NCBI GenBank assembly: GCA_946220865.1
Contig: CAMJYM010000007.1
Span: 1,959 to 65,958 of the forward strand
Length of the DNA: 64,000 nt
Source of the DNA: an uncultured Clostridia bacterium
GTDB lineage: Bacteria > Bacillota > Clostridia > Saccharofermentanales > DTU023
Direction: 5' to 3'
This document shows, piece after piece, positions 1 through 64,000 of the stretch. The notes below the pieces were generated by a model. The model made no database searches and was not told the origin of the DNA. It saw only the letters and a list, made by a program, of their open reading frames with translations. How positions within the stretch are numbered: the stretch's first letter is position 1; the number at the start of each line of letters is the position of its first letter. Made by a program: the position numbers and the translations under genes.

Positions 1-114
1 TGGCCTGCCTCCGAAAATTTATCGCTCTGGTGTTCTGGCGCTAGCTCTCCCCTGCTCCAGCTTCGGTCGCTGCTGCCGGAAAAGTCTTTGTCTGACGTTC
101 CGCCGCGTTATCTC

Positions 115-2661
115 TCAGTCTCCGCTGAGAATTTCAAGTTTGGCCATGCTGGCCATCATATGACGAAGCTTTCCGTCAAATTCAATGCTGAGTACGACAT
201 CGCCTGAAAGTTTTTCGTTTTTTCTGACTTCGCCCACTCCATAGCGTGCATGGCGGACCCTGGCGCCTGCTTTCAGCTCCCGCAACTCTTCAAAAGTCGC
301 CTGCCCTTCTTCTTTTGGACTTGGAACGGCGGCCGGTCGGGCAAAAAGCGGTGCTTTTCGCGGGGCAAAGAAGCTGCTGTGCCCGGTTGAGTCAATTGAG
401 CCTGAGCCTGCCGATGTATTCGATGGCGTTTCGCGATATTCCGTGACCCGACCTCGGGAGAAGCCGCTGAGCGTAGATTTCTGACCGTGGTAAGGAGCTT
501 CTGTGAAAGCATAGGACTCATCGTCGTCCCAGTGCTGGACTTCACCATCTCCCCGGCGAGAACCCCCGTGTTCTTCAACAAGCTCATCTGGAATTTCGCT
601 GAGGAAACGTGAGACAGGATTGTACTGCGTCGAACCATAGAGCAGACGGCTGCGGGCCGCCGTGATGGAAAGGCGTTTTTTAGCCCGGGTAATGGCCACA
701 TAGGCAAGTCTGCGCTCTTCTTCCAGCTCCTCCGGCTGATCCAGAACGCGATAGCCCGGGAAAAGTCCTTCCTCTGCACCAATCAGAAAAACCGCCTCAA
801 ATTCGAGACCTTTGGCACTGTGAATGGTCATGAGGGAAACAGCATCTGCTCCTTCTTCATTATCCAGATCAGAGTAAAGGGTCGCCCGCTCCAGGAACGC
901 CTGGTTCTTCTCTGCAAGGCTCTCCCTTTGCACTCCTGCTTCCAGATTATCCGGGAGGAGATCCCGGCTGTAAGGATTTTCCTCTCCCCAGTCAGCCATC
1001 TGTTGCAGCTGCCGCAATTCTTCCTCCAGACGATGCTCAAATTCCAGGGCATCCGAACGCAGCTCACGAAGGTTTTCCAGACGGTTCTCCCCGTCCTGAC
1101 GGTCTTTTTGACGAAGCAGCTCCAGGTCATGTTCCAGGCCGCTTTTTTCCTGGACGATCGCGATGAAGTCGGCATAACTGATGTCCTCTCGGGCCAGATC
1201 AGCCTGGAGTTCACGAATCAGACACGTAAAACCTGTGAGGGCGGAGGCAGCTCGGGAAAGTTCCGGGTAACTGCGACTTTGTTCCATGATTTCAAATGCG
1301 GTTTTGCCCGTTTCAGCCGCCAGATCTTCGATTCGCTCAAGGCTGACCTGACCGATACCGCGCCGCGGACTGTTGATCGCTCTCAGCAGAGCCAGGCGAT
1401 CCTCCGGTGAGGCAATAACACGCAGCCAGGCCAGGGTATCGCGAATTTCTTTTCGATCATAAAAGCGCAGGCCGCCGTAAATCTGATAAGGCACGCCCAG
1501 TTCCCTCAGGGCAAATTCCATGTTGCGCGAAAGCGCATTGACCCGGTAGAGAATGGCCATATCCTTGCACTGCAAAGGATGAGGCTCACGGCGCATCAGG
1601 CGAAGGACTTCACGGGCCACCCAGCGGGCTTCATCGTACTGGTCGCGCGCTGCATAAAAGCAAATTTTTTCTCCAGCTCCCGCCGACGTCCAGAGCCTTT
1701 TCTGCTTACGTCCCTCATTGCGGCTGATAACCGCATTGGCGGCCTCTAAAATCGACGAGCTGCTGCGGTAATTCTGTTCCAGCTTGATGAGCTTGCAGCC
1801 TTTAAAATCGTCTTCAAAATCGAGAATATTCTGCAGGTTAGCGCCGCGGAAGCTGTAAATGGACTGGTCGTCATCACCAACCACGCAGAGATTTTTATGG
1901 GCCGCGGAAAGCTGGCGCACCAGAATATATTGGGCGTGATTGGTATCCTGATACTCATCGACAAGGACATGAAGAAAGCGTTCCTGATAAGCGGCAAGAA
2001 TCTGCGGCTGTGTTCTGAAGAGTTCGACAGCGTAAGTAAGGATGTCGTCAAAATCCATGCTGTTCTGCTCTTTTAAAGCCTTTTGATAAACCTCATAGAG
2101 CAGGGCGACTTTGCGGCGAATAAAATCATTGCCGACGGAGTGGGCAAAGGCCTGGGGATCGATCAGTTTGTTTTTCGCGGCAGAAATCTGAGCATGGACA
2201 TTTTTGACAGGGAGGAGTTTATCGTCGATGTTTTGCTCTTTCATGATCCTTTTCAGAAGGTTTTGCTGGTCATCCGTATCGAGAATCGTGAAATTGCTGC
2301 CAAAGCCCAGCGCCTCGGCATGGCGGCGCAAAATGCGCAGCATCATGCTGTGAAAGGTGCCCACCCACATGCGCGCGGCCACAGGACCGAGCAGCCCGCT
2401 CAGCCTTTCTTTCATCTCTGTCGCAGCTTTATTGGTAAAAGTAATGGCCAGAATCTGCGCAGGATGAACACCGTGAGCGACCAGCCAGGCCATGCGGTGA
2501 GTGATCACACGCGTTTTACCTGAACCGGCCCCGGCCAGAATCAAAAGCGGCCCATCGCCATAGCTGACCGCCTCGCGCTGCTCAGGATTTAATCCGGCAA
2601 GAATCTTGTCTTCAACTGCCGCCAGATCCGTCACATTTATCTCAGAAAATTGTTCAGGCAT
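115..2661 (-). CDS. pcrA: ATP-dependent DNA helicase, PcrA/UvrD family
   Basis: ORF 115..2769. Walker A GAGSGKT, motif II VDEYQDTN and UvrD-type motifs run throughout, with a C-terminal ARVRHARYGVGEV Tudor-like tail. Start moved to the ATG at 2661 (MPEQFSE...), which has a GGAG-type RBS; the 36 upstream codons look non-coding. Confidence 0.9.
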   Translation of the reverse strand: MPEQFSEINVTDLAAVEDKILAGLNPEQREAVSYGDGPLLILAGAGSGKTRVITHRMAWLVAHGVHPAQILAITFTNKAATEMKERLSGLLGPVAARMWVGTFHSMMLRILRRHAEALGFGSNFTILDTDDQQNLLKRIMKEQNIDDKLLPVKNVHAQISAAKNKLIDPQAFAHSVGNDFIRRKVALLYEVYQKALKEQNSMDFDDILTYAVELFRTQPQILAAYQERFLHVLVDEYQDTNHAQYILVRQLSAAHKNLCVVGDDDQSIYSFRGANLQNILDFEDDFKGCKLIKLEQNYRSSSSILEAANAVISRNEGRKQKRLWTSAGAGEKICFYAARDQYDEARWVAREVLRLMRREPHPLQCKDMAILYRVNALSRNMEFALRELGVPYQIYGGLRFYDRKEIRDTLAWLRVIASPEDRLALLRAINSPRRGIGQVSLERIEDLAAETGKTAFEIMEQSRSYPELSRAASALTGFTCLIRELQADLAREDISYADFIAIVQEKSGLEHDLELLRQKDRQDGENRLENLRELRSDALEFEHRLEEELRQLQQMADWGEENPYSRDLLPDNLEAGVQRESLAEKNQAFLERATLYSDLDNEEGADAVSLMTIHSAKGLEFEAVFLIGAEEGLFPGYRVLDQPEELEEERRLAYVAITRAKKRLSITAARSRLLYGSTQYNPVSRFLSEIPDELVEEHGGSRRGDGEVQHWDDDESYAFTEAPYHGQKSTLSGFSRGRVTEYRETPSNTSAGSGSIDSTGHSSFFAPRKAPLFARPAAVPSPKEEGQATFEELRELKAGARVRHARYGVGEVRKNEKLSGDVVLSIEFDGKLRHMMASMAKLEILSGD

Positions 2662-2979
2662 GCCCTTACTCCCATAAAAAATCGCTATTTCATTATAGCA
2701 GACTGCGCATGCTGCATCGGCTCGTGCTTCTTTCTTATCGCCGGATTTTTTCGCCCAGGTCACCAGCATCCTACACGATCTATCTCGCTCTACACTTTCG
2801 ACTTATATTGTCTCTACATTTTTATGCAAACTTATGCAAGAGTTTTTCATCTATGGATTTTAGGCTATAATAAAAACACGAAAGGAGCAGCTGGAAAGAA
2901 AAATTTTCAGTGGCTTCTTTTTCATCATCGGACGGTCGGCCACCAGGCCGACGGCGCTCGCTAGAAGGGAGCAAAAACT

Positions 2980-3519
2980 ATGAAAATTGATATCACTGGC
3001 GTTGACATGAAGGTTGCGGATTCGCTGCAGGAAAAAATCGAAAAGAAACTGGAAAAGTTTCACCGCTATTTCGGCGACGAGGCCAGCTGCCAGGTTAAAG
3101 TTCAGCCAGAGAAAAACAAACTCCGCGTCGAACTGACGCTGAAAATTCACCGCGATATCTACCGTGCTGAGGCATTGGGCGATCAGGCTCTTGACGCTCT
3201 GGACGAGGCCACGGACAATCTGGCAGGTCAGATCCGCAAGCACAAAGCGAAGCTCAAGAAGCGCAAACATCAAAGCAAAAACATGGAGGCCTTTATCTCT
3301 GCCCTGCCCGAAGAGGACAGCCTGAGCGAAGCTGACCTGCCCAAAATCAAACGCCGCAAGAGCTTCCCGATTGAAGCCATGGATGCCGAAGAAGCAGCCC
3401 TGCAGATGGAGATGATGGAACACGATTTTCATCTCTACATCAATCCGGAAAACGGGCGTGTCAACTGCGTCTATAAACGCCGCGACGGCAACTATGGCGT
3501 ACTGGAGCCTGAGTATTGA
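2980..3519 (+). CDS. hpf: ribosome hibernation promoting factor, long HPF/RaiA type
   Basis: 179 aa. N-terminus MKIDITGVDMKV...LEKF is typical of RaiA/HPF. The C-terminal dimerisation domain is present (DFHLYINPENGRVNCVYKRRDGNYGVLEP). RBS GGGAG precedes ATG 2980. Confidence 0.9.
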   Translation: MKIDITGVDMKVADSLQEKIEKKLEKFHRYFGDEASCQVKVQPEKNKLRVELTLKIHRDIYRAEALGDQALDALDEATDNLAGQIRKHKAKLKKRKHQSKNMEAFISALPEEDSLSEADLPKIKRRKSFPIEAMDAEEAALQMEMMEHDFHLYINPENGRVNCVYKRRDGNYGVLEPEY

Positions 3520-3604
3520 TCTTTTGAAGAGAGCGCTTTCAAGGTCTTTTCTTTAAAAATGCTCGTTCGTTATTACACTGGGCACACCAGCTTATATAAA
3601 ATCA

Positions 3605-3640
3605 CCGGGGCCGTCTCCAGAAGATGGCCCCGTTTCATTT
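3605..3640 (+). terminator. rho-independent terminator after hpf
   Basis: GGGGCC (3607-3612) pairs with GGCCCC (3626-3631) and is followed by a T-rich tract. Confidence 0.6.
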
Positions 3641-3772
3641 CCAGCTATCCGCCAGGAGAAAATCCCGTATATTGCGGTGTTTAATGCCCTGGCGGCTCAT
3701 GTCAGGCTCATCCATGGAAAAGACATACTTAGGGTAATGGTCGCGAATACGGTCATAAAAACCAAACTCCCG
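3635..3772 (-). pseudogene. 3-prime remnant (45 codons) of an AAA_14/DUF4143-type ATPase gene
   Basis: Minus-strand frame reads REFGFYDRIRDHYPKYVFSMDEPDMSRQGIKHRNIRDFLLADSWK-stop. This aligns with the C-terminus of the intact ATPase at 54857..56173 (RIPDSFRKIVVVKDYMKPWQDENGIQYIGIEDFLLDEKLL). It is preceded by an in-frame TAG at 3773-3775, and an AT-rich island starts just beyond. Confidence 0.6.
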
Positions 3773-3909
3773 CTAAGCGGCCTCCTTTTACCTGGTTTTG
3801 TATTGTTGCTATTTAAACTAAATCCATCTACCAAGTTAGTCAAATGTCCAAAGTTTAAATGAGTATGTTTACTAATTGACTCTATGCAAAGTAAATCTTC
3901 CAAAATTAA

Positions 3910-3921
3910 GAAAACGTTATC
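3910..3921. promoter_or_regulatory. candidate LacI-family operator, distal copy
   Basis: GAAAACGTTATC is a CG-centred pseudo-palindrome. It is the exact reverse complement of the site at 4051-4062. Confidence 0.4.
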
Positions 3922-4002
3922 TATTTTATATTTTTGTGATATAAGATTATTTTTAAGTCCATTTCACGTCTTTTAGGCATATATTTTATTAAAAATTGGC
4001 AA

Positions 4003-4032
4003 TTGACATAAAATCGACTGAATATATATAAT
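4003..4032 (+). promoter_or_regulatory. sigma-70-type promoter for the tctCBA island
   Basis: TTGACA at 4003-4008, an 18-nt spacer, then TATAAT at 4027-4032. Confidence 0.55.
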
Positions 4033-4050
4033 CTATCCAGAACATCTTGT

Positions 4051-4062
4051 GATAACGTTTTC
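4051..4062. promoter_or_regulatory. candidate LacI-family operator, promoter-proximal copy
   Basis: GATAACGTTTTC lies about 20 nt downstream of the -10 box. It has the form of LacI/CcpA-type operators (A/T-rich arms around a central CG). Confidence 0.45.
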
Positions 4063-4129
4063 TCTTTTATAGAGCCTAATGTTGATCGCAGGAAAGGATA
4101 ATACAAAACAGAAAGGTGTAGGTAAGTTC

Positions 4130-5260
4130 ATGAGTATTAAAAGAGTTCTCATTTGCTTTCTGGTATTTTCACTGATGTTTGGCGCAGTAGCCTGTAGTGG
4201 AGATCATGCCAAGAAACAAACAGCTCAAGAAACCAAAGAAAGTAGTACTGATACAAGTGCTCAGGATAAAACAAGTGTTCCTGAGGAAGTGTCTAAGGAT
4301 GATGTGAAAACAAAGAGCTCCAATTATCCAACTAAATCAATAAAGGTGATCGTTCCTTATGGGGCTGGAGGTACAACTGACTTAGTTGGTCGGCAACTTG
4401 CCATCCAACTTGAAAAACACTTAGGTCAATCCATCACTGTGGTCAATCAGGGTGGTGCCTCAGGCTCAGTAGGTTGTAAAACCGTGCTCGATGCCCCCAG
4501 CGATGGCTACACTCTACTTTTTACAGCTGAAAGCTTAGGTACACAGCGGGTCATGCAGCTTTCTGATATGAGTTACAATGATTTCAGACCCATCATGGTC
4601 ACTGTTAATGACCCCAAAGTTATTGTTGTCAATAAAAATAGTAAATATAAGACCCTGCAAGAGCTTGTTGATGATATTAAAGCACGTCCCGGTCAAGTGA
4701 AAATGTCCTATACTGGTCCTGGTGGCAGCGGTCACGTCCAATCCCTTATTTACGAAGCAGCAGGCTTAAAAACTGCGCTAACTGCATATACTAGCGGCAG
4801 TGATTGTATTGTTGCAGTCTTGGGCGATCAGGTGGATTTTACAAATTCTAATTATTCTTCCGTAGCTAACTATATCGATAGTGGTGAATTACGGCTTCTC
4901 GCCGTTTCATCCACGAAGCCCATCGCTAAATATCCCGATGTACCCACATTTGCCTCTATCGTCCCAGAAACAGCTGATGCCTTTGAAACACCCTTTACAC
5001 CGCTCTCTTTGCTCGTAAAAAAGGATGTTCCACAAGAAATCATTGATATTCTTCGTGACGCAGCTCAAAAAGCTATCCAAGAAGAAGATTGGAAAAAGTT
5101 TGTAAAAGATAATAGCCTTGAAGAGCTTTATCTCAAATTTAAAACTGAAGATGAAATGATGTCTTTCTATAAGAATTGGGAATCCAAAGTCAGCTGGATG
5201 TTGTTTGATGCTGGAGCGGCGCCCTTAAGTCCAGAAAAATTTGATATTCCTAAACCCTGA
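4130..5260 (+). CDS. tctC: tripartite tricarboxylate transporter substrate-binding lipoprotein (TctC/Bug family)
   Basis: ORF 4079..5260. Start placed at ATG 4130 (MSIKRVL) after a GGTG/AGG RBS. Lipobox GAVAC is present, and the IKVIVPYGAGGTTDLVGRQLA motif is typical of the Bug/TctC family. Confidence 0.8.
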   Translation: MSIKRVLICFLVFSLMFGAVACSGDHAKKQTAQETKESSTDTSAQDKTSVPEEVSKDDVKTKSSNYPTKSIKVIVPYGAGGTTDLVGRQLAIQLEKHLGQSITVVNQGGASGSVGCKTVLDAPSDGYTLLFTAESLGTQRVMQLSDMSYNDFRPIMVTVNDPKVIVVNKNSKYKTLQELVDDIKARPGQVKMSYTGPGGSGHVQSLIYEAAGLKTALTAYTSGSDCIVAVLGDQVDFTNSNYSSVANYIDSGELRLLAVSSTKPIAKYPDVPTFASIVPETADAFETPFTPLSLLVKKDVPQEIIDILRDAAQKAIQEEDWKKFVKDNSLEELYLKFKTEDEMMSFYKNWESKVSWMLFDAGAAPLSPEKFDIPKP

Positions 5261-5318
5261 TAATGATTTCTTTAGCCGGAGTGCCAGAAGCACTCCGGTG
5301 CCTCGAAAGGAGACGCTC

Positions 5319-5798
5319 TTGGAACATTTTAAGAAGCTGATAAAAAATAAAGCCATGCACGAAGCGATACTCTTTTTAATGATGAGCATCGGCTTGCTCA
5401 TCCATGCCTTAACAAAGCACTATGCGCAGTCTATGCCAGACTGGAAAATGTCGCCTTATCTTTTTCCTCTTCTGGTTTCATTCTTTTTATTTTTGCTCTC
5501 CATTTCGATGCTGGCAGATGCCCGTCGCACACTGAAAATTTCAGAGGAAGAAAAGCAGGATAAGGTAAGCCCCCAACCAATTTACTGGAAAAAAATACTG
5601 ATGGTTATCATTTTGAGCATCGCATATTATATGATCATGCCCCTGATAACTTTTATTCCCTCCACAATTCTTTTCCTTGTGCTTATGTTCTTATATTTGG
5701 GGGAAAGACGTCCCTTTATCATTAGTCTTATATCTGTTCTCACGGCTGGCACTTTATATGCTTTATTTGCCATGGGACTTAATGTGATGTTGCCCTAG
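5319..5798 (+). CDS. tctB: tripartite tricarboxylate transporter small membrane subunit (TctB-like)
   Basis: Small, 4-TM-like hydrophobic protein between tctC and tctA. The probable TTG start at 5319 lies 6 nt after AAGGAG. Start is uncertain (alternative ATG at 5355). Confidence 0.6.
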   Translation: MEHFKKLIKNKAMHEAILFLMMSIGLLIHALTKHYAQSMPDWKMSPYLFPLLVSFFLFLLSISMLADARRTLKISEEEKQDKVSPQPIYWKKILMVIILSIAYYMIMPLITFIPSTILFLVLMFLYLGERRPFIISLISVLTAGTLYALFAMGLNVMLP

Positions 5799-5807
5799 GA
5801 GGAAAGC

Positions 5808-7304
5808 ATGGACCAAATAATTGGCGTACTAAAATGGATGGTGACCCCAGAATTCATCCTTTTCACTTTTTTGGGTTCGTTAGCTGGGCTCTTTGTTGGT
5901 TCGATACCCGGTCTTTCAGTGACTATGGCCACTGCCTTGCTGGTATCTGTCACCTATAGTTGGCAAACTTCAAATGCTTTAGCCACAATTATGGGAGTTT
6001 ATGTTGTAGGCGTATATTCTGGCGCATTGTCTGCCATTTTAATCAATATTCCCGGAGCACCCTCTTCCGTAGTAACTACTTTGGATGGTTATCCTCTGGC
6101 AAAGAAAGGGGAGTCCTACAAAGCGCTTAAATACGCTACAATTTATTCTTTTGTCGGCTCATTCTTTGGCCTCTTAGTCTTATGGATTGCTGCAAAACCC
6201 GTAACTAATCTAGCCCTAAAATTCACCCCAATGGATTACTTTCTCTTGGCTCTGTTTGGTCTTGCAACCGTTGGTTCTCTGACAACCAAGAGTTTTTCTA
6301 AGGGTTTAATTAGTGCCGTACTCGGATTGATGCTAAGTATGGTCGGTATTGATAGTGTCGTAGGGACTCCTCGTCTAACTTTTGGACTCCAGGAATTAAA
6401 CAGCGGTATCAGTATCGTACCTGCTCTAGTCGGCCTTTTTGGTTTCTCTGAAGTGCTTTATGTCATCTCCAACGGTACCGCTGACGGTGAAGTTGCAAAA
6501 ATTGTGAGGAGTGTCGTCAAGACCAAAGATATCCTAAAACACTTCTTTGTCTCATTATATTACTGTGTTATTGGGACCTTTGTTGGCGCTCTGCCTGGCG
6601 CTGGTGGACCCGTAGCTGCCTTCCTCGCTTATTCTGAAGCCAGAAGAATCAACAAGAAACCTTCAGTCCCCTTTGGTGAAGGTGCCGTAGAGGGAATTGT
6701 GGCGAGTGAATCTGCCAATAACGCCTGTATCGGCGGCGCCCTTATTCCGATGTTAACATTAGCCATCCCTGGCGATGCCGTGACGGCCATTATCCTTTCT
6801 GTCTTTTATGTTCACGGCTTACGTCCTGGACCCATGTTTTTGATGGAAAGTCCAGATATGTTTCAGATGATCCTTGCAGGCGGATTTTTAGGATGTTTAT
6901 TTTTGCTGCTCCTGGGCACTCTGGTAGCTCCTCGTGTCAGTAAGATCATCAATATTCCGAAAAACCTATTGCTACCTGTTGTCACTGTACTCTGTGTTAT
7001 TGGCGCATTCGCTGGTAATAATCGTATGTTTGATGTAGCTCTTATGTTTATGCTCGGGATTATCGGCTACTTCATGCGCCGTCGTGGTTACTCCGTTGCT
7101 CCTATGACTTTAGCCTTAGTTCTTGGTAATATGATGGATTCAAATTTCCGCAGAGCAATTTCTCTTGCGTCCTCAGAATCCAATAAAATGGCTGCTCTGT
7201 TTGGTCGCCCCATTACCCTGATTCTTCTATTTCTCACCGTCATCACTGTGACATTAAACATCCCTGCCGTAAAACGCAGTTTAGCAAAAATAAAAAATCA
7301 CTGA
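5808..7304 (+). CDS. tctA: tripartite tricarboxylate transporter large permease (TctA family)
   Basis: 498-aa polytopic membrane protein with TctA-like organisation (GSIPGLS..., PGAGGPVAAFLAYSEA). RBS AGGAGG precedes ATG 5808. Confidence 0.85.
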   Translation: MDQIIGVLKWMVTPEFILFTFLGSLAGLFVGSIPGLSVTMATALLVSVTYSWQTSNALATIMGVYVVGVYSGALSAILINIPGAPSSVVTTLDGYPLAKKGESYKALKYATIYSFVGSFFGLLVLWIAAKPVTNLALKFTPMDYFLLALFGLATVGSLTTKSFSKGLISAVLGLMLSMVGIDSVVGTPRLTFGLQELNSGISIVPALVGLFGFSEVLYVISNGTADGEVAKIVRSVVKTKDILKHFFVSLYYCVIGTFVGALPGAGGPVAAFLAYSEARRINKKPSVPFGEGAVEGIVASESANNACIGGALIPMLTLAIPGDAVTAIILSVFYVHGLRPGPMFLMESPDMFQMILAGGFLGCLFLLLLGTLVAPRVSKIINIPKNLLLPVVTVLCVIGAFAGNNRMFDVALMFMLGIIGYFMRRRGYSVAPMTLALVLGNMMDSNFRRAISLASSESNKMAALFGRPITLILLFLTVITVTLNIPAVKRSLAKIKNH

Positions 7305-7424
7305 TATTTCGGCAGGTAAATCAAAAAGTGAAAAGGTGAAATCTTTTTAGCCAGTAAACTTATCAACAGCGCACTGCGCATAAGGATCCACATAATAACT
7401 ATTAAATAAGAATGGGAGTTCATC

Positions 7425-8717
7425 ATGAAAATAAGCTCAAGCAAAAGTGAATTAAAAGGCCGTATTATTGTTCCTGGATCGAAAAGCCATACTATCAGAG
7501 CCATTTTGCTCTCAGCCATGGCTGAAGGCAAGTCGATCATCCACAATCCCCTGACCAGCAATGATTGCAAAAGCGCTGCACATGCCGCAAGGCTGTTTGG
7601 GGCTAAAGTTGACGAAGATGATGGCGTTTGGTATGTCCAAGGGGTCGGAAAAAATTTAAAAATTCCAGATGATATTGTCGATTGTGGTAATTCAGGCACA
7701 GCGACCATTTTCGTCATGGGTATGGCGGCTTTACTCAACGGCTACGCCGTCATCACAGGTGATGAGCAAATTCGCAGGAGACCTGTTCATTGGTTGTGTC
7801 AAGCGCTCAATGACCTGGGAGCCAAAGCCTTGATTACCCGTCCTGGGCATCAAGCTCCCCCAGTCGTCGTAGGAGGACCGATGCAAGGAGGAACTGCTGT
7901 TTTTGATGGCTTTAACTCACAGGTCGTTTCCGCTACGATGTTATCGAGTGCCATTTGTGGCAAACAGGTAGAGATTAAAGTTGAGCATCCCCTTGAAAAG
8001 CCCTATCTTCAGATGACGATTGATTGGATGAAAAAATTCGGAGTTGACCTTGTAGAAAAAAGTGATGATTATACTCACTTTATTCTCGATGGCCAAGGTG
8101 AGTATCATCCAATAGAGGCAACCGTACCGAGTGATTGGTCCGGCGTTGCCTTTCCTCTTGTTGCCTCGGTCATCACTTCTTCTGATGTCATCATTGAAGG
8201 ACTGGACTTTAACGATGCTCAAGGTGACAAAGTTGTCGTTGACCACCTGCTACGCATGGGAGCAAAAATCGAAAAAAATGAAGATAAGGGACAAATTCAC
8301 ATTATCGGTGGCACTCCTTTAAAAGCTGGTTTGGAAATTAATCTGAACGATACTCCGGACGCGCTACCAGCCCTCGCTGTAGCTGCAGCTTTTGCTGAAG
8401 GGGAAACTACCTTTACAGGCTTAGCCCACGTGAGAGTGAAGGAAACGGATAGGGTTGCTGTAATGGAAGAACAACTCGGGCTCCTTGGTGTAAAAACTCA
8501 CAGCACAAAAGACTCCATGATTGTTTACGGAGGGCAAGGCTTAAAATCTCAGGTTGTATCTAGTAAAAAAGACCATCGTATTGCTATGGCACTTGCCGTT
8601 GCTGGCCTTGCGTCTGAGGGAGTTGTAACCGTAGAGGATGCAGAGTGTGCAGATGTCTCATTCCCTGGTTTTTATCAACAAATGCAAAAACTGGGAGCAA
8701 AGTTTAAAGAATTCTAA
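7425..8717 (+). CDS. aroA: 3-phosphoshikimate 1-carboxyvinyltransferase-like enolpyruvyl transferase (EPSP synthase family)
   Basis: 430 aa with motifs PGSKSHTIRA, GNSGTA, NSQVVSA, NDTPDALPALAVAAAFAEG, RVKETDR and KDHRIAMA. The genomic context is atypical (see findings). Confidence 0.75.
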   Translation: MKISSSKSELKGRIIVPGSKSHTIRAILLSAMAEGKSIIHNPLTSNDCKSAAHAARLFGAKVDEDDGVWYVQGVGKNLKIPDDIVDCGNSGTATIFVMGMAALLNGYAVITGDEQIRRRPVHWLCQALNDLGAKALITRPGHQAPPVVVGGPMQGGTAVFDGFNSQVVSATMLSSAICGKQVEIKVEHPLEKPYLQMTIDWMKKFGVDLVEKSDDYTHFILDGQGEYHPIEATVPSDWSGVAFPLVASVITSSDVIIEGLDFNDAQGDKVVVDHLLRMGAKIEKNEDKGQIHIIGGTPLKAGLEINLNDTPDALPALAVAAAFAEGETTFTGLAHVRVKETDRVAVMEEQLGLLGVKTHSTKDSMIVYGGQGLKSQVVSSKKDHRIAMALAVAGLASEGVVTVEDAECADVSFPGFYQQMQKLGAKFKEF

Positions 8718-8761
8718 TCTGTTGTAATTATTTAAGGCCAAGTCAGGAGAGGACGTGAGAA

Positions 8762-9874
8762 ATGAAAAATAGCAAAGTTCCAACCATTGTCGATGTAGCG
8801 GAATTAGCTGGAGTATCTGTATCCACAGTCTCTCGCGTTATAAATCATAAAGAAAGCGTAAATCTTGAGGCCAAGGCCAAAGTAGAAGCAGCGATACGCG
8901 ATTTAAAATACGTTCCAAGTCTGGCGGCGCGCCGCATACGCGGCGCGTCCAGCCGGATGCTGGGGATTATCCTGCCTGATGCCAAGGATGCTTTCTTTTC
9001 AAAAGTTTTAGAATCCATTCTAAGTGCCGCTGACCAAGTTGATCTTAAAGTTATTGTGTTCAGCTGTCATGGGGATAGCCGCAATGAAGAGCTGCAGTTA
9101 AAAAAGGCTGCTTCAGCAGATCTCGTGGGATTATTATACTGTCCTTCCTCTGGAGTGGATGTCGACTTAGTTAAGTCCCTATTTAATGTGAATCTCCCTT
9201 TAATCATCCTCTATCGTAGAGGAACGATGCCCGGTGTACCTCACATTTATCTAGATAATTTTAAGGGAGGATATCTGGCCACCAAATACCTTTTACATCT
9301 TGGCCGTGAAAATATTGCATTTTTTGCTGGCTTTTGGCCTTCCGTGGAGATCGAGAGAATCAATTCTTTTCTCCCTCTGCTTGATATGCCAAACCGAGGT
9401 ATTTATACCGCTTTAGACCGTATTGCGGGATATAAACAAGCCCTGGATGAGGCCAGAATACCATTTGATGAAAAACTTATCATTGCCGCACCAGGTTTCG
9501 ACTATGAAAGTGGACTTCAAGGTATGCAGAAATTTTTATCCCGTATGCGCTCCTTTGATGCACTCATTTGCGGCAATGATGCAGTTGCCACCGGAGCCAT
9601 GCAGATTCTTTCCGAGCAACATTACCAAGTTCCTGGTCAGATTTCGATCATCGGGTACGATGATTCTCTTTTTTCACTCGTGACCAGACCTAGACTTACC
9701 ACTATTCATCAAGATGCTGCTCTAATCGGGACCGAAGCTATTGAAATGCTTATGGCCTGTATGGCAGGAGAGCATGTTGAAGATCGCGTCATTGACGTAG
9801 AACTCATTGTTAGAGAGTCTACAGCCAAAGTAAACGAAAGTGAAAATCATTCAACAAATAAAGGAACAAAATAG
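8762..9874 (+). CDS. LacI family transcriptional regulator
   Basis: N-terminal HTH TIVDVAELAGVSVSTVSRVINH followed by a periplasmic-binding-protein-like sugar-binding core. Confidence 0.9.
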   Translation: MKNSKVPTIVDVAELAGVSVSTVSRVINHKESVNLEAKAKVEAAIRDLKYVPSLAARRIRGASSRMLGIILPDAKDAFFSKVLESILSAADQVDLKVIVFSCHGDSRNEELQLKKAASADLVGLLYCPSSGVDVDLVKSLFNVNLPLIILYRRGTMPGVPHIYLDNFKGGYLATKYLLHLGRENIAFFAGFWPSVEIERINSFLPLLDMPNRGIYTALDRIAGYKQALDEARIPFDEKLIIAAPGFDYESGLQGMQKFLSRMRSFDALICGNDAVATGAMQILSEQHYQVPGQISIIGYDDSLFSLVTRPRLTTIHQDAALIGTEAIEMLMACMAGEHVEDRVIDVELIVRESTAKVNESENHSTNKGTK

Positions 9875-11266
9875 ATGCACATGCTAGCTTTGCCTCAGGG
9901 GGAAGCGAGAAGAAAGTGGGTAAAATCTCTTCTCTTGTCTTTCATTGGCCCTATCATTCTACTTATCTGGCAGCCTTTAGGCCTGAACCTGCGTCAGACA
10001 GCCGTAGTTGCTTCGGTCGTTCTGACTATCATCTGGTGGACCACCAATATCATCTCAAAGATCCCAGCTTCCTTGTTTCTGCTGCTAGTCTTTTGGCTAG
10101 GGAGTGGAGCCGGGCCAGAGGTTGTTTTCTCTTTCCCCCTGTCGGAGACTTTCCCTTTACTTATATTTACCTACCTTTTCTCTTACGCTGTCTCATCCTC
10201 TGGTTTAGTAGAAAAGCTCATTGCTCCCTGGTTACGTCGTATTGCAACCACTCCCTTAAAACTTTTATCCTGCATGTTTGCAGTGTATTTGCTGACCATT
10301 TTCCTCGTTCCTCAGCCCTTAGCTCGACTCATACTCGTAAGCTCCATCTTTGATAGTTATCTTAAAGAGACGAAGGCCTCTGTTGAAGCTATTCAGGTAT
10401 TTAACTTTACGTCTGTCCTCTATTACATTTTAGTCAACATGCTGCTCACCAGAGCTGACCTCATCATGAACAACGCTGCATTATCTTTCGCGGGTTTGAC
10501 TCGCCTGGATGACCTGACTTGGTTTCGCTACATGGGGCTCCCCTCACTCGCTGTTCTTTTAATTCTTACAACAGGCGTGTTCATAATATTCAAAAAAGAA
10601 CTTCGTGGGGTTTCGTTCGAAACTAAAGTTGGCAATAACCTCCACCTACAAAAGTTAACCGCTAAAGAAAAGAAAATTTTGGTCATCGTCATTGTTACAG
10701 TCATCTTATGGATGACCGAATCACTTCACGGTATCTCCGGGACTTGGATAACTCTGGCTTCAACAGTTGTTTTTTTTATATTAGGCGCCCTAAAATGGCA
10801 GGATCGCAGAGCTATAGACATCAAAACACTGGTCTTCTTGTCCGCTGCCTTTGCAATTGGTGGAGTTCTGAAGAATATTGGAGCAGCTGATTTAATTTTT
10901 ATCCAGCTTAAAGCCCTCTATCCCTCACCATCTTCTCCACTCTATTTTATCGTCATCATCCTCATGGCAATGGCCATGCATATGCTATTAGGCAGCAACA
11001 CAACAACATTATCTGTCGTCATACCCGGCCTGCTGGTGGCTGCAGGAGAGAATCTTGAAGCACCTGTCATTATGTTTACTGCTTATGCCAGTGTGGCTTA
11101 TCATGCCATCTTGCCCGTACACTCCGTAGCTTTTATGATTGGAGCTGAGAAAAACCTCTATCCTGCCCGCTATGTAATGCGCTTTGGCTTTTTCTCCACT
11201 CTGGTAGTGTACCTCGCTATATTGTTACTTTATTCACCTTGGTGGAGAATAATTGGAGCTTTGTAA
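9875..11266 (+). CDS. anion or organic-acid permease (ArsB/NhaD-DASS ion transporter superfamily)
   Basis: 463-aa polytopic membrane protein. Its ATG abuts the lacI-family stop (TAGATG). Family assignment is from overall topology and recollection only. Confidence 0.5.
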   Translation: MHMLALPQGEARRKWVKSLLLSFIGPIILLIWQPLGLNLRQTAVVASVVLTIIWWTTNIISKIPASLFLLLVFWLGSGAGPEVVFSFPLSETFPLLIFTYLFSYAVSSSGLVEKLIAPWLRRIATTPLKLLSCMFAVYLLTIFLVPQPLARLILVSSIFDSYLKETKASVEAIQVFNFTSVLYYILVNMLLTRADLIMNNAALSFAGLTRLDDLTWFRYMGLPSLAVLLILTTGVFIIFKKELRGVSFETKVGNNLHLQKLTAKEKKILVIVIVTVILWMTESLHGISGTWITLASTVVFFILGALKWQDRRAIDIKTLVFLSAAFAIGGVLKNIGAADLIFIQLKALYPSPSSPLYFIVIILMAMAMHMLLGSNTTTLSVVIPGLLVAAGENLEAPVIMFTAYASVAYHAILPVHSVAFMIGAEKNLYPARYVMRFGFFSTLVVYLAILLLYSPWWRIIGAL

Positions 11267-11384
11267 AGATCTAGAAAAAATGAGTTTAATGTAGCACCTG
11301 GGCTATCTTCTCACCCATCAGCGGTTATTTGTCCGACACAACCAGTTTATCAAATCATCACGCTGCCGCCGCACAAGAGAAATA

Positions 11385-11436
11385 AACAAGGAGCTTGTCT
11401 CAGAACACGAAAGTGTGGTGAGACAAGCTCCTTGTT
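11385..11436. terminator. bidirectional rho-independent terminator (gap on minus, permease on plus)
   Basis: Perfect 18-bp stem: AACAAGGAGCTTGTCTCA (11385-11402) with TGAGACAAGCTCCTTGTT (11419-11436). The loop contains a nested ACAC-GAAA-GTGT mini-hairpin. A/T runs lie on both sides. Confidence 0.75.
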
Positions 11437-11469
11437 ATTTAAAGCCTTAGTCAGAGACTTACTCAGAGA

Positions 11470-12576
<1,107 letters not shown>

Positions 12577-12910
12577 TTATCGCTGGTGAATGTACAGGTG
12601 AAAGGGGCCCTTGATGCTGACTTTCACCTCCACCTTTCATAGTGATTTCATTTATTATAACAACCACTTTCGAGATTTCCCACTGTCAATGGCGACTAAA
12701 AATGAAGGTGGGAAGGCTCAAGTTTTGCCGCTTTGACAGCCCAGGGGCCGTAGAAAGCTCATAGTTAATAGCCTCTTTCAGACCTGGCGGGCTTAACTTC
12801 GAGGTCTTTACGACTAAAACAAAATGCGACCCGACGCAAAGTTGAACCGAGGCAAAATTCAGCGGGCTAAAGATTCATAGAACAGAAACCAGGCTAAAAA
12901 AAGTCCCCAT

Positions 12911-12947
12911 CAAAAAACGGGAGCAGATCTTTTGATCCGCCCCCGTT
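12911..12947 (-). terminator. rho-independent terminator after gcvPB
   Basis: Minus strand reads AACGGGGGCGGATC-AAAA-GATCTGCTCCCGTT followed by TTTTTTG. Confidence 0.6.
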
Positions 12948-12994
12948 CATGCAGGTCACTTAAACTCGAATTCTCAAGCTGAAATTCTGAGGCT

Positions 12995-14443
12995 TTACGC
13001 CTTGAGATCGAGTTCCTTCGCGGCTTTAACCTCGTCGGGGCGACGCACCGGTGTATTGTGCGGGGCTTCAAGCAGCTTTTCAGGATTTTCCTTCGCTTCT
13101 TTGGCCACATTGATAAAGGCTTCGACCAGCTGATCCAGACCTTCACGGGTTTCCGTATCGGTCGGCTCGACCATCATGGCCTCATGCACAATGAGCGGGA
13201 AATACACGGTCGGGGGATGAACCCCGTTCTCGATGAGTCCCTTGGCCATATCCAGCGTGCTCACGCCGTATTCATCTTTCTGGCGTGTGCCCGAGATGAT
13301 GAACTCATGCATGGGCTTGCCTTCCGGATGATCGAAGTAGTCCTTCACTTTGGTGAAAATGTAGTTGGCATTGGCCACGGCTGCTTCGGAGGCATCATAC
13401 AGACCCTCAGCTCCCATGGCCAGGATGTAAGCGCAGCTGCGGAGCAGCACGGCCGTTGAGCCGTTGTAACTTCTCATGCGGCCGATCGATTTGGGTCGAT
13501 CGTTATCCCAGCTGTAGACGCCGTCTTTTTCTTGGAGCACAGGCTTGGGCAGATAGCAGGCCAGAAAATCTTTGCAGCCCACCGGACCGGCACCCGGTCC
13601 GCCGCCACCGTGCGGGGTGGAGAAGGTTTTGTGCACGTTGAGGTGGACACAGTCAAAGCCCATGTCCCCGGGACGAACGTGCAGGAGAATTGCATTCAAG
13701 TTGGCTCCGTCGTAGTACATCAGGCCACCGGCTTCGTGCACCAGATCGCAGATTTCCTTGATGTCTGTCTCAAAACGCCCCATGGTATTGGGGTTTGTCA
13801 ACATCATACCGGCGACATCATCACCGAGTTTCGACTTGAGATCCTCCATGTCGACCGTGCCCGCCTCCGTAGATTTCACCTCACGGACGACGAAGCCAGC
13901 CATCGCTGCAGAAGCAGGGTTAGTCCCATGAGCTGAGTCAGGCACGAGCATGACCTGGCGCTTATCGTCGTGACGATCACGGTGGTAGGCAGCAATCAGC
14001 ATGACGCCAGTCAGTTCGCCATGAGCGCCCGCCGCGGGCTGGAAGGTAAAGGCATCCATGCCGGTAATGTCGCAGAGCAGCTGTTCATGCAGATGGAGCA
14101 TTTTCAGCGTTCCCTGAACGGTCTCGTCAGGCTGCAGAGGGTGCAGGCGGGAAAAAGCCGGGTTCGCCACAATATCCTCATTAACTTTGGGATTGTACTT
14201 CATCGTGCAGGACCCCAGAGGATAGGGCCCGTTTTCGACGCCAAAGTTTTTCGTGGAGAGATTCGTGTAATGGCGCACCACCTGGATTTCCGAGAGGTTG
14301 GGGAAATTCAGATCTTCTTCCCTGAGCAGAGCTTTGTCATACCAGCCTTCGATATTGGAGCTCAGTCGCTCGTGATCGAAATACGTGCGGTTTCCTCCGG
14401 TCTGGGGAAGGTCAAAGATCAAATTGGTTTTATAGCTGATCAT
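12995..14443 (-). CDS. gcvPB: glycine dehydrogenase (aminomethyl-transferring) subunit 2
   Basis: 482 aa with the PLP-lysine region HLNVHKTFSTPHGGGGPG. Overlaps the gcvPA stop by 1 nt. Confidence 0.95.
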   Translation of the reverse strand: MISYKTNLIFDLPQTGGNRTYFDHERLSSNIEGWYDKALLREEDLNFPNLSEIQVVRHYTNLSTKNFGVENGPYPLGSCTMKYNPKVNEDIVANPAFSRLHPLQPDETVQGTLKMLHLHEQLLCDITGMDAFTFQPAAGAHGELTGVMLIAAYHRDRHDDKRQVMLVPDSAHGTNPASAAMAGFVVREVKSTEAGTVDMEDLKSKLGDDVAGMMLTNPNTMGRFETDIKEICDLVHEAGGLMYYDGANLNAILLHVRPGDMGFDCVHLNVHKTFSTPHGGGGPGAGPVGCKDFLACYLPKPVLQEKDGVYSWDNDRPKSIGRMRSYNGSTAVLLRSCAYILAMGAEGLYDASEAAVANANYIFTKVKDYFDHPEGKPMHEFIISGTRQKDEYGVSTLDMAKGLIENGVHPPTVYFPLIVHEAMMVEPTDTETREGLDQLVEAFINVAKEAKENPEKLLEAPHNTPVRRPDEVKAAKELDLKA

Positions 14444-15792
14444 TATTTTTCCTCCTTCCCGGCCAGTTCTTTCACCGAGGCCACGAAGCGGTCGAGATGA
14501 GCCTTGTCTTTCTTTTCCGTGGCCGCGAGGAGCCAGACATTGTTTTCCAGGACCACCCCGCCAAGGATCTTTTTGTCGAGGAGTTTCTTGTTGAGCGCTC
14601 TGAGATCCAGGCCATTTTTCGCTTTCAACGCAAATTCACGGAAATAAGGCGCATCATAGACCTCTTCAAAGAGGCCGGTCTTCAGCAATTCATCGTGCAG
14701 ATAACGGGCCTTGTCCGCCGACTGCCAGGCCGCTTCAGTCAAACCCTGACGGCCGAGCAGCGCCATGTGGATGGCGGCAGCTGTCGCCAGCAAAGCCTGC
14801 GCGGTGCAGATGTTGGAAGTCGCCTTCTCGCGGCGGATATGCTGTTCACGCGCCTGCAGGGTAAGGACGTAGGAGGTCTCGCCATCACGGTCAACAGTAC
14901 GGCCGCAGATGCGTCCGGGCATTTTGCGCACCAGTTTATCCGTGCAGCACATGTAGCCGAGGGCCGGTCCGCCGTAATTCAGAGAGGCTCCGAGCGGCTG
15001 GGCTTCACCAAAGACCACATCAAGTCCGGCTTTTCCGGGCGTCTTGAAAATGGCCATGACCACAGGATCCATCGCTGCGCAGGCCAGGGCGTCTACATCA
15101 TGAGCCGCCTTGCTGAGCTCGTCCAGATTCTCGACGACGCCATAAAAGTTGGGGCTCTGGATAATAAAAGCCGCGTAGCCACTTTCCTTCGGATAGCAGC
15201 CTGCAGAACTGCCATGCTCATTCAGCTCGCCGATTTCATATTCGAAACCATGCGAAATGAAATACGTTTTCACACACTCAATATATTCGGGATTCAGGCC
15301 AGCTGAGAGCCACACCTTGTTGGTCTTGCGCTTATCACGAATGGCCATGAGAGCCGTTTCCGCACAGGCGGAAGCGCCATCGTACATGGAAGCGTTGGCA
15401 ACATCCATACCACTCAGACGGCAGATGAAGCTCTGCCACTCGAAGGTAGCCTGCAGGGTACCCTGCGAAATTTCCTGCTGGTACGGGGTGTAGGAAGTCA
15501 GGAACTCTTCGCGGTTAATGAGGTGGTGCACCGCTGCGGGCACGACATGATCGTAAAAGCCTGCACCGAGGTAGGAATCATAGTCGTCCAGATTTTTATT
15601 CTGGCGCGCTGCTTCATCAAAAAGTTTCAGCAGGGCCTGCTCGGATAAACCTTTTTCCGCAAGATGATCCAGCTTCCGACGTTTCAGACGGAGTTCCTCC
15701 GGGATATGGCTGAAGAGTGAGGCAGGATCGATGCCCACTTCCCGGAGCATCGCGTGTCGCTCTTCAGCGGCAATGGGGACGTAATTGCTCAT
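14443..15792 (-). CDS. gcvPA: glycine dehydrogenase (aminomethyl-transferring) subunit 1
   Basis: 449 aa with typical GcvPA sequence (TSYTPYQQEISQGTLQ). Confidence 0.95.
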   Translation of the reverse strand: MSNYVPIAAEERHAMLREVGIDPASLFSHIPEELRLKRRKLDHLAEKGLSEQALLKLFDEAARQNKNLDDYDSYLGAGFYDHVVPAAVHHLINREEFLTSYTPYQQEISQGTLQATFEWQSFICRLSGMDVANASMYDGASACAETALMAIRDKRKTNKVWLSAGLNPEYIECVKTYFISHGFEYEIGELNEHGSSAGCYPKESGYAAFIIQSPNFYGVVENLDELSKAAHDVDALACAAMDPVVMAIFKTPGKAGLDVVFGEAQPLGASLNYGGPALGYMCCTDKLVRKMPGRICGRTVDRDGETSYVLTLQAREQHIRREKATSNICTAQALLATAAAIHMALLGRQGLTEAAWQSADKARYLHDELLKTGLFEEVYDAPYFREFALKAKNGLDLRALNKKLLDKKILGGVVLENNVWLLAATEKKDKAHLDRFVASVKELAGKEEK

Positions 15793-16187
15793 TATTGGGC
15801 CTCTTCACAAAGTTTCCGATAATCATCGGGTTTCAGCAGCTCATCAAGTTCAGACGGATCCGAAAGTTTCACTTTGGCAATCCAGGTATCGTAGGGTGCG
15901 CTGTTCAGCTGATCCGGTGCATCTTCAATGCTCTCGTTGGCTTCCACGATTTCGCCGGAAACAGGGGTGTAGACATCCTCAGCCATTTTCACAGATTCTA
16001 CGCTGGCGATGACGTCACCCTTGCTGAGTTCACTGCCGACAGGTTCGGCTTCAGCATAAACAAGATCGCCCAGTTCTTTCTGAGCATAATCAGAGATGCC
16101 GACGGAAGCGATATCACCCTCAACCAGAACCCACTCATGGGTTTTGGTGTAAACACGATCATTTCTCACATCAATTTCAACAGACAT
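15792..16187 (-). CDS. gcvH: glycine cleavage system protein H
   Basis: 131 aa with the lipoyl-lysine motif VESVKMAEDV. Confidence 0.95.
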   Translation of the reverse strand: MSVEIDVRNDRVYTKTHEWVLVEGDIASVGISDYAQKELGDLVYAEAEPVGSELSKGDVIASVESVKMAEDVYTPVSGEIVEANESIEDAPDQLNSAPYDTWIAKVKLSDPSELDELLKPDDYRKLCEEAQ

Positions 16188-16276
16188 TTTCTTTTCCTTT
16201 CCTGGCCCCCCGGGCCTTCCGGTCTCCCGGTACTGCGGCTTTCTGCCACTTTCCCTCTGCCCTTGGCTTCGGGGAC

Positions 16277-17395
16277 TTAACGATCTCTTTTAACAAAGGG
16301 CGCCGTGGTTTTTCTGAAGGGCTGCTCTTTGCGATGAACTTCTACCATAAATTCTTCCACCTCATCGGGGAAAGCCGGATCTACAAGAGCGTAGGCAATG
16401 CCTTTGCCGAGGGTTGGCGAGAAAGTGCCGGAGCTGATATGCCCGACTTCTTTGCCATCTGCAAACACAGGGTAGCCTTCGCGGGGAATGGCCCTTCCCT
16501 CACTGATCAGAGGGATAAGCTTATGGTGCTGGACGAGCTTACCTGCTGCAATAAAGGGACGATCCGTCTTGACGGCGAAACCGACGCCGGCATCAAGCGG
16601 ATTCAGCTCCTGACTCATTTCATGTCCATAGAGGGGCATGCCAGCTTCCAGACGCAGCGTATCTCTCGCGCCGAGACCCGCAGGTTCTGCGCCGAGCTTT
16701 ATCAGGGCATCCCAGAAACGACCCGCTTCCGCCGCAGGGAGATAGATTTCAAAGCCATCTTCACCCGTGTAACCGGTGCGGGAAATGACCATGGAAAGGT
16801 CACCTTTAAACTTGGGCTTGCGCTGCATGCGATAGCTTTTCATGCCGAGAACTATCTCGATAAATTCCGGTGCTTCCCCGAATTGCTCCAAAAGAGCTTT
16901 CATGATTTCCGGGCTCTTCGGGCCCTGAACGGCAATCTGAGCATAAAACTCAGACTCATCGGTAATCTTCACGTCCTGCACGGCCTCGGGATGCTTTTCA
17001 TAGAAGACGGGCAGAATATCATTCAAATAAGCAAAATCTTTATCTTTATTCGCCGCATTCACGACCAGCCAGTAGTCTCCGGATTCCTGGAAACGATAGG
17101 CCAGCAAATCGTCCACGGCGCCGCCGGCTTCATAGAGCAAAATAGCATAGCTGACCAATTCAGTTTTTTTACCGCTGATGTCACGGCTGAGGACCCAGTT
17201 GAGGAAGGCATCTGCGGAAGTCCCCGTTACACGGATTTCGCCCATGTGGGAAACATCAAAAATACCAACCTTTTCCCTCACGGCCAGAACTTCTTCTTTA
17301 ATGCCGGCGTATTGAATAGGCATATCAAAGCCTGCATATTCGCCCATTTTTGCATTGAGCGCAAGATGCTTATCATGCAAGGGTGTTTTTTTCAT
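16277..17395 (-). CDS. gcvT: glycine cleavage system aminomethyltransferase T
   Basis: 372 aa. MKKTPLHDKHLALNAKMGEYAGFDMP and the rest are typical GcvT. Confidence 0.95.
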   Translation of the reverse strand: MKKTPLHDKHLALNAKMGEYAGFDMPIQYAGIKEEVLAVREKVGIFDVSHMGEIRVTGTSADAFLNWVLSRDISGKKTELVSYAILLYEAGGAVDDLLAYRFQESGDYWLVVNAANKDKDFAYLNDILPVFYEKHPEAVQDVKITDESEFYAQIAVQGPKSPEIMKALLEQFGEAPEFIEIVLGMKSYRMQRKPKFKGDLSMVISRTGYTGEDGFEIYLPAAEAGRFWDALIKLGAEPAGLGARDTLRLEAGMPLYGHEMSQELNPLDAGVGFAVKTDRPFIAAGKLVQHHKLIPLISEGRAIPREGYPVFADGKEVGHISSGTFSPTLGKGIAYALVDPAFPDEVEEFMVEVHRKEQPFRKTTAPFVKRDR

Positions 17396-17400
17396 GCTAA

Positions 17401-17480
17401 CCTCCTATTGACCATTGCCCTGCAGGGCTTTCGAACCGCTTATGAGGCTGCTTCAGCACCTCTGCGGAATGATTCCCTTT
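17401..17480 (-). promoter_or_regulatory. candidate single-aptamer glycine riboswitch in the gcvT leader
   Basis: Minus strand reads CCGCAGAGGTGCTGAAGCAGCC...CCTGCAGGGCAATGGTC. This resembles the remembered glycine aptamer core (GGAGAG...CGCCGAAGGAGCAA...CTCAGGCAAAAGGAC). It lies directly upstream of the gcvT RBS. Only one aptamer-sized unit is visible. Confidence 0.35.
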
Positions 17481-17595
17481 ATTTTAACATTAAAAGCGAA
17501 TAAAAAAAGCCAATAAAAAAGCGACCGTCTAAAAGAGATGGCATTTTTATCTGCAGAAATAAAAATATCATCGCTGAGGGGCCCGTTTTTACACT

Positions 17596-17640
17596 AAAAA
17601 AGAGCTGCCTCATGACACTTTCGTGTGTTGAGACAGCTCC
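17596..17640 (-). terminator. rho-independent terminator after dnaJ
   Basis: Minus strand reads GAGCTGTCTCA-ACACACGAAAGTGTCA-TGAGGCAGCTC followed by TTTTTTAG. The stem-loop is closely related in sequence to the one at 11385-11436. Confidence 0.7.
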
Positions 17641-17660
17641 CTGGATTTCCGATATGAGGC

Positions 17661-18830
17661 TCAGCTGCGCTCTCCTGAAAAGACGGAGCGCAAGCGTTCA
17701 AAGAAGCCCTGTCGTTTTTGATAGTGACTGACATTCACGCTGGACTCAAATTTTTCCAGGAGGGCTTTCTGATCTGCACTGAGGTTTCTGGGAACTTCAA
17801 TACTGACACGAAACTGATGATCCCCACGGCCGCGGCCATTGATTCTGGGAATACCCTTACCGTGGATCGTAAAGAGATCTCCGGCTTGAGTGCCTTCTTT
17901 GAGTTTGTATTTTTCCGGTCCGTCGATGCAGGGAACTTCGATTTCCATGCCCAGCGCCGCCTGCGTAAAGGTGATCGGCACTTCACAGTAGGTGGTTGTG
18001 CCTTCACGGCTGAACACCGGATGGGGCCGTATGTGAATCTCGATGTAGAGATCGCCATTGCGGCCTCCCCTTCGGCCGGGTTCACCTTCACCCCGCAGCG
18101 TGAGCATCTCGTGCTCGTCTATACCCGCAGGAACCTGAACAATCAGGCGCTTGGTCTTTTCTTTGAGTCCGCTTCCCCCGCATTGCTTGCAGGGGTTTTT
18201 GATGACCTGTCCGGTTCCCTGGCAGTTGCTGCAGGGCACCGTGGTCATCATCTGACCAAAGAGCGTCTGCTGCTGGCGGGTCACCTGACCCGAACCATGG
18301 CAGACCGGGCAGGTGTCCGGTTCTGAACCATCTTCAGAACCGCTGCCTTTGCAGTGCTCGCAAAGATCCTCTTTGCGAATGCTGATCTCACGTTCACAGC
18401 CGAAAGCCGCTTCATTAAAATCAAGATTCATGCGGTAGCGAAGATTGGCTCCAGGCATGGGGGTGTTGCGGTTAATGCTTCCGCCTGCCCTCGTCCCGGC
18501 AAAACCGAAATCACCAAATATACTGTTGAAGAGGTCGTTCAGGTTGATATTAGCGCCAAAACCGCCAAAGCCGCCTGCCGCACCTCCTCCAAAAGCGTTA
18601 GGATCCATGCCGGCCATACCGAATTGGTCATAGCGCGCACGTTTCTCTTTATCGCTCAGCACCGAATAAGCTTCATTGGCTTCCTTGAACTTTTCTTCAG
18701 CTTCTTTATTGCCAGGATTGACATCCGGATGATATTTTTTCGCCAGCTTCCAATAGGCTTTTTTAATCTGCCCTTCGTCTGCTCCCTTATCGACGCCCAG
18801 GACCTCATAATAATCACGTTTTTTTGCCAT
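17661..18830 (-). CDS. dnaJ: molecular chaperone DnaJ
   Basis: J domain with HPD (KYHPDVNPG), a G/F-rich linker and four CxxCxGxG zinc-finger repeats. Confidence 0.95.
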
Positions 18831-18966
18831 TGAGCGTCCTCCTTCCGAGATGGCCGGTCAAATTTAAACTTAAGAAAAGCAATGCCGAACCGAAACAGAG
18901 CGGCACTGCTTTTCCTGTAGTTTATCTCAGGCTGCACTTGCAGCGCAAACTTTTATTCATTCAGGC

Positions 18967-20859
<1,893 letters not shown>

Positions 20860-20942
20860 TTAAATTAACGGCTTTCGCCGGCTAAAATATTTTCTCCTGC
20901 CCTGCTCCCAGGGGTTTAGGGCAATAAACGCTTTTCTCTTAG

Positions 20943-21554
20943 CTAGTTGGCCACTACCACGACACTGTGACGAATCACCTGGTCCCCGCAGCGATAACCT
21001 TTTTGCAGAACCTGGGCTACCATATTTTCACCCAGCTCTTTGTCTTCTATATGTTGAACGGCATTGTGCAGCTCCGGATCGAAGCTCTCTCCTGCCGCAG
21101 GGATTTCACTGACGCCGATTTTTTCCATGGACTCGATCGCCACTTTGCGAACCAGAGCCATACCTTCGGCCATTTTTTTGCTTTCTTCAGTGCTGGCCTT
21201 TTCTCCGCTCTCCACAGCCCGATCCAAATTATCCAGAACCGGCAGTAAGGCCTTGACGGCATCTGCTCTGGCATCTTCGTAGCAGCGGGACTTTTCCTGA
21301 CGTGTGCGTCGGCGGAAATTTTCGTATTCTGCAGCCAGCCGCAGATAGCGATCCTGAGCCTCTGCCAGCTCTTTTTCTTTATCTTCAAGTTCGGCCACTG
21401 CCTTTTCGTAGCGACCGGCCTTTTCATGTTCCTCATCCTGCTTAAAATCTTTCTGCTCGTCCGTTCTCAGATCTTTATCTTCGACCGGAGCAGCACCATT
21501 CGACTTGGACTGTCCGTTGCTGCGCCTGAGCGTTTTTTTGTGTTCATGACTCAT
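20943..21554 (-). CDS. grpE: nucleotide exchange factor GrpE
   Basis: 203 aa with a coiled-coil N-terminal half and a GrpE C-terminal beta domain. Overlaps the hrcA stop. Confidence 0.9.
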   Translation of the reverse strand: MSHEHKKTLRRSNGQSKSNGAAPVEDKDLRTDEQKDFKQDEEHEKAGRYEKAVAELEDKEKELAEAQDRYLRLAAEYENFRRRTRQEKSRCYEDARADAVKALLPVLDNLDRAVESGEKASTEESKKMAEGMALVRKVAIESMEKIGVSEIPAAGESFDPELHNAVQHIEDKELGENMVAQVLQKGYRCGDQVIRHSVVVVAN

Positions 21555-22671
21555 GCTTTTCTTCCTCCACTGCTTTGCCTCGTGCTTCCCAGCGCCTGAT
21601 CATCTTATTCAGGGTGTAATTCACAAAGCTCACATCCGATATAATCTTTGAGTACATCATGCGCCGGGGACCCACAACGGCAATCTTGCCGCAGATGTTA
21701 TCCCCAATACGGTATGAACTCGAAATAAAACTACAGTCCTCCATGCCTTTAAGGGCAATCTCCTGGCCGATACGGACCACATAGGCCGGCATCTTATCTT
21801 CTTCTGACGCCTCAGTATCCGGCATCTCCGAAAGATACCCTGCCACTACACCTTCTTTACTCATCGTATCGAGATAGCGATGGGCTTTATCCACATCGGC
21901 AAACTCGGGCTGTTTCAGAAGGCGATGCTGACCCTCAATGTAGAGGTCGATATTTTCAGCCTGCTTAATCGCAATGTAGGTTTCAAAAAGCACCTGATTC
22001 AGGAGTGAATCCGGAATAGGTTCTCGTTTTCCCGCATCGGTTACAGCAAGCAGGGTGATATCATGAAGTTTTTTGCCAACCAGAGCCTTCTCAAGGGTCT
22101 CCGCGAGGCTGCCCAACTGCTCGTTGTCCAGCAGATCCGGAATATGGATCAGCCGATCACGCACCACCCCTGCCGAAAGAACCACAATAACCAGGGCTTT
22201 GCCCGGTTCGATCATGAGAATCTTTACCTGACGCAGGCGGCTCTCGCCATAGGTCGGCGTGAGCACGAGGGAGGTGAAATTCGTTTGTTCACTGAGGCTC
22301 TTAGCCGCTCTGCCAATCAATTCGCGGATTTCAGAGAGGTCCTCCCCAATTTCCTCACGAATCTTCCTGGTTTCGGTGGGAGAAAGCTTCACAGGCTCTT
22401 CTATCTCGTCAACGTAAGCCCTGTAACCCTTATCTGAAGGCACACGGCCAGCTGACGTATGCGGCTGCTCAAGGTAGCCCATTTCTTCCAGCTCCGCCAT
22501 CTCATTGCGCACCGTCGCCGAACTCACGCCCAGAGAATGTCGCGCCAGCAAAGCCTTGGAGCCGACAGGCTCGGCCGTCTCAACATAATCATTGACGACA
22601 GCCCGGAGGATGGACTGTTTCCGCGGATCCAGATGTTTTTCAGACTTTTTCACTTCAGAACTCAAAGCCAT
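21544..22671 (-). CDS. hrcA: heat-inducible transcription repressor HrcA
   Basis: LDPRKQSILRAVVNDYVETAEPVGSKAL winged-helix N-terminus. Start placed at ATG 22671 (MALSSEV) after AAAGGAG, so that the CIRCE site lies upstream. Confidence 0.9.
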   Translation of the reverse strand: MALSSEVKKSEKHLDPRKQSILRAVVNDYVETAEPVGSKALLARHSLGVSSATVRNEMAELEEMGYLEQPHTSAGRVPSDKGYRAYVDEIEEPVKLSPTETRKIREEIGEDLSEIRELIGRAAKSLSEQTNFTSLVLTPTYGESRLRQVKILMIEPGKALVIVVLSAGVVRDRLIHIPDLLDNEQLGSLAETLEKALVGKKLHDITLLAVTDAGKREPIPDSLLNQVLFETYIAIKQAENIDLYIEGQHRLLKQPEFADVDKAHRYLDTMSKEGVVAGYLSEMPDTEASEEDKMPAYVVRIGQEIALKGMEDCSFISSSYRIGDNICGKIAVVGPRRMMYSKIISDVSFVNYTLNKMIRRWEARGKAVEEEKHES

Positions 22672-22728
22672 CGCTCCTTTCTCACTTTGCCGGTTTATGA
22701 AACAGCCCTGGCTGGGCTTCGGCATAAT

Positions 22729-22755
22729 TTAGCACTCGATGTTCTCGAGTGCCAA
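22729..22755. promoter_or_regulatory. CIRCE operator (HrcA binding site)
   Basis: TTAGCACTC-GATGTTCTC-GAGTGCCAA compared with the consensus TTAGCACTC-N9-GAGTGCTAA (one mismatch). Confidence 0.9.
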
Positions 22756-22759
22756 GTTC

Positions 22760-22788
22760 ACTTTATCATTCACTCTGTTGACTGTCAA
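22760..22788 (-). promoter_or_regulatory. sigma-70-type promoter of the hrcA-grpE-dnaK-dnaJ operon
   Basis: Minus strand has TTGACA (22788-22783), a 17-nt spacer, then TAAAGT (22765-22760). CIRCE starts a few nt downstream. Confidence 0.6.
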
Positions 22789-22964
22789 GGAAAGTCAAGG
22801 TGAAGGATTTTGAACGATTGTGAAGAAAAAGTTCATAGCTGCGCGACAAGTTGAGGCACGGCACTAAGCTAGACCGGATCCGCCGACCCGAGCGGACACC
22901 GTCGTGATCGCGAACTCGCTCGAAGGGGCTCTGCTTCGCGTCTCGCTGAAGCCGCTGAGACGGG

Positions 22965-24128
22965 TTAGACAAACTCCAGCATCACCTGGTTGGCCAAATC
23001 GAGGCCCAACTCCGAAAGGGCCAGCCCTTCAGGCGTTTTTTGCAGGAGGCCGCGCTCCTGAAGCCGGGAAAACGCACCTGCAAAGCGCAGCTGCGGCTCC
23101 TCGCCGAAGCGTTCATGATAGGCCTTAAAAGAGAGGCCTTCCGTCAGGCGAAAACGCAGCATGACATATTCTGCCTGCTCGGAGGCTCTGTCGATTTTTT
23201 CGTCTTCGATGGCAGCGGCATGTGCCTGAGTTTCCCCGGCGGCCAGCACTTTTTGCTCCCAGAGTTCAAAATCTTCTGGGTTATGTCGGCGAACGCTCGC
23301 TGTATAAGAGGCCGCGGCAGGTCCGAAGGCATAGTAAGGCAGGGCATTCCAATAGACGAGATTGTGTCGTGAGGCAAAACCCGGACGGGCGGCATTGGAG
23401 ATTTCGTAGGGAAAAAGCCCGCTTTGGCTCAGGCGGCGGCGCAGGCTGTGATACATGGCGCGTTCTTCGTCTTCGCCAGGCAGTTCAGAGGAATCGCGGG
23501 CCATTTCTGCGGCCAGGGGGGTACCTTCTTCAAGCTGCAGGGAATAGAAACTCAGGTGCTCGAGCTGAAACTGCAGCAGCCATTCGACTTCTTCGGCGAA
23601 GGATTCCAGGCTCTGACCGGGCAGAGCGAAGATCAGGTCCGAAGAAATGTTGTCGAAGCCGGCTTCACGCGCCGCACGAAGGGACTCAGCGAAGTCTTCA
23701 CGGGTATGAATGCGGCCCAATCGCTGTAAAAGGCGATTGTCTGCGGATTGCAGGCCGAGGCTGAGACGGTTAAAACCCATCTGTCGCAGGGCGGGGAGTC
23801 TGACGGGAAGGTTTTTGGCGGGATTGGCTTCCAGAGTGATTTCCGCTTCCGCGTCAAAAGAGAAACTGCGGCGCAGCGTGTCCATGATTTCTTCGAGGGC
23901 AGAGAGCGGCAGAAAACTTGGCGTACCCCCGCCAAAATAGCAGCTCTTCAGGGGAGCTGTCGTGCCATTTTGTTGCACAGTAGCTGCTGCTTCGGCGCGA
24001 ATTTCCAGGCAGACGGCCTGGGTGTAACGCTGGAAGGCCTCTGCCCTGGGCCGCAGGCTGTAAAAATCGCAGTAACTGCAGCGGGAAGCGCAGAAAGGCA
24101 CATGGATATAAGCGGCCGTCGGAATCAT
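22965..24128 (-). CDS. hemW: radical SAM heme chaperone HemW (HemN-like)
   Basis: CASRCSYCDF radical-SAM cluster motif and a HemN C-terminal domain. It occupies the usual position upstream of hrcA. Confidence 0.9.
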   Translation of the reverse strand: MIPTAAYIHVPFCASRCSYCDFYSLRPRAEAFQRYTQAVCLEIRAEAAATVQQNGTTAPLKSCYFGGGTPSFLPLSALEEIMDTLRRSFSFDAEAEITLEANPAKNLPVRLPALRQMGFNRLSLGLQSADNRLLQRLGRIHTREDFAESLRAAREAGFDNISSDLIFALPGQSLESFAEEVEWLLQFQLEHLSFYSLQLEEGTPLAAEMARDSSELPGEDEERAMYHSLRRRLSQSGLFPYEISNAARPGFASRHNLVYWNALPYYAFGPAAASYTASVRRHNPEDFELWEQKVLAAGETQAHAAAIEDEKIDRASEQAEYVMLRFRLTEGLSFKAYHERFGEEPQLRFAGAFSRLQERGLLQKTPEGLALSELGLDLANQVMLEFV

Positions 24129-24952
24129 ACTTCGTCCTGCTTCGAAGTCTGTTTTGCAGCGCGTCCTGACCTGTCGTTCTCGGCGGCAAGGCGAACGATA
24201 CTGCGAAAACGATCCAGAAAGTTCTTAAGACTGGGCGATTGATTGCGCTCAGGATCAAGCCAGGGAGCGATGGATTCTGCCCATTTGGCTTTGAATATGC
24301 CCACGGCAGGATAGCCGAGATGGGCAAGTTCCCGCCCTTTCTCCCGACCTTCAATAATTTGTGCTAAAAGCTCCCAGGTCCCGCAGACGCTGTCCTGAGA
24401 GTAGGTTTTCAAGAGGCTTGTATCCGCTTCTGGAAAGGCCTGACGAATGGCAAGAGGATCGCCCAGCAGCCAGGCCTCCATCTCTTCGACGGATATGCCG
24501 ATCACAAAGAAATTCTCCGGTGCACAGTGACGAATAAGCGCCTCGATCTTCTGGTAGAGACGATCTTTATCATCATCGTCTGAATCCAGAACCACGCAGA
24601 CGATCAGCGCTTCGTCCCGATCGAGATGCGAATAAGCTCTGAGCTTTGCCGGGAGAAGATTGAGCAGGCCGCTGCGGCTATACTCCGGTTTTTCAAAAAG
24701 GTTCGCAGGAATATAACCCTTGCCGCGATGGGGATGAATGTCGAGAACAATCCCATTGCAGGAAAGCTGATGCTCGCTCTTTTCCGGGACACCCGGCCAT
24801 AAAGCGAAGCCCTTCGCTCCGGCAGTTGATTCTGCTCCAGCTCGGACGGCTGCGGGAAAAAGAGCTTCGTGGCCGAAGAAAAGAATATCCCCCAGTATTT
24901 TTTTCAGAACCCTGACTGAAGACTTATCTTCACAAAGAACTTCTATGCGCAT
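24125..24952 (-). CDS. DUF4276-family (Toprim-like) protein, partner of the upstream ATPase
   Basis: Start set at ATG 24952 (MRIEVLCEDKSS). The track ORF extends to a TTG at 25081 inside the ATPase gene. The protein has an acidic first strand IEVLCED, VVLDSDDDD, and EEMEAWLLGD containing the EAW motif I recall as the DUF4276 hallmark. The junction to the ATPase gene is TGAGATG, and the stop overlaps the hemW start as ATGA. Confidence 0.6.
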   Translation of the reverse strand: MRIEVLCEDKSSVRVLKKILGDILFFGHEALFPAAVRAGAESTAGAKGFALWPGVPEKSEHQLSCNGIVLDIHPHRGKGYIPANLFEKPEYSRSGLLNLLPAKLRAYSHLDRDEALIVCVVLDSDDDDKDRLYQKIEALIRHCAPENFFVIGISVEEMEAWLLGDPLAIRQAFPEADTSLLKTYSQDSVCGTWELLAQIIEGREKGRELAHLGYPAVGIFKAKWAESIAPWLDPERNQSPSLKNFLDRFRSIVRLAAENDRSGRAAKQTSKQDEV

Positions 24953-24953
24953 C

Positions 24954-26192
24954 TCAGTTGACACCCAGATGGCCGCCGTACCAAAGCATCCCCATGTTGA
25001 TGCCTTCTTTATACATCTGACGGACAATCTCATCCTGCGCCAGGGAGCGCACTTGAATCTGTCCATCGCTCTTGCGCTCAAAGGCCCAGACCTCTTCCGG
25101 ACTCAAAGCCTCGAGCACCGAACTGTTGTGAGTGGTGAGAAAAATCTGCGCCCCCTTTTGCTCCAGAACATAGTGGCGCATGGCCTGCATCAGAGCTTCA
25201 ACCATATCGTGATAAAGGCCGTTATCAGGCTCGTCGATACAGATCAGAGCACGCGGATCTTCGAGCAAAAGCAACATGGCAAAAAGTCTCAGATTCCCTG
25301 AGGAAATACCCTGATCCAGAAACGCATCACCGACTTTCTTGTAGTCAGGAACCTGGTCCAGAATACGCGAGAGCAACTTTTCGTAGGCTTTAGGATCTTC
25401 CTTCTCCCGATAATTCAAGACATTACGCAAATTATCCATGCGCTCGTTGAGATGTTTATGCCCGCCCTTTTCTTTCGCTAAAAGGCCATTATCTGGCATC
25501 TCCGCCGGGTGGCAGACAAAGCTGCTCGTAAGCTGCAGATAAAGCCAGCAGAGATCCTTGTACTGGAGCATGCGTCCATAGAGCGAGAGGGCTGGAACCT
25601 TTTCGTCCAAAAGCTGTACTTCGTCATCGCCAAAGCGTTCTGAACTCACATGGCCTTTTCCCTCACAGACAGAAAGGAGTTCTTTTTCTCCCTCAGAGCT
25701 GAGCTGGCGCACCGTTTCTTCATAAATAAAGGGGCGGCTGTGTTTATCTCTGTTCATGCTGATATGGTAGTGAAGATACTGCTCCGGACGTCGTTCATAA
25801 ATGAAGTCAAAGACCATATCTTTTTTCTCAGAAGGCCCTTCGACTGCAGTTCTGCTATCTTCCGGAAATGCGCGCGGGATTCGGCTTTCCAAACTCCAGC
25901 TTTCCCCCTCCTGAAATGGCAGCTGGCGCGTGTGAAGGCGGGCAAAACCTCCGCGCTGGCCGCTGCTGGAGGCATGGGGGAGACCAAAGAGCAAGGCATC
26001 GCGGATAAAACTGATGCTGCCAAGGAAAGCGCTTTTACCCGTCCCATTTCGGCCGATAAAACAACTGAGGGCGCTTAGACCTCCTGTCATTTTTTCTTTT
26101 CTCTGTAAAGCCGCCTGAATTTCTTCGGACGTTGGTCCGATCGTCACATCTTTGAGAATACCGAACTGCTCAATATGAATCGAACGAAGCAT
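24954..26192 (-). CDS. ABC/SMC-like AAA ATPase (AAA_15/AAA_21 type)
   Basis: Walker A GRNGTGKS, signature-like SSGNLRLF, Walker B LICIDEPDNGLY and H-loop TTHN. About 270 aa are inserted between Walker A and the signature, as in OLD/AriA/PtuA-type ATPases. Confidence 0.75.
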   Translation of the reverse strand: MLRSIHIEQFGILKDVTIGPTSEEIQAALQRKEKMTGGLSALSCFIGRNGTGKSAFLGSISFIRDALLFGLPHASSSGQRGGFARLHTRQLPFQEGESWSLESRIPRAFPEDSRTAVEGPSEKKDMVFDFIYERRPEQYLHYHISMNRDKHSRPFIYEETVRQLSSEGEKELLSVCEGKGHVSSERFGDDEVQLLDEKVPALSLYGRMLQYKDLCWLYLQLTSSFVCHPAEMPDNGLLAKEKGGHKHLNERMDNLRNVLNYREKEDPKAYEKLLSRILDQVPDYKKVGDAFLDQGISSGNLRLFAMLLLLEDPRALICIDEPDNGLYHDMVEALMQAMRHYVLEQKGAQIFLTTHNSSVLEALSPEEVWAFERKSDGQIQVRSLAQDEIVRQMYKEGINMGMLWYGGHLGVN

Positions 26193-26203
26193 AGTTTTCC
26201 TCT

Positions 26204-26233
26204 CAGCAAAAGGGCTGCGACATGGCGCAGCCC
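26204..26233 (-). terminator. rho-independent terminator after the SPFH gene
   Basis: Perfect 8-bp stem GGGCTGCG / CGCAGCCC (26212-26219 and 26226-26233) followed on the minus strand by TTTTGCTG. It sits 12-40 nt upstream of the ATPase start. Confidence 0.6.
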
Positions 26234-26239
26234 TGGAAT

Positions 26240-27325
26240 TTAAATCTTGGAGAAAGCAGAAGGCTCAAAGTGATGCCCTGACAGGGGGTCGTCAGCCGAC
26301 TGCGTGAGTTTGCGCTCTTCTTCTTCGGGTCTCCATTTTTCTTCTATGGGGGACACCGCCTCCGTTTTTTCTGCGACCTGATCGGGAGAAAAATGAGGAT
26401 CTGTAATCATTTCCTTAATAGAGACGGCAGCTGAAGCAATGCCTTGCATGTTTGAAGGAATAATAATCTTGGTCGCACGGCCGTCAGCAACCTTGGTCAG
26501 GGCTTCAAGCCCTTTCAGGGCGATAAGGCTCTTATCCGCACGTACGTCCTTAACCATGGCGAGACCCTTGGCCGTAGCTTCCTGCACCTTGAGGATGGCC
26601 TGAGCCTGACCTTCGGCCACTCGAATGGCCTGTTCCTTTTTGGCTTCGGCGCGCAGAATAGCCGCCTCTTTTTCACCTTCAGCCACACGGATGGCTGCTT
26701 CCTTCTGCCCCTCAGCGCGCAGAATATTTTCGCGTTTTTCACGCTCCGCTTTCATCTGCCGCTCCATGGCGGTCTGAATTTCTTTCGGCGGAATGATGTT
26801 TTTCAGTTCGACTCGATTGACTTTAATGCCCCAGGGATCTGTGGCAATATCCAGGGTTTCCCGCATTCTCGTGTTGATGACATCGCGGGAAGTCAGCGTT
26901 TCGTCGAGTTCAAGGTCGCCGATGATGTTACGCAGGGTTGTTGCCGAAAGATTTTCGATAGCCGAAATAGGATTCTCAATGCCGTAGGTGTAGAGCTTAG
27001 GATCGACAATCTGGTAAAACACTACGGTGTCGATCTGCATGGTGACATTATCCTTGGTGATCACAGCCTGCGGCTCAAAATCCGCCACTTTTTCTTTCAG
27101 CGAGATGTTTTTGATCACTTTATCAATAAACGGCACCTTCATATGGAGGCCGGTGTCCCAGGTGGCTTTGTAGGTTCCCAGCCGCTCAATGATGAAATTG
27201 TGGGCCTGAGGCACAACACGAATATTGCGGATGAGGATAATCAGAAGCACGAGGGCGAGAAAAATAAGGGCGATAAGAGAACCGATGCGATTCTCAGGAA
27301 AACCGTTTTGAATGCTAAGAAACAT
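26240..27325 (-). CDS. SPFH/Band 7 (stomatin/flotillin-like) membrane protein
   Basis: N-terminal TM followed by a PHB/SPFH core (VPQAHNFIIERLGTYKATWDTGLH) and an Ala/Glu-rich repeat region AEREKRENILRAEGQKEAAIRVAEG. Confidence 0.9.
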   Translation of the reverse strand: MFLSIQNGFPENRIGSLIALIFLALVLLIILIRNIRVVPQAHNFIIERLGTYKATWDTGLHMKVPFIDKVIKNISLKEKVADFEPQAVITKDNVTMQIDTVVFYQIVDPKLYTYGIENPISAIENLSATTLRNIIGDLELDETLTSRDVINTRMRETLDIATDPWGIKVNRVELKNIIPPKEIQTAMERQMKAEREKRENILRAEGQKEAAIRVAEGEKEAAILRAEAKKEQAIRVAEGQAQAILKVQEATAKGLAMVKDVRADKSLIALKGLEALTKVADGRATKIIIPSNMQGIASAAVSIKEMITDPHFSPDQVAEKTEAVSPIEEKWRPEEEERKLTQSADDPLSGHHFEPSAFSKI

Positions 27326-27476
27326 AATGATTCCTTTCTATAAAGCAGCGGCGGCCTGGCGCTTTTGCTTTCGTGTAAGGACACGTCTTAAATATTGTGC
27401 CAGAACAGAACAATTTTTGCTTAAAAATTTCGTCAGTTCGATGTTAATTCTTTGTCAAAAACCAAGGCTCACGGAT

Positions 27477-27929
27477 TTAAGAAGCTGGCGCAGGGTCTGT
27501 GGGTCGAACCACTGCTTTAACACCATGGATGGCCAACACTCTGACCGTTGCGCCTTCCGGAATGCTGCTCTGCCCATCCTCCGCAATGGCCGACCATATC
27601 TGTCCCAGAACTTCGATCTGCCCGGCCTTTTTGAGTGGCAGTATTTCTTTGATGACGCGGCCCTCTTCTCCGATAATGCGATCGGCATTAGTGGATACCG
27701 GGCGTTTGCTCAAGGGGGCCATTCGCGGTTTGAAAACGAGGATAAACAGCAGCAGACAGACGACCGAGACAAGGAAAAAGATCAGCAACTGCAACCAGAG
27801 TTCCACGTCCAGGAAATTGGCTATCAGAGAGGCCAGCGCGCCAGCCGCAAACCAGATGGTTGTCATGTTGACGGTCGCTGCTTCAGCAATCAGAAAAAGT
27901 ATGATAAGGACCAACCAGATTATCCACAT
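27477..27929 (-). CDS. NfeD-family membrane protein (short form)
   Basis: Start at ATG 27929 (MWIIWLVLIILF), sharing one base with the upstream stop (TAATG). Two to three TM helices precede an OB-fold-like C-terminus (GEEGRVIKEILPLKKAGQIEVLGQIWSA). Confidence 0.8.
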   Translation of the reverse strand: MWIIWLVLIILFLIAEAATVNMTTIWFAAGALASLIANFLDVELWLQLLIFFLVSVVCLLLFILVFKPRMAPLSKRPVSTNADRIIGEEGRVIKEILPLKKAGQIEVLGQIWSAIAEDGQSSIPEGATVRVLAIHGVKAVVRPTDPAPAS

Positions 27930-29326
27930 TATGAAAGCTCCTTTGCTCCTTTGGCCACGGTTCCCGGCGGAACATTGCGGCAAAGCTGATCGAGAATAAA
28001 AGTGAGATTATTGATGCGAATTTCCAGGCGATCCGCCTCGCTCAGATAATCGTCCTGGCTGCTCTCCGCTGCCAAACTCTGACGCTCTTCGCTGAGCGGA
28101 CTTGTTTCTTCTGAACGACCGAAGCGGTCGCGATTCTTCTGCTGCTTTTCAGAGACGAAATAGTTGAGAAGGCGGTCGCTGCTGTCAAAACCGCTGCCGG
28201 CAATCATACCATTCACAGAGGCAAAAAAGGGATCATTGCTCTCTTTAACCGGGCTGTCACATTGCTCAATATCATAGTCGCCAGAGTCAAAAAAGACGAT
28301 GGGTATCCCCAGCTGATCGAAGGGACTGTAATCACTTTTCTTTTCTGTCCACTCGCGGTAAATGCACTTTCCCACGCCTGCCAATTCCTTTTCGCAGCCC
28401 GCCTGATTGGTATAGAGGGCAAAGCCGTTGCGGGTCAGCAGCAGGTTATCGTAGTAGACATCGGTACACTCGTAGAGTTTGCGGCGCAAAGCGTATTTTT
28501 TCTTTTCTCCGCTCTCTACAGAATTTTGACCTGCATGAGCATACACCTTGTCCCCTGCATAAATGGAATCTAAAACGACAAGCGCATCAATTTTTTCACG
28601 CTCAGCAGGACTCAGCTGATCGGCTGCAAACTTTGCCCCAGCAAAATCAGCATGTCCCGCGCCAAAAAAGACGATGGTCACATCGTAGGCGGCCGGCTTC
28701 ACCGCCAGAAGCCGGGCGGTCTGCAAAAGGACGCCGAGGGCTGCAGCGTTATCGTCGATGCCATCACTTTGAGCCAATTTAGGCAGGTTAGGATCACTGG
28801 CCACAGGATTTCCCTCTTCATCGACCTCCGCCGTCTGAGCTTCCTGATCTTTTTCTTCCGCCTGCGCACGGCTGTAAAGGGTGTCATAGTGTGCGCCGAG
28901 AATAAGTCGCCGCCCTTCCAGATCAGCAGGATGCTGCATTTCGGCGCTTTGAGCCATAAGCTCGTCATTCTGCGACTCTACAGGCTTAAAACCTTTTCCT
29001 TTAATCGTAGCCAGAACATTCTGTGAGCTTTTCCCGCCCACTTGAAAGCTCTGCATCTCGACCTGCAGACCCAGGTGTTCAAGTTCCGCTTTAAGCCACT
29101 CGGCCAGAGCCTTTTCTTCAGGGGACCCAGGGGCGCGGAAAGGAAAGTTCTGTACGATGTCCAGACTGCTCTTGCGTCCTCCGCCACCATAACGGGCCAC
29201 CGTAAGTGGAGCTCTTTCGCCCCTCTGAAGGACAGAGCAGGAAGATAGAGCAAAACTCTGGGTAAGCAGGCAAAAGCCAAGCAGCAGAAGGCTGAAAAAT
29301 CTTTTCGGGCACGACGTGGTTTTCAT
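27929..29326 (-). CDS. M28-family peptidase-like lipoprotein
   Basis: Signal peptide and lipobox (ALSSC), then LILGAHYDT and GIDDNAAALGVLLQTARLL as in M28 aminopeptidases. The usual EE catalytic/ligand pair appears replaced (FFGAGHADFAGA). Confidence 0.65.
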   Translation of the reverse strand: MKTTSCPKRFFSLLLLGFCLLTQSFALSSCSVLQRGERAPLTVARYGGGGRKSSLDIVQNFPFRAPGSPEEKALAEWLKAELEHLGLQVEMQSFQVGGKSSQNVLATIKGKGFKPVESQNDELMAQSAEMQHPADLEGRRLILGAHYDTLYSRAQAEEKDQEAQTAEVDEEGNPVASDPNLPKLAQSDGIDDNAAALGVLLQTARLLAVKPAAYDVTIVFFGAGHADFAGAKFAADQLSPAEREKIDALVVLDSIYAGDKVYAHAGQNSVESGEKKKYALRRKLYECTDVYYDNLLLTRNGFALYTNQAGCEKELAGVGKCIYREWTEKKSDYSPFDQLGIPIVFFDSGDYDIEQCDSPVKESNDPFFASVNGMIAGSGFDSSDRLLNYFVSEKQQKNRDRFGRSEETSPLSEERQSLAAESSQDDYLSEADRLEIRINNLTFILDQLCRNVPPGTVAKGAKELS

Positions 29327-29329
29327 GTC

Positions 29330-29875
29330 TTAAATTTTATCCTTTCCCCCTCCGAAAGAAAAGTGCGCCGACAAGGGCTCACTGAGCTGGAGAGGCTCGC
29401 CCTTCTCTTTAAGAATTTCCGCCTTCAGGCGCAGAAGATCCATTGGAAAAGCCAGAGCCGCCGCAAGTTGCTCCAGGCTGTAACCCTGCTGTGCATAATC
29501 CAGAAAACTTTCATCTGAAATCAGCAGCTCAGCAGCAAAGAGATTCGCCTCAAGCTCCGGGCGACTGCTCATATCTAAAAACATGTGGTCGCGGATGAGA
29601 ATCTGTTTTTCGGCGAGTTCACGGTGCAGCTGATCATGACCCAGCTCATGGGCCAGGATCAGTTTTTTTTCCTCTTCGCTGAGGCTGTCCTTGTAGAAAA
29701 TACAAGGACGTCCTTCCACCACGGCATACATCCCCTTCAGCTGTTGGAAATTTGAGCGTGGATAGAGCGCGATGCCCAAATTTTTGCAAAGTTGCTCCAC
29801 ATCGCGTGTTCCCCAGAAAGCAAGAAGCTTCCGGACAGCTGCTTCCGCCCTTTGAATTGCTCTCCGCTGAGCCAT
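29330..29875 (-). CDS. ImmA/IrrE-family metallopeptidase
   Basis: 181 aa with the HEXXH motif HELGHDQLH. It lies immediately downstream of an XRE repressor gene. Confidence 0.8.
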   Translation of the reverse strand: MAQRRAIQRAEAAVRKLLAFWGTRDVEQLCKNLGIALYPRSNFQQLKGMYAVVEGRPCIFYKDSLSEEEKKLILAHELGHDQLHRELAEKQILIRDHMFLDMSSRPELEANLFAAELLISDESFLDYAQQGYSLEQLAAALAFPMDLLRLKAEILKEKGEPLQLSEPLSAHFSFGGGKDKI

Positions 29876-29896
29876 AAAAAGAACTTCCCGCCCAGA

Positions 29897-30271
29897 CTAA
29901 TACTTTTTTTCGCGCGAATTGCGCCGTCCGTCCCAGTAAGCCTGCTGTATCGCTTCCATGGCCGCATCGCGGTCTTCTTCGCTCAGGCGTCCGCCTGCAA
30001 ACATGGCTGAAAGCTCTTTGACCAGACGATCAGCGTCACGCGCATCCTGCGTCTCATGGCCTGCAGCAGATTCCTCTCCGTTCGAGAGCAGATAATCTGC
30101 AGAGACATGGAGAAGTTCTGCCAGCCGCGCCACAACCGAAGCCTGGCGGGGATAGCAGCGCCCTGTTTCATAATTGATCAGACTGCGCGTTGATACACCA
30201 AGTTGCGCGGCCAGCTCTTTCTGCGTGAGATTATTACGAATACGAAGATCTCTGACTTTTGAACCGAACAC
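29897..30271 (-). CDS. XRE-family HTH transcriptional regulator
   Basis: LRIRNNLTQKELAAQLGVSTRSLINYETG is a Cro/C1-type HTH. GTG start follows GGGAGA. Confidence 0.85.
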   Translation of the reverse strand: MFGSKVRDLRIRNNLTQKELAAQLGVSTRSLINYETGRCYPRQASVVARLAELLHVSADYLLSNGEESAAGHETQDARDADRLVKELSAMFAGGRLSEEDRDAAMEAIQQAYWDGRRNSREKKY

Positions 30272-30318
30272 CTTTTTTCTCCCGTCATCAAAGCCTTAAG
30301 CAAGGCATTAAGCAATAA

Positions 30319-30380
30319 GTTTCAGTTGACAATGAAACTATTTGCACCTATGCTGTGCAACAGAGGTGAAAGTACTTTCA
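30319..30380 (+). promoter_or_regulatory. dinB promoter with two palindromic operator candidates
   Basis: GTTTCA-GTTGACAA-TGAAAC (30319-30338) embeds a TTGACA -35 box (30326-30331). TATGCT follows 17 nt downstream (30349-30354). The perfect 14-bp palindrome TGAAAGTACTTTCA sits at 30367-30380. Confidence 0.5.
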
Positions 30381-30486
30381 TTTGTGAGCACAGTATATCC
30401 CGCCCAACACAGTGGGGTCAAGGGAAAAAGATTTTATCTGAAATGATTTTAAAGACTTGATTTGAGCTGATTTTGAGGAGGCCTCT

Positions 30487-31923
30487 ATGGGTGAATTTAT
30501 TCCTGCCAAGACGAGCGTCAGGTGGTCTTCAGCAGCTGCGCTCACAGACATCGCAGGCGCAGGCAGAGCAGGTATAGGCCCATGTATCACAGGCACAGGC
30601 GCAGTGAGCAGCAGTTCAGACACCGCCGGCGCAGATGCAGCGAATAGAGGCTCAGACAAGCTCCGTTGCAAGGCCCCTCGCCTGGGCATCCTGCACTGTG
30701 ATATGAATGCCTACTATGCTTCTGTCGAGCAAGTCCTGAACCCAGCCCTTAAAGGTCTGCCCATGGCCGTTTGCGGCTCGGTAGAGGACCGTCACGGAAT
30801 TGTGCTGGCCAAGTCACAGGAAGCTAAAATCCAGGGGGTCAAAACCGGCGAGACTATCTGGCAGGCGCAGAGCAAATGTCCCCAGCTCCACATCGTGCCT
30901 CCTCACTATGAAGCTTATGTGCATTATTCCAAACGGGCACGGGCCATTTACGCTGAGGTCAGCAATCAGGTCGAGCCCTTTGGCCTCGATGAATGCTGGC
31001 TGGATGTACGGGGAAGCCGCCAGCTCTTTGGCTCTCCCGAAGAGATCGCCGAGCTGCTGCGGCAGCGTATCAAGCGGGAACTGGGTCTGACTATTTCCGT
31101 GGGCGTCAGTATCAACAAGGTCTTTGCCAAACTCGGCAGCGACATGAAAAAACCTGATGCGGTCACCGTCCTGCTCAGCGAAGACATTCCCGACAAAGTC
31201 TGGAACTTGCCGGTCGAAGATCTTCTGGGCGTCGGCCCCGCAACCAAACGAAAGCTCAATCTCTGGGGCATCAGTACCATCGGTCAGCTCGCCCACGCCC
31301 CGGCAGAACTTCTGCAGCGCCGCCTCGGCATCAACGGCTATCGGCTCTGGCGCTGGGCTAACGGCTGGGATGACGGGCGCGTGCGTGTGCTGGGCGAGAG
31401 CGGACCCGTCAGGAGTATCGGGCACAGTCTTACCCTGCGTCACGATCTCGTCAGTAAAGAAAGCCTCTGGCCGGTTTTCCTGGCCCTTGCCCAGAATGTT
31501 GGTCTGCGTCTACGGAGCGGCGGTTTTCGTGCAGGTGGTGTGCAAATCAGCCTGCGCGACCAGAACTTCTTTCAGGAAGAATTTCAGACGCCGCTGCCCT
31601 ACCCCAGCCACAGCAGCGTGTATCTTGCACGCTGCGCCTATAAACTCTTCACCTGCATGAGTGAGATGCCGGTCCCCCTCAGAGCCGTGGGCATCCGTGC
31701 CATCCAGCTCATTCCCCTGGAACAGCCGCTGCAGCTGAACTTTTTTTCGGATGCCCGGGAGCTGGAGCGCCTGGAGAAAATTGAGGACTGTATTTACAAC
31801 CTGCGCGGGCGCTTTGGCGAAAAGAGCGTAAGCTGGGCTGTGCTTCAGCGCGACCTTGACTTTGCCGAACAAACCCCCGACGAAATCCATCCTCCGGGTC
31901 TGCCGGTCTTCGGGCCGAACTAA
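30487..31923 (+). CDS. dinB: DNA polymerase IV (Y-family) with an N-terminal low-complexity extension
   Basis: ILHCDMNAYYASVEQ and SVGVSINKVFAKLGSDMKKPD are Y-family motifs. The only RBS-backed start (GAGGAGG, ATG 30487) adds about 70 Gly/Ala/Ser-rich residues upstream of the catalytic core. Confidence 0.85.
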   Translation: MGEFIPAKTSVRWSSAAALTDIAGAGRAGIGPCITGTGAVSSSSDTAGADAANRGSDKLRCKAPRLGILHCDMNAYYASVEQVLNPALKGLPMAVCGSVEDRHGIVLAKSQEAKIQGVKTGETIWQAQSKCPQLHIVPPHYEAYVHYSKRARAIYAEVSNQVEPFGLDECWLDVRGSRQLFGSPEEIAELLRQRIKRELGLTISVGVSINKVFAKLGSDMKKPDAVTVLLSEDIPDKVWNLPVEDLLGVGPATKRKLNLWGISTIGQLAHAPAELLQRRLGINGYRLWRWANGWDDGRVRVLGESGPVRSIGHSLTLRHDLVSKESLWPVFLALAQNVGLRLRSGGFRAGGVQISLRDQNFFQEEFQTPLPYPSHSSVYLARCAYKLFTCMSEMPVPLRAVGIRAIQLIPLEQPLQLNFFSDARELERLEKIEDCIYNLRGRFGEKSVSWAVLQRDLDFAEQTPDEIHPPGLPVFGPN

Positions 31924-32078
31924 ATAACAAGGGCAAGAACGAAAGTAACGGCATCAGAGAATTTAACCGCAGCAGCGGTCTCAGAAAATTTGAGCTGAGC
32001 CGGAAGACTATGGCTTTTACAGACAGTGGTTTCACCCCTCGCCAAATCAGCGAACATGAGCCGAAACAGAGGCATCAA

Positions 32079-33125
32079 CTATTTTAGCCCCGTGCCGGAG
32101 CCTTTCGTCTCGCTGCTATTCACTTCAGCAGACTTGGTCTCAGCCGATTTCACTGCAGGAACAGGGGCTCCAGCCTTTTCTTCTTTCTTTTTCCGACGAC
32201 TGTCGGCACGCCGCTTAAAGCCAACAATCAGCAAAACGATGAAGATAAGGACAAGCAGAATCGGCCAGAATTCCACGATAAAGAGGAGCAGATCTTCCAG
32301 CCCGGATTTCAGGCCCGTCAACGAAGCCGCAAAAGCCTCGCTGAGGCGGCTGGAAAAAGAGGGATCCTGAGAGGCTACAGGACTCAGCAAAAAAACCTCT
32401 TCCAGCGAGATGGAAAAATCTGAGAAATTCACCCTCCCCTCGATCTCCCTCTGACTGGCCTCCATCTGGTCGATACGGCTCTGGCAGTCAATAATCTGCG
32501 ACTGAATGGCCATGATATCTTCCATACTCTCGGCTTTTTTATAGAGTTCATTGAAGGCGTCCAGTTTTTTCTTCTCTGAGACCAGGCGAAGCGCTGTATC
32601 GCTGTAGCTCTCTGTGAAATCCTGGCTATTAGAGGATGAGGAACGAAGCGTACCCACCTCAGCGGTCACAGCTTTTCGGAAAAACTCAGCCTTGTCCCTG
32701 GGGATTTTAATTTGGAAGAAAGCCGAGTGGAGATCCTTTTCTTTACTTGGCCGAACGCTGAGATTTGAAGAAGAAATATAGCCCTCATTTTCAGCGATCA
32801 GGCGATCAAGAGTCGCCACGTCCTTTTCGTAGTCGGTGCTCTCCAGTTGAAAGCTGTAAGTAAGCGCAATCATGCGGCCGGAATCGTGCCTGACAGAGTC
32901 CTTCTCCTCTGCTTCAAACGCTTCCAATGCGGGCGCAGGAGCTTCTGCGCGCTTGGCCTCGAATTCTGCGGGGAAAGCCACGGTCGGAACATTCCGCCTG
33001 ACACTTCCATTCATTTCGTCCGGCTGAAGCTCGCCGCTGGAGGGTTCAGAATTGGCCGCGCAGGCTGCAAAACAGGCACAGCAAAGCAGAAGGCTGAGCA
33101 AAATCCAGAGTACTTTCTTTTTCAT
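32079..33125 (-). CDS. DUF4349-like lipoprotein with a C-terminal membrane anchor
   Basis: Signal/lipobox LLLCCACFAAC, a coiled-coil middle, C-terminal TM helices and a basic tail. Family assignment is from memory of the architecture. Confidence 0.45.
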   Translation of the reverse strand: MKKKVLWILLSLLLCCACFAACAANSEPSSGELQPDEMNGSVRRNVPTVAFPAEFEAKRAEAPAPALEAFEAEEKDSVRHDSGRMIALTYSFQLESTDYEKDVATLDRLIAENEGYISSSNLSVRPSKEKDLHSAFFQIKIPRDKAEFFRKAVTAEVGTLRSSSSNSQDFTESYSDTALRLVSEKKKLDAFNELYKKAESMEDIMAIQSQIIDCQSRIDQMEASQREIEGRVNFSDFSISLEEVFLLSPVASQDPSFSSRLSEAFAASLTGLKSGLEDLLLFIVEFWPILLVLIFIVLLIVGFKRRADSRRKKKEEKAGAPVPAVKSAETKSAEVNSSETKGSGTGLK

Positions 33126-33233
33126 CGCGTGCTCCTTTCTCCGGTTTGCGCCGGACCCTTACAAAGATCATACGTGACAAAAAGCTTTTTTGTCACTGGC
33201 TAAGGCCATTCCAGCACGATAAAAGTTGCTTCT

Positions 33234-33370
33234 ATGATAAATTAAGTTCGGAAAGTAAAAACCGCTTGATGAATCCCCCGCAGGAGTGCCAGGAGAAAGT
33301 ATGATAAATTAAGTTTGGAAAGTAAAACCGCTTCTTTGAAAAATCCCAAGCAGGAGAACCAGGAGAAAGT
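33234..33370 (+). repeat. tandem duplication (2 units of about 67-70 bp) of the GH1 leader
   Basis: Unit 1 at 33234-33300 and unit 2 at 33301-33370 both begin ATGATAAATTAAGTT(C/T)GGAAAGTAAAA and end CCAGGAGAAAGT. The real GH1 ATG (33371) follows the second AGGAGAAAGT. Confidence 0.85.
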
Positions 33371-34660
33371 ATGCAGTCTGAAAAAGCAGCCCTGAAATTC
33401 GGTGTGGCCACCGCTTCCGCTCAGATCGAAGGCGGAGCAGTCGGTTCCAACTGGAACCATTATTCCGACGCCGGTAAAATCCGCGATCACAGCAATATCC
33501 GGAGAGCCACCGACCACTGGAATCGTTACGAAGAAGACATTGAGCTTTTAGATGAGCTGGGCATCCGCACTTACCGCATGAGCGTGGAGTGGGCCCGCAT
33601 AGAGCCTCAGGAGGGACAATGGAACCCCGAGGCCATCGCCCATTACCGCCGGGAAATTCAGCTCATGCGGGACAGGGGCATCGAAGTTCTGCTGACCCTC
33701 TATCACTTCAGCCATCCCCAGTGGTTCGAAGATCGCGGAGCTTTTGCATGAAAAGAAAACATCCCCATTTTCCTGCGTTTTGTCGAATATACGGTAGAAG
33801 CGCTCGGCGACCTGATTCCCGCCTACTGTACGCTCAACGAACCGAATGTCTACGCCGTCAACTGTTTTCTCTTTGGCGAGTGGCTGAACGAGGAGAAAAA
33901 ACTTTTTAAGACACTGCGAGTCATGAGTATCTTCGCCTCCATCCACCTGCTCAGCTATACAAAAATCCACGAAATTTATCGGCGTCACCAGTGGGGCGAG
34001 GTCAAGATCAGCCTGGCCCTGCACCTGCGCTGTTTCACCCCGGAAAAGGATAATTTTATCGACCGTGCAGGCGCCAAACTTTACGACCGACTCTTTCAAA
34101 GCGACTTTTTCCGCGCCATCACCAGCGGCCGCTTTCCCTTTCCTCTGCGAAATTTCAGCGGACTTAAAAGCGGCTGCTACCTGGACGCTATTGCCATCAA
34201 TTATTATTCAAGGGGCATGGTCCATGCTTTTCGCCACTACGATCAAAAGGGCGTGCCGCACAATGATCTGGGCTGGGAAATCTACCCTGAAGGCCTCATC
34301 CGCTCTGCCGAAAGCCTCTACAACATTTGTCCCCTGCCCATCATGATTACCGAAAACGGCTGCTGCGATCAGGACGACCGCTTCCGGCCCCGCTTCATCT
34401 ACGAGCACGTACGACTGCTCGAAGAGTCCGCCCTCCCCATCACCCACTATTATCACTGGTGTTTCGTCGATAATTTTGAATGGAAAGAAGGCGAGCGTCC
34501 CCGCTTCGGCCTCGTCGCCTGCGATTATGAAACGCAGAAGCGCAGCCTCAAGAAAAGTGCGCTGATGTATCGCGAGCTCATCCTCCAGGGCGGCACAAGC
34601 CAGGACATCTATGAAACCTACGTCCAGAGCTTAGAATATCCCATGGACGAGCCGGACTAA
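33371..34660 (+). pseudogene. GH1 beta-glucosidase/6-phospho-beta-glucosidase interrupted by one in-frame TGA
   Basis: ORFs 33371..33751 and 33923..34660 are in the same frame. Reading through the TGA at 33749-33751 gives a continuous 429-codon GH1 with TLNEP (acid/base) and ITENG (nucleophile) intact. Confidence 0.8.
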
Positions 34661-34665
34661 TTTTT

Positions 34666-34960
34666 GTGCAACGTAGCAACTAATGGATGGTTTTCCTTTG
34701 GTTTTTCTGATTTTTATGCAACTTAGCAACTAGTGGATGGGTCCGCGTGCAAGATTCAAAGTAGTGGATGGTTCGGCGTGCAAGTTCTCAAGTAATGGAT
34801 GGTTTTAGCCTTAGTTGGCTGAGGCTAACCATCCACTACTTGAATTTTTGTCCAAAATTCAGGAAATCCGAAATGAGAGCGGGGGCCAGCCGAGCTAAAC
34901 CGCGCCACGTCTCGTTGGCTCCCACGCTGCGTTCTCGCCCTCACCATGTCACGCGGCGCT
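34666..34960 (+). repeat. left inverted arm of the sugar cassette, built from reiterated 31-bp words
   Basis: Terminal 25-mer GTGCAACGTAGCAACTAATGGATGG (34666-34690), then 3 further degenerate units ending in TGGATGG, a long hairpin at 34788-34843 and a shared inner segment. Confidence 0.8.
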
Positions 34961-34968
34961 GCCCCGCG

Positions 34969-36330
34969 CTAATGGACGTTCAGTTCGCCTTTTTGCTCCA
35001 GCTCACGGACAATTTTGCTGTAATAGTCTTCACTGATAATGTACTTCCGGCGATAGATCCAGTAACCCAGCAAAATGAAGACCAGCGGCAGGACGAGCAT
35101 AAAAATCTTGATGGTCAGCTTTCCGCTCGCATCGAGGACTTCAGCAGCAGTGTCCCCTGCCTTAACTCCCGAAAGCAGCAGGCAGAAACTGGTCAGGCCC
35201 ATGGCTACAGCGCCGCCGATTTTATTGATGAGGGGCTGGACGGAGAAAGTGATGCTCTCGTTGCGTTTGCCCAGCTTGAGCTGGCCATATTCCACGGTAT
35301 CCGCCAAAAACATTAACATCAGAAGCTGAATGAAAGCCTGGCCGACAAAGAGGAAAAGGGCGGCTAGGCTGATTAAGCCGAGGCTGCTGTCTGCGAAGAA
35401 AAAAATGGCGTAGCCCACGAGCACAAGGCCCGTTGCCAGCGCGTAAAAGCTGCGACGATTGAGGCGTTTTGATATGAGGGGAAAAATCGTGAGCGAGCTG
35501 AGCTGTGCGACGCCCACAACCGCACCGAGCACCGGATACATGTCCGCGTTCCCGAAAACATATTGCATAAAATAGATGGAAAGGGTTGTCGTGCTCATAT
35601 AACCAATCGTAAAGAGAGACATCGAAAGGGTCGTCCAGAGCAGCTGATCGTTGGCGGTCAGCACGTGCCAGAGTCCAGCCAGACTGGTCTTTTCCTGCTC
35701 GTGGGTCTGGACTTTTTCGCGCACGCCGAAGATCGTAAAAAGCTGGAAAAACAACATCGCAAGGGTGCAGCCAAGTGCAATCTGGAACCAGGCCCGGCTG
35801 TCGCCCCCCAGGGCTTTGCTCAGCGGCTGCCAGCCGACCATGATGGCAAACATCCCGAGATTCGCACAGATACGGGCAAAAGCCCCCATCTTCTCGCGCA
35901 CTTTCTGATCGACACTGAGCGAAGGCAGCATGGACCAGTAGGCAATATCATTGAGGCCGTAAAAGATATCCCAGATCAGGTAAGCCAGCACAAAGACAAA
36001 CACAAAGCGGGAATCACGGAAACCAAAATCCGTAAAGAAAAACATATAGCTCACGCCCCCGACCAGAGCGCCGATCAGCATGGGCGGCTTGAATTTTCCT
36101 CTCTTCCAGCGGCCATTGTCGACGATGAGACCCATCAGCGGGTCATTGAGGGCATCGAAAACACGCAGAATCGTATAAATGAGACTGGTCGTGACAAAAA
36201 GGGCTTTGGGCAGATCCAGGACATTCGACAGATAATAGATCAGCGCATTTGCTTCGAGAGCGTAGAACATATCACGCCCGATGGTCCCGAGTCCGAAATA
36301 AATCATGTTTTTCCGGTCTTCGTGCTTCAT
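34969..36330 (-). CDS. glycoside-pentoside-hexuronide (GPH) family cation symporter, MelB-like
   Basis: 453-aa, 12-TM MFS/GPH-type protein (YFGLGTIGRDMFYA, DALNDPLMGLIVD). Confidence 0.85.
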   Translation of the reverse strand: MKHEDRKNMIYFGLGTIGRDMFYALEANALIYYLSNVLDLPKALFVTTSLIYTILRVFDALNDPLMGLIVDNGRWKRGKFKPPMLIGALVGGVSYMFFFTDFGFRDSRFVFVFVLAYLIWDIFYGLNDIAYWSMLPSLSVDQKVREKMGAFARICANLGMFAIMVGWQPLSKALGGDSRAWFQIALGCTLAMLFFQLFTIFGVREKVQTHEQEKTSLAGLWHVLTANDQLLWTTLSMSLFTIGYMSTTTLSIYFMQYVFGNADMYPVLGAVVGVAQLSSLTIFPLISKRLNRRSFYALATGLVLVGYAIFFFADSSLGLISLAALFLFVGQAFIQLLMLMFLADTVEYGQLKLGKRNESITFSVQPLINKIGGAVAMGLTSFCLLLSGVKAGDTAAEVLDASGKLTIKIFMLVLPLVFILLGYWIYRRKYIISEDYYSKIVRELEQKGELNVH

Positions 36331-38684
36331 TTTTCTTCACCACTTTCCTCTTGATAGTCTTCGGCCTGGAGCAGATAGAGCTGTGAGCCAAAATCACCCC
36401 AGAGCCGCAGATCTTTATGATAACCTGTGCCGATAAACTGATTGTTCAGGCAAATGCCCGCCGCCAGTGCCGCGCCGCTGGCCTGAACAGAAAAAGCTCC
36501 ATCATCCAGACTGTATCTGGCGTCGATCAGGGCAAAAAGCGGACTGCGCGCTTTGATTTTGATGGGCAGGGCATGTTTGATCAGATGCCCGAAGCGGCGA
36601 AGCGCCAGCTTCTGCGGCACGGTTTTCAGCTGATAGCGTACTTCAGGCAGAAGGCCCTTCAGACAAAGCATATCATTGCTCTCAGCCGCCCGGGCAAGGG
36701 CCTGAGCCAGCAGCGCCACAGCTTTTTGACCAGACTCATCCACACAGAGCCACTGATACTTGTTGGCTTTAAAGCTCTCGCCCCGATAAAATTTGCCAAA
36801 TTGGAAAAGCCGCCGGTACTGTTTGTAAAAAGCCAGCTGCTGTTCGACTTCCTTCGCTTCTTCTTTGCTCAGTTCGCCGGGATCCAGCTCGTAGCCAAGC
36901 AGACCAAAAGCGGCCACATTGAAACGGGTGCTGAGGGGCGTGTCACGCAGGGTCTGCTGATGCGGGGCCAGCGAGACATGCGCCCCCATGCTGGAGAGTG
37001 GATAAAAAAGCGAAAGTCCACTTTGAATACGCAGCCGTTCAATCGGGTCAGTGTTGTCGGAAGCCCAGATCTGCGGCGAAAAAGCCAGCATGCCGAGGTC
37101 AAAGCGATTGCCCCCGGAAGAACAGCTCTCCAGCAAGATCTGCGGCCGCGGCCCGAAAATGCGATCCAGAATCTCGTAGAGGCCTAGGATATAGCGATGA
37201 CAGAACTCCCCGGCCAAGCAGCCAGGCGAATAAAATTCGCTCATGTGCCGGTTCATATCCCATTTGACATAGTCAATTTCGGCGCTGTCCAGAAGCTCTG
37301 AGACTTCCTTCACAATGTAGTCGCGAACCTCCGGGCGAGTCAGATCCAGCAAAAACTGGTGCCGCGAGGTCAGCGGCTTAAGCCCGGGCGCGGAAATAGC
37401 GTAATCCGGATGGGCCCGATAGAGCTCGCTGTCCGGGTTGACCGACTCCGGCTCCAGCCAGAGTCCGAAGCTGAGGCCCATCTCATGAATGCGGCGGGCC
37501 AGAGCCGGGAGACCGGAAGGAAGTTTTCCGGAATTAACCGTGTAATCTCCCAGACCGGCGCGGTCGTTGTCTCTCGCAGCAAACCAGCCATCGTCCAGCA
37601 CAAAGAGCTCCACACCAAGTTTGCGCCCCTGTTCGGCCAGCTTCAGCAGTGTATTCTCGGTAAAGTCAAAATTCAGAGCCTCCCAGCTGTTCAGGAGAAG
37701 CGGGCGCTCTTTCATCCTCCAGGGACCGCGGACGATGTGCTCGTTGACAAAGCGATGAAAATTCTGGCTCAAGCCGTTCAGGCCCTGATCTGAAAAACTG
37801 AGGATCGCTTCGGGTGTCTCAAAAGTCGCTCCCTGGTCCAGATACCAATGAAAGGACTGGGGATTGATCCCGCCCGCCACCCGAACAAGCTCGTGTGAAC
37901 TTAATTCAAGCAGCGTGAAATGGTTGCCACTGTATATAAGGTTGAAGCCATAGACAAAGCCCTGATCCTCGTTTGCCCCTGCTTCGGCCAGAATCACCCC
38001 AGGATTCTGACGATTCGAAGAGTCCCCGGTAGTGCTCTGATTGATCAGAAGGCCCTGAACAAGCGGCTGTTCGGTTCTTTCCGCTTCCCGGATCCAATCG
38101 CCCGTCAGGCTGAGCATACGAAAGTTGCGATTGGGCAGATCCAGGAGAAAGCTCAGAAAACGGTGCAGAGTTACCGCTTCTTTTCCCTGATTCAATAAGA
38201 CAGCCCGCCGGCTGATCACATTGGTCTCCGGATAAACGGTGTAGATCAACTGCAGACGCAGCGGATGTGCCTGCTCCTGCAGGGTCAGGGTCAGCGTCTG
38301 TACCCGGGAAGAATCCCCTGCTGTTGCGGTGGGCAGGCCCTGCATCGGCTTGACGCCATCACACAAGTCGTAGTCAACAAAGAGAAAATCATGGCTCAAA
38401 CTGCCATCGGCAAAACACAGTTCCAGGGGCGGCTGACGATAATCTCCCCGCCCGACGCCCGACCAGTTCAGGGGCAGATTGTCGAGGGAAAATTCGCTTT
38501 CCTCATCCCACATGACCTGAGAGCCATAGGGCATCGTCCGACGATAACGCAGAGCCGCAGCATCTTCGGTCTGCACTCTGGGGCCATAGTAAATCTGTTC
38601 CAGATGGCCAAAATCCCCCACGCAGAAAAGATAGGAGCTGGCGTCTGTCTGCAGATGGAAAAGCTTGTCCCTGACTTCAATCAT
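36327..38684 (-). CDS. alpha-galactosidase, GH36
   Basis: 785 aa with DYVKWDMNR and CSSGGNRFD motifs and an AgaA/RafA-type N-terminus. Overlaps neighbouring genes at both ends. Confidence 0.9.
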   Translation of the reverse strand: MIEVRDKLFHLQTDASSYLFCVGDFGHLEQIYYGPRVQTEDAAALRYRRTMPYGSQVMWDEESEFSLDNLPLNWSGVGRGDYRQPPLELCFADGSLSHDFLFVDYDLCDGVKPMQGLPTATAGDSSRVQTLTLTLQEQAHPLRLQLIYTVYPETNVISRRAVLLNQGKEAVTLHRFLSFLLDLPNRNFRMLSLTGDWIREAERTEQPLVQGLLINQSTTGDSSNRQNPGVILAEAGANEDQGFVYGFNLIYSGNHFTLLELSSHELVRVAGGINPQSFHWYLDQGATFETPEAILSFSDQGLNGLSQNFHRFVNEHIVRGPWRMKERPLLLNSWEALNFDFTENTLLKLAEQGRKLGVELFVLDDGWFAARDNDRAGLGDYTVNSGKLPSGLPALARRIHEMGLSFGLWLEPESVNPDSELYRAHPDYAISAPGLKPLTSRHQFLLDLTRPEVRDYIVKEVSELLDSAEIDYVKWDMNRHMSEFYSPGCLAGEFCHRYILGLYEILDRIFGPRPQILLESCSSGGNRFDLGMLAFSPQIWASDNTDPIERLRIQSGLSLFYPLSSMGAHVSLAPHQQTLRDTPLSTRFNVAAFGLLGYELDPGELSKEEAKEVEQQLAFYKQYRRLFQFGKFYRGESFKANKYQWLCVDESGQKAVALLAQALARAAESNDMLCLKGLLPEVRYQLKTVPQKLALRRFGHLIKHALPIKIKARSPLFALIDARYSLDDGAFSVQASGAALAAGICLNNQFIGTGYHKDLRLWGDFGSQLYLLQAEDYQEESGEEK

Positions 38685-40455
38685 GGCATTCTTCCTCCTG
38701 CCTGGCCGTTCTGACCAAAGGAGCTCTTGTTTCCGCCTTCACCTCTGCGAAGTGGCTTGCTCGATCGCTGTCTTTTCCAGTCAACGGAGCTATTGCGTCC
38801 ACCTCCGGCTCGGCAGATGAAAAGCTTTTCTCTTCGCTCGTCGCCCGCATCAAAGCCGCCTCATAAGGCCGAAGCTTGCCCTGCTGGAGCGGTCCCGGGT
38901 AGTTGTGAAAGAGCAGTTCTCCGGAAAAACGGGGGCAGCAGACTTCTCTGGCACTCAGGTTGAGGACGGCCAGCAGCTTCTCCCCACCCTTTTCGCGGGC
39001 AAAGGCAAGGACCGGTCCTTTCTGGAAAAGCTCCCGGTAACTGCCGGTCTGCAGCGTATCACTCGTCTGGCGAAAACGCAGAAAAGCCTTGTAAAAATGC
39101 AGAATCGAATCCTGCTCCTCTTCTTCTGCAGCTACATTAACGCTGGGATATTGGCCGTTCACTTTCAGCCAGGGCGTACCTGTCGTAAATCCCGCTTCCG
39201 CTGAAGCATCCCACTGCATGGGCGTGCGTGCGTTATCGCGGCTCTTCAGACGTATCATCTTCCAACGCCAGGCTTTGGGGAAATGGAGTTTCTTCGTGAG
39301 TTTCCAGATATTGAGCGACTCGACATCCCTGACTTCCTCGATCGTGCGAAAATCAAAGTTGCTCATGCCAATTTCCTGCCCCTGGTAAATAAAAGGAGTC
39401 CCTCTCAGAGAGAGAAGCAGGAGAGCCAGCGCTTTGCCACTTTCTTTGCGGTAACGCTTCTCATCTCCAAAACGGGGGATGGAGCGGGGCTGATCGTGAT
39501 TTTCGAAATAATTGGCATTCCAGTCCAACTCTTTTTGCCAGCGGCTCAGTGTCCTGAGAAAACGCTGCGGCGAAAAACGCCGCAAAAACCATTTCACACC
39601 AAAACAATCCGTCTCCATATGGTCGAAGGCAAAGACCGCATTCAGCTCACCCCTCTCAGGAAGGGTCAGATCGGCCGCCTTTTTCGGCGTCACAAAGACC
39701 GTCTCCCCCACGGTAAAGCAGTCGTAACGGCTGAAAACCTCTGTGTGAAAGCGCTGCAGGAGACGATGCAGACCGGGTGTCGACAAATAGTGCTCGCAAC
39801 CCGTCAGCGCGGGACGCCAGCGCCCATTCTCCAATGATTCCTTATAAAGAATGTTGATAACATCGCAGCGAAAGCCATCCACCCCACGCTCCAGCCAGAA
39901 GCGCATGACATCCTGAACGGCCTCGATAACTGCTTCATTGTGGTAATTGAGATCGGGCTGTTCCCGGGCAAAAAGATGGAGATAATACTCCCCGCGCAGC
40001 TCGTCAAAAGTCCAGACATCCCCGCCGAAAAAGCTGCCCCAGTTATTGGGTTTGCGTCCCTTTTCGCCCTTACGCCAGATATAGAAATCCGTATAGGGTT
40101 CAATCCTCTGCCGGCTCTTCTGAAACCATTCATGCTGATCTGAAGTGTGATTGATCACCAGATCCATGATGATTTTAATATCACGACGATGAGCTTCCGA
40201 AATGAGTTCGTCCATCTGCTCCAGCGTCCCAAAGTGCGGATGAATATCGCAATAATCGCTGATATCGTAACCGTTATCCACATCCGGCGAAGGATAAAGA
40301 GGCGAAAGCCAGAGCACGCCTACACCCAGGTCTTTTAAATAATCAAGGCGCGAGAGGATGCCGCCGATATCTCCTAAGCCATCGCCATTGCTGTCACAAA
40401 AACTTCGCGGATAAATTTGATAGACAACCCTTTGTCTCCACCACTCCGACTCCAT
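38677..40455 (-). CDS. GH13 alpha-glucosidase / oligo-1,6-glucosidase-like
   Basis: QIYPRSFCDSNGDGLGD, GVDGFRCDVI and ENHDQPR motifs, plus a C-terminal extension of roughly 50-60 aa. Confidence 0.9.
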   Translation of the reverse strand: MESEWWRQRVVYQIYPRSFCDSNGDGLGDIGGILSRLDYLKDLGVGVLWLSPLYPSPDVDNGYDISDYCDIHPHFGTLEQMDELISEAHRRDIKIIMDLVINHTSDQHEWFQKSRQRIEPYTDFYIWRKGEKGRKPNNWGSFFGGDVWTFDELRGEYYLHLFAREQPDLNYHNEAVIEAVQDVMRFWLERGVDGFRCDVINILYKESLENGRWRPALTGCEHYLSTPGLHRLLQRFHTEVFSRYDCFTVGETVFVTPKKAADLTLPERGELNAVFAFDHMETDCFGVKWFLRRFSPQRFLRTLSRWQKELDWNANYFENHDQPRSIPRFGDEKRYRKESGKALALLLLSLRGTPFIYQGQEIGMSNFDFRTIEEVRDVESLNIWKLTKKLHFPKAWRWKMIRLKSRDNARTPMQWDASAEAGFTTGTPWLKVNGQYPSVNVAAEEEEQDSILHFYKAFLRFRQTSDTLQTGSYRELFQKGPVLAFAREKGGEKLLAVLNLSAREVCCPRFSGELLFHNYPGPLQQGKLRPYEAALMRATSEEKSFSSAEPEVDAIAPLTGKDSDRASHFAEVKAETRAPLVRTARQEEECHD

Positions 40456-40548
40456 CGACCTTCACCCCCCGGAAAACATCTTGCTAGAGCACAGGGCCAT
40501 TATTTCAGGCTCAAGGCTTTTTTTCAAACGTGAAGTGAGCCAGAATTA

Positions 40549-40954
40549 CCTTCGGTTTTCCTGAATTTCGGACAAAATTTCAAGTTGTGGATGGTTTCGC
40601 TCGGCTGGCGACGGCCTCAGCGTGGCTCCTCTCGGCTAGCGATGGTCCTTAGTGCAGTTTCGCTCAGCTGGATGTCTGCTTTCATTTCGGTTTTTCTGAA
40701 TTTCACACAAATTTTCAAGGTGTGGACGGTTAGCCTAGGAAAACTCAGGCCCAAACCATCCACACCTTGAGAACTTGCACGTCCAACCCATCCACAACTT
40801 GGAATCTTGAATGCGGGCCCATCCATTAATTGCTAAGTTGCATGAAAATCAGAAAAACCAAAGAAAAATCGTCCATTAGTTGAAACGTTGCATAAAAAAA
40901 GGGGCCCACCCAGCGCGAAAAAAGGATGACCATCCATTAGTTGCGACGTTGCAC
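40549..40954 (-). repeat. right inverted arm of the sugar cassette
   Basis: The reverse complement is collinear with 34666-34960. The terminal 25-mer is at 40930-40954. There are five CCATCCA...TTG...TTGCA units, and the inner TTGAAATTTTGTCCGAAATTCAGGAAAACCGAA segment occurs twice (about 40549-40600 and 40681-40730). Confidence 0.8.
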
Positions 40955-41037
40955 GATAATCAGAAAAGGCGAAGACAGAGAAGGCTTGTACCATACACTA
41001 CTCCCACCGCACCCCTTTTCACCGACAGGGCATATCT

Positions 41038-41149
41038 AAAATTTTTGCGGTAATCCGCATTTTTTTCACGAAGTCATTGTATCCCAGGACTGATGAAGAT
41101 ATCTAGTCTTAAATCTAAAATTTTTGCGGATTCCGCAATTTTTTCACGC
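41038..41149 (-). repeat. orphan copy (A) of the 110-bp promoter/operator cassette
   Basis: About nine-tenths identical by eye to 56175-56283 and in the same orientation. It contains the boxes TGCGGTAATCCGCA (41046-41059) and TGCGGATTCCGCA (41125-41137), each flanked by A/T runs and CACG. Confidence 0.8.
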
Positions 41150-41412
41150 TATATGCGGTCCATATCAGTCTGCGTCGCCTGCTCCAATTCGGCCATTCTC
41201 TCGTCTTTCGACGAATCCGTCTTGCCGAACAACGCCGGCAGATTTTCCTGAAACTGTTTATGCCACTTAGACAGAGTTGCCGGCGCTATCTGGTACGTTC
41301 CGGCCAGCTCATTTAGGCTCTTTTCCCCGCGTAATAGCTCACTGATGACTTTCGCTTTGAATTCTGCGCTGTAATTGGTTCTTTTCTTACTTATGTTTAC
41401 TATTGTATTCAC
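41149..41412 (-). mobile_element. IS3-family transposase OrfA, N-terminal part only
   Basis: KKRTNYSAEFKAKVISELLRGEKSLNELAGTYQIAPATLSKWHKQF is an HTH_Tnp_1-type OrfA. The reading frame ends at the edge of repeat A, and no OrfB follows. Confidence 0.7.
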
Positions 41413-41512
41413 TTACTGCCGACTATGCTTGTCTCATTTCTGGGGTCCACTACATATTGTTTTCGCTTGCTTCAGGTTTTTCCTGTCTCATTTTGGGGAC
41501 CACTATATTTGG

Positions 41513-43426
41513 TCACGATTTTAGTTGCTCCTGATATTCATTCCAATTCTTTTTCAGACTTGGAAGTTCAGAAAGAGCCAATCCGGCCGCGCTTAATACC
41601 ACACCCAACCACGTGGGAAAATCAATCTTTGATAACTTGCAAACACCCCATATAACAAATATCAAAGCCGCAACAATCAGCAATTTCCATACGATCGACC
41701 AGACAATTTTCAGAAGGGCTTTTCTGTCTTGCTTTTTCTTGGCTTTAGCCTTTTCCTGTGCTTCTATAGCATTTACTCTATCCGTCAGCTTATCAATCTG
41801 TTGTTGCTTTTCTTTCCTCTGAGCGAGTGCCTGAGAAAGCTGACCCTGCAATTCCTGAACATTGCCTGAAAGCTCTTGGATAGTTTTATCACGCTCCAAA
41901 AGTAATCTTCTGTTCTGAGCAAGAGTTTCTTGAGCTTGAGCAAAATGCTCCTCTGAGAAATCCAGCGAATCTTCAATATTGTCTTCGGTTAAATTCTCCG
42001 GAAGTGTAGTCTTTTCTTTCAGCGCTACAATTCTTGCCGCAGCATCCTCCTGGGAGAGTTCACCAGAAACTGCCTTGTTACGAATGTCCTTATATATAGT
42101 TGCAATTCCTTGTGTAATATAGCTGGCAAGTATCGTTCTTGCTTTAATGACCACATCCAGATTCTTAGGAAATTCTGTAGAGCCGAATCCACGATTTAAC
42201 TTATACCAGAGAAGATTTGTAATATAACTCAAGCTAATAGCATAATCACAGTATTTCTCCCCCGTTTCATTTCTTTGTGCTTCGGCAATTGCCTTGGAAA
42301 TTTCCCTTACCCGTCTTGTGTCGGTTACGCATAAATACTTGGATGCCAAGTAATCTGCAGTCTGGTATCCTTTCCGCAATTTATTGATGTGGCTGCAGAA
42401 CACGAAACCTTCTGTGTTAAGCTCATCTGTAACAGGATAAGCACCAATCTCTATGCCTTCGAGGCTATATTCAACATCTGCCGTGGTGTAGTAATTTTCC
42501 TTCTCATCTTTTCTGATGGAGTGCTCCGTATGAAGTTTCCTAAAAAACTCTACCTTCTTATCTGATATATCCGATATTGACTGACAACCATCAACAATGT
42601 CCTTCATCGCCTGCGTGAAGTTAATCTCTCCCCGCCCAGACAAAATGCGTTCAGCCCTGCCGTAAAACTGATCAACATCGTCCGCAACCTTTGAGAAATA
42701 TTTAAGTGTGATTACTTTCCCGCCGCGATTCGCATCATCGACCAGCTTTAAAAAGTCATCTGCCAGAGTTTTGAACAAAATCCCGTTCAATCCGGCAATA
42801 TCAAAGAGAATTTCTGTGTCCAAGAAAAGTGTAATCGGATGGCCAAGACTACCAAATTCCGAAATGTTAAAGGCAAGTCCTGAATACAGAATACTGCCTT
42901 CGCGGATAGCGGAGATTGTGTCCGTAATCGAATTGTTATTTTCATTCGTCAGTAAAAATTCACCGATAATCTGCTGGTATTGAGGCTCGCCATCCTCATC
43001 TAGAACAAAAGCTATAAATTCCTGAGCAAGCTTTTCTTTCCTTAGGTTCTGAACACCTTTTTCATCAGCATACCGTAGCAGCGCGTCAGTAATACCTTTG
43101 CTCTTCTCCTCTGATTGCTGTCGATAGGATTGGAATTTGGCATTGCCTTGAATAGTGCTTGCTTGATATGACTGATATGTTCTCTTAACGTCTGGAATAC
43201 TGCGTATTGCTGTCCTGATAACAGCAATCGGCGGGTTAAAGCCAAATTCCTCATTAAGATAACCTTGGATCTCTGTCGATGTAAAATTGTACAAAGATTT
43301 TAAAACAACAATATACTTTATGAACTCAGAGAGTATCTGATAAGGACTATGGTATTCTTTCGAATTATACAGCTCTTTAAATGTTGCATAAGACGCCATG
43401 ATGGATTTTGAATACGTTTGCCTCAA
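41513..43426 (-). CDS. hypothetical 637-aa protein with a C-terminal coiled coil and two TM helices
   Basis: Long AT-rich ORF with a TTG start 6 nt after GAGGTG. The C-terminus has heptad-rich QELSGNVQELQGQLSQALAQRKEKQQQIDKL, then ALLKIVWSIVWKLLIVAALIFVIWGV and WLGVVLSAAGLALSEL. No family was recognised. Confidence 0.7.
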   Translation of the reverse strand: MRQTYSKSIMASYATFKELYNSKEYHSPYQILSEFIKYIVVLKSLYNFTSTEIQGYLNEEFGFNPPIAVIRTAIRSIPDVKRTYQSYQASTIQGNAKFQSYRQQSEEKSKGITDALLRYADEKGVQNLRKEKLAQEFIAFVLDEDGEPQYQQIIGEFLLTNENNNSITDTISAIREGSILYSGLAFNISEFGSLGHPITLFLDTEILFDIAGLNGILFKTLADDFLKLVDDANRGGKVITLKYFSKVADDVDQFYGRAERILSGRGEINFTQAMKDIVDGCQSISDISDKKVEFFRKLHTEHSIRKDEKENYYTTADVEYSLEGIEIGAYPVTDELNTEGFVFCSHINKLRKGYQTADYLASKYLCVTDTRRVREISKAIAEAQRNETGEKYCDYAISLSYITNLLWYKLNRGFGSTEFPKNLDVVIKARTILASYITQGIATIYKDIRNKAVSGELSQEDAAARIVALKEKTTLPENLTEDNIEDSLDFSEEHFAQAQETLAQNRRLLLERDKTIQELSGNVQELQGQLSQALAQRKEKQQQIDKLTDRVNAIEAQEKAKAKKKQDRKALLKIVWSIVWKLLIVAALIFVIWGVCKLSKIDFPTWLGVVLSAAGLALSELPSLKKNWNEYQEQLKS

Positions 43427-43665
43427 GCCAGATCACCTCTCTTACTTTTGTGCTTCTCGATTCTTAATATACCCTTGGTGTCAATGACATCAATCACAGC
43501 TCCTAGGTTTACTGCTCCATTCGATTCATGGGATTAAACCTTGGTTACTTGCAAAGCCTGTGCGCCGGCCTATATTGACTATACGCTTTACAAACTCCGT
43601 ATCCAATCAAATCACCTAGCCCATTATTGATTATATCGTCAAGCTCGGCAAGACCGATGCCACAG

Positions 43666-43983
43666 TTATACTGTATAACTTCTAGGAAAGCCGAGATAGC
43701 TACAGCTATCAGAACTACCCACACCCTCGGCCATATGACGCAATATCGTCAGTGGAACGAACAGCCAGATGTTATTAAGGATCTCCAAGCGAAGGGATGG
43801 CGAAGAAAAGAACTGCTTATAAAACAAGAACAGCTCCATTTCCCCCATAGCATCTCCTTCCGCTTTATACATAAGCGTCATGCAGATGATGAAAATGAGG
43901 TAATAAACCAAGAGTACCGCATTCCATTTTTTACCCAGCATCAGAGAAAGCAAGGCAACAAGAATTCCAATAACCACAACCAC
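43666..43983 (-). CDS. small membrane protein, possibly a truncated VanZ-like protein
   Basis: Two to three hydrophobic segments, and NNIWLFVPLT resembles the VanZ N-x3-F-x-P motif. A competing plus-strand ORF (43627..44046) looks less protein-like. Confidence 0.3.
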   Translation of the reverse strand: MVVVIGILVALLSLMLGKKWNAVLLVYYLIFIICMTLMYKAEGDAMGEMELFLFYKQFFSSPSLRLEILNNIWLFVPLTILRHMAEGVGSSDSCSYLGFPRSYTV

Positions 43984-44125
43984 AATTGGATTATTGTGCA
44001 GCCATTATTTAGATCGAAGAATTCCTTTTCATCTTTATCCAGGTAGATCTTTTATCCTTTCACATGCTTGACCCATACTGCCCATGGGAAAGTGAGATCT
44101 GCTGATTGTTAATGTCGTAATACGT

Positions 44126-44359
44126 CTACGTATCCACAGTATCATTCGAGTAGAAAGTTCGTATGACTGTGGTGTATCCAAGGCTTTTGGGTGTCGATAA
44201 GCCGGACGCGTTGAGATAAGTCACTACGGCTTTTCTTCCCAACTCATCATACTCGTAGAGGACTCCGTATTGCCCCATGGTAAGCGGTATCGGCCTATCC
44301 TCTTCATCATAATACATCTCGGTCTCAATTCTTCCATTCCCATAGAACGTTCTCTTCAT
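44126..44359 (-). pseudogene. RHS/YD-repeat protein fragment
   Basis: 77 aa with YD-type repeats (YEYDELGRKAVVTY, FYGNGRIETEMYYDEEDRP). It is isolated, with no flanking RHS core. Confidence 0.4.
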
Positions 44360-44499
44360 TATTGCGTATCCAGACTTTTTCTGGTAGGCTTACCTTCTAG
44401 GGTCAGCTGAATCAATCAGCAAGACAGTTTAAATATTATTGGCTGCCAAGTGTCATCAACAGAAAACTGGGAGCCATTTTCTTTCCTGTTTAAGCCGAA

Positions 44500-45010
44500 A
44501 GAGCCATAGCAAAATGGGTGCAAAAAGATCTCTCAGGATCTTTTGCAGGTTCATTACCAAGAAGGTCAGATGGATTGAGGTTTCGCTCGTATCCTAGCGA
44601 CGCATCATCACGCGACCCAGGGAATAGCCGCTTTTGCCTTCTCCAAACTTGCCTTCAAGCGAGTTTCATTCCCTAGGCTCTTTTACCACTCCAGACGTTT
44701 CAACTCAGCATACTGTACCTTGTCTTAGGGCGGCCTGCCCAGTAGTCGTTCGTTCAAATGGATACCGTGTTCCTTGCAGTAACTCATTCTCGTTCGGAAG
44801 ATCTAGTGTGCTTGGACACGTTCTGGGTAGTGGCCGCATCTGGCGTGGTAGGCCTCGTTGGCCCGGTTCGCCCCTGTGAAGACTTTCAAATTCCAAAGTT
44901 TTCAGATGCGTCAGGATATCTCTTTGCGTCTTTTGCTGTGGCTTGCAGGTTTCGTCTATATTACGCTGCCTCCTTTATCAAAAGAGGATAAGGTATCATA
45001 AATTGCGCAC
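44500..45010 (-). mobile_element. candidate 5-prime fragment of a group II intron (domains I-III), ORF-less
   Basis: The minus strand starts GTGCGC at 45010. The stretch is GC-rich and stem-rich with no ORF. CCTAAG...TATGC resembles the tetraloop-receptor motif. A long-range pairing CTAGGGAAT / ATTCCCTGG is present. The 3-prime limit is uncertain. Confidence 0.4.
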
Positions 45011-45090
45011 ATTGAAAAAATAAGGAACACGGTGGGTTCCCTCACTTGGTAAGATAGGTTTGAGCAAAAACACCGAGGAGGAAACGAACC

Positions 45091-45246
45091 GTGTCTGAGA
45101 AAATTATACAGTTGAACGAAGAAGCAATAAAAGGCGAACTGGGGAATCTGGTACGACAAAGTGTGGAGGATACGCTGAATGCGCTGCTGGATGCAGAAAC
45201 AGATCGTCTGACGAACGCGAGCCGCTATGAGCGAACGGAAGGATGA
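45091..45246 (+). mobile_element. IS256-family transposase, N-terminal 51 codons only
   Basis: VSEKIIQLNEEAIKGELGNLVRQSVEDTLNALLDAETDRLTNASRYERTEG-stop matches the conserved IS256/Mutator N-terminus (NALLDAE...YER). Confidence 0.7.
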
Positions 45247-45329
45247 GTCGTTTAGGCGGAGCACAGCGTGAGCTGATTCCCCCCCCTCATGGGGGATTCT
45301 AAAAAACACCAGGTGATTCAAGAAAGTGC

Positions 45330-45431
45330 ACAAGACTATTGACGGTACCGTATGTTAAATCGCGGATCAAAATGTCTTTAGGCGGTATGAGTCCTTTAGA
45401 ATACAGGAACAGCTTGGGGCTCTGCGGTTAA
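45330..45431 (+). mobile_element. IS3-family OrfB (integrase) C-terminal remnant
   Basis: PYVKSRIKMSLGGMSPLEYRNSLGLCG-stop matches the conserved IS3 OrfB tail (RIK..L...SP.EYR). Confidence 0.6.
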
Positions 45432-45475
45432 ACAGATCAGGTCCAGGATTTTGTCCGCACCCCCGGGTTTGAAAT

Positions 45476-46252
45476 TTATTTTGCCCGTTTACATTCAAAC
45501 CGATAGATTGCTTCTAATATAACCTGTATTTCATCCTTCCAACCGTGGTACAAACGCTCATTGGTAGTCTCATAAACAACATCATCATTAATCAAGTTCC
45601 CAGATACAGCAGAAATCATGGCTCCACGGCATTTTCGCCGGTGGCAGATCGTATAAATAGCACTGCTTTCCATATCAACATTCAAGCATCCAAGCTTTGA
45701 TAACTTTTCAATCCATTCAGGTGTTTCTCCATAAAAAGCATCATCAACTGCATTTATGCCATAGTGTAGACCGTAGCCAAGTTGCGGCTGAAGTTCCCGC
45801 GCTACTTCAAGGATGGTCGAAGTAAGATCAAAATCAGGCACAGCCGGGAAACAGTCGGGAACATAGAATTTAGAGGTTCCCTCATTCTTCATTGATCCAG
45901 TAGAAATGATAAGATCGCCAATCTTGATATCAGACTGCAGAGCACCCGTGCTTCCGATTCTAATGAGACATTTGGCTCCGATATTAATGAGTTCTTCACA
46001 GGCAATAGCTGCAGATGGACAACCCATGCCTGTAGAAGTAGTCGAAATGGTGATCCCCTTATACGTCCCAGTAAAAGTACGGTGTTCTCGATGATCAGCC
46101 ATTAACTTAGGCTGATCGAGATATTCCGCGACAATATCACTTCTTTTTGGATCACCTGGAAGTAAAACATATTCACCTACATCTCCTGGTGCAAGATGAA
46201 TGTGGTATTGGCGTTTTCCGAGTGTTCTTTCTTCTTTGTTAAGTATCTGCAT
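45476..46252 (-). CDS. nucleoside phosphorylase, PNP/UDP family (uridine phosphorylase-like)
   Basis: HIHLAPGDVGEYVLLPGDPKRSD, STGMGCPSAAIACEEL and DMESSAIY motifs. Confidence 0.85.
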   Translation of the reverse strand: MQILNKEERTLGKRQYHIHLAPGDVGEYVLLPGDPKRSDIVAEYLDQPKLMADHREHRTFTGTYKGITISTTSTGMGCPSAAIACEELINIGAKCLIRIGSTGALQSDIKIGDLIISTGSMKNEGTSKFYVPDCFPAVPDFDLTSTILEVARELQPQLGYGLHYGINAVDDAFYGETPEWIEKLSKLGCLNVDMESSAIYTICHRRKCRGAMISAVSGNLINDDVVYETTNERLYHGWKDEIQVILEAIYRFECKRAK

Positions 46253-46313
46253 GATACGATCTCCTTTAATTTATTGTATTCAAAATTTTAAAGCGTTTAA
46301 CCGCGGTCCTAAC

Positions 46314-47264
46314 CTAATGATCTAGAGAAGTCTTCTTCGACCGATTTTTTTCTTTTTGTCGGCATTGGATCGAATAGACGGATAATCCTGCAATGGTGGC
46401 AACATAAGGCAGCATCTGTACAAATTCTGAGGGGATTCGCATAATCTGCAGGATATTTGAAAGTCCGTCAAACAACGAAAAAACCATGGCCGACCACAAG
46501 ACCCCAATTGGACTAGCCTGACCCATAGCACTGGCAGCAAGTGCAATAAAGCCACGTCCAGCAACCATATCTCTCGTAAAGAGATTCAAATAGCCCATAG
46601 AAAGATACATACCGCCCATGCCGGATAGAAGCCCACAAATTATAATAGCAATATAACGGATTTTGGTAACATTCACGCCAACTGAAGTAGCCGCGTCAGG
46701 GTTTGCCCCCACACTTTGGATGCGCAAACCCAGCGGCGTTTTTTTCAGTATAAAGGAAATGACAGCGACCATAAGCAGCGACACATAAACGAGCAGGTTG
46801 TGACCTGAAATAATCTCTCCAAGAACAGGTATATCTTTGATGAAAGGAATATCAATATCCGGGAAGGAAAAACTCTTAAGAGAAGCACTCGTACCCTTTT
46901 CTCCGGTAAAAAGTTCCAGCATAAAAACTGTAAATCCTGTCGCGAATGTGTTGATGGCAGTCCCGCATAAGACATTGTTGGCGCGTAAATTTAAGTGGAA
47001 ATAAGCAAATACTAAACTAAGAATGATCGCACTGCCCAAGCCTCCAACGATACCCCATAGTAAACTTCCGCCAACAGCACTCGCCAAAACACCAGAAAGT
47101 GCTGAACAGAGCATTATCCCTTCGAGTCCTAAGTTAACCACTCCTGCTTGTGAGCAAACTGCTGCGCCAAGTGCAGCAAAAATAATGGGTGTAGCAACCC
47201 GAATCCACATACAAACAAAGTCTGTACTGAAAATAACCTTGAGCAGATCAGACATTGATGTCAT
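46314..47264 (-). CDS. ABC transporter permease, BMP/nucleoside type
   Basis: 316-aa polytopic protein in the order typical of nucleoside (Bmp/Nup/Rns) uptake operons. Confidence 0.85.
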   Translation of the reverse strand: MTSMSDLLKVIFSTDFVCMWIRVATPIIFAALGAAVCSQAGVVNLGLEGIMLCSALSGVLASAVGGSLLWGIVGGLGSAIILSLVFAYFHLNLRANNVLCGTAINTFATGFTVFMLELFTGEKGTSASLKSFSFPDIDIPFIKDIPVLGEIISGHNLLVYVSLLMVAVISFILKKTPLGLRIQSVGANPDAATSVGVNVTKIRYIAIIICGLLSGMGGMYLSMGYLNLFTRDMVAGRGFIALAASAMGQASPIGVLWSAMVFSLFDGLSNILQIMRIPSEFVQMLPYVATIAGLSVYSIQCRQKEKNRSKKTSLDH

Positions 47265-48366
47265 TTCCTTTCAATGAGGAATCATTTGCAGCATTTTGTT
47301 TTTCCCGCTCAGCCGATTGAACGATGAGTTTTTGTCTGAATCTGTGCAATAAAGCATCAGAAGCAATCAGTAACATCATAACTGCTTGAATAACCAAAAC
47401 CATTTCGTAGGATACATCGGAGGAACGACTCATGATCTCTGCGCCAACGTTTAAATAAGCAATAAAAAGCGCTGAAACAGGCACGAGTAAGGGATTTAAT
47501 CTTGCCAACAGGCAAACTACAATACCGGTCCAACCATAACCCGGTAAAGCTGTCCACTTGAAACGTGCATACATACCCATCAATTCCACAGCACCACCTG
47601 CTCCGGCTACAGCTCCTGCAATAATTTGAACAAGAAACATGACCGCAGCTGCATTAATTCCTGCATAGTTGGCAAAATGAGCATTATCTCCTGTTACACG
47701 GAGTTTATAACCAATACGCAAACGAAATAGAAGGAACCAAACGAAAAGGCAGAAAATAAGGGCGATCGGGATACCTGCGTGAATTCGAGTACCTGAAATA
47801 ATAAGCGGCAGCCTTGCGGATTCCTGAATCTTATGCGACTGGAAGGCTGTTGTTGCAGTATCCCTGTAATGATAATTCAATAGATAAACTGAGACATAGA
47901 GGCATACATAATTGAGCATGATAGAAGTAACAAGCTCGCTGACGCCCCAAAGGAGTTTTAAGATTGCAGGGATTCCAGCAGCAATAGCGCCGAGTAAAGC
48001 ACCAAAAAGAATGGTCACCGGCAAATGAATGGCCAGCGGTAATTGCAAATTTATCCCCGCGATCATTGCTCCACAGGCTCCAATAAAGAAAGCTCCTTCC
48101 GAAATCATAGAGAATTGACCGGATCGAAAAATAAGAGTCACCGCAAGTGCGGTGAAAATTAAAGGTGTTGCACCCTCAATAATATTGCCCATTCGTCTTA
48201 TAGACGAAAACGGTCCAAGAAAAAAGCTCTGAATGGCTACCACGGGCATTTTACTTACCATAAAAATAATGGCAGACACCAACAAGCAAGCAATTGCTAC
48301 GATGATGGCCATCTTTGTCAAATCCACAAAAAGATTGATCCGTTTATTATTCATTCGCAGCCTCAT
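47248..48366 (-). CDS. ABC transporter permease, BMP/nucleoside type
   Basis: 372-aa polytopic protein that overlaps both neighbouring genes. Confidence 0.85.
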   Translation of the reverse strand: MRLRMNNKRINLFVDLTKMAIIVAIACLLVSAIIFMVSKMPVVAIQSFFLGPFSSIRRMGNIIEGATPLIFTALAVTLIFRSGQFSMISEGAFFIGACGAMIAGINLQLPLAIHLPVTILFGALLGAIAAGIPAILKLLWGVSELVTSIMLNYVCLYVSVYLLNYHYRDTATTAFQSHKIQESARLPLIISGTRIHAGIPIALIFCLFVWFLLFRLRIGYKLRVTGDNAHFANYAGINAAAVMFLVQIIAGAVAGAGGAVELMGMYARFKWTALPGYGWTGIVVCLLARLNPLLVPVSALFIAYLNVGAEIMSRSSDVSYEMVLVIQAVMMLLIASDALLHRFRQKLIVQSAEREKQNAANDSSLKGNDINV

Positions 48367-49927
48367 CTACTTGTTCTTTAGTCTGTTTGTCTATGCCCAG
48401 CATATAGCGTCCCAGATTGTCCTCTGTTAATTCGGAAAGCTGCGGGAAATACGCAGCAATTTCGCCCTCAAACATCACCAGTAAACGATCAGAAAGACAA
48501 AACAATTCATTTAAGTCACTGGAAATAAGGAAAACCGTTTTACCCGCATCCCTCATGGCTACCAATCTGCGCCGAATAAATTCACTCGCACCTACATCAA
48601 CTCCACGCGTTGGCTGATCAGCAATAATGATCTCAGGATCACTGGATAATTCCCGTGCCAAAACTACTTTTTGAATATTTCCCCCAGATAAACTGGTAAT
48701 TTCCACGTCAGAACTCTGAGCCAAAACACCATAAGATTTGATCATCTGACGACCATACTCCCTGATCGCTTTTAGTCTCAGCAACCCTCCTTTGCTAAAG
48801 TCAGGTAAATTCACTTTATCCGCTAACATATTGTCAGTGATAGAAAGCGTCGGAGCCAGACCAATAGTCATCCGATCTTCAGGAATGTAGCTAAGTTTTC
48901 GTAATCTCAGCTGACGGATCGATGAGTTTTTGATTGATTGATTGAATATTTCAATTTCTCCTCCCTCGTATTGACACATACCAGTAAGTGCCTCAACGAG
49001 CTCAGCCTGACCATTTCCCTCTACTCCCGCTAAACCGAGAATCTCTCCACGTTTCGCCACAAAAGAGATACCTTTTAAAACTTTTCGGCCTTCGTCATTC
49101 ATCATGGAAAGATTTTTTACTCTTAACACGGTTTCGCCAGGTTGAGGGGCTTTTTTTTCAAAGTTGAGCACCACATCTCTGCCAACCATCATATGAGAAA
49201 TCTGCTCTTCAGAAAGCTTAGATAATGGGTACACTCCAACCGTTCGGCCCTGGCGCATGATGGTAATACGATCACAGAGTTCACGAACCTCCCCTAATTT
49301 GTGACTGATAAAGATAATGGTGTATCCATCATTTTTCAGACTCCTGAGCTGAACAAAGAGTTCCCGTGTTTCCTGAGGAGTGAGAACAGCGGTCGGCTCA
49401 TCGAGAATCAAAATTTTTGCACCTCGGATCAAGGCTTTGAGAATTTCCAGCTTTTGTTTTTGGCCTACAGTTAAATCACGCACTTTTTGCTTAGGTTCAA
49501 TCGGCAGATTGTATTTTTGGGAGATATTCAAAACCTGCTGTTCCGCTTTTTTTCTATCAATAACAAGGCCGCAGACCGTTGGTTCTATCCCCAGAATCAT
49601 ATTATCCATAGAAGATAGCGATTCAACCAGCATAAAATGCTGATGTACCATGCCAATACCTATTTGGATAGCGGTATGAGGGGACGCGATCTCGACAGCT
49701 TTTCCATTAATATATATCGTTCCACGAGTCGCACGCTCTTCCCCAAAAAGAATTTTCATCAGGGTAGACTTGCCTGCCCCGTTTTCACCGCTTAAAGCAT
49801 GTATTTCGCCTGTATTCACGCTAAAAGTGACATCTTTATTGGCCACTACACCATTGGGGTACACCTTTGTGATACCCTCCATGCGTAAGGCTTCTTTATT
49901 TACCATTATCCCACCCGTTTTTCTCAT
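48347..49927 (-). CDS. ABC transporter ATP-binding protein with duplicated ABC cassettes
   Basis: GENGAGKST Walker A, LSVGQKQ-type signature (LTVGQKQKLEI), ILILDEPTA, and a second cassette with LSGGNIQK. The true start may be the ATG at 49906. Confidence 0.9.
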   Translation of the reverse strand: MRKTGGIMVNKEALRMEGITKVYPNGVVANKDVTFSVNTGEIHALSGENGAGKSTLMKILFGEERATRGTIYINGKAVEIASPHTAIQIGIGMVHQHFMLVESLSSMDNMILGIEPTVCGLVIDRKKAEQQVLNISQKYNLPIEPKQKVRDLTVGQKQKLEILKALIRGAKILILDEPTAVLTPQETRELFVQLRSLKNDGYTIIFISHKLGEVRELCDRITIMRQGRTVGVYPLSKLSEEQISHMMVGRDVVLNFEKKAPQPGETVLRVKNLSMMNDEGRKVLKGISFVAKRGEILGLAGVEGNGQAELVEALTGMCQYEGGEIEIFNQSIKNSSIRQLRLRKLSYIPEDRMTIGLAPTLSITDNMLADKVNLPDFSKGGLLRLKAIREYGRQMIKSYGVLAQSSDVEITSLSGGNIQKVVLARELSSDPEIIIADQPTRGVDVGASEFIRRRLVAMRDAGKTVFLISSDLNELFCLSDRLLVMFEGEIAAYFPQLSELTEDNLGRYMLGIDKQTKEQVDEAANE

Positions 49928-50042
49928 TCATAAGTCTTTTCGGTACCGATCTTGCGAATACCTAATGAAAAAGATAATAAACGACAAATCCGCGGGCAGT
50001 TATATTCTGCCAACGGATCTGTCGCCTTGCAAAGGATGAAGA

Positions 50043-51302
50043 TTAAGGCTTCATGCCGTCGCGAAGTTCAGCAACCTTTTCTGTTTCCATTCCAAAGGCA
50101 CTGCCAACTTTAATGCTGCCATCGCTAATTTTGGCAGCAATGTCATTCAACTTTGACCGGATATCCTGGGGAACCAGTTTCTCGTAGTTCGCGTTTTCAG
50201 CCAAACCTACCGCTCCATCTTTAATGCCAAGAATATAATTCTCACCAAGAACATAATCACCTTTTATGTAACCTTGGACAGCATTAAAAATTGAATCTCC
50301 GATATTCTTCATTGTTGATGAAACAACATTTCTCACACCCTTCTGGTCGCTTTCGTGCAGCATACCCCAAATATCATTGTCACATGCAATAAAAAGTTTA
50401 TTACGATCAGCAGAAGCTTGCACCGAACCGAGTATGCTCTGAGACGCAGGAGCATAGATAATTTGGGCACCTTGGTTATACATCTGTGTCGTCATTTCCA
50501 GACATTTAGGAACATCTTCAAAGGAACCTACATAGCTTGTCAGGAGTTTAATCTCAGGATCGATATATTTAATTCCTTCAATGTAGCCAATCAGAAAGTC
50601 ATTGATGTTAGGAGTATCCATGGACCCGACAAAACCAAGAATGCGTTTATTTTTTTCCACTTTTTCATCACCAGAATCCAGCATGAGCGCTGCAAGTGCA
50701 CCACCCATAAAAGCTGTTTCATTAGACTGGTATGTCACGCCCATCATATTCTTGGCATTGGCAACATCGAAATCGACAATCCCGTCAAAAAATAAATAAT
50801 GCTTTTGGGGATACTTGGCCGCAATTTCTTCTGCGAGCTCTTTAACTGACCAAGTGCCGGAGATAATCAAATCCCAATCCTTTTCACTCTCATCCAGAAA
50901 ATAACCTTCATAAGTCGTTTCGTCGCGGCCCATTTCTATAATTTTCACTTCACAACCCAGCTCATCACGCAAGCGATAAATACCCGAAGCTGCGTTGTCA
51001 TAGAACCCTTTATCTCCTAAATTTCCGTTAACCAGATAAACCAGCTTGAAAGGATGATCTTGCTTTGTCGTATTAACCTTTTCAGCTGCATCGGTTGTAA
51101 CTTCATTTGGCTCACTCTTCTGAGCTGCGGCCTCAGTGTTTGCAGAATTTTCCTGAGTTTCATCCATTTTTCCTGCTTTAGTTTCCTCAGCAGTTTTAGC
51201 CGTTGCAGAACTTTTGGGTGCCGCATTCTGAGTGCAGGCAGCCCCAAGCGTGACAAGCATGACCAGAGCCAGCACACATGCCATAAATTTCGCTGTTTTC
51301 AT
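50043..51302 (-). CDS. BMP-family ABC transporter substrate-binding lipoprotein (nucleoside-binding)
   Basis: Start at ATG 51302 (MKTAKFMACV) after GAGGAGG. Lipobox LGAAC, a Thr/Ala/Glu-rich linker, then a Bmp/PnrA-like domain. Confidence 0.85.
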   Translation of the reverse strand: MKTAKFMACVLALVMLVTLGAACTQNAAPKSSATAKTAEETKAGKMDETQENSANTEAAAQKSEPNEVTTDAAEKVNTTKQDHPFKLVYLVNGNLGDKGFYDNAASGIYRLRDELGCEVKIIEMGRDETTYEGYFLDESEKDWDLIISGTWSVKELAEEIAAKYPQKHYLFFDGIVDFDVANAKNMMGVTYQSNETAFMGGALAALMLDSGDEKVEKNKRILGFVGSMDTPNINDFLIGYIEGIKYIDPEIKLLTSYVGSFEDVPKCLEMTTQMYNQGAQIIYAPASQSILGSVQASADRNKLFIACDNDIWGMLHESDQKGVRNVVSSTMKNIGDSIFNAVQGYIKGDYVLGENYILGIKDGAVGLAENANYEKLVPQDIRSKLNDIAAKISDGSIKVGSAFGMETEKVAELRDGMKP

Positions 51303-51373
51303 GTTGTTCCTCCTCGTTATAAATAACCAAACTGAAATCTCAGATTGATCTTGACCAAACATTATTTAATACG

Positions 51374-52141
51374 CTACATCCGATCTTCAAGAATGATGGT
51401 CCGCATGGCCTCAACGGCAACTTCAATGGCGCGATATTCCAGATTTTTGGGGTTATTTTTTCTGCTTTCATTGGAATAGGCTTTGTAATTTGTTGCTGAA
51501 ATGAGGACTGTCGCAGTTCTTATCCGCAAAATATCGCCAATAATAAACAGCACAGCAGACTCCATCTCGGTAGAACATGCACCGCCTTTTTCATAGCTCA
51601 ACCAACGAGGTTCCAAGTCAAAGCCCACAGGCTTTTCAGCTGCAGCGATTTGAGTATAAAAAGAAGCTTTAGTGATTGTAGGTGCAATATTGTACCGATA
51701 GCCTATTTTGCACGCGGCTTCTTCCAATTTTTCAAGCAGATACATATTAGGAACGGAGGGAAACTCAATCGGTGCATAGTGATTAGCTACTCCTTCCATC
51801 CTTACTGCAGCATTGGGAATCACAATATCCCCAACCTCCACTTTTGGTGATGTGGAGGCACAGGAACCGACACGGAGCATGGTGTGTGCACCTAATTCAT
51901 ATAATTCCTCTACAGCAATTGCGGTTGAAGGACAGCCAATACCTGTTGAACAGACCGTAACGGGCACACCCTCCAGAGTACCCGTAAATGAACGAAATTC
52001 ACGATTATACCCTACCTCTCTGGGTTCATCCAAATAGGTGGAAATTTTTTCAGAGCGTTCAGGGCTGCCAGGTAGAAACACATACTTACCAATATCCCCT
52101 TTGCTTAGTCCGATATGCATCATTTTTTTTAATTTGCCCAT
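51374..52141 (-). CDS. nucleoside phosphorylase, PNP/UDP family, paralog 2
   Basis: MMHIGLSKGDIGKYVFLPGSPERS, STGIGCPSTAIAVEEL and EMESAVLF motifs. Confidence 0.8.
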   Translation of the reverse strand: MGKLKKMMHIGLSKGDIGKYVFLPGSPERSEKISTYLDEPREVGYNREFRSFTGTLEGVPVTVCSTGIGCPSTAIAVEELYELGAHTMLRVGSCASTSPKVEVGDIVIPNAAVRMEGVANHYAPIEFPSVPNMYLLEKLEEAACKIGYRYNIAPTITKASFYTQIAAAEKPVGFDLEPRWLSYEKGGACSTEMESAVLFIIGDILRIRTATVLISATNYKAYSNESRKNNPKNLEYRAIEVAVEAMRTIILEDRM

Positions 52142-52159
52142 AGCATTGACTCCTATAGT

Positions 52160-52939
52160 CTATTCAGCTTTTTGCTGATCAGCACGGATCAATTTACACA
52201 TTGCTGAAATTCCAACCTCAATTGCCCGCTGTTCATAATCTCTTGGATAGTCATCGTCATCATTTGAATAATGTCGATAATTCGTTGCTGAGATCATCAC
52301 CGAAGACATACGGATGCCTAAGCTGGCTCCTACTAAAAACAATACCGAGCATTCCATACTGGTACTTGTAGCTCCAGCTTTTTCATACGCTTCCCACTTC
52401 CATTTGAGTTCGGGATAAACCGGCTTAGTCTCAGGTGAAACTTCCGTATAAAATGAATCCTTTGTAATGGTGATACCCGTATCAAAAGGATATCCACTTT
52501 CTATAGCCGCCTGTTTTAAGGCCTTAAAAGAGGTATAATCAGGTACCGCTGGAAATTCAACAGGCAAATAATGACTGCCTGTACCTTCCATGCGGACAGC
52601 TCCCTTAGGAATAACAACCGTTCCGATTTTAACCTGTTCTGCTGTTGATGCACACGACCCTATGCGCATCATGGTATCCGCGCCGCACTGATATAGTTCT
52701 TCAACAGCGATGGCTGCGGATGGACCGCCGATTCCAGTGGACGTAACAGCAACCTTCTCTCCGCAAAGCTCACCCACATAAGTCAGATATTCACGGTGGT
52801 GGACAAGTTCCTTTGGATGATTAAAATATTGAGCAATGAGTTTTACTCTCTCTACACTGCCCGGAATAAAAACATAGCGACCGATTTCACCTTCACTTAT
52901 CCCAATATGCATCATTTTTTTAGGTTCATTCATTCTCAT
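52160..52939 (-). CDS. nucleoside phosphorylase, PNP/UDP family, paralog 3
   Basis: MMHIGISEGEIGRYVFIPGSVERV and STGIGGPSAAIAVEEL. It is clearly a paralog of 51374..52141. Confidence 0.8.
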   Translation of the reverse strand: MRMNEPKKMMHIGISEGEIGRYVFIPGSVERVKLIAQYFNHPKELVHHREYLTYVGELCGEKVAVTSTGIGGPSAAIAVEELYQCGADTMMRIGSCASTAEQVKIGTVVIPKGAVRMEGTGSHYLPVEFPAVPDYTSFKALKQAAIESGYPFDTGITITKDSFYTEVSPETKPVYPELKWKWEAYEKAGATSTSMECSVLFLVGASLGIRMSSVMISATNYRHYSNDDDDYPRDYEQRAIEVGISAMCKLIRADQQKAE

Positions 52940-53410
52940 TTCTCCTGGATTAAAACATTCAACCTTTGAGCCAATTATAGTGAGGAATTATTGGCTGAAA
53001 CTCTTCATAACAGGCCTAAAACCATTGAAGTGGTCTATGAAATGGTGTTCTGGAATACACCCTTTTAATAGACAGTCATTCTGACGGCAATGTGATCTTC
53101 ACATAGTTGTAAAACCTTTATAAAAGCCGAGGGTTTTCCTGAAAAGCTCACTATTTTCACCCATTAACCTTCACTTCCTCAACAAAGAAAACACAAAAGT
53201 CTTTCTTGTGAATAACATTTTTTTGTTAAAATAAATTAACATAATGTGCATATTATGTCAACATTCATCGTTAAAATTCAGAAAACTCTCGTAAATGAGC
53301 TAAATAGATTATTTCTTTTATTTACAGAAAATGGAGAAGATGATAACTTTAGTGGAAAAATTGCTGGTATTCACATTAAGACGTATTTATTGTGAGGATT
53401 GTATTTCAAA

Positions 53411-54166
53411 ATGAGAAACAAAAAAGCACAACGACAGACGGAGTTGATCAGGATACTAAAAACCCAAGGCTCATTACCCGTCAGCACACTTGCGCAAATT
53501 CTGGGGGTCTCCGGTATGACAATTAGGCGGGACTTAGCAGAATTAAGCGAGTATCAGCCAGAAATAGGTCATGATGAAAGAACTGAGTTAAATTACGGCT
53601 ACAATTTATTTGATGCACTAAAAAAATCAAATGACAAAAAAAACGCAATAGGGCTTTTTGCAGCTTCTTTAATCTCACCCGATGATATAATTATGATTGA
53701 TACTGGCAGTACAACCGCCAAGATGATACCACATTTACCTTTAAATAGGAATATTACAGTGCTTTGTTTTAATGCAAATGTGCTGTTTGAGCTGCGCTAC
53801 AAGAGTGGCATAAAACTATTATTTTGTGGTGGTGTCTTCCACAAGGACACTGAAATGTTTGAGAGTCCTGAATCAATTCAATTCATTAACCGCATACGCG
53901 CAAATAAAGTGTTTCTTTCTGCTGCTGGCATTCATAAACAAATGGGCATTACATGCGTGAACCCCTACGAAGTTCCCACTAAAAAAGCGATCATTCATTC
54001 ATCCTTGCAACGCATATTACTGGTTGATTCAGGGAAATTTAATCAAATTCACCCTGCTTTCTTCTGCGATCTTGACGATATTCAAGTCATCGTAACAGAC
54101 AAAAACCTGTCAGAGGATTGGCGGAATTATATTCTAGAAAAAGAAATTACCTTACACTTGGTTTGA
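53411..54166 (+). CDS. DeoR-family transcriptional regulator
   Basis: RQTELIRILKTQGSLPVSTLAQILGVSGMTIRRDL HTH plus a DeoR C-terminal sensor domain. The ATG at 53411 is preferred over the track TTG at 53399. It is divergent from the nucleoside operon. Confidence 0.85.
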   Translation: MRNKKAQRQTELIRILKTQGSLPVSTLAQILGVSGMTIRRDLAELSEYQPEIGHDERTELNYGYNLFDALKKSNDKKNAIGLFAASLISPDDIIMIDTGSTTAKMIPHLPLNRNITVLCFNANVLFELRYKSGIKLLFCGGVFHKDTEMFESPESIQFINRIRANKVFLSAAGIHKQMGITCVNPYEVPTKKAIIHSSLQRILLVDSGKFNQIHPAFFCDLDDIQVIVTDKNLSEDWRNYILEKEITLHLV

Positions 54167-54289
54167 TCATTAAAATTCTTTCCGCAATTGTAACTGAAAT
54201 GCCATTTTAAATAAAAACGCCAAATCCAGGATGGCCAGTGCCGGCAAGGAATAATTAAAATTTGTGAGTGTGGGTTCTCTACAATATCA

Positions 54290-54410
54290 CTTATAAGTGC
54301 CGAGTTGGTGCTGGAACTCCAAGCATCACAGCAAAGAATCAGCCAGTTAACGATTGAACGTGACTGGTTGGAAAAAAGCTGACAAAATCTTTGGATAACC
54401 GTCAAACCTG
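54290..54410 (+). mobile_element. IS3-family OrfA C-terminal remnant with frameshift heptamer
   Basis: SAELVLELQASQQRISQLTIERDWLEK, then the canonical slippery A-AAA-AAG at 54372-54378. The -1 frame continues KLTKSLDNRQ for 14 codons only. Confidence 0.5.
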
Positions 54411-54787
54411 TGGGCGGTGAGATGGCATCTACATTTGTTGTTTGAAATGAGCGGGTGTGAGCTCGGAGATTTTCTCTTTTTCGCCAGCCTCGGACTTGCC
54501 TGCCTCGGTGAGACTGAAACCATGTTGTTTCGGCTAATACCTGCAGAAACCTTCATATCTATATACCCGCCGCAGCCGGATCGCTTTATTCTCTTCCTCT
54601 CCTGGCTTTTCTCCTGGCGGCAGTAAGACCACAAAATGCTCCCTCCACTCTTGCTAAATGAGATTCTCTTTACTGGCTCTGCTTGTCCGGTTCGGTGGCT
54701 CTCACCGCGCCGGACAGGCGGCTTCGCCGCACCGTAATAAACAAGTCTCGCTTCCAGCGCTTCTCTCACTTTCTTTTTTTCATGGAT

Positions 54788-54883
54788 GCTGTTTATCTTA
54801 TGATCAGCTTCTCGTTCAAGCTGATTATTTTTTGATCAGCTTCTCGTTCAAACCGTTTATCTTGTGAGCAGCTTCTCGTCCAA
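54788..54883. repeat. three tandem 32-bp copies of the 3-prime end of the ATPase gene
   Basis: The three units are 54788-54819, 54820-54851 and 54852-54883. The third unit holds the real last 8 codons plus the stop (LDEKLLTR-stop). The other two read LNEKLIIR-stop and LNEKLIKK-stop on the minus strand. Confidence 0.85.
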
Positions 54884-56173
54884 TAGGAAATCCTCGATCC
54901 CGATATACTGAATTCCATTCTCATCCTGCCAGGGTTTCATGTAGTCCTTGACAACCACGATCTTCCGGAAGGAATCCGGAATTCTGATCAGGGATGCGAT
55001 CTCCTGCTCTTTCTTTTCTGAGTCTGCAATTGTAAGCGCTGACTGAATATAGTAGCGCTCATCTCCACGATTTACCACAAAGTCAAGCTCCAGCTGCTTC
55101 CGGATATTCTTCCCTGAATCGTCCCTTACATTCTGCTCGACCATACCAACATCAACATCGAAGCCTCTGCGGATAAGGTCGTTGTAAAGGACATTCTCCA
55201 TCATGTGGGTTTCCTCCAGCTGTCTGAAGCCGAGTCTGACATTACGCAATCCTGGATCAGAAAAGTAATACTTGAGTGGGGTTTTGATGTATTTACGTCC
55301 TTTTACATCATACCGCTCTGCCTTCTGAATAAGAAATGCGTCCATGAAGAATCCAATGTATTTGTCAATTGTATCAGGCGCAATGCGAATCTGCCGCTCA
55401 CTGGCAAACGTGTTTGACAGCCTGCTTGGATTCGTTAAAGAGCCGATGCCGGAAGCAAGCACGTTCAGAAGAATCTCCAAAACCTCTGCATCATTGTTGA
55501 TCTGATGGCGCTCCAGGACATCTTTGATATAGGATCTGTTGAACAAATCCCGCAGATAACGACTCTTCTCTTCATACGATTCCATCATCCATACAAGTGG
55601 CATTCCGCCATAGGTATAGTAATCGCGCCACGCTCCGCGCTTATCTCCCTCATAAAGCTCGTAGACTTCCGCGAAAGACAGCGGATTGACACGAATCTCA
55701 TCCCCACGATCTCTGAACTGGGTAAGGATATCCGATGAGAGCATTTTAGAGTTACTGCCCGTTACATAGATGTCCGCATTCGGGAGCTTCATGAGTCCGA
55801 GCAGCACATCGATAAAGGTGAGTTTTTCATTCGGGTCATCTACATACGGATTAGGGATTTCGCTCACAAATTGGATTTCATCAATAAACACATAGTAGCG
55901 TTTATCCTTATCCGGCATCCGCTCCTTCACGACTTTGTTCAGTTCAAAAGGATTTCTGTACTTCGCATTGTCGATCTCGTCCAGAGCGAGCCCTACGATC
56001 TGATCCTCTCCTACACCATTGTCCAGAAGGTACTGGCGGTAAAGGGTAAACAGAAGGTAGGACTTCCCGCTCCGGCGAAGACCGGTGATGACTTTGATAC
56101 GTCCATTGTCCTTTTTCCGGATCAGCTGATCCATATATTGTTTTCTTGCATATTGCATCGCTATAATCTCCAT
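54857..56173 (-). CDS. AAA ATPase of the AAA_14/DUF4143 type
   Basis: Walker A GLRRSGKS, Walker B YYVFIDEIQ, and a DUF4143-like C-terminal region. The true start is possibly the ATG at 56158 (MQYARKQYMDQL), which has a GGAG upstream. Confidence 0.8.
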   Translation of the reverse strand: MEIIAMQYARKQYMDQLIRKKDNGRIKVITGLRRSGKSYLLFTLYRQYLLDNGVGEDQIVGLALDEIDNAKYRNPFELNKVVKERMPDKDKRYYVFIDEIQFVSEIPNPYVDDPNEKLTFIDVLLGLMKLPNADIYVTGSNSKMLSSDILTQFRDRGDEIRVNPLSFAEVYELYEGDKRGAWRDYYTYGGMPLVWMMESYEEKSRYLRDLFNRSYIKDVLERHQINNDAEVLEILLNVLASGIGSLTNPSRLSNTFASERQIRIAPDTIDKYIGFFMDAFLIQKAERYDVKGRKYIKTPLKYYFSDPGLRNVRLGFRQLEETHMMENVLYNDLIRRGFDVDVGMVEQNVRDDSGKNIRKQLELDFVVNRGDERYYIQSALTIADSEKKEQEIASLIRIPDSFRKIVVVKDYMKPWQDENGIQYIGIEDFLLDEKLLTR

Positions 56174-56174
56174 G

Positions 56175-56283
56175 AAATTTTTGCGGCATCCGCATTTTTT
56201 TCACGAAGTCATTGTATCCCGGGACAGATGAACATATCAAGTCTTAAGTCTAAAAATTTTGCGGATTCCGCATTTTTTCACGC
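56175..56283 (-). promoter_or_regulatory. promoter/operator cassette (copy B) upstream of the ATPase gene
   Basis: Minus strand has TTGATA (56240-56235), an 18-nt spacer, then TACAAT (56216-56211). It is flanked by the palindromic boxes TGCGGATTCCGCA (56260-56272) and TGCGGCATCCGCA (56182-56194). The last 11 codons of the MFS gene are encoded inside the cassette. Confidence 0.6.
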
Positions 56284-57629
56284 CCGGAGGCCCAGAAAAA
56301 GGGGATGGCCGCGAGCTGAGCCAGGACGGAAAGGGCGACCATGGCAGTGAGGTTCAGATCGTAAAGAATACCCAGGAGCCAGCTGCCCAGAAAGAAAAAG
56401 ACCCCGAAGAAAAATTCAAAGAAGCCATAGCCTGTAGCCCGGCTTGCCTTGGGAATCATGGTGGATACGGCCGCTTTCAGGATGGATTCCTGAGCGCCCA
56501 TGCCCACGCCCCACAAGGCGATGCCGAGCAAGAGGGCCGGAACAGTATGCAGGGAAAATACCAGAAAGGCAAAGGGCGCGGAAATGAGCGTTGATAACAC
56601 CAGGGCGAGGCTTCCTTTTTTATCGAAAAGGAGGCCGAAAACCAGCGAACTTACCGCGTCGATCAACATGGCTCCAGCATAGAGTAGCGGCAGAGTTCCC
56701 GTGCTCACCAGTGAGGTCGTTTTCGTAAGACTCCCGCTGAGAGCCGTATACGTTCTGGAAACGTGCATGATAATCAGGGAATAGTCCATGAAGCCAAAGG
56801 CAAAAAAGCTGATCCCGATGATGTAAAAAATAAAGGGCTTTTTTAACTTAAATGGAGCAGGCGTTTCTACTTCCGGTTCGAAGTGTTCTGGATGAGGGAA
56901 TTTCCGTTTCGTGAACAAAAGGAGAATCAGAGTAACCGCTCCCGGTATCGCCAGAAGAGCAAAGGCAAAGGAATAGATCTCAAAACTTGTGCCCTCCGTG
57001 CGGAAAAGCATGACGAGGTAGAGAAGCACCGGCCCGAGAAATGCGCCGATCTGATCCAGCACTTCCTGGATGCCGAAACTTTTGCCGACTCCTTCCTGCG
57101 TGGCGGCAAAGGACATGAGCGTATCTTTGGCCGGTTTTTTGATGGCCTTGCCCATACGCTGGATGATCAAAAGAGCCGCCGCGGCGATCCAGCCATGCTC
57201 GCCAACCAGTGCGAGAGCCGGAACCGCCAGCACATCCAGCACATAACCGCCAATGACCAGCGGCCAGTATTTTTTCGTCTTATCCGTAATTCTGCCGAAA
57301 AGCAGGCGCAGCGAGTAGCCGACCAGCTCGCCAAGACCGGAAACAAAACCGATCGTGCCCGCCGAAGCGCCCAGAAGCGCAAAGTAGGCTCCTCGGATAC
57401 TCGCCGCTCCCTCGTGTGTCATATCCGAAAAAAGACTCACCAGACCGAAGAGCACAATAAAGCTCATGGCCGATGAAAGGCTCTTTTTTGAAAGGCTCTT
57501 TGTCGTCTTTTGCTGCCGATCGGCAGCAGGGTCCTTTTCGCAGAGTTTTTTAGCCATAAACTTGGCACGATCCTCCTCGGCTTTTGAGTTAAGCGATGAT
57601 CTTTCTCCGGTCAGGTGTTCAGATATCAC
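56250..57629 (-). CDS. MFS transporter
   Basis: About 12 TM segments. The start is uncertain (GTG 57629 or ATG 57557). The C-terminal SGREKMRNPQNF is read from the repeat cassette. Confidence 0.75.
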   Translation of the reverse strand: MISEHLTGERSSLNSKAEEDRAKFMAKKLCEKDPAADRQQKTTKSLSKKSLSSAMSFIVLFGLVSLFSDMTHEGAASIRGAYFALLGASAGTIGFVSGLGELVGYSLRLLFGRITDKTKKYWPLVIGGYVLDVLAVPALALVGEHGWIAAAALLIIQRMGKAIKKPAKDTLMSFAATQEGVGKSFGIQEVLDQIGAFLGPVLLYLVMLFRTEGTSFEIYSFAFALLAIPGAVTLILLLFTKRKFPHPEHFEPEVETPAPFKLKKPFIFYIIGISFFAFGFMDYSLIIMHVSRTYTALSGSLTKTTSLVSTGTLPLLYAGAMLIDAVSSLVFGLLFDKKGSLALVLSTLISAPFAFLVFSLHTVPALLLGIALWGVGMGAQESILKAAVSTMIPKASRATGYGFFEFFFGVFFFLGSWLLGILYDLNLTAMVALSVLAQLAAIPFFWASGREKMRNPQNF

Positions 57630-57654
57630 AGTTGTTTTTATTTAGCAGCTTTAT

Positions 57655-59517
57655 TCAGCCTCTGAGTCTGGCGATGATTTTTTCGGCGACGCGAAGACCA
57701 TCGACGGCTGACGAAGTAATGCCGCCGGCATAACCTGCGCCCTCCCCGCAGGGATAGAAGCCGGGAAGCTCGACGGACTCCAGGCTCTCGATATCACGCA
57801 AGATGCGAAGAGCCGAGCTGGAGCGTGTTTCAGCTGCTGTCAGGACGGCCTGACCAGCAGCAAAGCCCTGGAGTTTTGTGCCCATGTGGAGCAGGGCTTC
57901 ACAAAGAGCGAGGGTGATTTCTCTGGGGTAGAGGCCGGAAAGATCGGCTTGGCGAACCAACGGTTTATAGCTGGGCTGGGCACGCCGAAGTTCTGCAGGA
58001 AGAGCCGCGTTGATGTGCTGGACGCGGACGAGGATGTCATCGAGTTCGGCTTTTGCTTCGGGATAGCGTGAGAGGACGGCGCTGATAAAATCGCCGACTT
58101 CCTGCACGGGTGCAGCATAATCTAAGGCAATTTCTTTGGCACAATTTTCGGCTGCTTCTTTGGCATAGTCTGAGACGGCACCCTCCTGGCTCAAAAAGTA
58201 GGCCTTCCCTTCGAGTTCTTCCTGAAAGCTGAGGCCAGCCAGGTCTTCTTCACCAAAATCTTCCTGGGAAACCTGACAGATCAGCGCCGAGTTAGCATTT
58301 TCCTCTGCCCGGGCATAGGCGCTCATGCCGTTGGTCACGATGCTCTCCGGCCGGGCATTGGAGGCCACGACTTCACCGCCCGGACACATACAGAAGGTAA
58401 AAACCCCGCGCCCGCTTTTACTTTGCCAGCTGAGACGATAATCCGCAGCTCCCAGACGCGGGTGTTCGGCAAATTTTCCGTATTGCGCGAGGTTAATCAG
58501 TTTCTGTGGATGCTCAATGCGAAAACCGACAGCAAAGGCTTTGTTTTCAAGTCTCAGACCCGATTCAAGCAGCATGCGGGCGCTGTCGTCCGCACTGTGG
58601 CCACAGGCAAAAATGACCGTGGATGCGGCAATTTTTTCCGCTCCGACACAGACACCGAGCAGCTTTCGAGGGGACGCGGCGTCACCGCCTGGCTCTATCC
58701 AAAGTCCATCAACACGGCAGTTGAAGCGAAATCCCACCCCCATTTGAATGAGTTTCTGCCGCATTTTATAGAGCACGGCTCTCAGCCGATCTGTACCGAT
58801 GTGGGGCTTTTGCTCCCAGAGAATTTCTTCGGGCGCGCCACAAAGGGCAAAAATTCTGGGCACCAAAGCTGCCCTCGGGTCTTTAATACGGCTGAGCAAC
58901 TTGCCATCAGAGAACGTGCCCGCACCCCCTTCGCCAAAAGGAATATTCGCTTCCGGGTCAAAAGGGCCGCCTCGGCGAAAATCTTCGACTTTGCGAATGC
59001 GCTCAGAGAGTTCAGGTCCGCGTTCAAGTAGGATGGGTGGAAAGCCTTCACAGGCGAGAGCCCAGGCCGCAAAGAGGCCGGCCGGGCCAGCACCGACAAC
59101 AAGAGGGCGCATTTTTTTGTGCTGCTCGCTCACCTGGCCGGATGAGGCGGCAGCCTCATTATTCGGACTGCCCGAGACAACAATTTGACTCTCCTGGCCT
59201 GCTGAAGTGGCAGCCTGACACTCCTGTCCTTTTAAAACGGCGCTTAAGTTCTCTTTACTACAGGACTTTTCAGCCTTTTTCTCCTCAAGCCATGAAAGGT
59301 TTGCGTTGGCCGCATAGCTCCGGCGCCAGGGCAAGTCAACTTCCACATCAGCGAGAAAATGCAGATCATTTTTACGACGGGCATCCAGAGAACGACGACG
59401 AAAACGCCAGTCCGGCTTGCAGTCAGGAGCGAACTTAAGCTCACGGCGCAGCCGTTTCAGGATATCTTCATCCCTATAATCTAAAGATAATCTTAGGTTT
59501 TTGACCAGGATGCTCAT
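57655..59517 (-). CDS. FAD-dependent oxidoreductase of the COG2509 type
   Basis: Start at ATG 59517 (MSILVKNLRLSLDY) after GGGAGA. VVGAGPAGLFAAWALA dinucleotide-binding motif and a C-terminal GFYPCGEGAGYAGGI motif. Confidence 0.75.
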   Translation of the reverse strand: MSILVKNLRLSLDYRDEDILKRLRRELKFAPDCKPDWRFRRRSLDARRKNDLHFLADVEVDLPWRRSYAANANLSWLEEKKAEKSCSKENLSAVLKGQECQAATSAGQESQIVVSGSPNNEAAASSGQVSEQHKKMRPLVVGAGPAGLFAAWALACEGFPPILLERGPELSERIRKVEDFRRGGPFDPEANIPFGEGGAGTFSDGKLLSRIKDPRAALVPRIFALCGAPEEILWEQKPHIGTDRLRAVLYKMRQKLIQMGVGFRFNCRVDGLWIEPGGDAASPRKLLGVCVGAEKIAASTVIFACGHSADDSARMLLESGLRLENKAFAVGFRIEHPQKLINLAQYGKFAEHPRLGAADYRLSWQSKSGRGVFTFCMCPGGEVVASNARPESIVTNGMSAYARAEENANSALICQVSQEDFGEEDLAGLSFQEELEGKAYFLSQEGAVSDYAKEAAENCAKEIALDYAAPVQEVGDFISAVLSRYPEAKAELDDILVRVQHINAALPAELRRAQPSYKPLVRQADLSGLYPREITLALCEALLHMGTKLQGFAAGQAVLTAAETRSSSALRILRDIESLESVELPGFYPCGEGAGYAGGITSSAVDGLRVAEKIIARLRG

Positions 59518-59566
59518 AATTTCTCCCGATGACTTATTTCTGGACTTGCCGCTCGGCAACAGGCGC

Positions 59567-60568
59567 TCAAAGACTTTTTTTATCCCTGTTAAAAACCAGC
59601 GCATCCCTGAGACTCTCTTCGACTGGACGTACCGTATAGCCTAACTCCGTCGTCGCTTTTTCGTGGCTGAATAGTGAATTGGTTTTTAACGTACTCACTG
59701 AATAACGCGTGAGCAGAGCCTGCCGTTTCAGAAGCCTGGCCAGGCCTTCATTGGCGGCGGCCACCAGCCCGACAAGAGCGAGCGGCAGGCGGACACAGAA
59801 AGGTTTCCGGCCGGTAAGCCTGGCAAGGATGCGAAAATAATCATCCATCTTTAAGGGGTGACCTGTGAGCAGATAAGACTCACCGCTTCTCCCCTTTTCC
59901 ATCGCCTGAAGCATACCGTTCACGACATCACGTACATCGACAAAGTCGTAAGCTCCACTTATTGAGGCAGGAATTTGTCGCCGCAAATAAGCGTTCATCA
60001 GCTGCGTCATGTGTCCGCAACCGTAGTCCATGGGACCGATAATACCCGAGGGCAGAACGACGACCACATCAAGGCCCTCACGTCCCGCTTGCAAAACTGC
60101 AGCTGTGGCTTCTGCTTTAGATTTTGCATAGGGGCCGACCACAAGGGCGGGGTCAAAATGTGGATTTTCTCTTTGTAAGATCCCTGCAGGGGCTTCAGGC
60201 ATGGCGTGAACCGAACTGACATAAAGTAAACGACGAACATGATGCTTTTGAGATTCCGCCAGAATATGTTTCGTGCCTTCGACATTGACTTCCCGCAGGC
60301 TGTTCCCCTCGCGGCTAAAAATCGTCACAACACTGGCCAGGTGCCAAAGCAAAATTTCTTTTCCTTCCAAGCCGGAAAAGAAACGTTCAAGATCACTCAG
60401 AGAACGAAGGTCCCCTCTGCAAATTTCAAGATCAAGCTGATCCAGGCCTGGCGCTTTATCGCCAGGCAGTATCAGAGCACGTACCGCCTCACCTTTCTCA
60501 ATCAGACGCCTGCATAGCACATTGCCCAGATGTCCGGATGCTCCTGTGACGAGATGGATTCTTTGCAT
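59567..60568 (-). CDS. NAD-dependent epimerase/dehydratase (extended SDR)
   Basis: VTGASGHLGNVL Rossmann motif and YAKSK (YxxxK) catalytic motif. Confidence 0.8.
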   Translation of the reverse strand: MQRIHLVTGASGHLGNVLCRRLIEKGEAVRALILPGDKAPGLDQLDLEICRGDLRSLSDLERFFSGLEGKEILLWHLASVVTIFSREGNSLREVNVEGTKHILAESQKHHVRRLLYVSSVHAMPEAPAGILQRENPHFDPALVVGPYAKSKAEATAAVLQAGREGLDVVVVLPSGIIGPMDYGCGHMTQLMNAYLRRQIPASISGAYDFVDVRDVVNGMLQAMEKGRSGESYLLTGHPLKMDDYFRILARLTGRKPFCVRLPLALVGLVAAANEGLARLLKRQALLTRYSVSTLKTNSLFSHEKATTELGYTVRPVEESLRDALVFNRDKKSL

Positions 60569-60737
60569 GACTTCTCCCTGCTTCCTTATCTTAAAAGAGC
60601 TGAATTCTCTTCATTATAAGACAAAGAGCGAAGCTGGAAAGGTCGTTCACATTGATTTTGCTCTGTGATCAAAATTGTTCTAAGAGCCAAGCAGAAGTCG
60701 CGCAAAAGCGGAATTTCAAAAGCCGGCCTTCTCTATA

Positions 60738-61037
60738 TCAGAGGCTACGCACACACTGGCGCAGATACTGCTGATGAGCCATTTCCTGAAGGGCCCGGAG
60801 GCGGCGCTTGCGTTCACGTTCTTCGGTCAGGCGAAGGAGCTTCTGCTCTCTCAGGCCCAGATAAAAGATGTGTAAGGAAATCAGCAGCAGGGGCAAAATG
60901 AGCAAGCGCAGGTCGAAGGTCGCAGTAATTAAACTGAGCGGACAAAAGACCACTCCATAAAGACTATTCCATTCTGTGAGCAAGATTTCCAGAAAACAAA
61001 GGGCTAAAAGAAAAAATAAACTCTGGCTAAGGGTCAT
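60738..61037 (-). CDS. small predicted membrane protein
   Basis: 99 aa with three hydrophobic segments followed by a basic tail. It competes with a plus-strand ORF (60665..60901). No family was recognised. Confidence 0.3.
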   Translation of the reverse strand: MTLSQSLFFLLALCFLEILLTEWNSLYGVVFCPLSLITATFDLRLLILPLLLISLHIFYLGLREQKLLRLTEERERKRRLRALQEMAHQQYLRQCVRSL

Positions 61038-61160
61038 GTCTCTTCATCGCTGTCCGTCTGGCCTCAGGAGTCCGGCCTCGTACAGCACTCCTCTCTTTGT
61101 CTCTCTTCGCGGCTGAGGGTGAAAACTTTGAAACATGAGGACAGGCCAATGCAGCTGGTC

Positions 61161-61460
61161 TTAACGTTCTCGTTTTTCCTTCTCATACGCCCGAAGGAGT
61201 CTGCGTGCGGCTGAAGGCTTAATTTCCTCAGCCAGGGTCAGATCCTTCAGCAGACCTTCAAAGCGCGTCTCTTCGCTTGCTTCGGCCTGCTTCACTTTGT
61301 CGATCAGACGATCCAGACGCAGCCTGATGGTGGGATAAGTCACCTGATAAAGACCTGCCATGGCTTTCAATGAGCCTGAGCTGAGGACAAATTCCTTCAT
61401 CAAACGGATATCTTCATCTCCCAGGGTGTAAAGCCATTGCGGTAATTCCGCACTGCGCAT
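61161..61460 (-). CDS. DUF2089-like small HTH protein
   Basis: DIRLMKEFVLSSGSLKAMAGLYQVTYPTIRLRLDRLIDKV matches my recollection of the DUF2089 HTH region (SYPT-R..LD). Confidence 0.5.
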   Translation of the reverse strand: MRSAELPQWLYTLGDEDIRLMKEFVLSSGSLKAMAGLYQVTYPTIRLRLDRLIDKVKQAEASEETRFEGLLKDLTLAEEIKPSAARRLLRAYEKEKRER

Positions 61461-61839
61461 ATCGTTCTAACCGCCTTTACTTTTTCTATAGTATATCTAA
61501 ATAAAATTAAAATCAATATTCAAATTTATTTCAATATTATTAAAATCATTAAAGTTTTACCCCATAGAAGCCTTGCAGGTTTTACCTGATAAAAGCTTTG
61601 CGAGCTCCTTTGTTTATCTCAAGGCAAGCAGCACAAAAAAGAAGGCTGCAATCGAATGATGGCAGGGCACGATTGCCCGAGCGACAGATCTGAACCCGCG
61701 GGGGCTGGAATAATTTAACGACAGGGGCTAAGCTGATGAGGATATGGTTTATAAGTTCAAAGTGCTTTCGTCTGCGCAGCTCTGAAAGACAAAAGCAAAG
61801 CAGATCAAAAGCAGATCATAAGAAAAAAGGAGACTCATC

Positions 61840-62130
61840 ATGCAAATTCGCCGAGAAGCCATCGCGGGAACCCTGGAGTCCAGTGATGTTCTCATCAAAA
61901 TGGAACCCAGCGGCCATCCCCTGGAAATCCTCCTCTCCTCTCCCGTCAAGGCACAGTACGGTGCGTCGATTGAAGCCCAGGTACGCCAGTGGCTTAACGA
62001 GGCCGGTGTAAGTGTCGGGCGCGTTGAGCTGGAAGATAAAGGGGCTTTGGACTGCACCATTATGGCCAGGCTGAAAACCTGCCTGGCACGAGCCAGTGAG
62101 CCCGAAAAAGCGGAAGGAGGGCAAGCCTGA
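61840..62130 (+). CDS. citD: citrate lyase acyl carrier protein (gamma subunit)
   Basis: AGTLESSDVLI prosthetic-group serine motif. 96 aa. AAGGAG RBS. Confidence 0.9.
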   Translation: MQIRREAIAGTLESSDVLIKMEPSGHPLEILLSSPVKAQYGASIEAQVRQWLNEAGVSVGRVELEDKGALDCTIMARLKTCLARASEPEKAEGGQA

Positions 62131-62999
62131 TGAGACGCAGCATGATGTTTTTGCCCGGCAACAGTCCGAGTATGCTGATTAACGGCTGTGTGCTCCCGGC
62201 AGACAGCCTCATTCTCGACCTTGAAGACGCCGTCGCCCCCGATCAGAAAGATGCGGCACGCGAGCTTGTCCGTGGCGCTCTCGAGCATTTTGATTTTGGC
62301 CGCAGAGAAATCGTCGTTCGCATCAATGACCTGGAAAGCCCCTATTGGGAAGCGGATCTTGCGGCCATTCTGCCCGGAAGGCCGTCCGTGCTGATGCCTC
62401 CAAAAGTGGCCTCCGGCGCCACCATTCAGAAACTGGCAGCAGCCCTCGAAGCCAAAGAGAAAGAACTCGGGCTGGCTTATGGCTGCTTTAAAATTCTGCC
62501 ATTGATCGAGACCGCTATGGGCGTAGAAAAAGCTCTGGAAATCGCCCAGGCTTCCCCGCGGGTGGTTGCTTTATTCCTCGGCGGCGAAGATTTGAGCGCC
62601 GATCTGCGCTGTCCCCGCACAAAAGAGGGCAAAGAGATTTTTTATGCACGCACCCGCCTGATCGTCGCCGCACGGGCAAGCGGCATTGACGTCATCGACA
62701 CGCCTTTCACGGATACTGATGATCTGGAAGGTTTAAAGAAGGACGCCAGCTTTGCCCGCAGCCTGGGCTTCTCCGGAAAAGCGGTGATCTCCCCGCGGCA
62801 TCTTGAAACCGTGAATCAGGTCTTCTCGCCGGGCGAAAAAGAAATTCTCTGGGCCAAGGATGTGATGGCCGTGATCGCCGAGGGTAAACGTCTGGGCAAA
62901 GGCGCTGTGTCCTTGCACGGCAAAATGGTCGATAAGCCCATCGTCATGAGGGCGGAGCAAATTCTCGCCACCGCCAGAGCGATTGAGGAGGTGCGCTGA
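62130..62999 (+). CDS. citE: citrate lyase beta subunit (citryl-CoA lyase)
   Basis: MRRSMMFLPGNSPSML and LDLEDAV motifs of the HpcH/CitE family. Its start overlaps the citD stop. Confidence 0.9.
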   Translation: MRRSMMFLPGNSPSMLINGCVLPADSLILDLEDAVAPDQKDAARELVRGALEHFDFGRREIVVRINDLESPYWEADLAAILPGRPSVLMPPKVASGATIQKLAAALEAKEKELGLAYGCFKILPLIETAMGVEKALEIAQASPRVVALFLGGEDLSADLRCPRTKEGKEIFYARTRLIVAARASGIDVIDTPFTDTDDLEGLKKDASFARSLGFSGKAVISPRHLETVNQVFSPGEKEILWAKDVMAVIAEGKRLGKGAVSLHGKMVDKPIVMRAEQILATARAIEEVR

Positions 63000-63000
63000 T

Positions 63001-64000
63001 ATGGATAAGGTACTGAAGGACATCAAGCAGGCTCTGCAGCTGGCCGGCCTCAGGGACGGAATGACCCTGTCTTTCCACCATCACCTGCGTAACGGGGATT
63101 TCGTGCTGAATCAGGTGCTTGCGGCCGCAGATCAGCTGGGCTTTCGTGATCTTCACGTCAACGCCAGCTCGCTTTTCGACATTCACGCCCCGCTGATCGA
63201 ATTGATTCGCCGCGGCGTGGTCACCCATCTGGAATGTAATTACATGAGTGCCCGCATCGGTCGGGAGATTTCCCACGGCCTCTTAGAGGATCCGGTCATT
63301 TTCCGCACGCATGGCGGACGTCCCGCCGACATTGCCCAGGGGCGCTCACCCATCGACATCGCCTTTATTGCTGCGCCAACCGCCGATAAAATGGGCAATA
63401 TCTCCGGCAAATACGGGCCCTCAGCCTGCGGCTCTCTGGGCTACGCCATGGCGGATGCCGCCTACGCCAGAAAAGTCGTCGCCGTGACTGACCATCTCGT
63501 CCCCTATCCCCTCGCCGATGTCAGTATTTCCGAAACAGACGTGGATTATGTCGTCGAGATCGACCGCATCGGCAATCCTGAAGGGATCGTCTCCGGCACA
63601 ACGAAGATTACCCGCGACCCCATTGGCCTGCTCATGGCTCAGTATGCCTGCCGGGCCATCGACGCCTCGGGTCTGCTCAAAGACGGTTTTTCCTTCCAGA
63701 CCGGTGCTGGTGGGGCTTCTCTGGCCACAGCGGCTTTTTTGAAGGATCTCATGCTCGAGAAAAAAATTCACGGCAGCTTCGGTATGGGCGGCATCACGGC
63801 CTACCTGGTTCAGATGCTGGAGGAAGGCTGCTTTGAAAGTCTCATGGACGTGCAGTGCTTTGACCTCGAAGCGGTGCGCAGTATCCGCGAGGATCGCCGC
63901 CATTGCGAAGTCTCTGCCCTCAAATATGCCGGTCCCCGCCCCGATGTAAAGAGCTCGCTGGTGGATAATCTGGACGTCGTCATCCTCGGCGCAACCGAGA
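63001..64000 (+). CDS. citF: citrate lyase alpha subunit (citrate CoA-transferase), 5-prime partial
   Basis: ATG at 63001, directly after the citE stop. MDKVLKDIKQALQLAGLRDGMTLSFHHHLRNGD is typical CitF. The frame is open to the window end and is not in the ORF track because no stop is present. Confidence 0.85.
   Translation, partial: MDKVLKDIKQALQLAGLRDGMTLSFHHHLRNGDFVLNQVLAAADQLGFRDLHVNASSLFDIHAPLIELIRRGVVTHLECNYMSARIGREISHGLLEDPVIFRTHGGRPADIAQGRSPIDIAFIAAPTADKMGNISGKYGPSACGSLGYAMADAAYARKVVAVTDHLVPYPLADVSISETDVDYVVEIDRIGNPEGIVSGTTKITRDPIGLLMAQYACRAIDASGLLKDGFSFQTGAGGASLATAAFLKDLMLEKKIHGSFGMGGITAYLVQMLEEGCFESLMDVQCFDLEAVRSIREDRRHCEVSALKYAGPRPDVKSSLVDNLDVVILGATE

What the first reader, a model, noticed from the sequence alone, without database searches (positions are those of the whole stretch)
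41513..43426. Orphan 637-aa protein with a coiled coil and a two-TM tail in a mobile-element junkyard
Seen in the sequence. This is a long AT-rich ORF with a credible RBS and no recognisable family. The central region has acidic PIN-like strand motifs (ITLFLDTEILFD, later YLCVTDTRRV). A heptad-rich coiled coil of about 80 aa follows, ending in two hydrophobic helices. It is flanked by IS3, RHS, IS256 and intron-like fragments. Established knowledge: stand-alone effectors with C-terminal 2-TM modules are common in abortive-infection and signalling defence systems. Inference: a candidate membrane-anchored Abi-type effector or mobile-element accessory protein. The PIN-like reading is weak.
Basis: inference. 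Interest (0 to 1): 0.6.

Follow-up and report, generated by a model that had tools for sequence, protein, structure and literature searches.

The report
Membrane-anchored PIN-like protein, likely phage defence
This intact 637-residue gene is not an orphan: it belongs to a large unnamed bacterial family that sits beside or inside restriction and BREX phage-defence operons, and some distant members end in a true copy of the mitochondrial calcium uniporter pore.

Summary
The ORF is real: window 41513-43426, minus strand, 637 aa, TTG start with a GAGGTG ribosome-binding site. It has no Pfam, NCBIfam, PADLOC or PHROG match. "Orphan" is wrong, though. A profile search finds 1,526 cluster representatives at E<=1e-3 and 675 at E<=1e-30, nearly all about 650 aa.

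AlphaFold models (pLDDT 83 and 90) show five parts:
- a winged-helix-like N-terminus;
- a helical region;
- an alpha/beta core whose best fold matches are PIN domains, all statistically weak;
- a stalk about 80 aa long with coiled-coil heptad periodicity;
- a two-helix membrane hairpin.

Relatives are stand-alone genes. They lie between brxC and pglX of a BREX operon, directly after type I R-M operons in at least four diverged lineages, after a type III R-M, at mobile-element edges, and at a prophage end in E. coli.

Distant members pass Pfam's threshold for the mitochondrial calcium uniporter (MCU) and carry WDIMEP. The window protein's loop and second membrane helix align to theirs (P=7e-7), but the pore glutamate is missing (IDFPTW).

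Best reading (about 0.45): a single-gene abortive-infection protein in which a cytoplasmic sensor or nuclease is coupled to an oligomeric membrane pore. No function was shown.

The parts
41513..43426 (-). Whole ORF: 637 aa, TTG start, TAA/TGA stop included
   Evidence: One search lists the ORF. One search finds full-length homologs at 37-82% identity. Searches find the identical protein on 10 metagenomic or genomic contigs.
43434..43439 (-). Ribosome-binding site GAGGTG, 7 nt before the TTG start
   Evidence: Read from the sequence.
43466..43493 (-). Sigma-70-like promoter match (TTGATG, 16 nt spacer, TATATT). This is a consensus match only.
42857..43426 (-). aa 1-190: a conserved N-terminal module. 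It has a winged-helix-like unit (four helices and a beta hairpin, aa 9-89) followed by a helical bundle (aa 96-185).
   Evidence: Secondary structure. One search gives a local Foldseek hit to the ASFV I73R winged helix (7viv: TM 0.64, probability 0.96, E 1.4), which is weak. Searches show the invariant motif ASYATFK..Y..PYQIL.EFI.
42191..42841 (-). aa 196-412: alpha/beta core with a PIN-like fold and a helical insert at about aa 272-351. Conserved residues are [D/E]203, E205, D224, N233, D286, K290, R351, T368, T403-N404 and W407.
   Evidence: One search gives the domain model (pLDDT 89.9). One search shows PIN domains as the best PDB matches. Searches give the conservation counts.
41957..42169 (-). 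aa 420-490: conserved helical linker, including the K428-A429 and P476-E477 motifs
41708..41953 (-). aa 492-573: stalk with coiled-coil character, rich in Gln, Lys and Glu with no proline, ending in the basic stretch KAKAKKKQDRK
   Evidence: predicts one continuous helix. One search gives the heptad test (p about 0.001). One search shows the tail profile hits only coiled-coil proteins in the PDB.
41639..41707 (-). aa 574-596: TM1 (IVWSIVWKLLIVAALIFVIWGVC), with a nearly invariant W-K pair
   Evidence: Hydropathy; conservation.
41615..41638 (-). aa 597-604: short outside-facing loop KLSKIDFP. D602 aligns with the Asp of the MCU WDIMEP filter. The filter Glu position is T605 in the ungapped alignment.
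   Evidence: One search gives the hhalign result (probability 92%, P=7e-7). One search gives controls: reversed sequences P=3e-3 and 6e-3, column shuffles 0.27-0.76.
41564..41614 (-). aa 605-621: TM2 (TWLGVVLSAAGLALSEL), rich in small residues with Gly conserved at three positions
41513..41563 (-). aa 622-637 plus the stop codon: short amphipathic C-terminal helix. It stands where MCU-type members have a second coiled coil of 50 aa or more.
41149..41412 (-). Flank: IS3-family OrfA remnant (87 aa, HTH_Tnp_1 only, no catalytic ORF)
43545..43983 (-). Flank: VanZ-like gene broken into two overlapping ORFs
   Evidence: VanZ E=3e-7. One search gives a tblastn match to the intact VanZ that sits beside homolog P0010.

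Best explanation
The gene encodes a stand-alone, membrane-inserted anti-phage or anti-mobile-element protein of the abortive-infection type. The N-terminal 490 residues are predicted to sit in the cytoplasm: a winged-helix-like unit, a helical bundle and a PIN-like alpha/beta core. This region would recognise an infection cue, most plausibly an invading nucleic acid or the failure of a neighbouring restriction system. An 80-residue coiled-coil stalk would hold several copies together and pass the signal on. It connects to a two-helix membrane hairpin that is evolutionarily related to the pore of the mitochondrial calcium uniporter. On activation the hairpins would form or open an oligomeric cation-conducting pore. 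That would collapse the membrane potential and stop phage growth at the cost of the cell.

Shown here: the gene, the size of the family, the domain layout, the MCU-type tails in distant members, and the defence-island contexts of relatives.

Inferred: cytoplasmic topology, oligomerisation, pore activity, the trigger, and the defence function itself.
For: 1. The ORF is real and conserved. One search finds 675 cluster representatives at E<=1e-30, almost all full length.
2. No partner gene is conserved. The only neighbour families that recur across 30 loci are recombinases and one type I R-M block. This fits a one-gene system.
3. Relatives sit in defence contexts:
- between brxC and pglX of a type 1 BREX operon (L022);
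- directly after hsdR-hsdM-hsdS in L028, L030/L038 and L031, where HsdR is 65-69% identical and the family protein 52-53% identical, so the linkage is old;
- after hsdR in L009-L013;
- after a type III mod-res pair in L041;
- near SoFic, PDC-S34 and HEPN genes.
4. Relatives sit in mobile contexts:
- serine recombinases occur in 10 of 30 loci;
- one copy sits at the edge of an integrative element;
- Enterobacterales plasmids carry copies;
- an E. coli copy lies at the ssrA end of a lambdoid prophage.
5. Some copies are decayed: L037, L044 and L045. This is common for defence genes.
6. The tail links to a known pore:
- P0234, P0260 and P0210 pass Pfam's MCU gathering score (48.7, 36.5 and 35.8 bits against 30.8);
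- 15 of 243 members carry W[DEN]xxE[PQ] between the two TM helices;
- the window clade's loop and TM2 align to theirs at P=7e-7, far better than the controls.
7. The basic stretch before TM1 and the short loop fit an N-in, C-in topology like MCU's, judged from the sequence by the positive-inside rule.
Against: - The window copy is not next to any defence system. It lies between a nucleoside-uptake operon and a sugar operon.
- MCU-type members in Bacteroidota sit in variable regions with no obvious defence neighbours.
- The window protein has no Pfam MCU hit. Its tail profile alone finds only coiled coils in the PDB.
- The pore Glu is absent, and the loop Asp is not conserved across the family. 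The hairpin could therefore be only an anchor.
- All PIN fold matches have E>=0.04.
- No PADLOC model matches.
- I did not compute the background rate of R-M adjacency.
Confidence: 0.45

Rival explanations
1. It is a membrane-tethered PIN-like nuclease. The two-TM hairpin and the coiled coil only anchor and dimerise the protein under the membrane. There the PIN-like core cuts phage or plasmid nucleic acid as it enters, or cuts host RNA as a toxin. No pore is involved.
For: - PIN domains are the best fold matches. FEN- and PIN-like nucleases lead the weak viral matches.
- Positions 205 and 224 are acidic in 55 of 55 diverse members and position 203 in 45 of 55. T368 (Thr or Ser in 55 of 55) resembles the conserved Thr/Ser of PIN active sites.
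- The prophage-end location in E. coli is typical of entry-blocking membrane proteins.
- The loop acid is not conserved across the family.
Against: - The canonical four-acid PIN constellation is not recovered. Position 369 is acidic in only 24 of 55 members and N404 replaces a possible fourth Asp.
- Ten of 55 members lack an acid at position 203.
- No PIN Pfam model matches any member.
- A mere anchor would not need a true MCU pore domain with WDIMEP in distant members, nor conserved Gly spacing in TM2.
Confidence: 0.25
2. It is a mobile-element accessory protein that is not immunity in the strict sense, for example a superinfection or entry-exclusion factor, or an addiction module that travels with prophages, integrative elements and plasmids.
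For: - Recombinases are the commonest neighbours, in 10 of 30 loci.
- Copies sit at the edge of an integrative element, on plasmids near Hok and a recombinase, and at a prophage end.
- An IS remnant flanks the window copy.
Against: - Embedding inside BREX and repeated linkage to R-M operons points to defence islands rather than to one class of element.
- No conserved antitoxin-like partner exists.
Confidence: 0.12
3. It is a housekeeping or stress-gated cation channel: a bacterial counterpart of MCU whose large cytoplasmic domain regulates ion flow, unrelated to conflict.
For: - Distant members carry a true MCU domain, and one source names such a member 'Calcium uniporter protein'.
- Bacteroidota copies lie beside housekeeping genes.
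Against: - Distribution is patchy: 4 of 5,426 E. coli genomes.
- Copies are decayed in some genomes, and many lie in mobile or defence contexts.
- No synteny is conserved.
- The window protein has lost the Ca-binding Glu.
Confidence: 0.08
4. In this genome the gene is an unexpressed relic of a decayed island.
For: Its neighbours are broken: a VanZ gene split in two and an IS3 OrfA-only remnant.
Against: - The 1,914-nt frame is intact and has an RBS and a promoter-like site.
- The identical protein occurs on 10 contigs from different samples.
- All family-invariant residues are kept.
Confidence: 0.05

Closest known systems
Mitochondrial calcium uniporter pore subunit (MCU, Pfam PF04678)
   Same: - The order of elements is the same: coiled coil, TM1, short outside loop, TM2, with both ends on the electrically negative side.
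- Distant members of this family pass the Pfam MCU threshold and carry WDIMEP.
- The window clade's loop and TM2 align to theirs.
   Different: - The window protein has IDFPTW, so the Ca-coordinating Glu is absent.
- The second coiled coil is reduced to about 15 residues.
- It has no Pfam MCU hit.
- The N-terminal 490 residues have no counterpart in eukaryotic MCU.
PIN-domain nucleases (SMG6/EST1A, Nmd4, VapC, the PhoH-associated PIN 3ix7)
   Same: - They are the best structural matches to aa 186-490.
- The hhhDTE motif at the end of the first strand resembles the PIN hhhDTN motif.
- A conserved acid lies in the second helix (D224) and a conserved Thr follows a later strand (T368).
   Different: - The matches are weak (E 0.04-0.3, TM 0.44-0.57).
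- There is a large helical insert of about 80 aa.
- The full four-acid site is not conserved.
- No PIN sequence profile matches.
PrrC and RloC, the restriction-linked back-up abortive-infection nucleases
   Same: They are single genes sitting inside or beside type I or type III R-M operons. This fits a second-line role when restriction is blocked. The comparison rests on context and on established knowledge of PrrC.
   Different: - They share no sequence or fold with this protein.
- PrrC and RloC are soluble ABC-ATPase plus anticodon-nuclease proteins with no membrane part.
- The linkage here is facultative (L032 and the window copy lack it).
Membrane effectors of abortive infection: RexB, AbiZ, HEPN-TM, and the SLATT or 2TM effectors of CBASS-type systems
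   Same: They share the logic of a cytoplasmic sensing or nuclease part joined to a small TM module that damages the membrane. NCBIfam SLATT_1 gives a faint hit to aa 547-633 (E 0.06).
   Different: - The SLATT score (13 bits) is far below its cut-off (41 bits).
- No PADLOC model of these systems matches.
- No signalling-nucleotide partner gene is present.

Membership tests
PIN domain-like superfamily | Three-layer alpha/beta/alpha fold with a parallel sheet, detectable by structure comparison | tested here: inconclusive
PIN domain-like superfamily | Three or four conserved acidic residues forming the metal site | tested here: inconclusive
   positions 205 and 224 are acidic in 55 of 55 members, position 203 in 45 of 55 and position 250 in 47 of 55. 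Position 369 is acidic in only 24 of 55 and position 404 is Asn. Without model coordinates I could not map these onto the PIN site.
PIN domain-like superfamily | Match to a PIN-family sequence profile | tested here: not met
   no PIN Pfam family matches the window protein (E<=1), and none is among the families matched by the 55 diverse members (E<=0.01).
PIN domain-like superfamily | Metal-dependent nuclease activity | not testable with these tools
   This needs biochemistry.
MCU (PF04678) | Pfam profile match at or above the gathering score (30.8 bits) | tested here: not met
   no MCU hit for the window protein. The threshold is met by distant family members P0234, P0260 and P0210 and by many relatives with precomputed PF04678.
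MCU (PF04678) | Coiled coil, TM1, loop, TM2, coiled coil layout | tested here: inconclusive
   coiled coil, TM1, an 8-residue loop and TM2 are present. The second coiled coil is only a helix of about 15 residues.
MCU (PF04678) | W-D-x-x-E-P selectivity motif at the start of TM2 | tested here: not met
   The sequence reads KIDFPTW. One search aligns D602 with the motif Asp and T605 with the motif Glu.
MCU (PF04678) | Homology of the pore hairpin to true MCU-type tails | tested here: met
   hhalign probability 92%, P=7e-7 over 25 columns. controls: reversed sequences P=3e-3 and 6e-3, ten column shuffles 0.27-0.76. The aligned stretch is short and hydrophobic, so this is supportive rather than conclusive.
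MCU (PF04678) | Calcium conductance as an oligomer | not testable with these tools
   This needs electrophysiology or flux assays.
SLATT 2TM effector | NCBIfam SLATT_1 profile match at or above 41 bits | tested here: not met
   13.3 bits, E 0.06.
Known anti-phage systems (PADLOC v2) | Match to a model of a described or candidate defence protein | tested here: not met
   only coiled-coil noise (DruC E 0.024, LmuB E 0.26).
Defence-island gene (operational definition) | Recurrent placement beside or inside known defence systems in unrelated genomes | tested here: met
   Among relatives: BREX, type I R-M in at least four diverged lineages and type III R-M. The window copy itself does not meet this. 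I did not compute a genome-background rate.
Defence-island gene (operational definition) | Protection against phage on expression | not testable with these tools
   This needs a phage challenge.

The most novel reading that the evidence does not exclude
The bacterial 'MCU homologs' long noted in databases are the C-terminal effector modules of this widespread family, which is linked to defence islands and mobile elements and also carries a PIN-like module. On this reading the calcium uniporter pore is shared with, and perhaps descends from, a prokaryotic abortive-infection effector that lets cations flow down the membrane potential into the cell. The window protein would be a member without the DIME motif, whose pore has lost calcium selectivity.
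Probability: 0.3. Interest if true: 0.85.

Novelty: new variant of a known kind. Interest (0 to 1): 0.66.

Why it matters
If the reading holds, this is an unnamed single-gene immune family found in Clostridia, Negativicutes, Spirochaetota, Bacteroidota, Campylobacterota and Enterobacterales. Current defence annotators miss it.

It would also give the bacterial relatives of the mitochondrial calcium uniporter a biological setting. That would add MCU to the list of eukaryotic machinery, alongside gasdermins, TIR and STING, that has counterparts in bacterial immunity.

Rare E. coli copies at a prophage end make the idea directly testable in a model organism.

Tried and rejected
- Pfam, NCBIfam, PADLOC and PHROG scans of the protein gave only coiled-coil or TM noise.
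- Sequence and profile searches of the PDB gave nothing for aa 1-490.
- A Foldseek search with the full-length model gave no usable match, probably because of the 108-residue helix. I therefore modelled aa 186-490 alone.
- The BFVD viral library gave only weak FEN- and PIN-like hits.
- The PADLOC 'mad2' and 'mad5' hits among neighbours suggested a MADS system. They turned out to be cross-hits of ordinary type I HsdM and HsdS, so I rejected that idea.
- I searched for a conserved partner gene and found none. The 206-aa ORF that overlaps the start of homolog P0010 has no counterpart in the window.
- The tail profile of the window clade alone does not find MCU in the PDB.
- I looked for att-like direct repeats or a tRNA bounding the island and found none.
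- Rfam found no intron or other RNA in 40300-45600.
- Literature searches linking the calcium uniporter to phage defence or conflict systems returned nothing relevant in the held library.
- The search for related loci failed with the diverse alignment, so the genome survey is biased towards the window's own clade.
Full report
**1. The observation**

GAGGTG lies 7 nt upstream of the TTG, and a sigma-70-like match lies at 43493-43466. A database copy of the same protein (P0001) is called from the internal ATG and is 628 aa. Close homologs conserve the nine residues before that ATG (M-x-x-x-Y-S-x-S-I), and a 637-aa version is also on record. The long form is therefore correct.

GC is 0.42-0.43 here against 0.53-0.56 in the adjacent sugar operon. 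Both quoted motifs are present, at aa 198-209 and 364-373. Pfam, NCBIfam, PADLOC and PHROG scans return only coiled-coil or transmembrane noise.

**2. It is not an orphan**

A word-indexed search finds 413 relatives, the listed ones at 37-82% identity and mostly full length. An exhaustive profile search finds 1,526 cluster representatives at E<=1e-3 and 675 at E<=1e-30. Nearly all are 600-700 aa and match end to end.

Named sources include the following:
- Faecalibacterium prausnitzii, Saccharofermentanales, Selenomonas felix and Christensenellales;
- Spirochaetota and Bacteroidales;
- Helicobacter, including one phage record;
- Lewinella and Sphingobacterium;
- Streptococcus pacificus;
- plasmids of Citrobacter, Pantoea and Duffyella;
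- four of 5,426 complete E. coli genomes.

Every source calls the protein hypothetical. The one exception is a UniRef name, 'Calcium uniporter protein', for a Sphingobacterium member.

**3. Anatomy**

An AlphaFold2 model of the whole protein (27-sequence alignment, mean pLDDT 82.9) and a second model of aa 186-490 (64 sequences, pLDDT 89.9) give this layout:
- aa 9-89: four helices and a beta hairpin. There is a local, weak match to a winged-helix protein (7viv).
- aa 96-185: a helical bundle.
- aa 198-410: an alpha/beta core with a helical insert.
- aa 425-487: conserved helices.
- aa 492-599: one long helix, which continues into TM1.
- aa 603-618: a second hydrophobic helix.
- aa 623-636: a short terminal helix.

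The stalk (aa 492-570) has heptad a/d positions that are 64% hydrophobic, against 43 +/- 5% in shuffles (p about 0.001). Its profile finds only tropomyosin-like coiled coils in the PDB. TM1 (aa 574-596) is strongly hydrophobic. TM2 (aa 605-621) is weaker and rich in small residues, with Gly conserved at three positions. A run of Lys and Arg precedes TM1 and the loop is only eight residues. I infer from this that both ends are cytoplasmic.

**4. The core domain**

With the trimmed model, the best PDB matches are PIN domains:
- SMG6/EST1A (2dok): probability 0.97, E 0.044, target TM-score 0.50.
- Nmd4 (8rd3_B): probability 0.97.
- A Kluyveromyces lactis RNA-decay protein (7qhy_B).
- A Thermus thermophilus domain of unknown function (3ix7): target TM-score 0.55-0.57.

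None reaches E<=1e-3. The viral library gives equally weak hits, led by proteins whose names suggest FEN- or PIN-like nucleases.

Conservation across 55 members at 23-52% identity does not reproduce the textbook four-acid site:

| Position | Residues seen (of 55) |
|---|---|
| 203 | Asp or Glu in 45 |
| 205 | acidic in 55 |
| 224 | acidic in 55 |
| 250 | acidic in 47 |
| 368 | Thr or Ser in 55 |
| 404 | Asn in 50 |
| 407 | Trp in 55 |

The domain could be a divergent active nuclease or a nucleic-acid-binding sensor. I cannot tell which.

**5. The tail and the calcium uniporter**

Scanning 55 diverse members against Pfam gave hits to PF04678, the mitochondrial calcium uniporter, in six of them. 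P0234, P0260 and P0210 pass the curated threshold, with 48.7, 36.5 and 35.8 bits against 30.8. Many relatives of P0234 carry the precomputed MCU assignment.

These members read TM1, G-W-D-I-M-E-P, TM2, then a coiled coil of 50 aa or more. Fifteen of 243 representatives have W[DEN]xxE[PQ] between the two TM helices. About 50 have at least 50 residues after the last TM helix, the MCU-like order.

The window protein does not hit MCU, and its loop reads K-I-D-F-P-T-W. A profile-profile comparison of window-clade tails with MCU-type tails aligns loop plus TM2 over 25 columns, with probability 92% and P=7e-7. Reversed sequences give P=3e-3 and 6e-3, and ten column shuffles give 0.27-0.76.

D602 falls on the Asp of DIME. 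The Glu position is Thr in the ungapped alignment. Clades closer to the window protein keep W-E-F-G-T, as in F. prausnitzii. Across the family the loop acid is often lost.

I conclude that the hairpin is probably a diverged relative of the MCU pore and is not expected to be calcium-selective here. This step is inferred, and the aligned stretch is short.

**6. Genomic context**

In the window and in identical contigs from other samples, the gene lies in a stretch of about 5 kb with no other intact annotated gene. On one side is a nucleoside-phosphorylase, Bmp and ABC-transporter operon. On the other is an alpha-glucosidase, melibiase and MFS operon. There is no defence system within 10 kb on either side.

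The immediate flanks are an IS3-type OrfA remnant and a VanZ-like gene broken in two. The RHS, IS256 and intron readings were not confirmed.

Relatives are more informative:
- P0026 (58% identical) sits between brxC and pglX of a type 1 BREX operon. The same arrangement occurs in GTDB locus L022.
- P0076 follows hsdR of a type I system that has extra hsdS genes and an integrase.
- In four GTDB species (L028, L030, L031, L038) the gene follows hsdR-hsdM-hsdS. HsdR is 65-69% identical and the family protein 52-53% identical among three of the lineages; L030 and L038 are close to each other. The linkage has therefore survived long divergence.
- L041 has a type III mod-res pair directly upstream.
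- SoFic, a PDC-S34 candidate, and HEPN and Hypoth_Ymh genes are nearby.
- Serine recombinases occur in 10 of 30 loci and tyrosine integrases in four.
- The F. prausnitzii copy sits at the edge of an element with a relaxase, RepA_N and a serine recombinase.
- Enterobacterales copies are on plasmids near a recombinase or an IS, and the Citrobacter copy is also near Hok.
- The E. coli copy lies right after ssrA at the tail-fibre end of a lambdoid prophage.

No partner gene is conserved. Several copies are frameshifted or truncated.

Against this, MCU-type members in Lewinella, Sphingobacterium and a metagenomic lineage lie in variable regions without recognisable defence genes. I did not compute a background rate for R-M adjacency.

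**7. Mechanism**

The best-supported reading is a one-gene abortive-infection protein. A cytoplasmic winged-helix plus PIN-like module senses an infection cue. A coiled-coil stalk holds several copies together. The MCU-related hairpins open a cation path that dissipates the membrane potential.

The orientation matches MCU. The bacterial cytoplasm corresponds to the mitochondrial matrix, so cations would flow inward down the potential. The repeated position after R-M operons suggests a second-line role like that of PrrC, but that is analogy only. I put the whole model at about 0.45 and the defence role alone at about 0.65.

The rivals, with my confidence in each:
- Tethered nuclease (0.25). The hairpin is only an anchor and the PIN-like core cuts incoming nucleic acid.
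- Mobile-element exclusion or addiction factor (0.12).
- Housekeeping channel (0.08).
- Dead relic in this genome (0.05).

**8. Comparison and novelty**

The protein works like known sensor-plus-membrane-effector Abi proteins (RexB, AbiZ, HEPN-TM, SLATT and 2TM effectors). It is not a member of any of them: PADLOC gives nothing and SLATT_1 scores 13 bits against a cut-off of 41.

By Pfam's criterion it is not a member of MCU, and it lacks the DIME glutamate. It does belong to a family whose distant members are true MCU-domain proteins. It is PIN-like by fold at weak significance and fails the sequence-profile test.

I found no paper in the held library that connects the calcium uniporter with phage defence or conflict systems. 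One paper on MCU evolution includes bacterial sequences in its tree.

I rate the finding a new variant of a known kind, with interest 0.66. The most novel reading not excluded is that the bacterial MCU relatives are immune effectors, and that the uniporter pore shares ancestry with them.

Noticed in passing
window 40573-40953 and 34788-34843: A motif of about 17-25 nt, AACCATCCACACCTTGA, occurs in both orientations. There are six matches with up to 3 mismatches against 0.13 expected. Four cluster at 40580-40802, upstream of the minus-strand alpha-glucosidase gene. An inverted pair lies just past the 3' end of the MFS gene, so the motif brackets the sugar operon at 34969-40455. It may be an operator array or a REP-like element.
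   Followed up: partly
window 43545-43983 (minus strand): A VanZ-like gene is split into two overlapping ORFs of 105 and 59 aa, so it is probably a frameshifted pseudogene. An intact VanZ gene sits immediately beside the 77%-identical homolog P0010 in L064.
   Followed up: partly
window 41149-41412 (minus strand): An IS3-family OrfA remnant (HTH_Tnp_1 only) has no transposase catalytic ORF after it. The 51-aa ORF at 45091-45246 looks by eye like an IS256 transposase N-terminus, but it gave no Pfam hit.
   Followed up: partly
window about 40000-41000: GC drops from 0.53-0.56 (35-40 kb) to 0.41-0.45 (41-53 kb). The low-GC stretch extends well beyond the ORF into the nucleoside ABC-transporter operon, so low GC alone does not mark the ORF as foreign.
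   Followed up: no
L007 13405-14427 and L064 6122-7066: A DUF2971 gene is inserted between pglX and pglZ in the BREX operon that also hosts the family member. Another DUF2971 gene lies three genes upstream of homolog P0010. DUF2971 may be a second recurrent companion in defence islands.
   Followed up: no
L009-L011 (about 1-7700): The type I R-M next to homolog P0076 has several hsdS genes or half-genes around a tyrosine integrase. This is the layout of a phase-variable specificity shufflon.
   Followed up: no
L063 12025-14043 (E. coli MS21324 chromosome): A 672-aa family member (WP_136676584.1) lies directly after ssrA, at the tail-fibre end of a lambdoid prophage. It is present in only 4 of 5,426 complete E. 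coli genomes and offers a handy entry point for experiments.
   Followed up: yes
L064 7384-8004: A 206-aa ORF with an N-terminal hydrophobic segment overlaps the start of homolog P0010 by 4 nt, which suggests translational coupling. It has no counterpart in the window or in other loci.
   Followed up: partly
L037, L044, L045: Some family copies in GTDB genomes are truncated or split by frameshifts (595 aa, 236 aa, and 240 plus 413 aa). This shows ongoing loss in some lineages.
   Followed up: no
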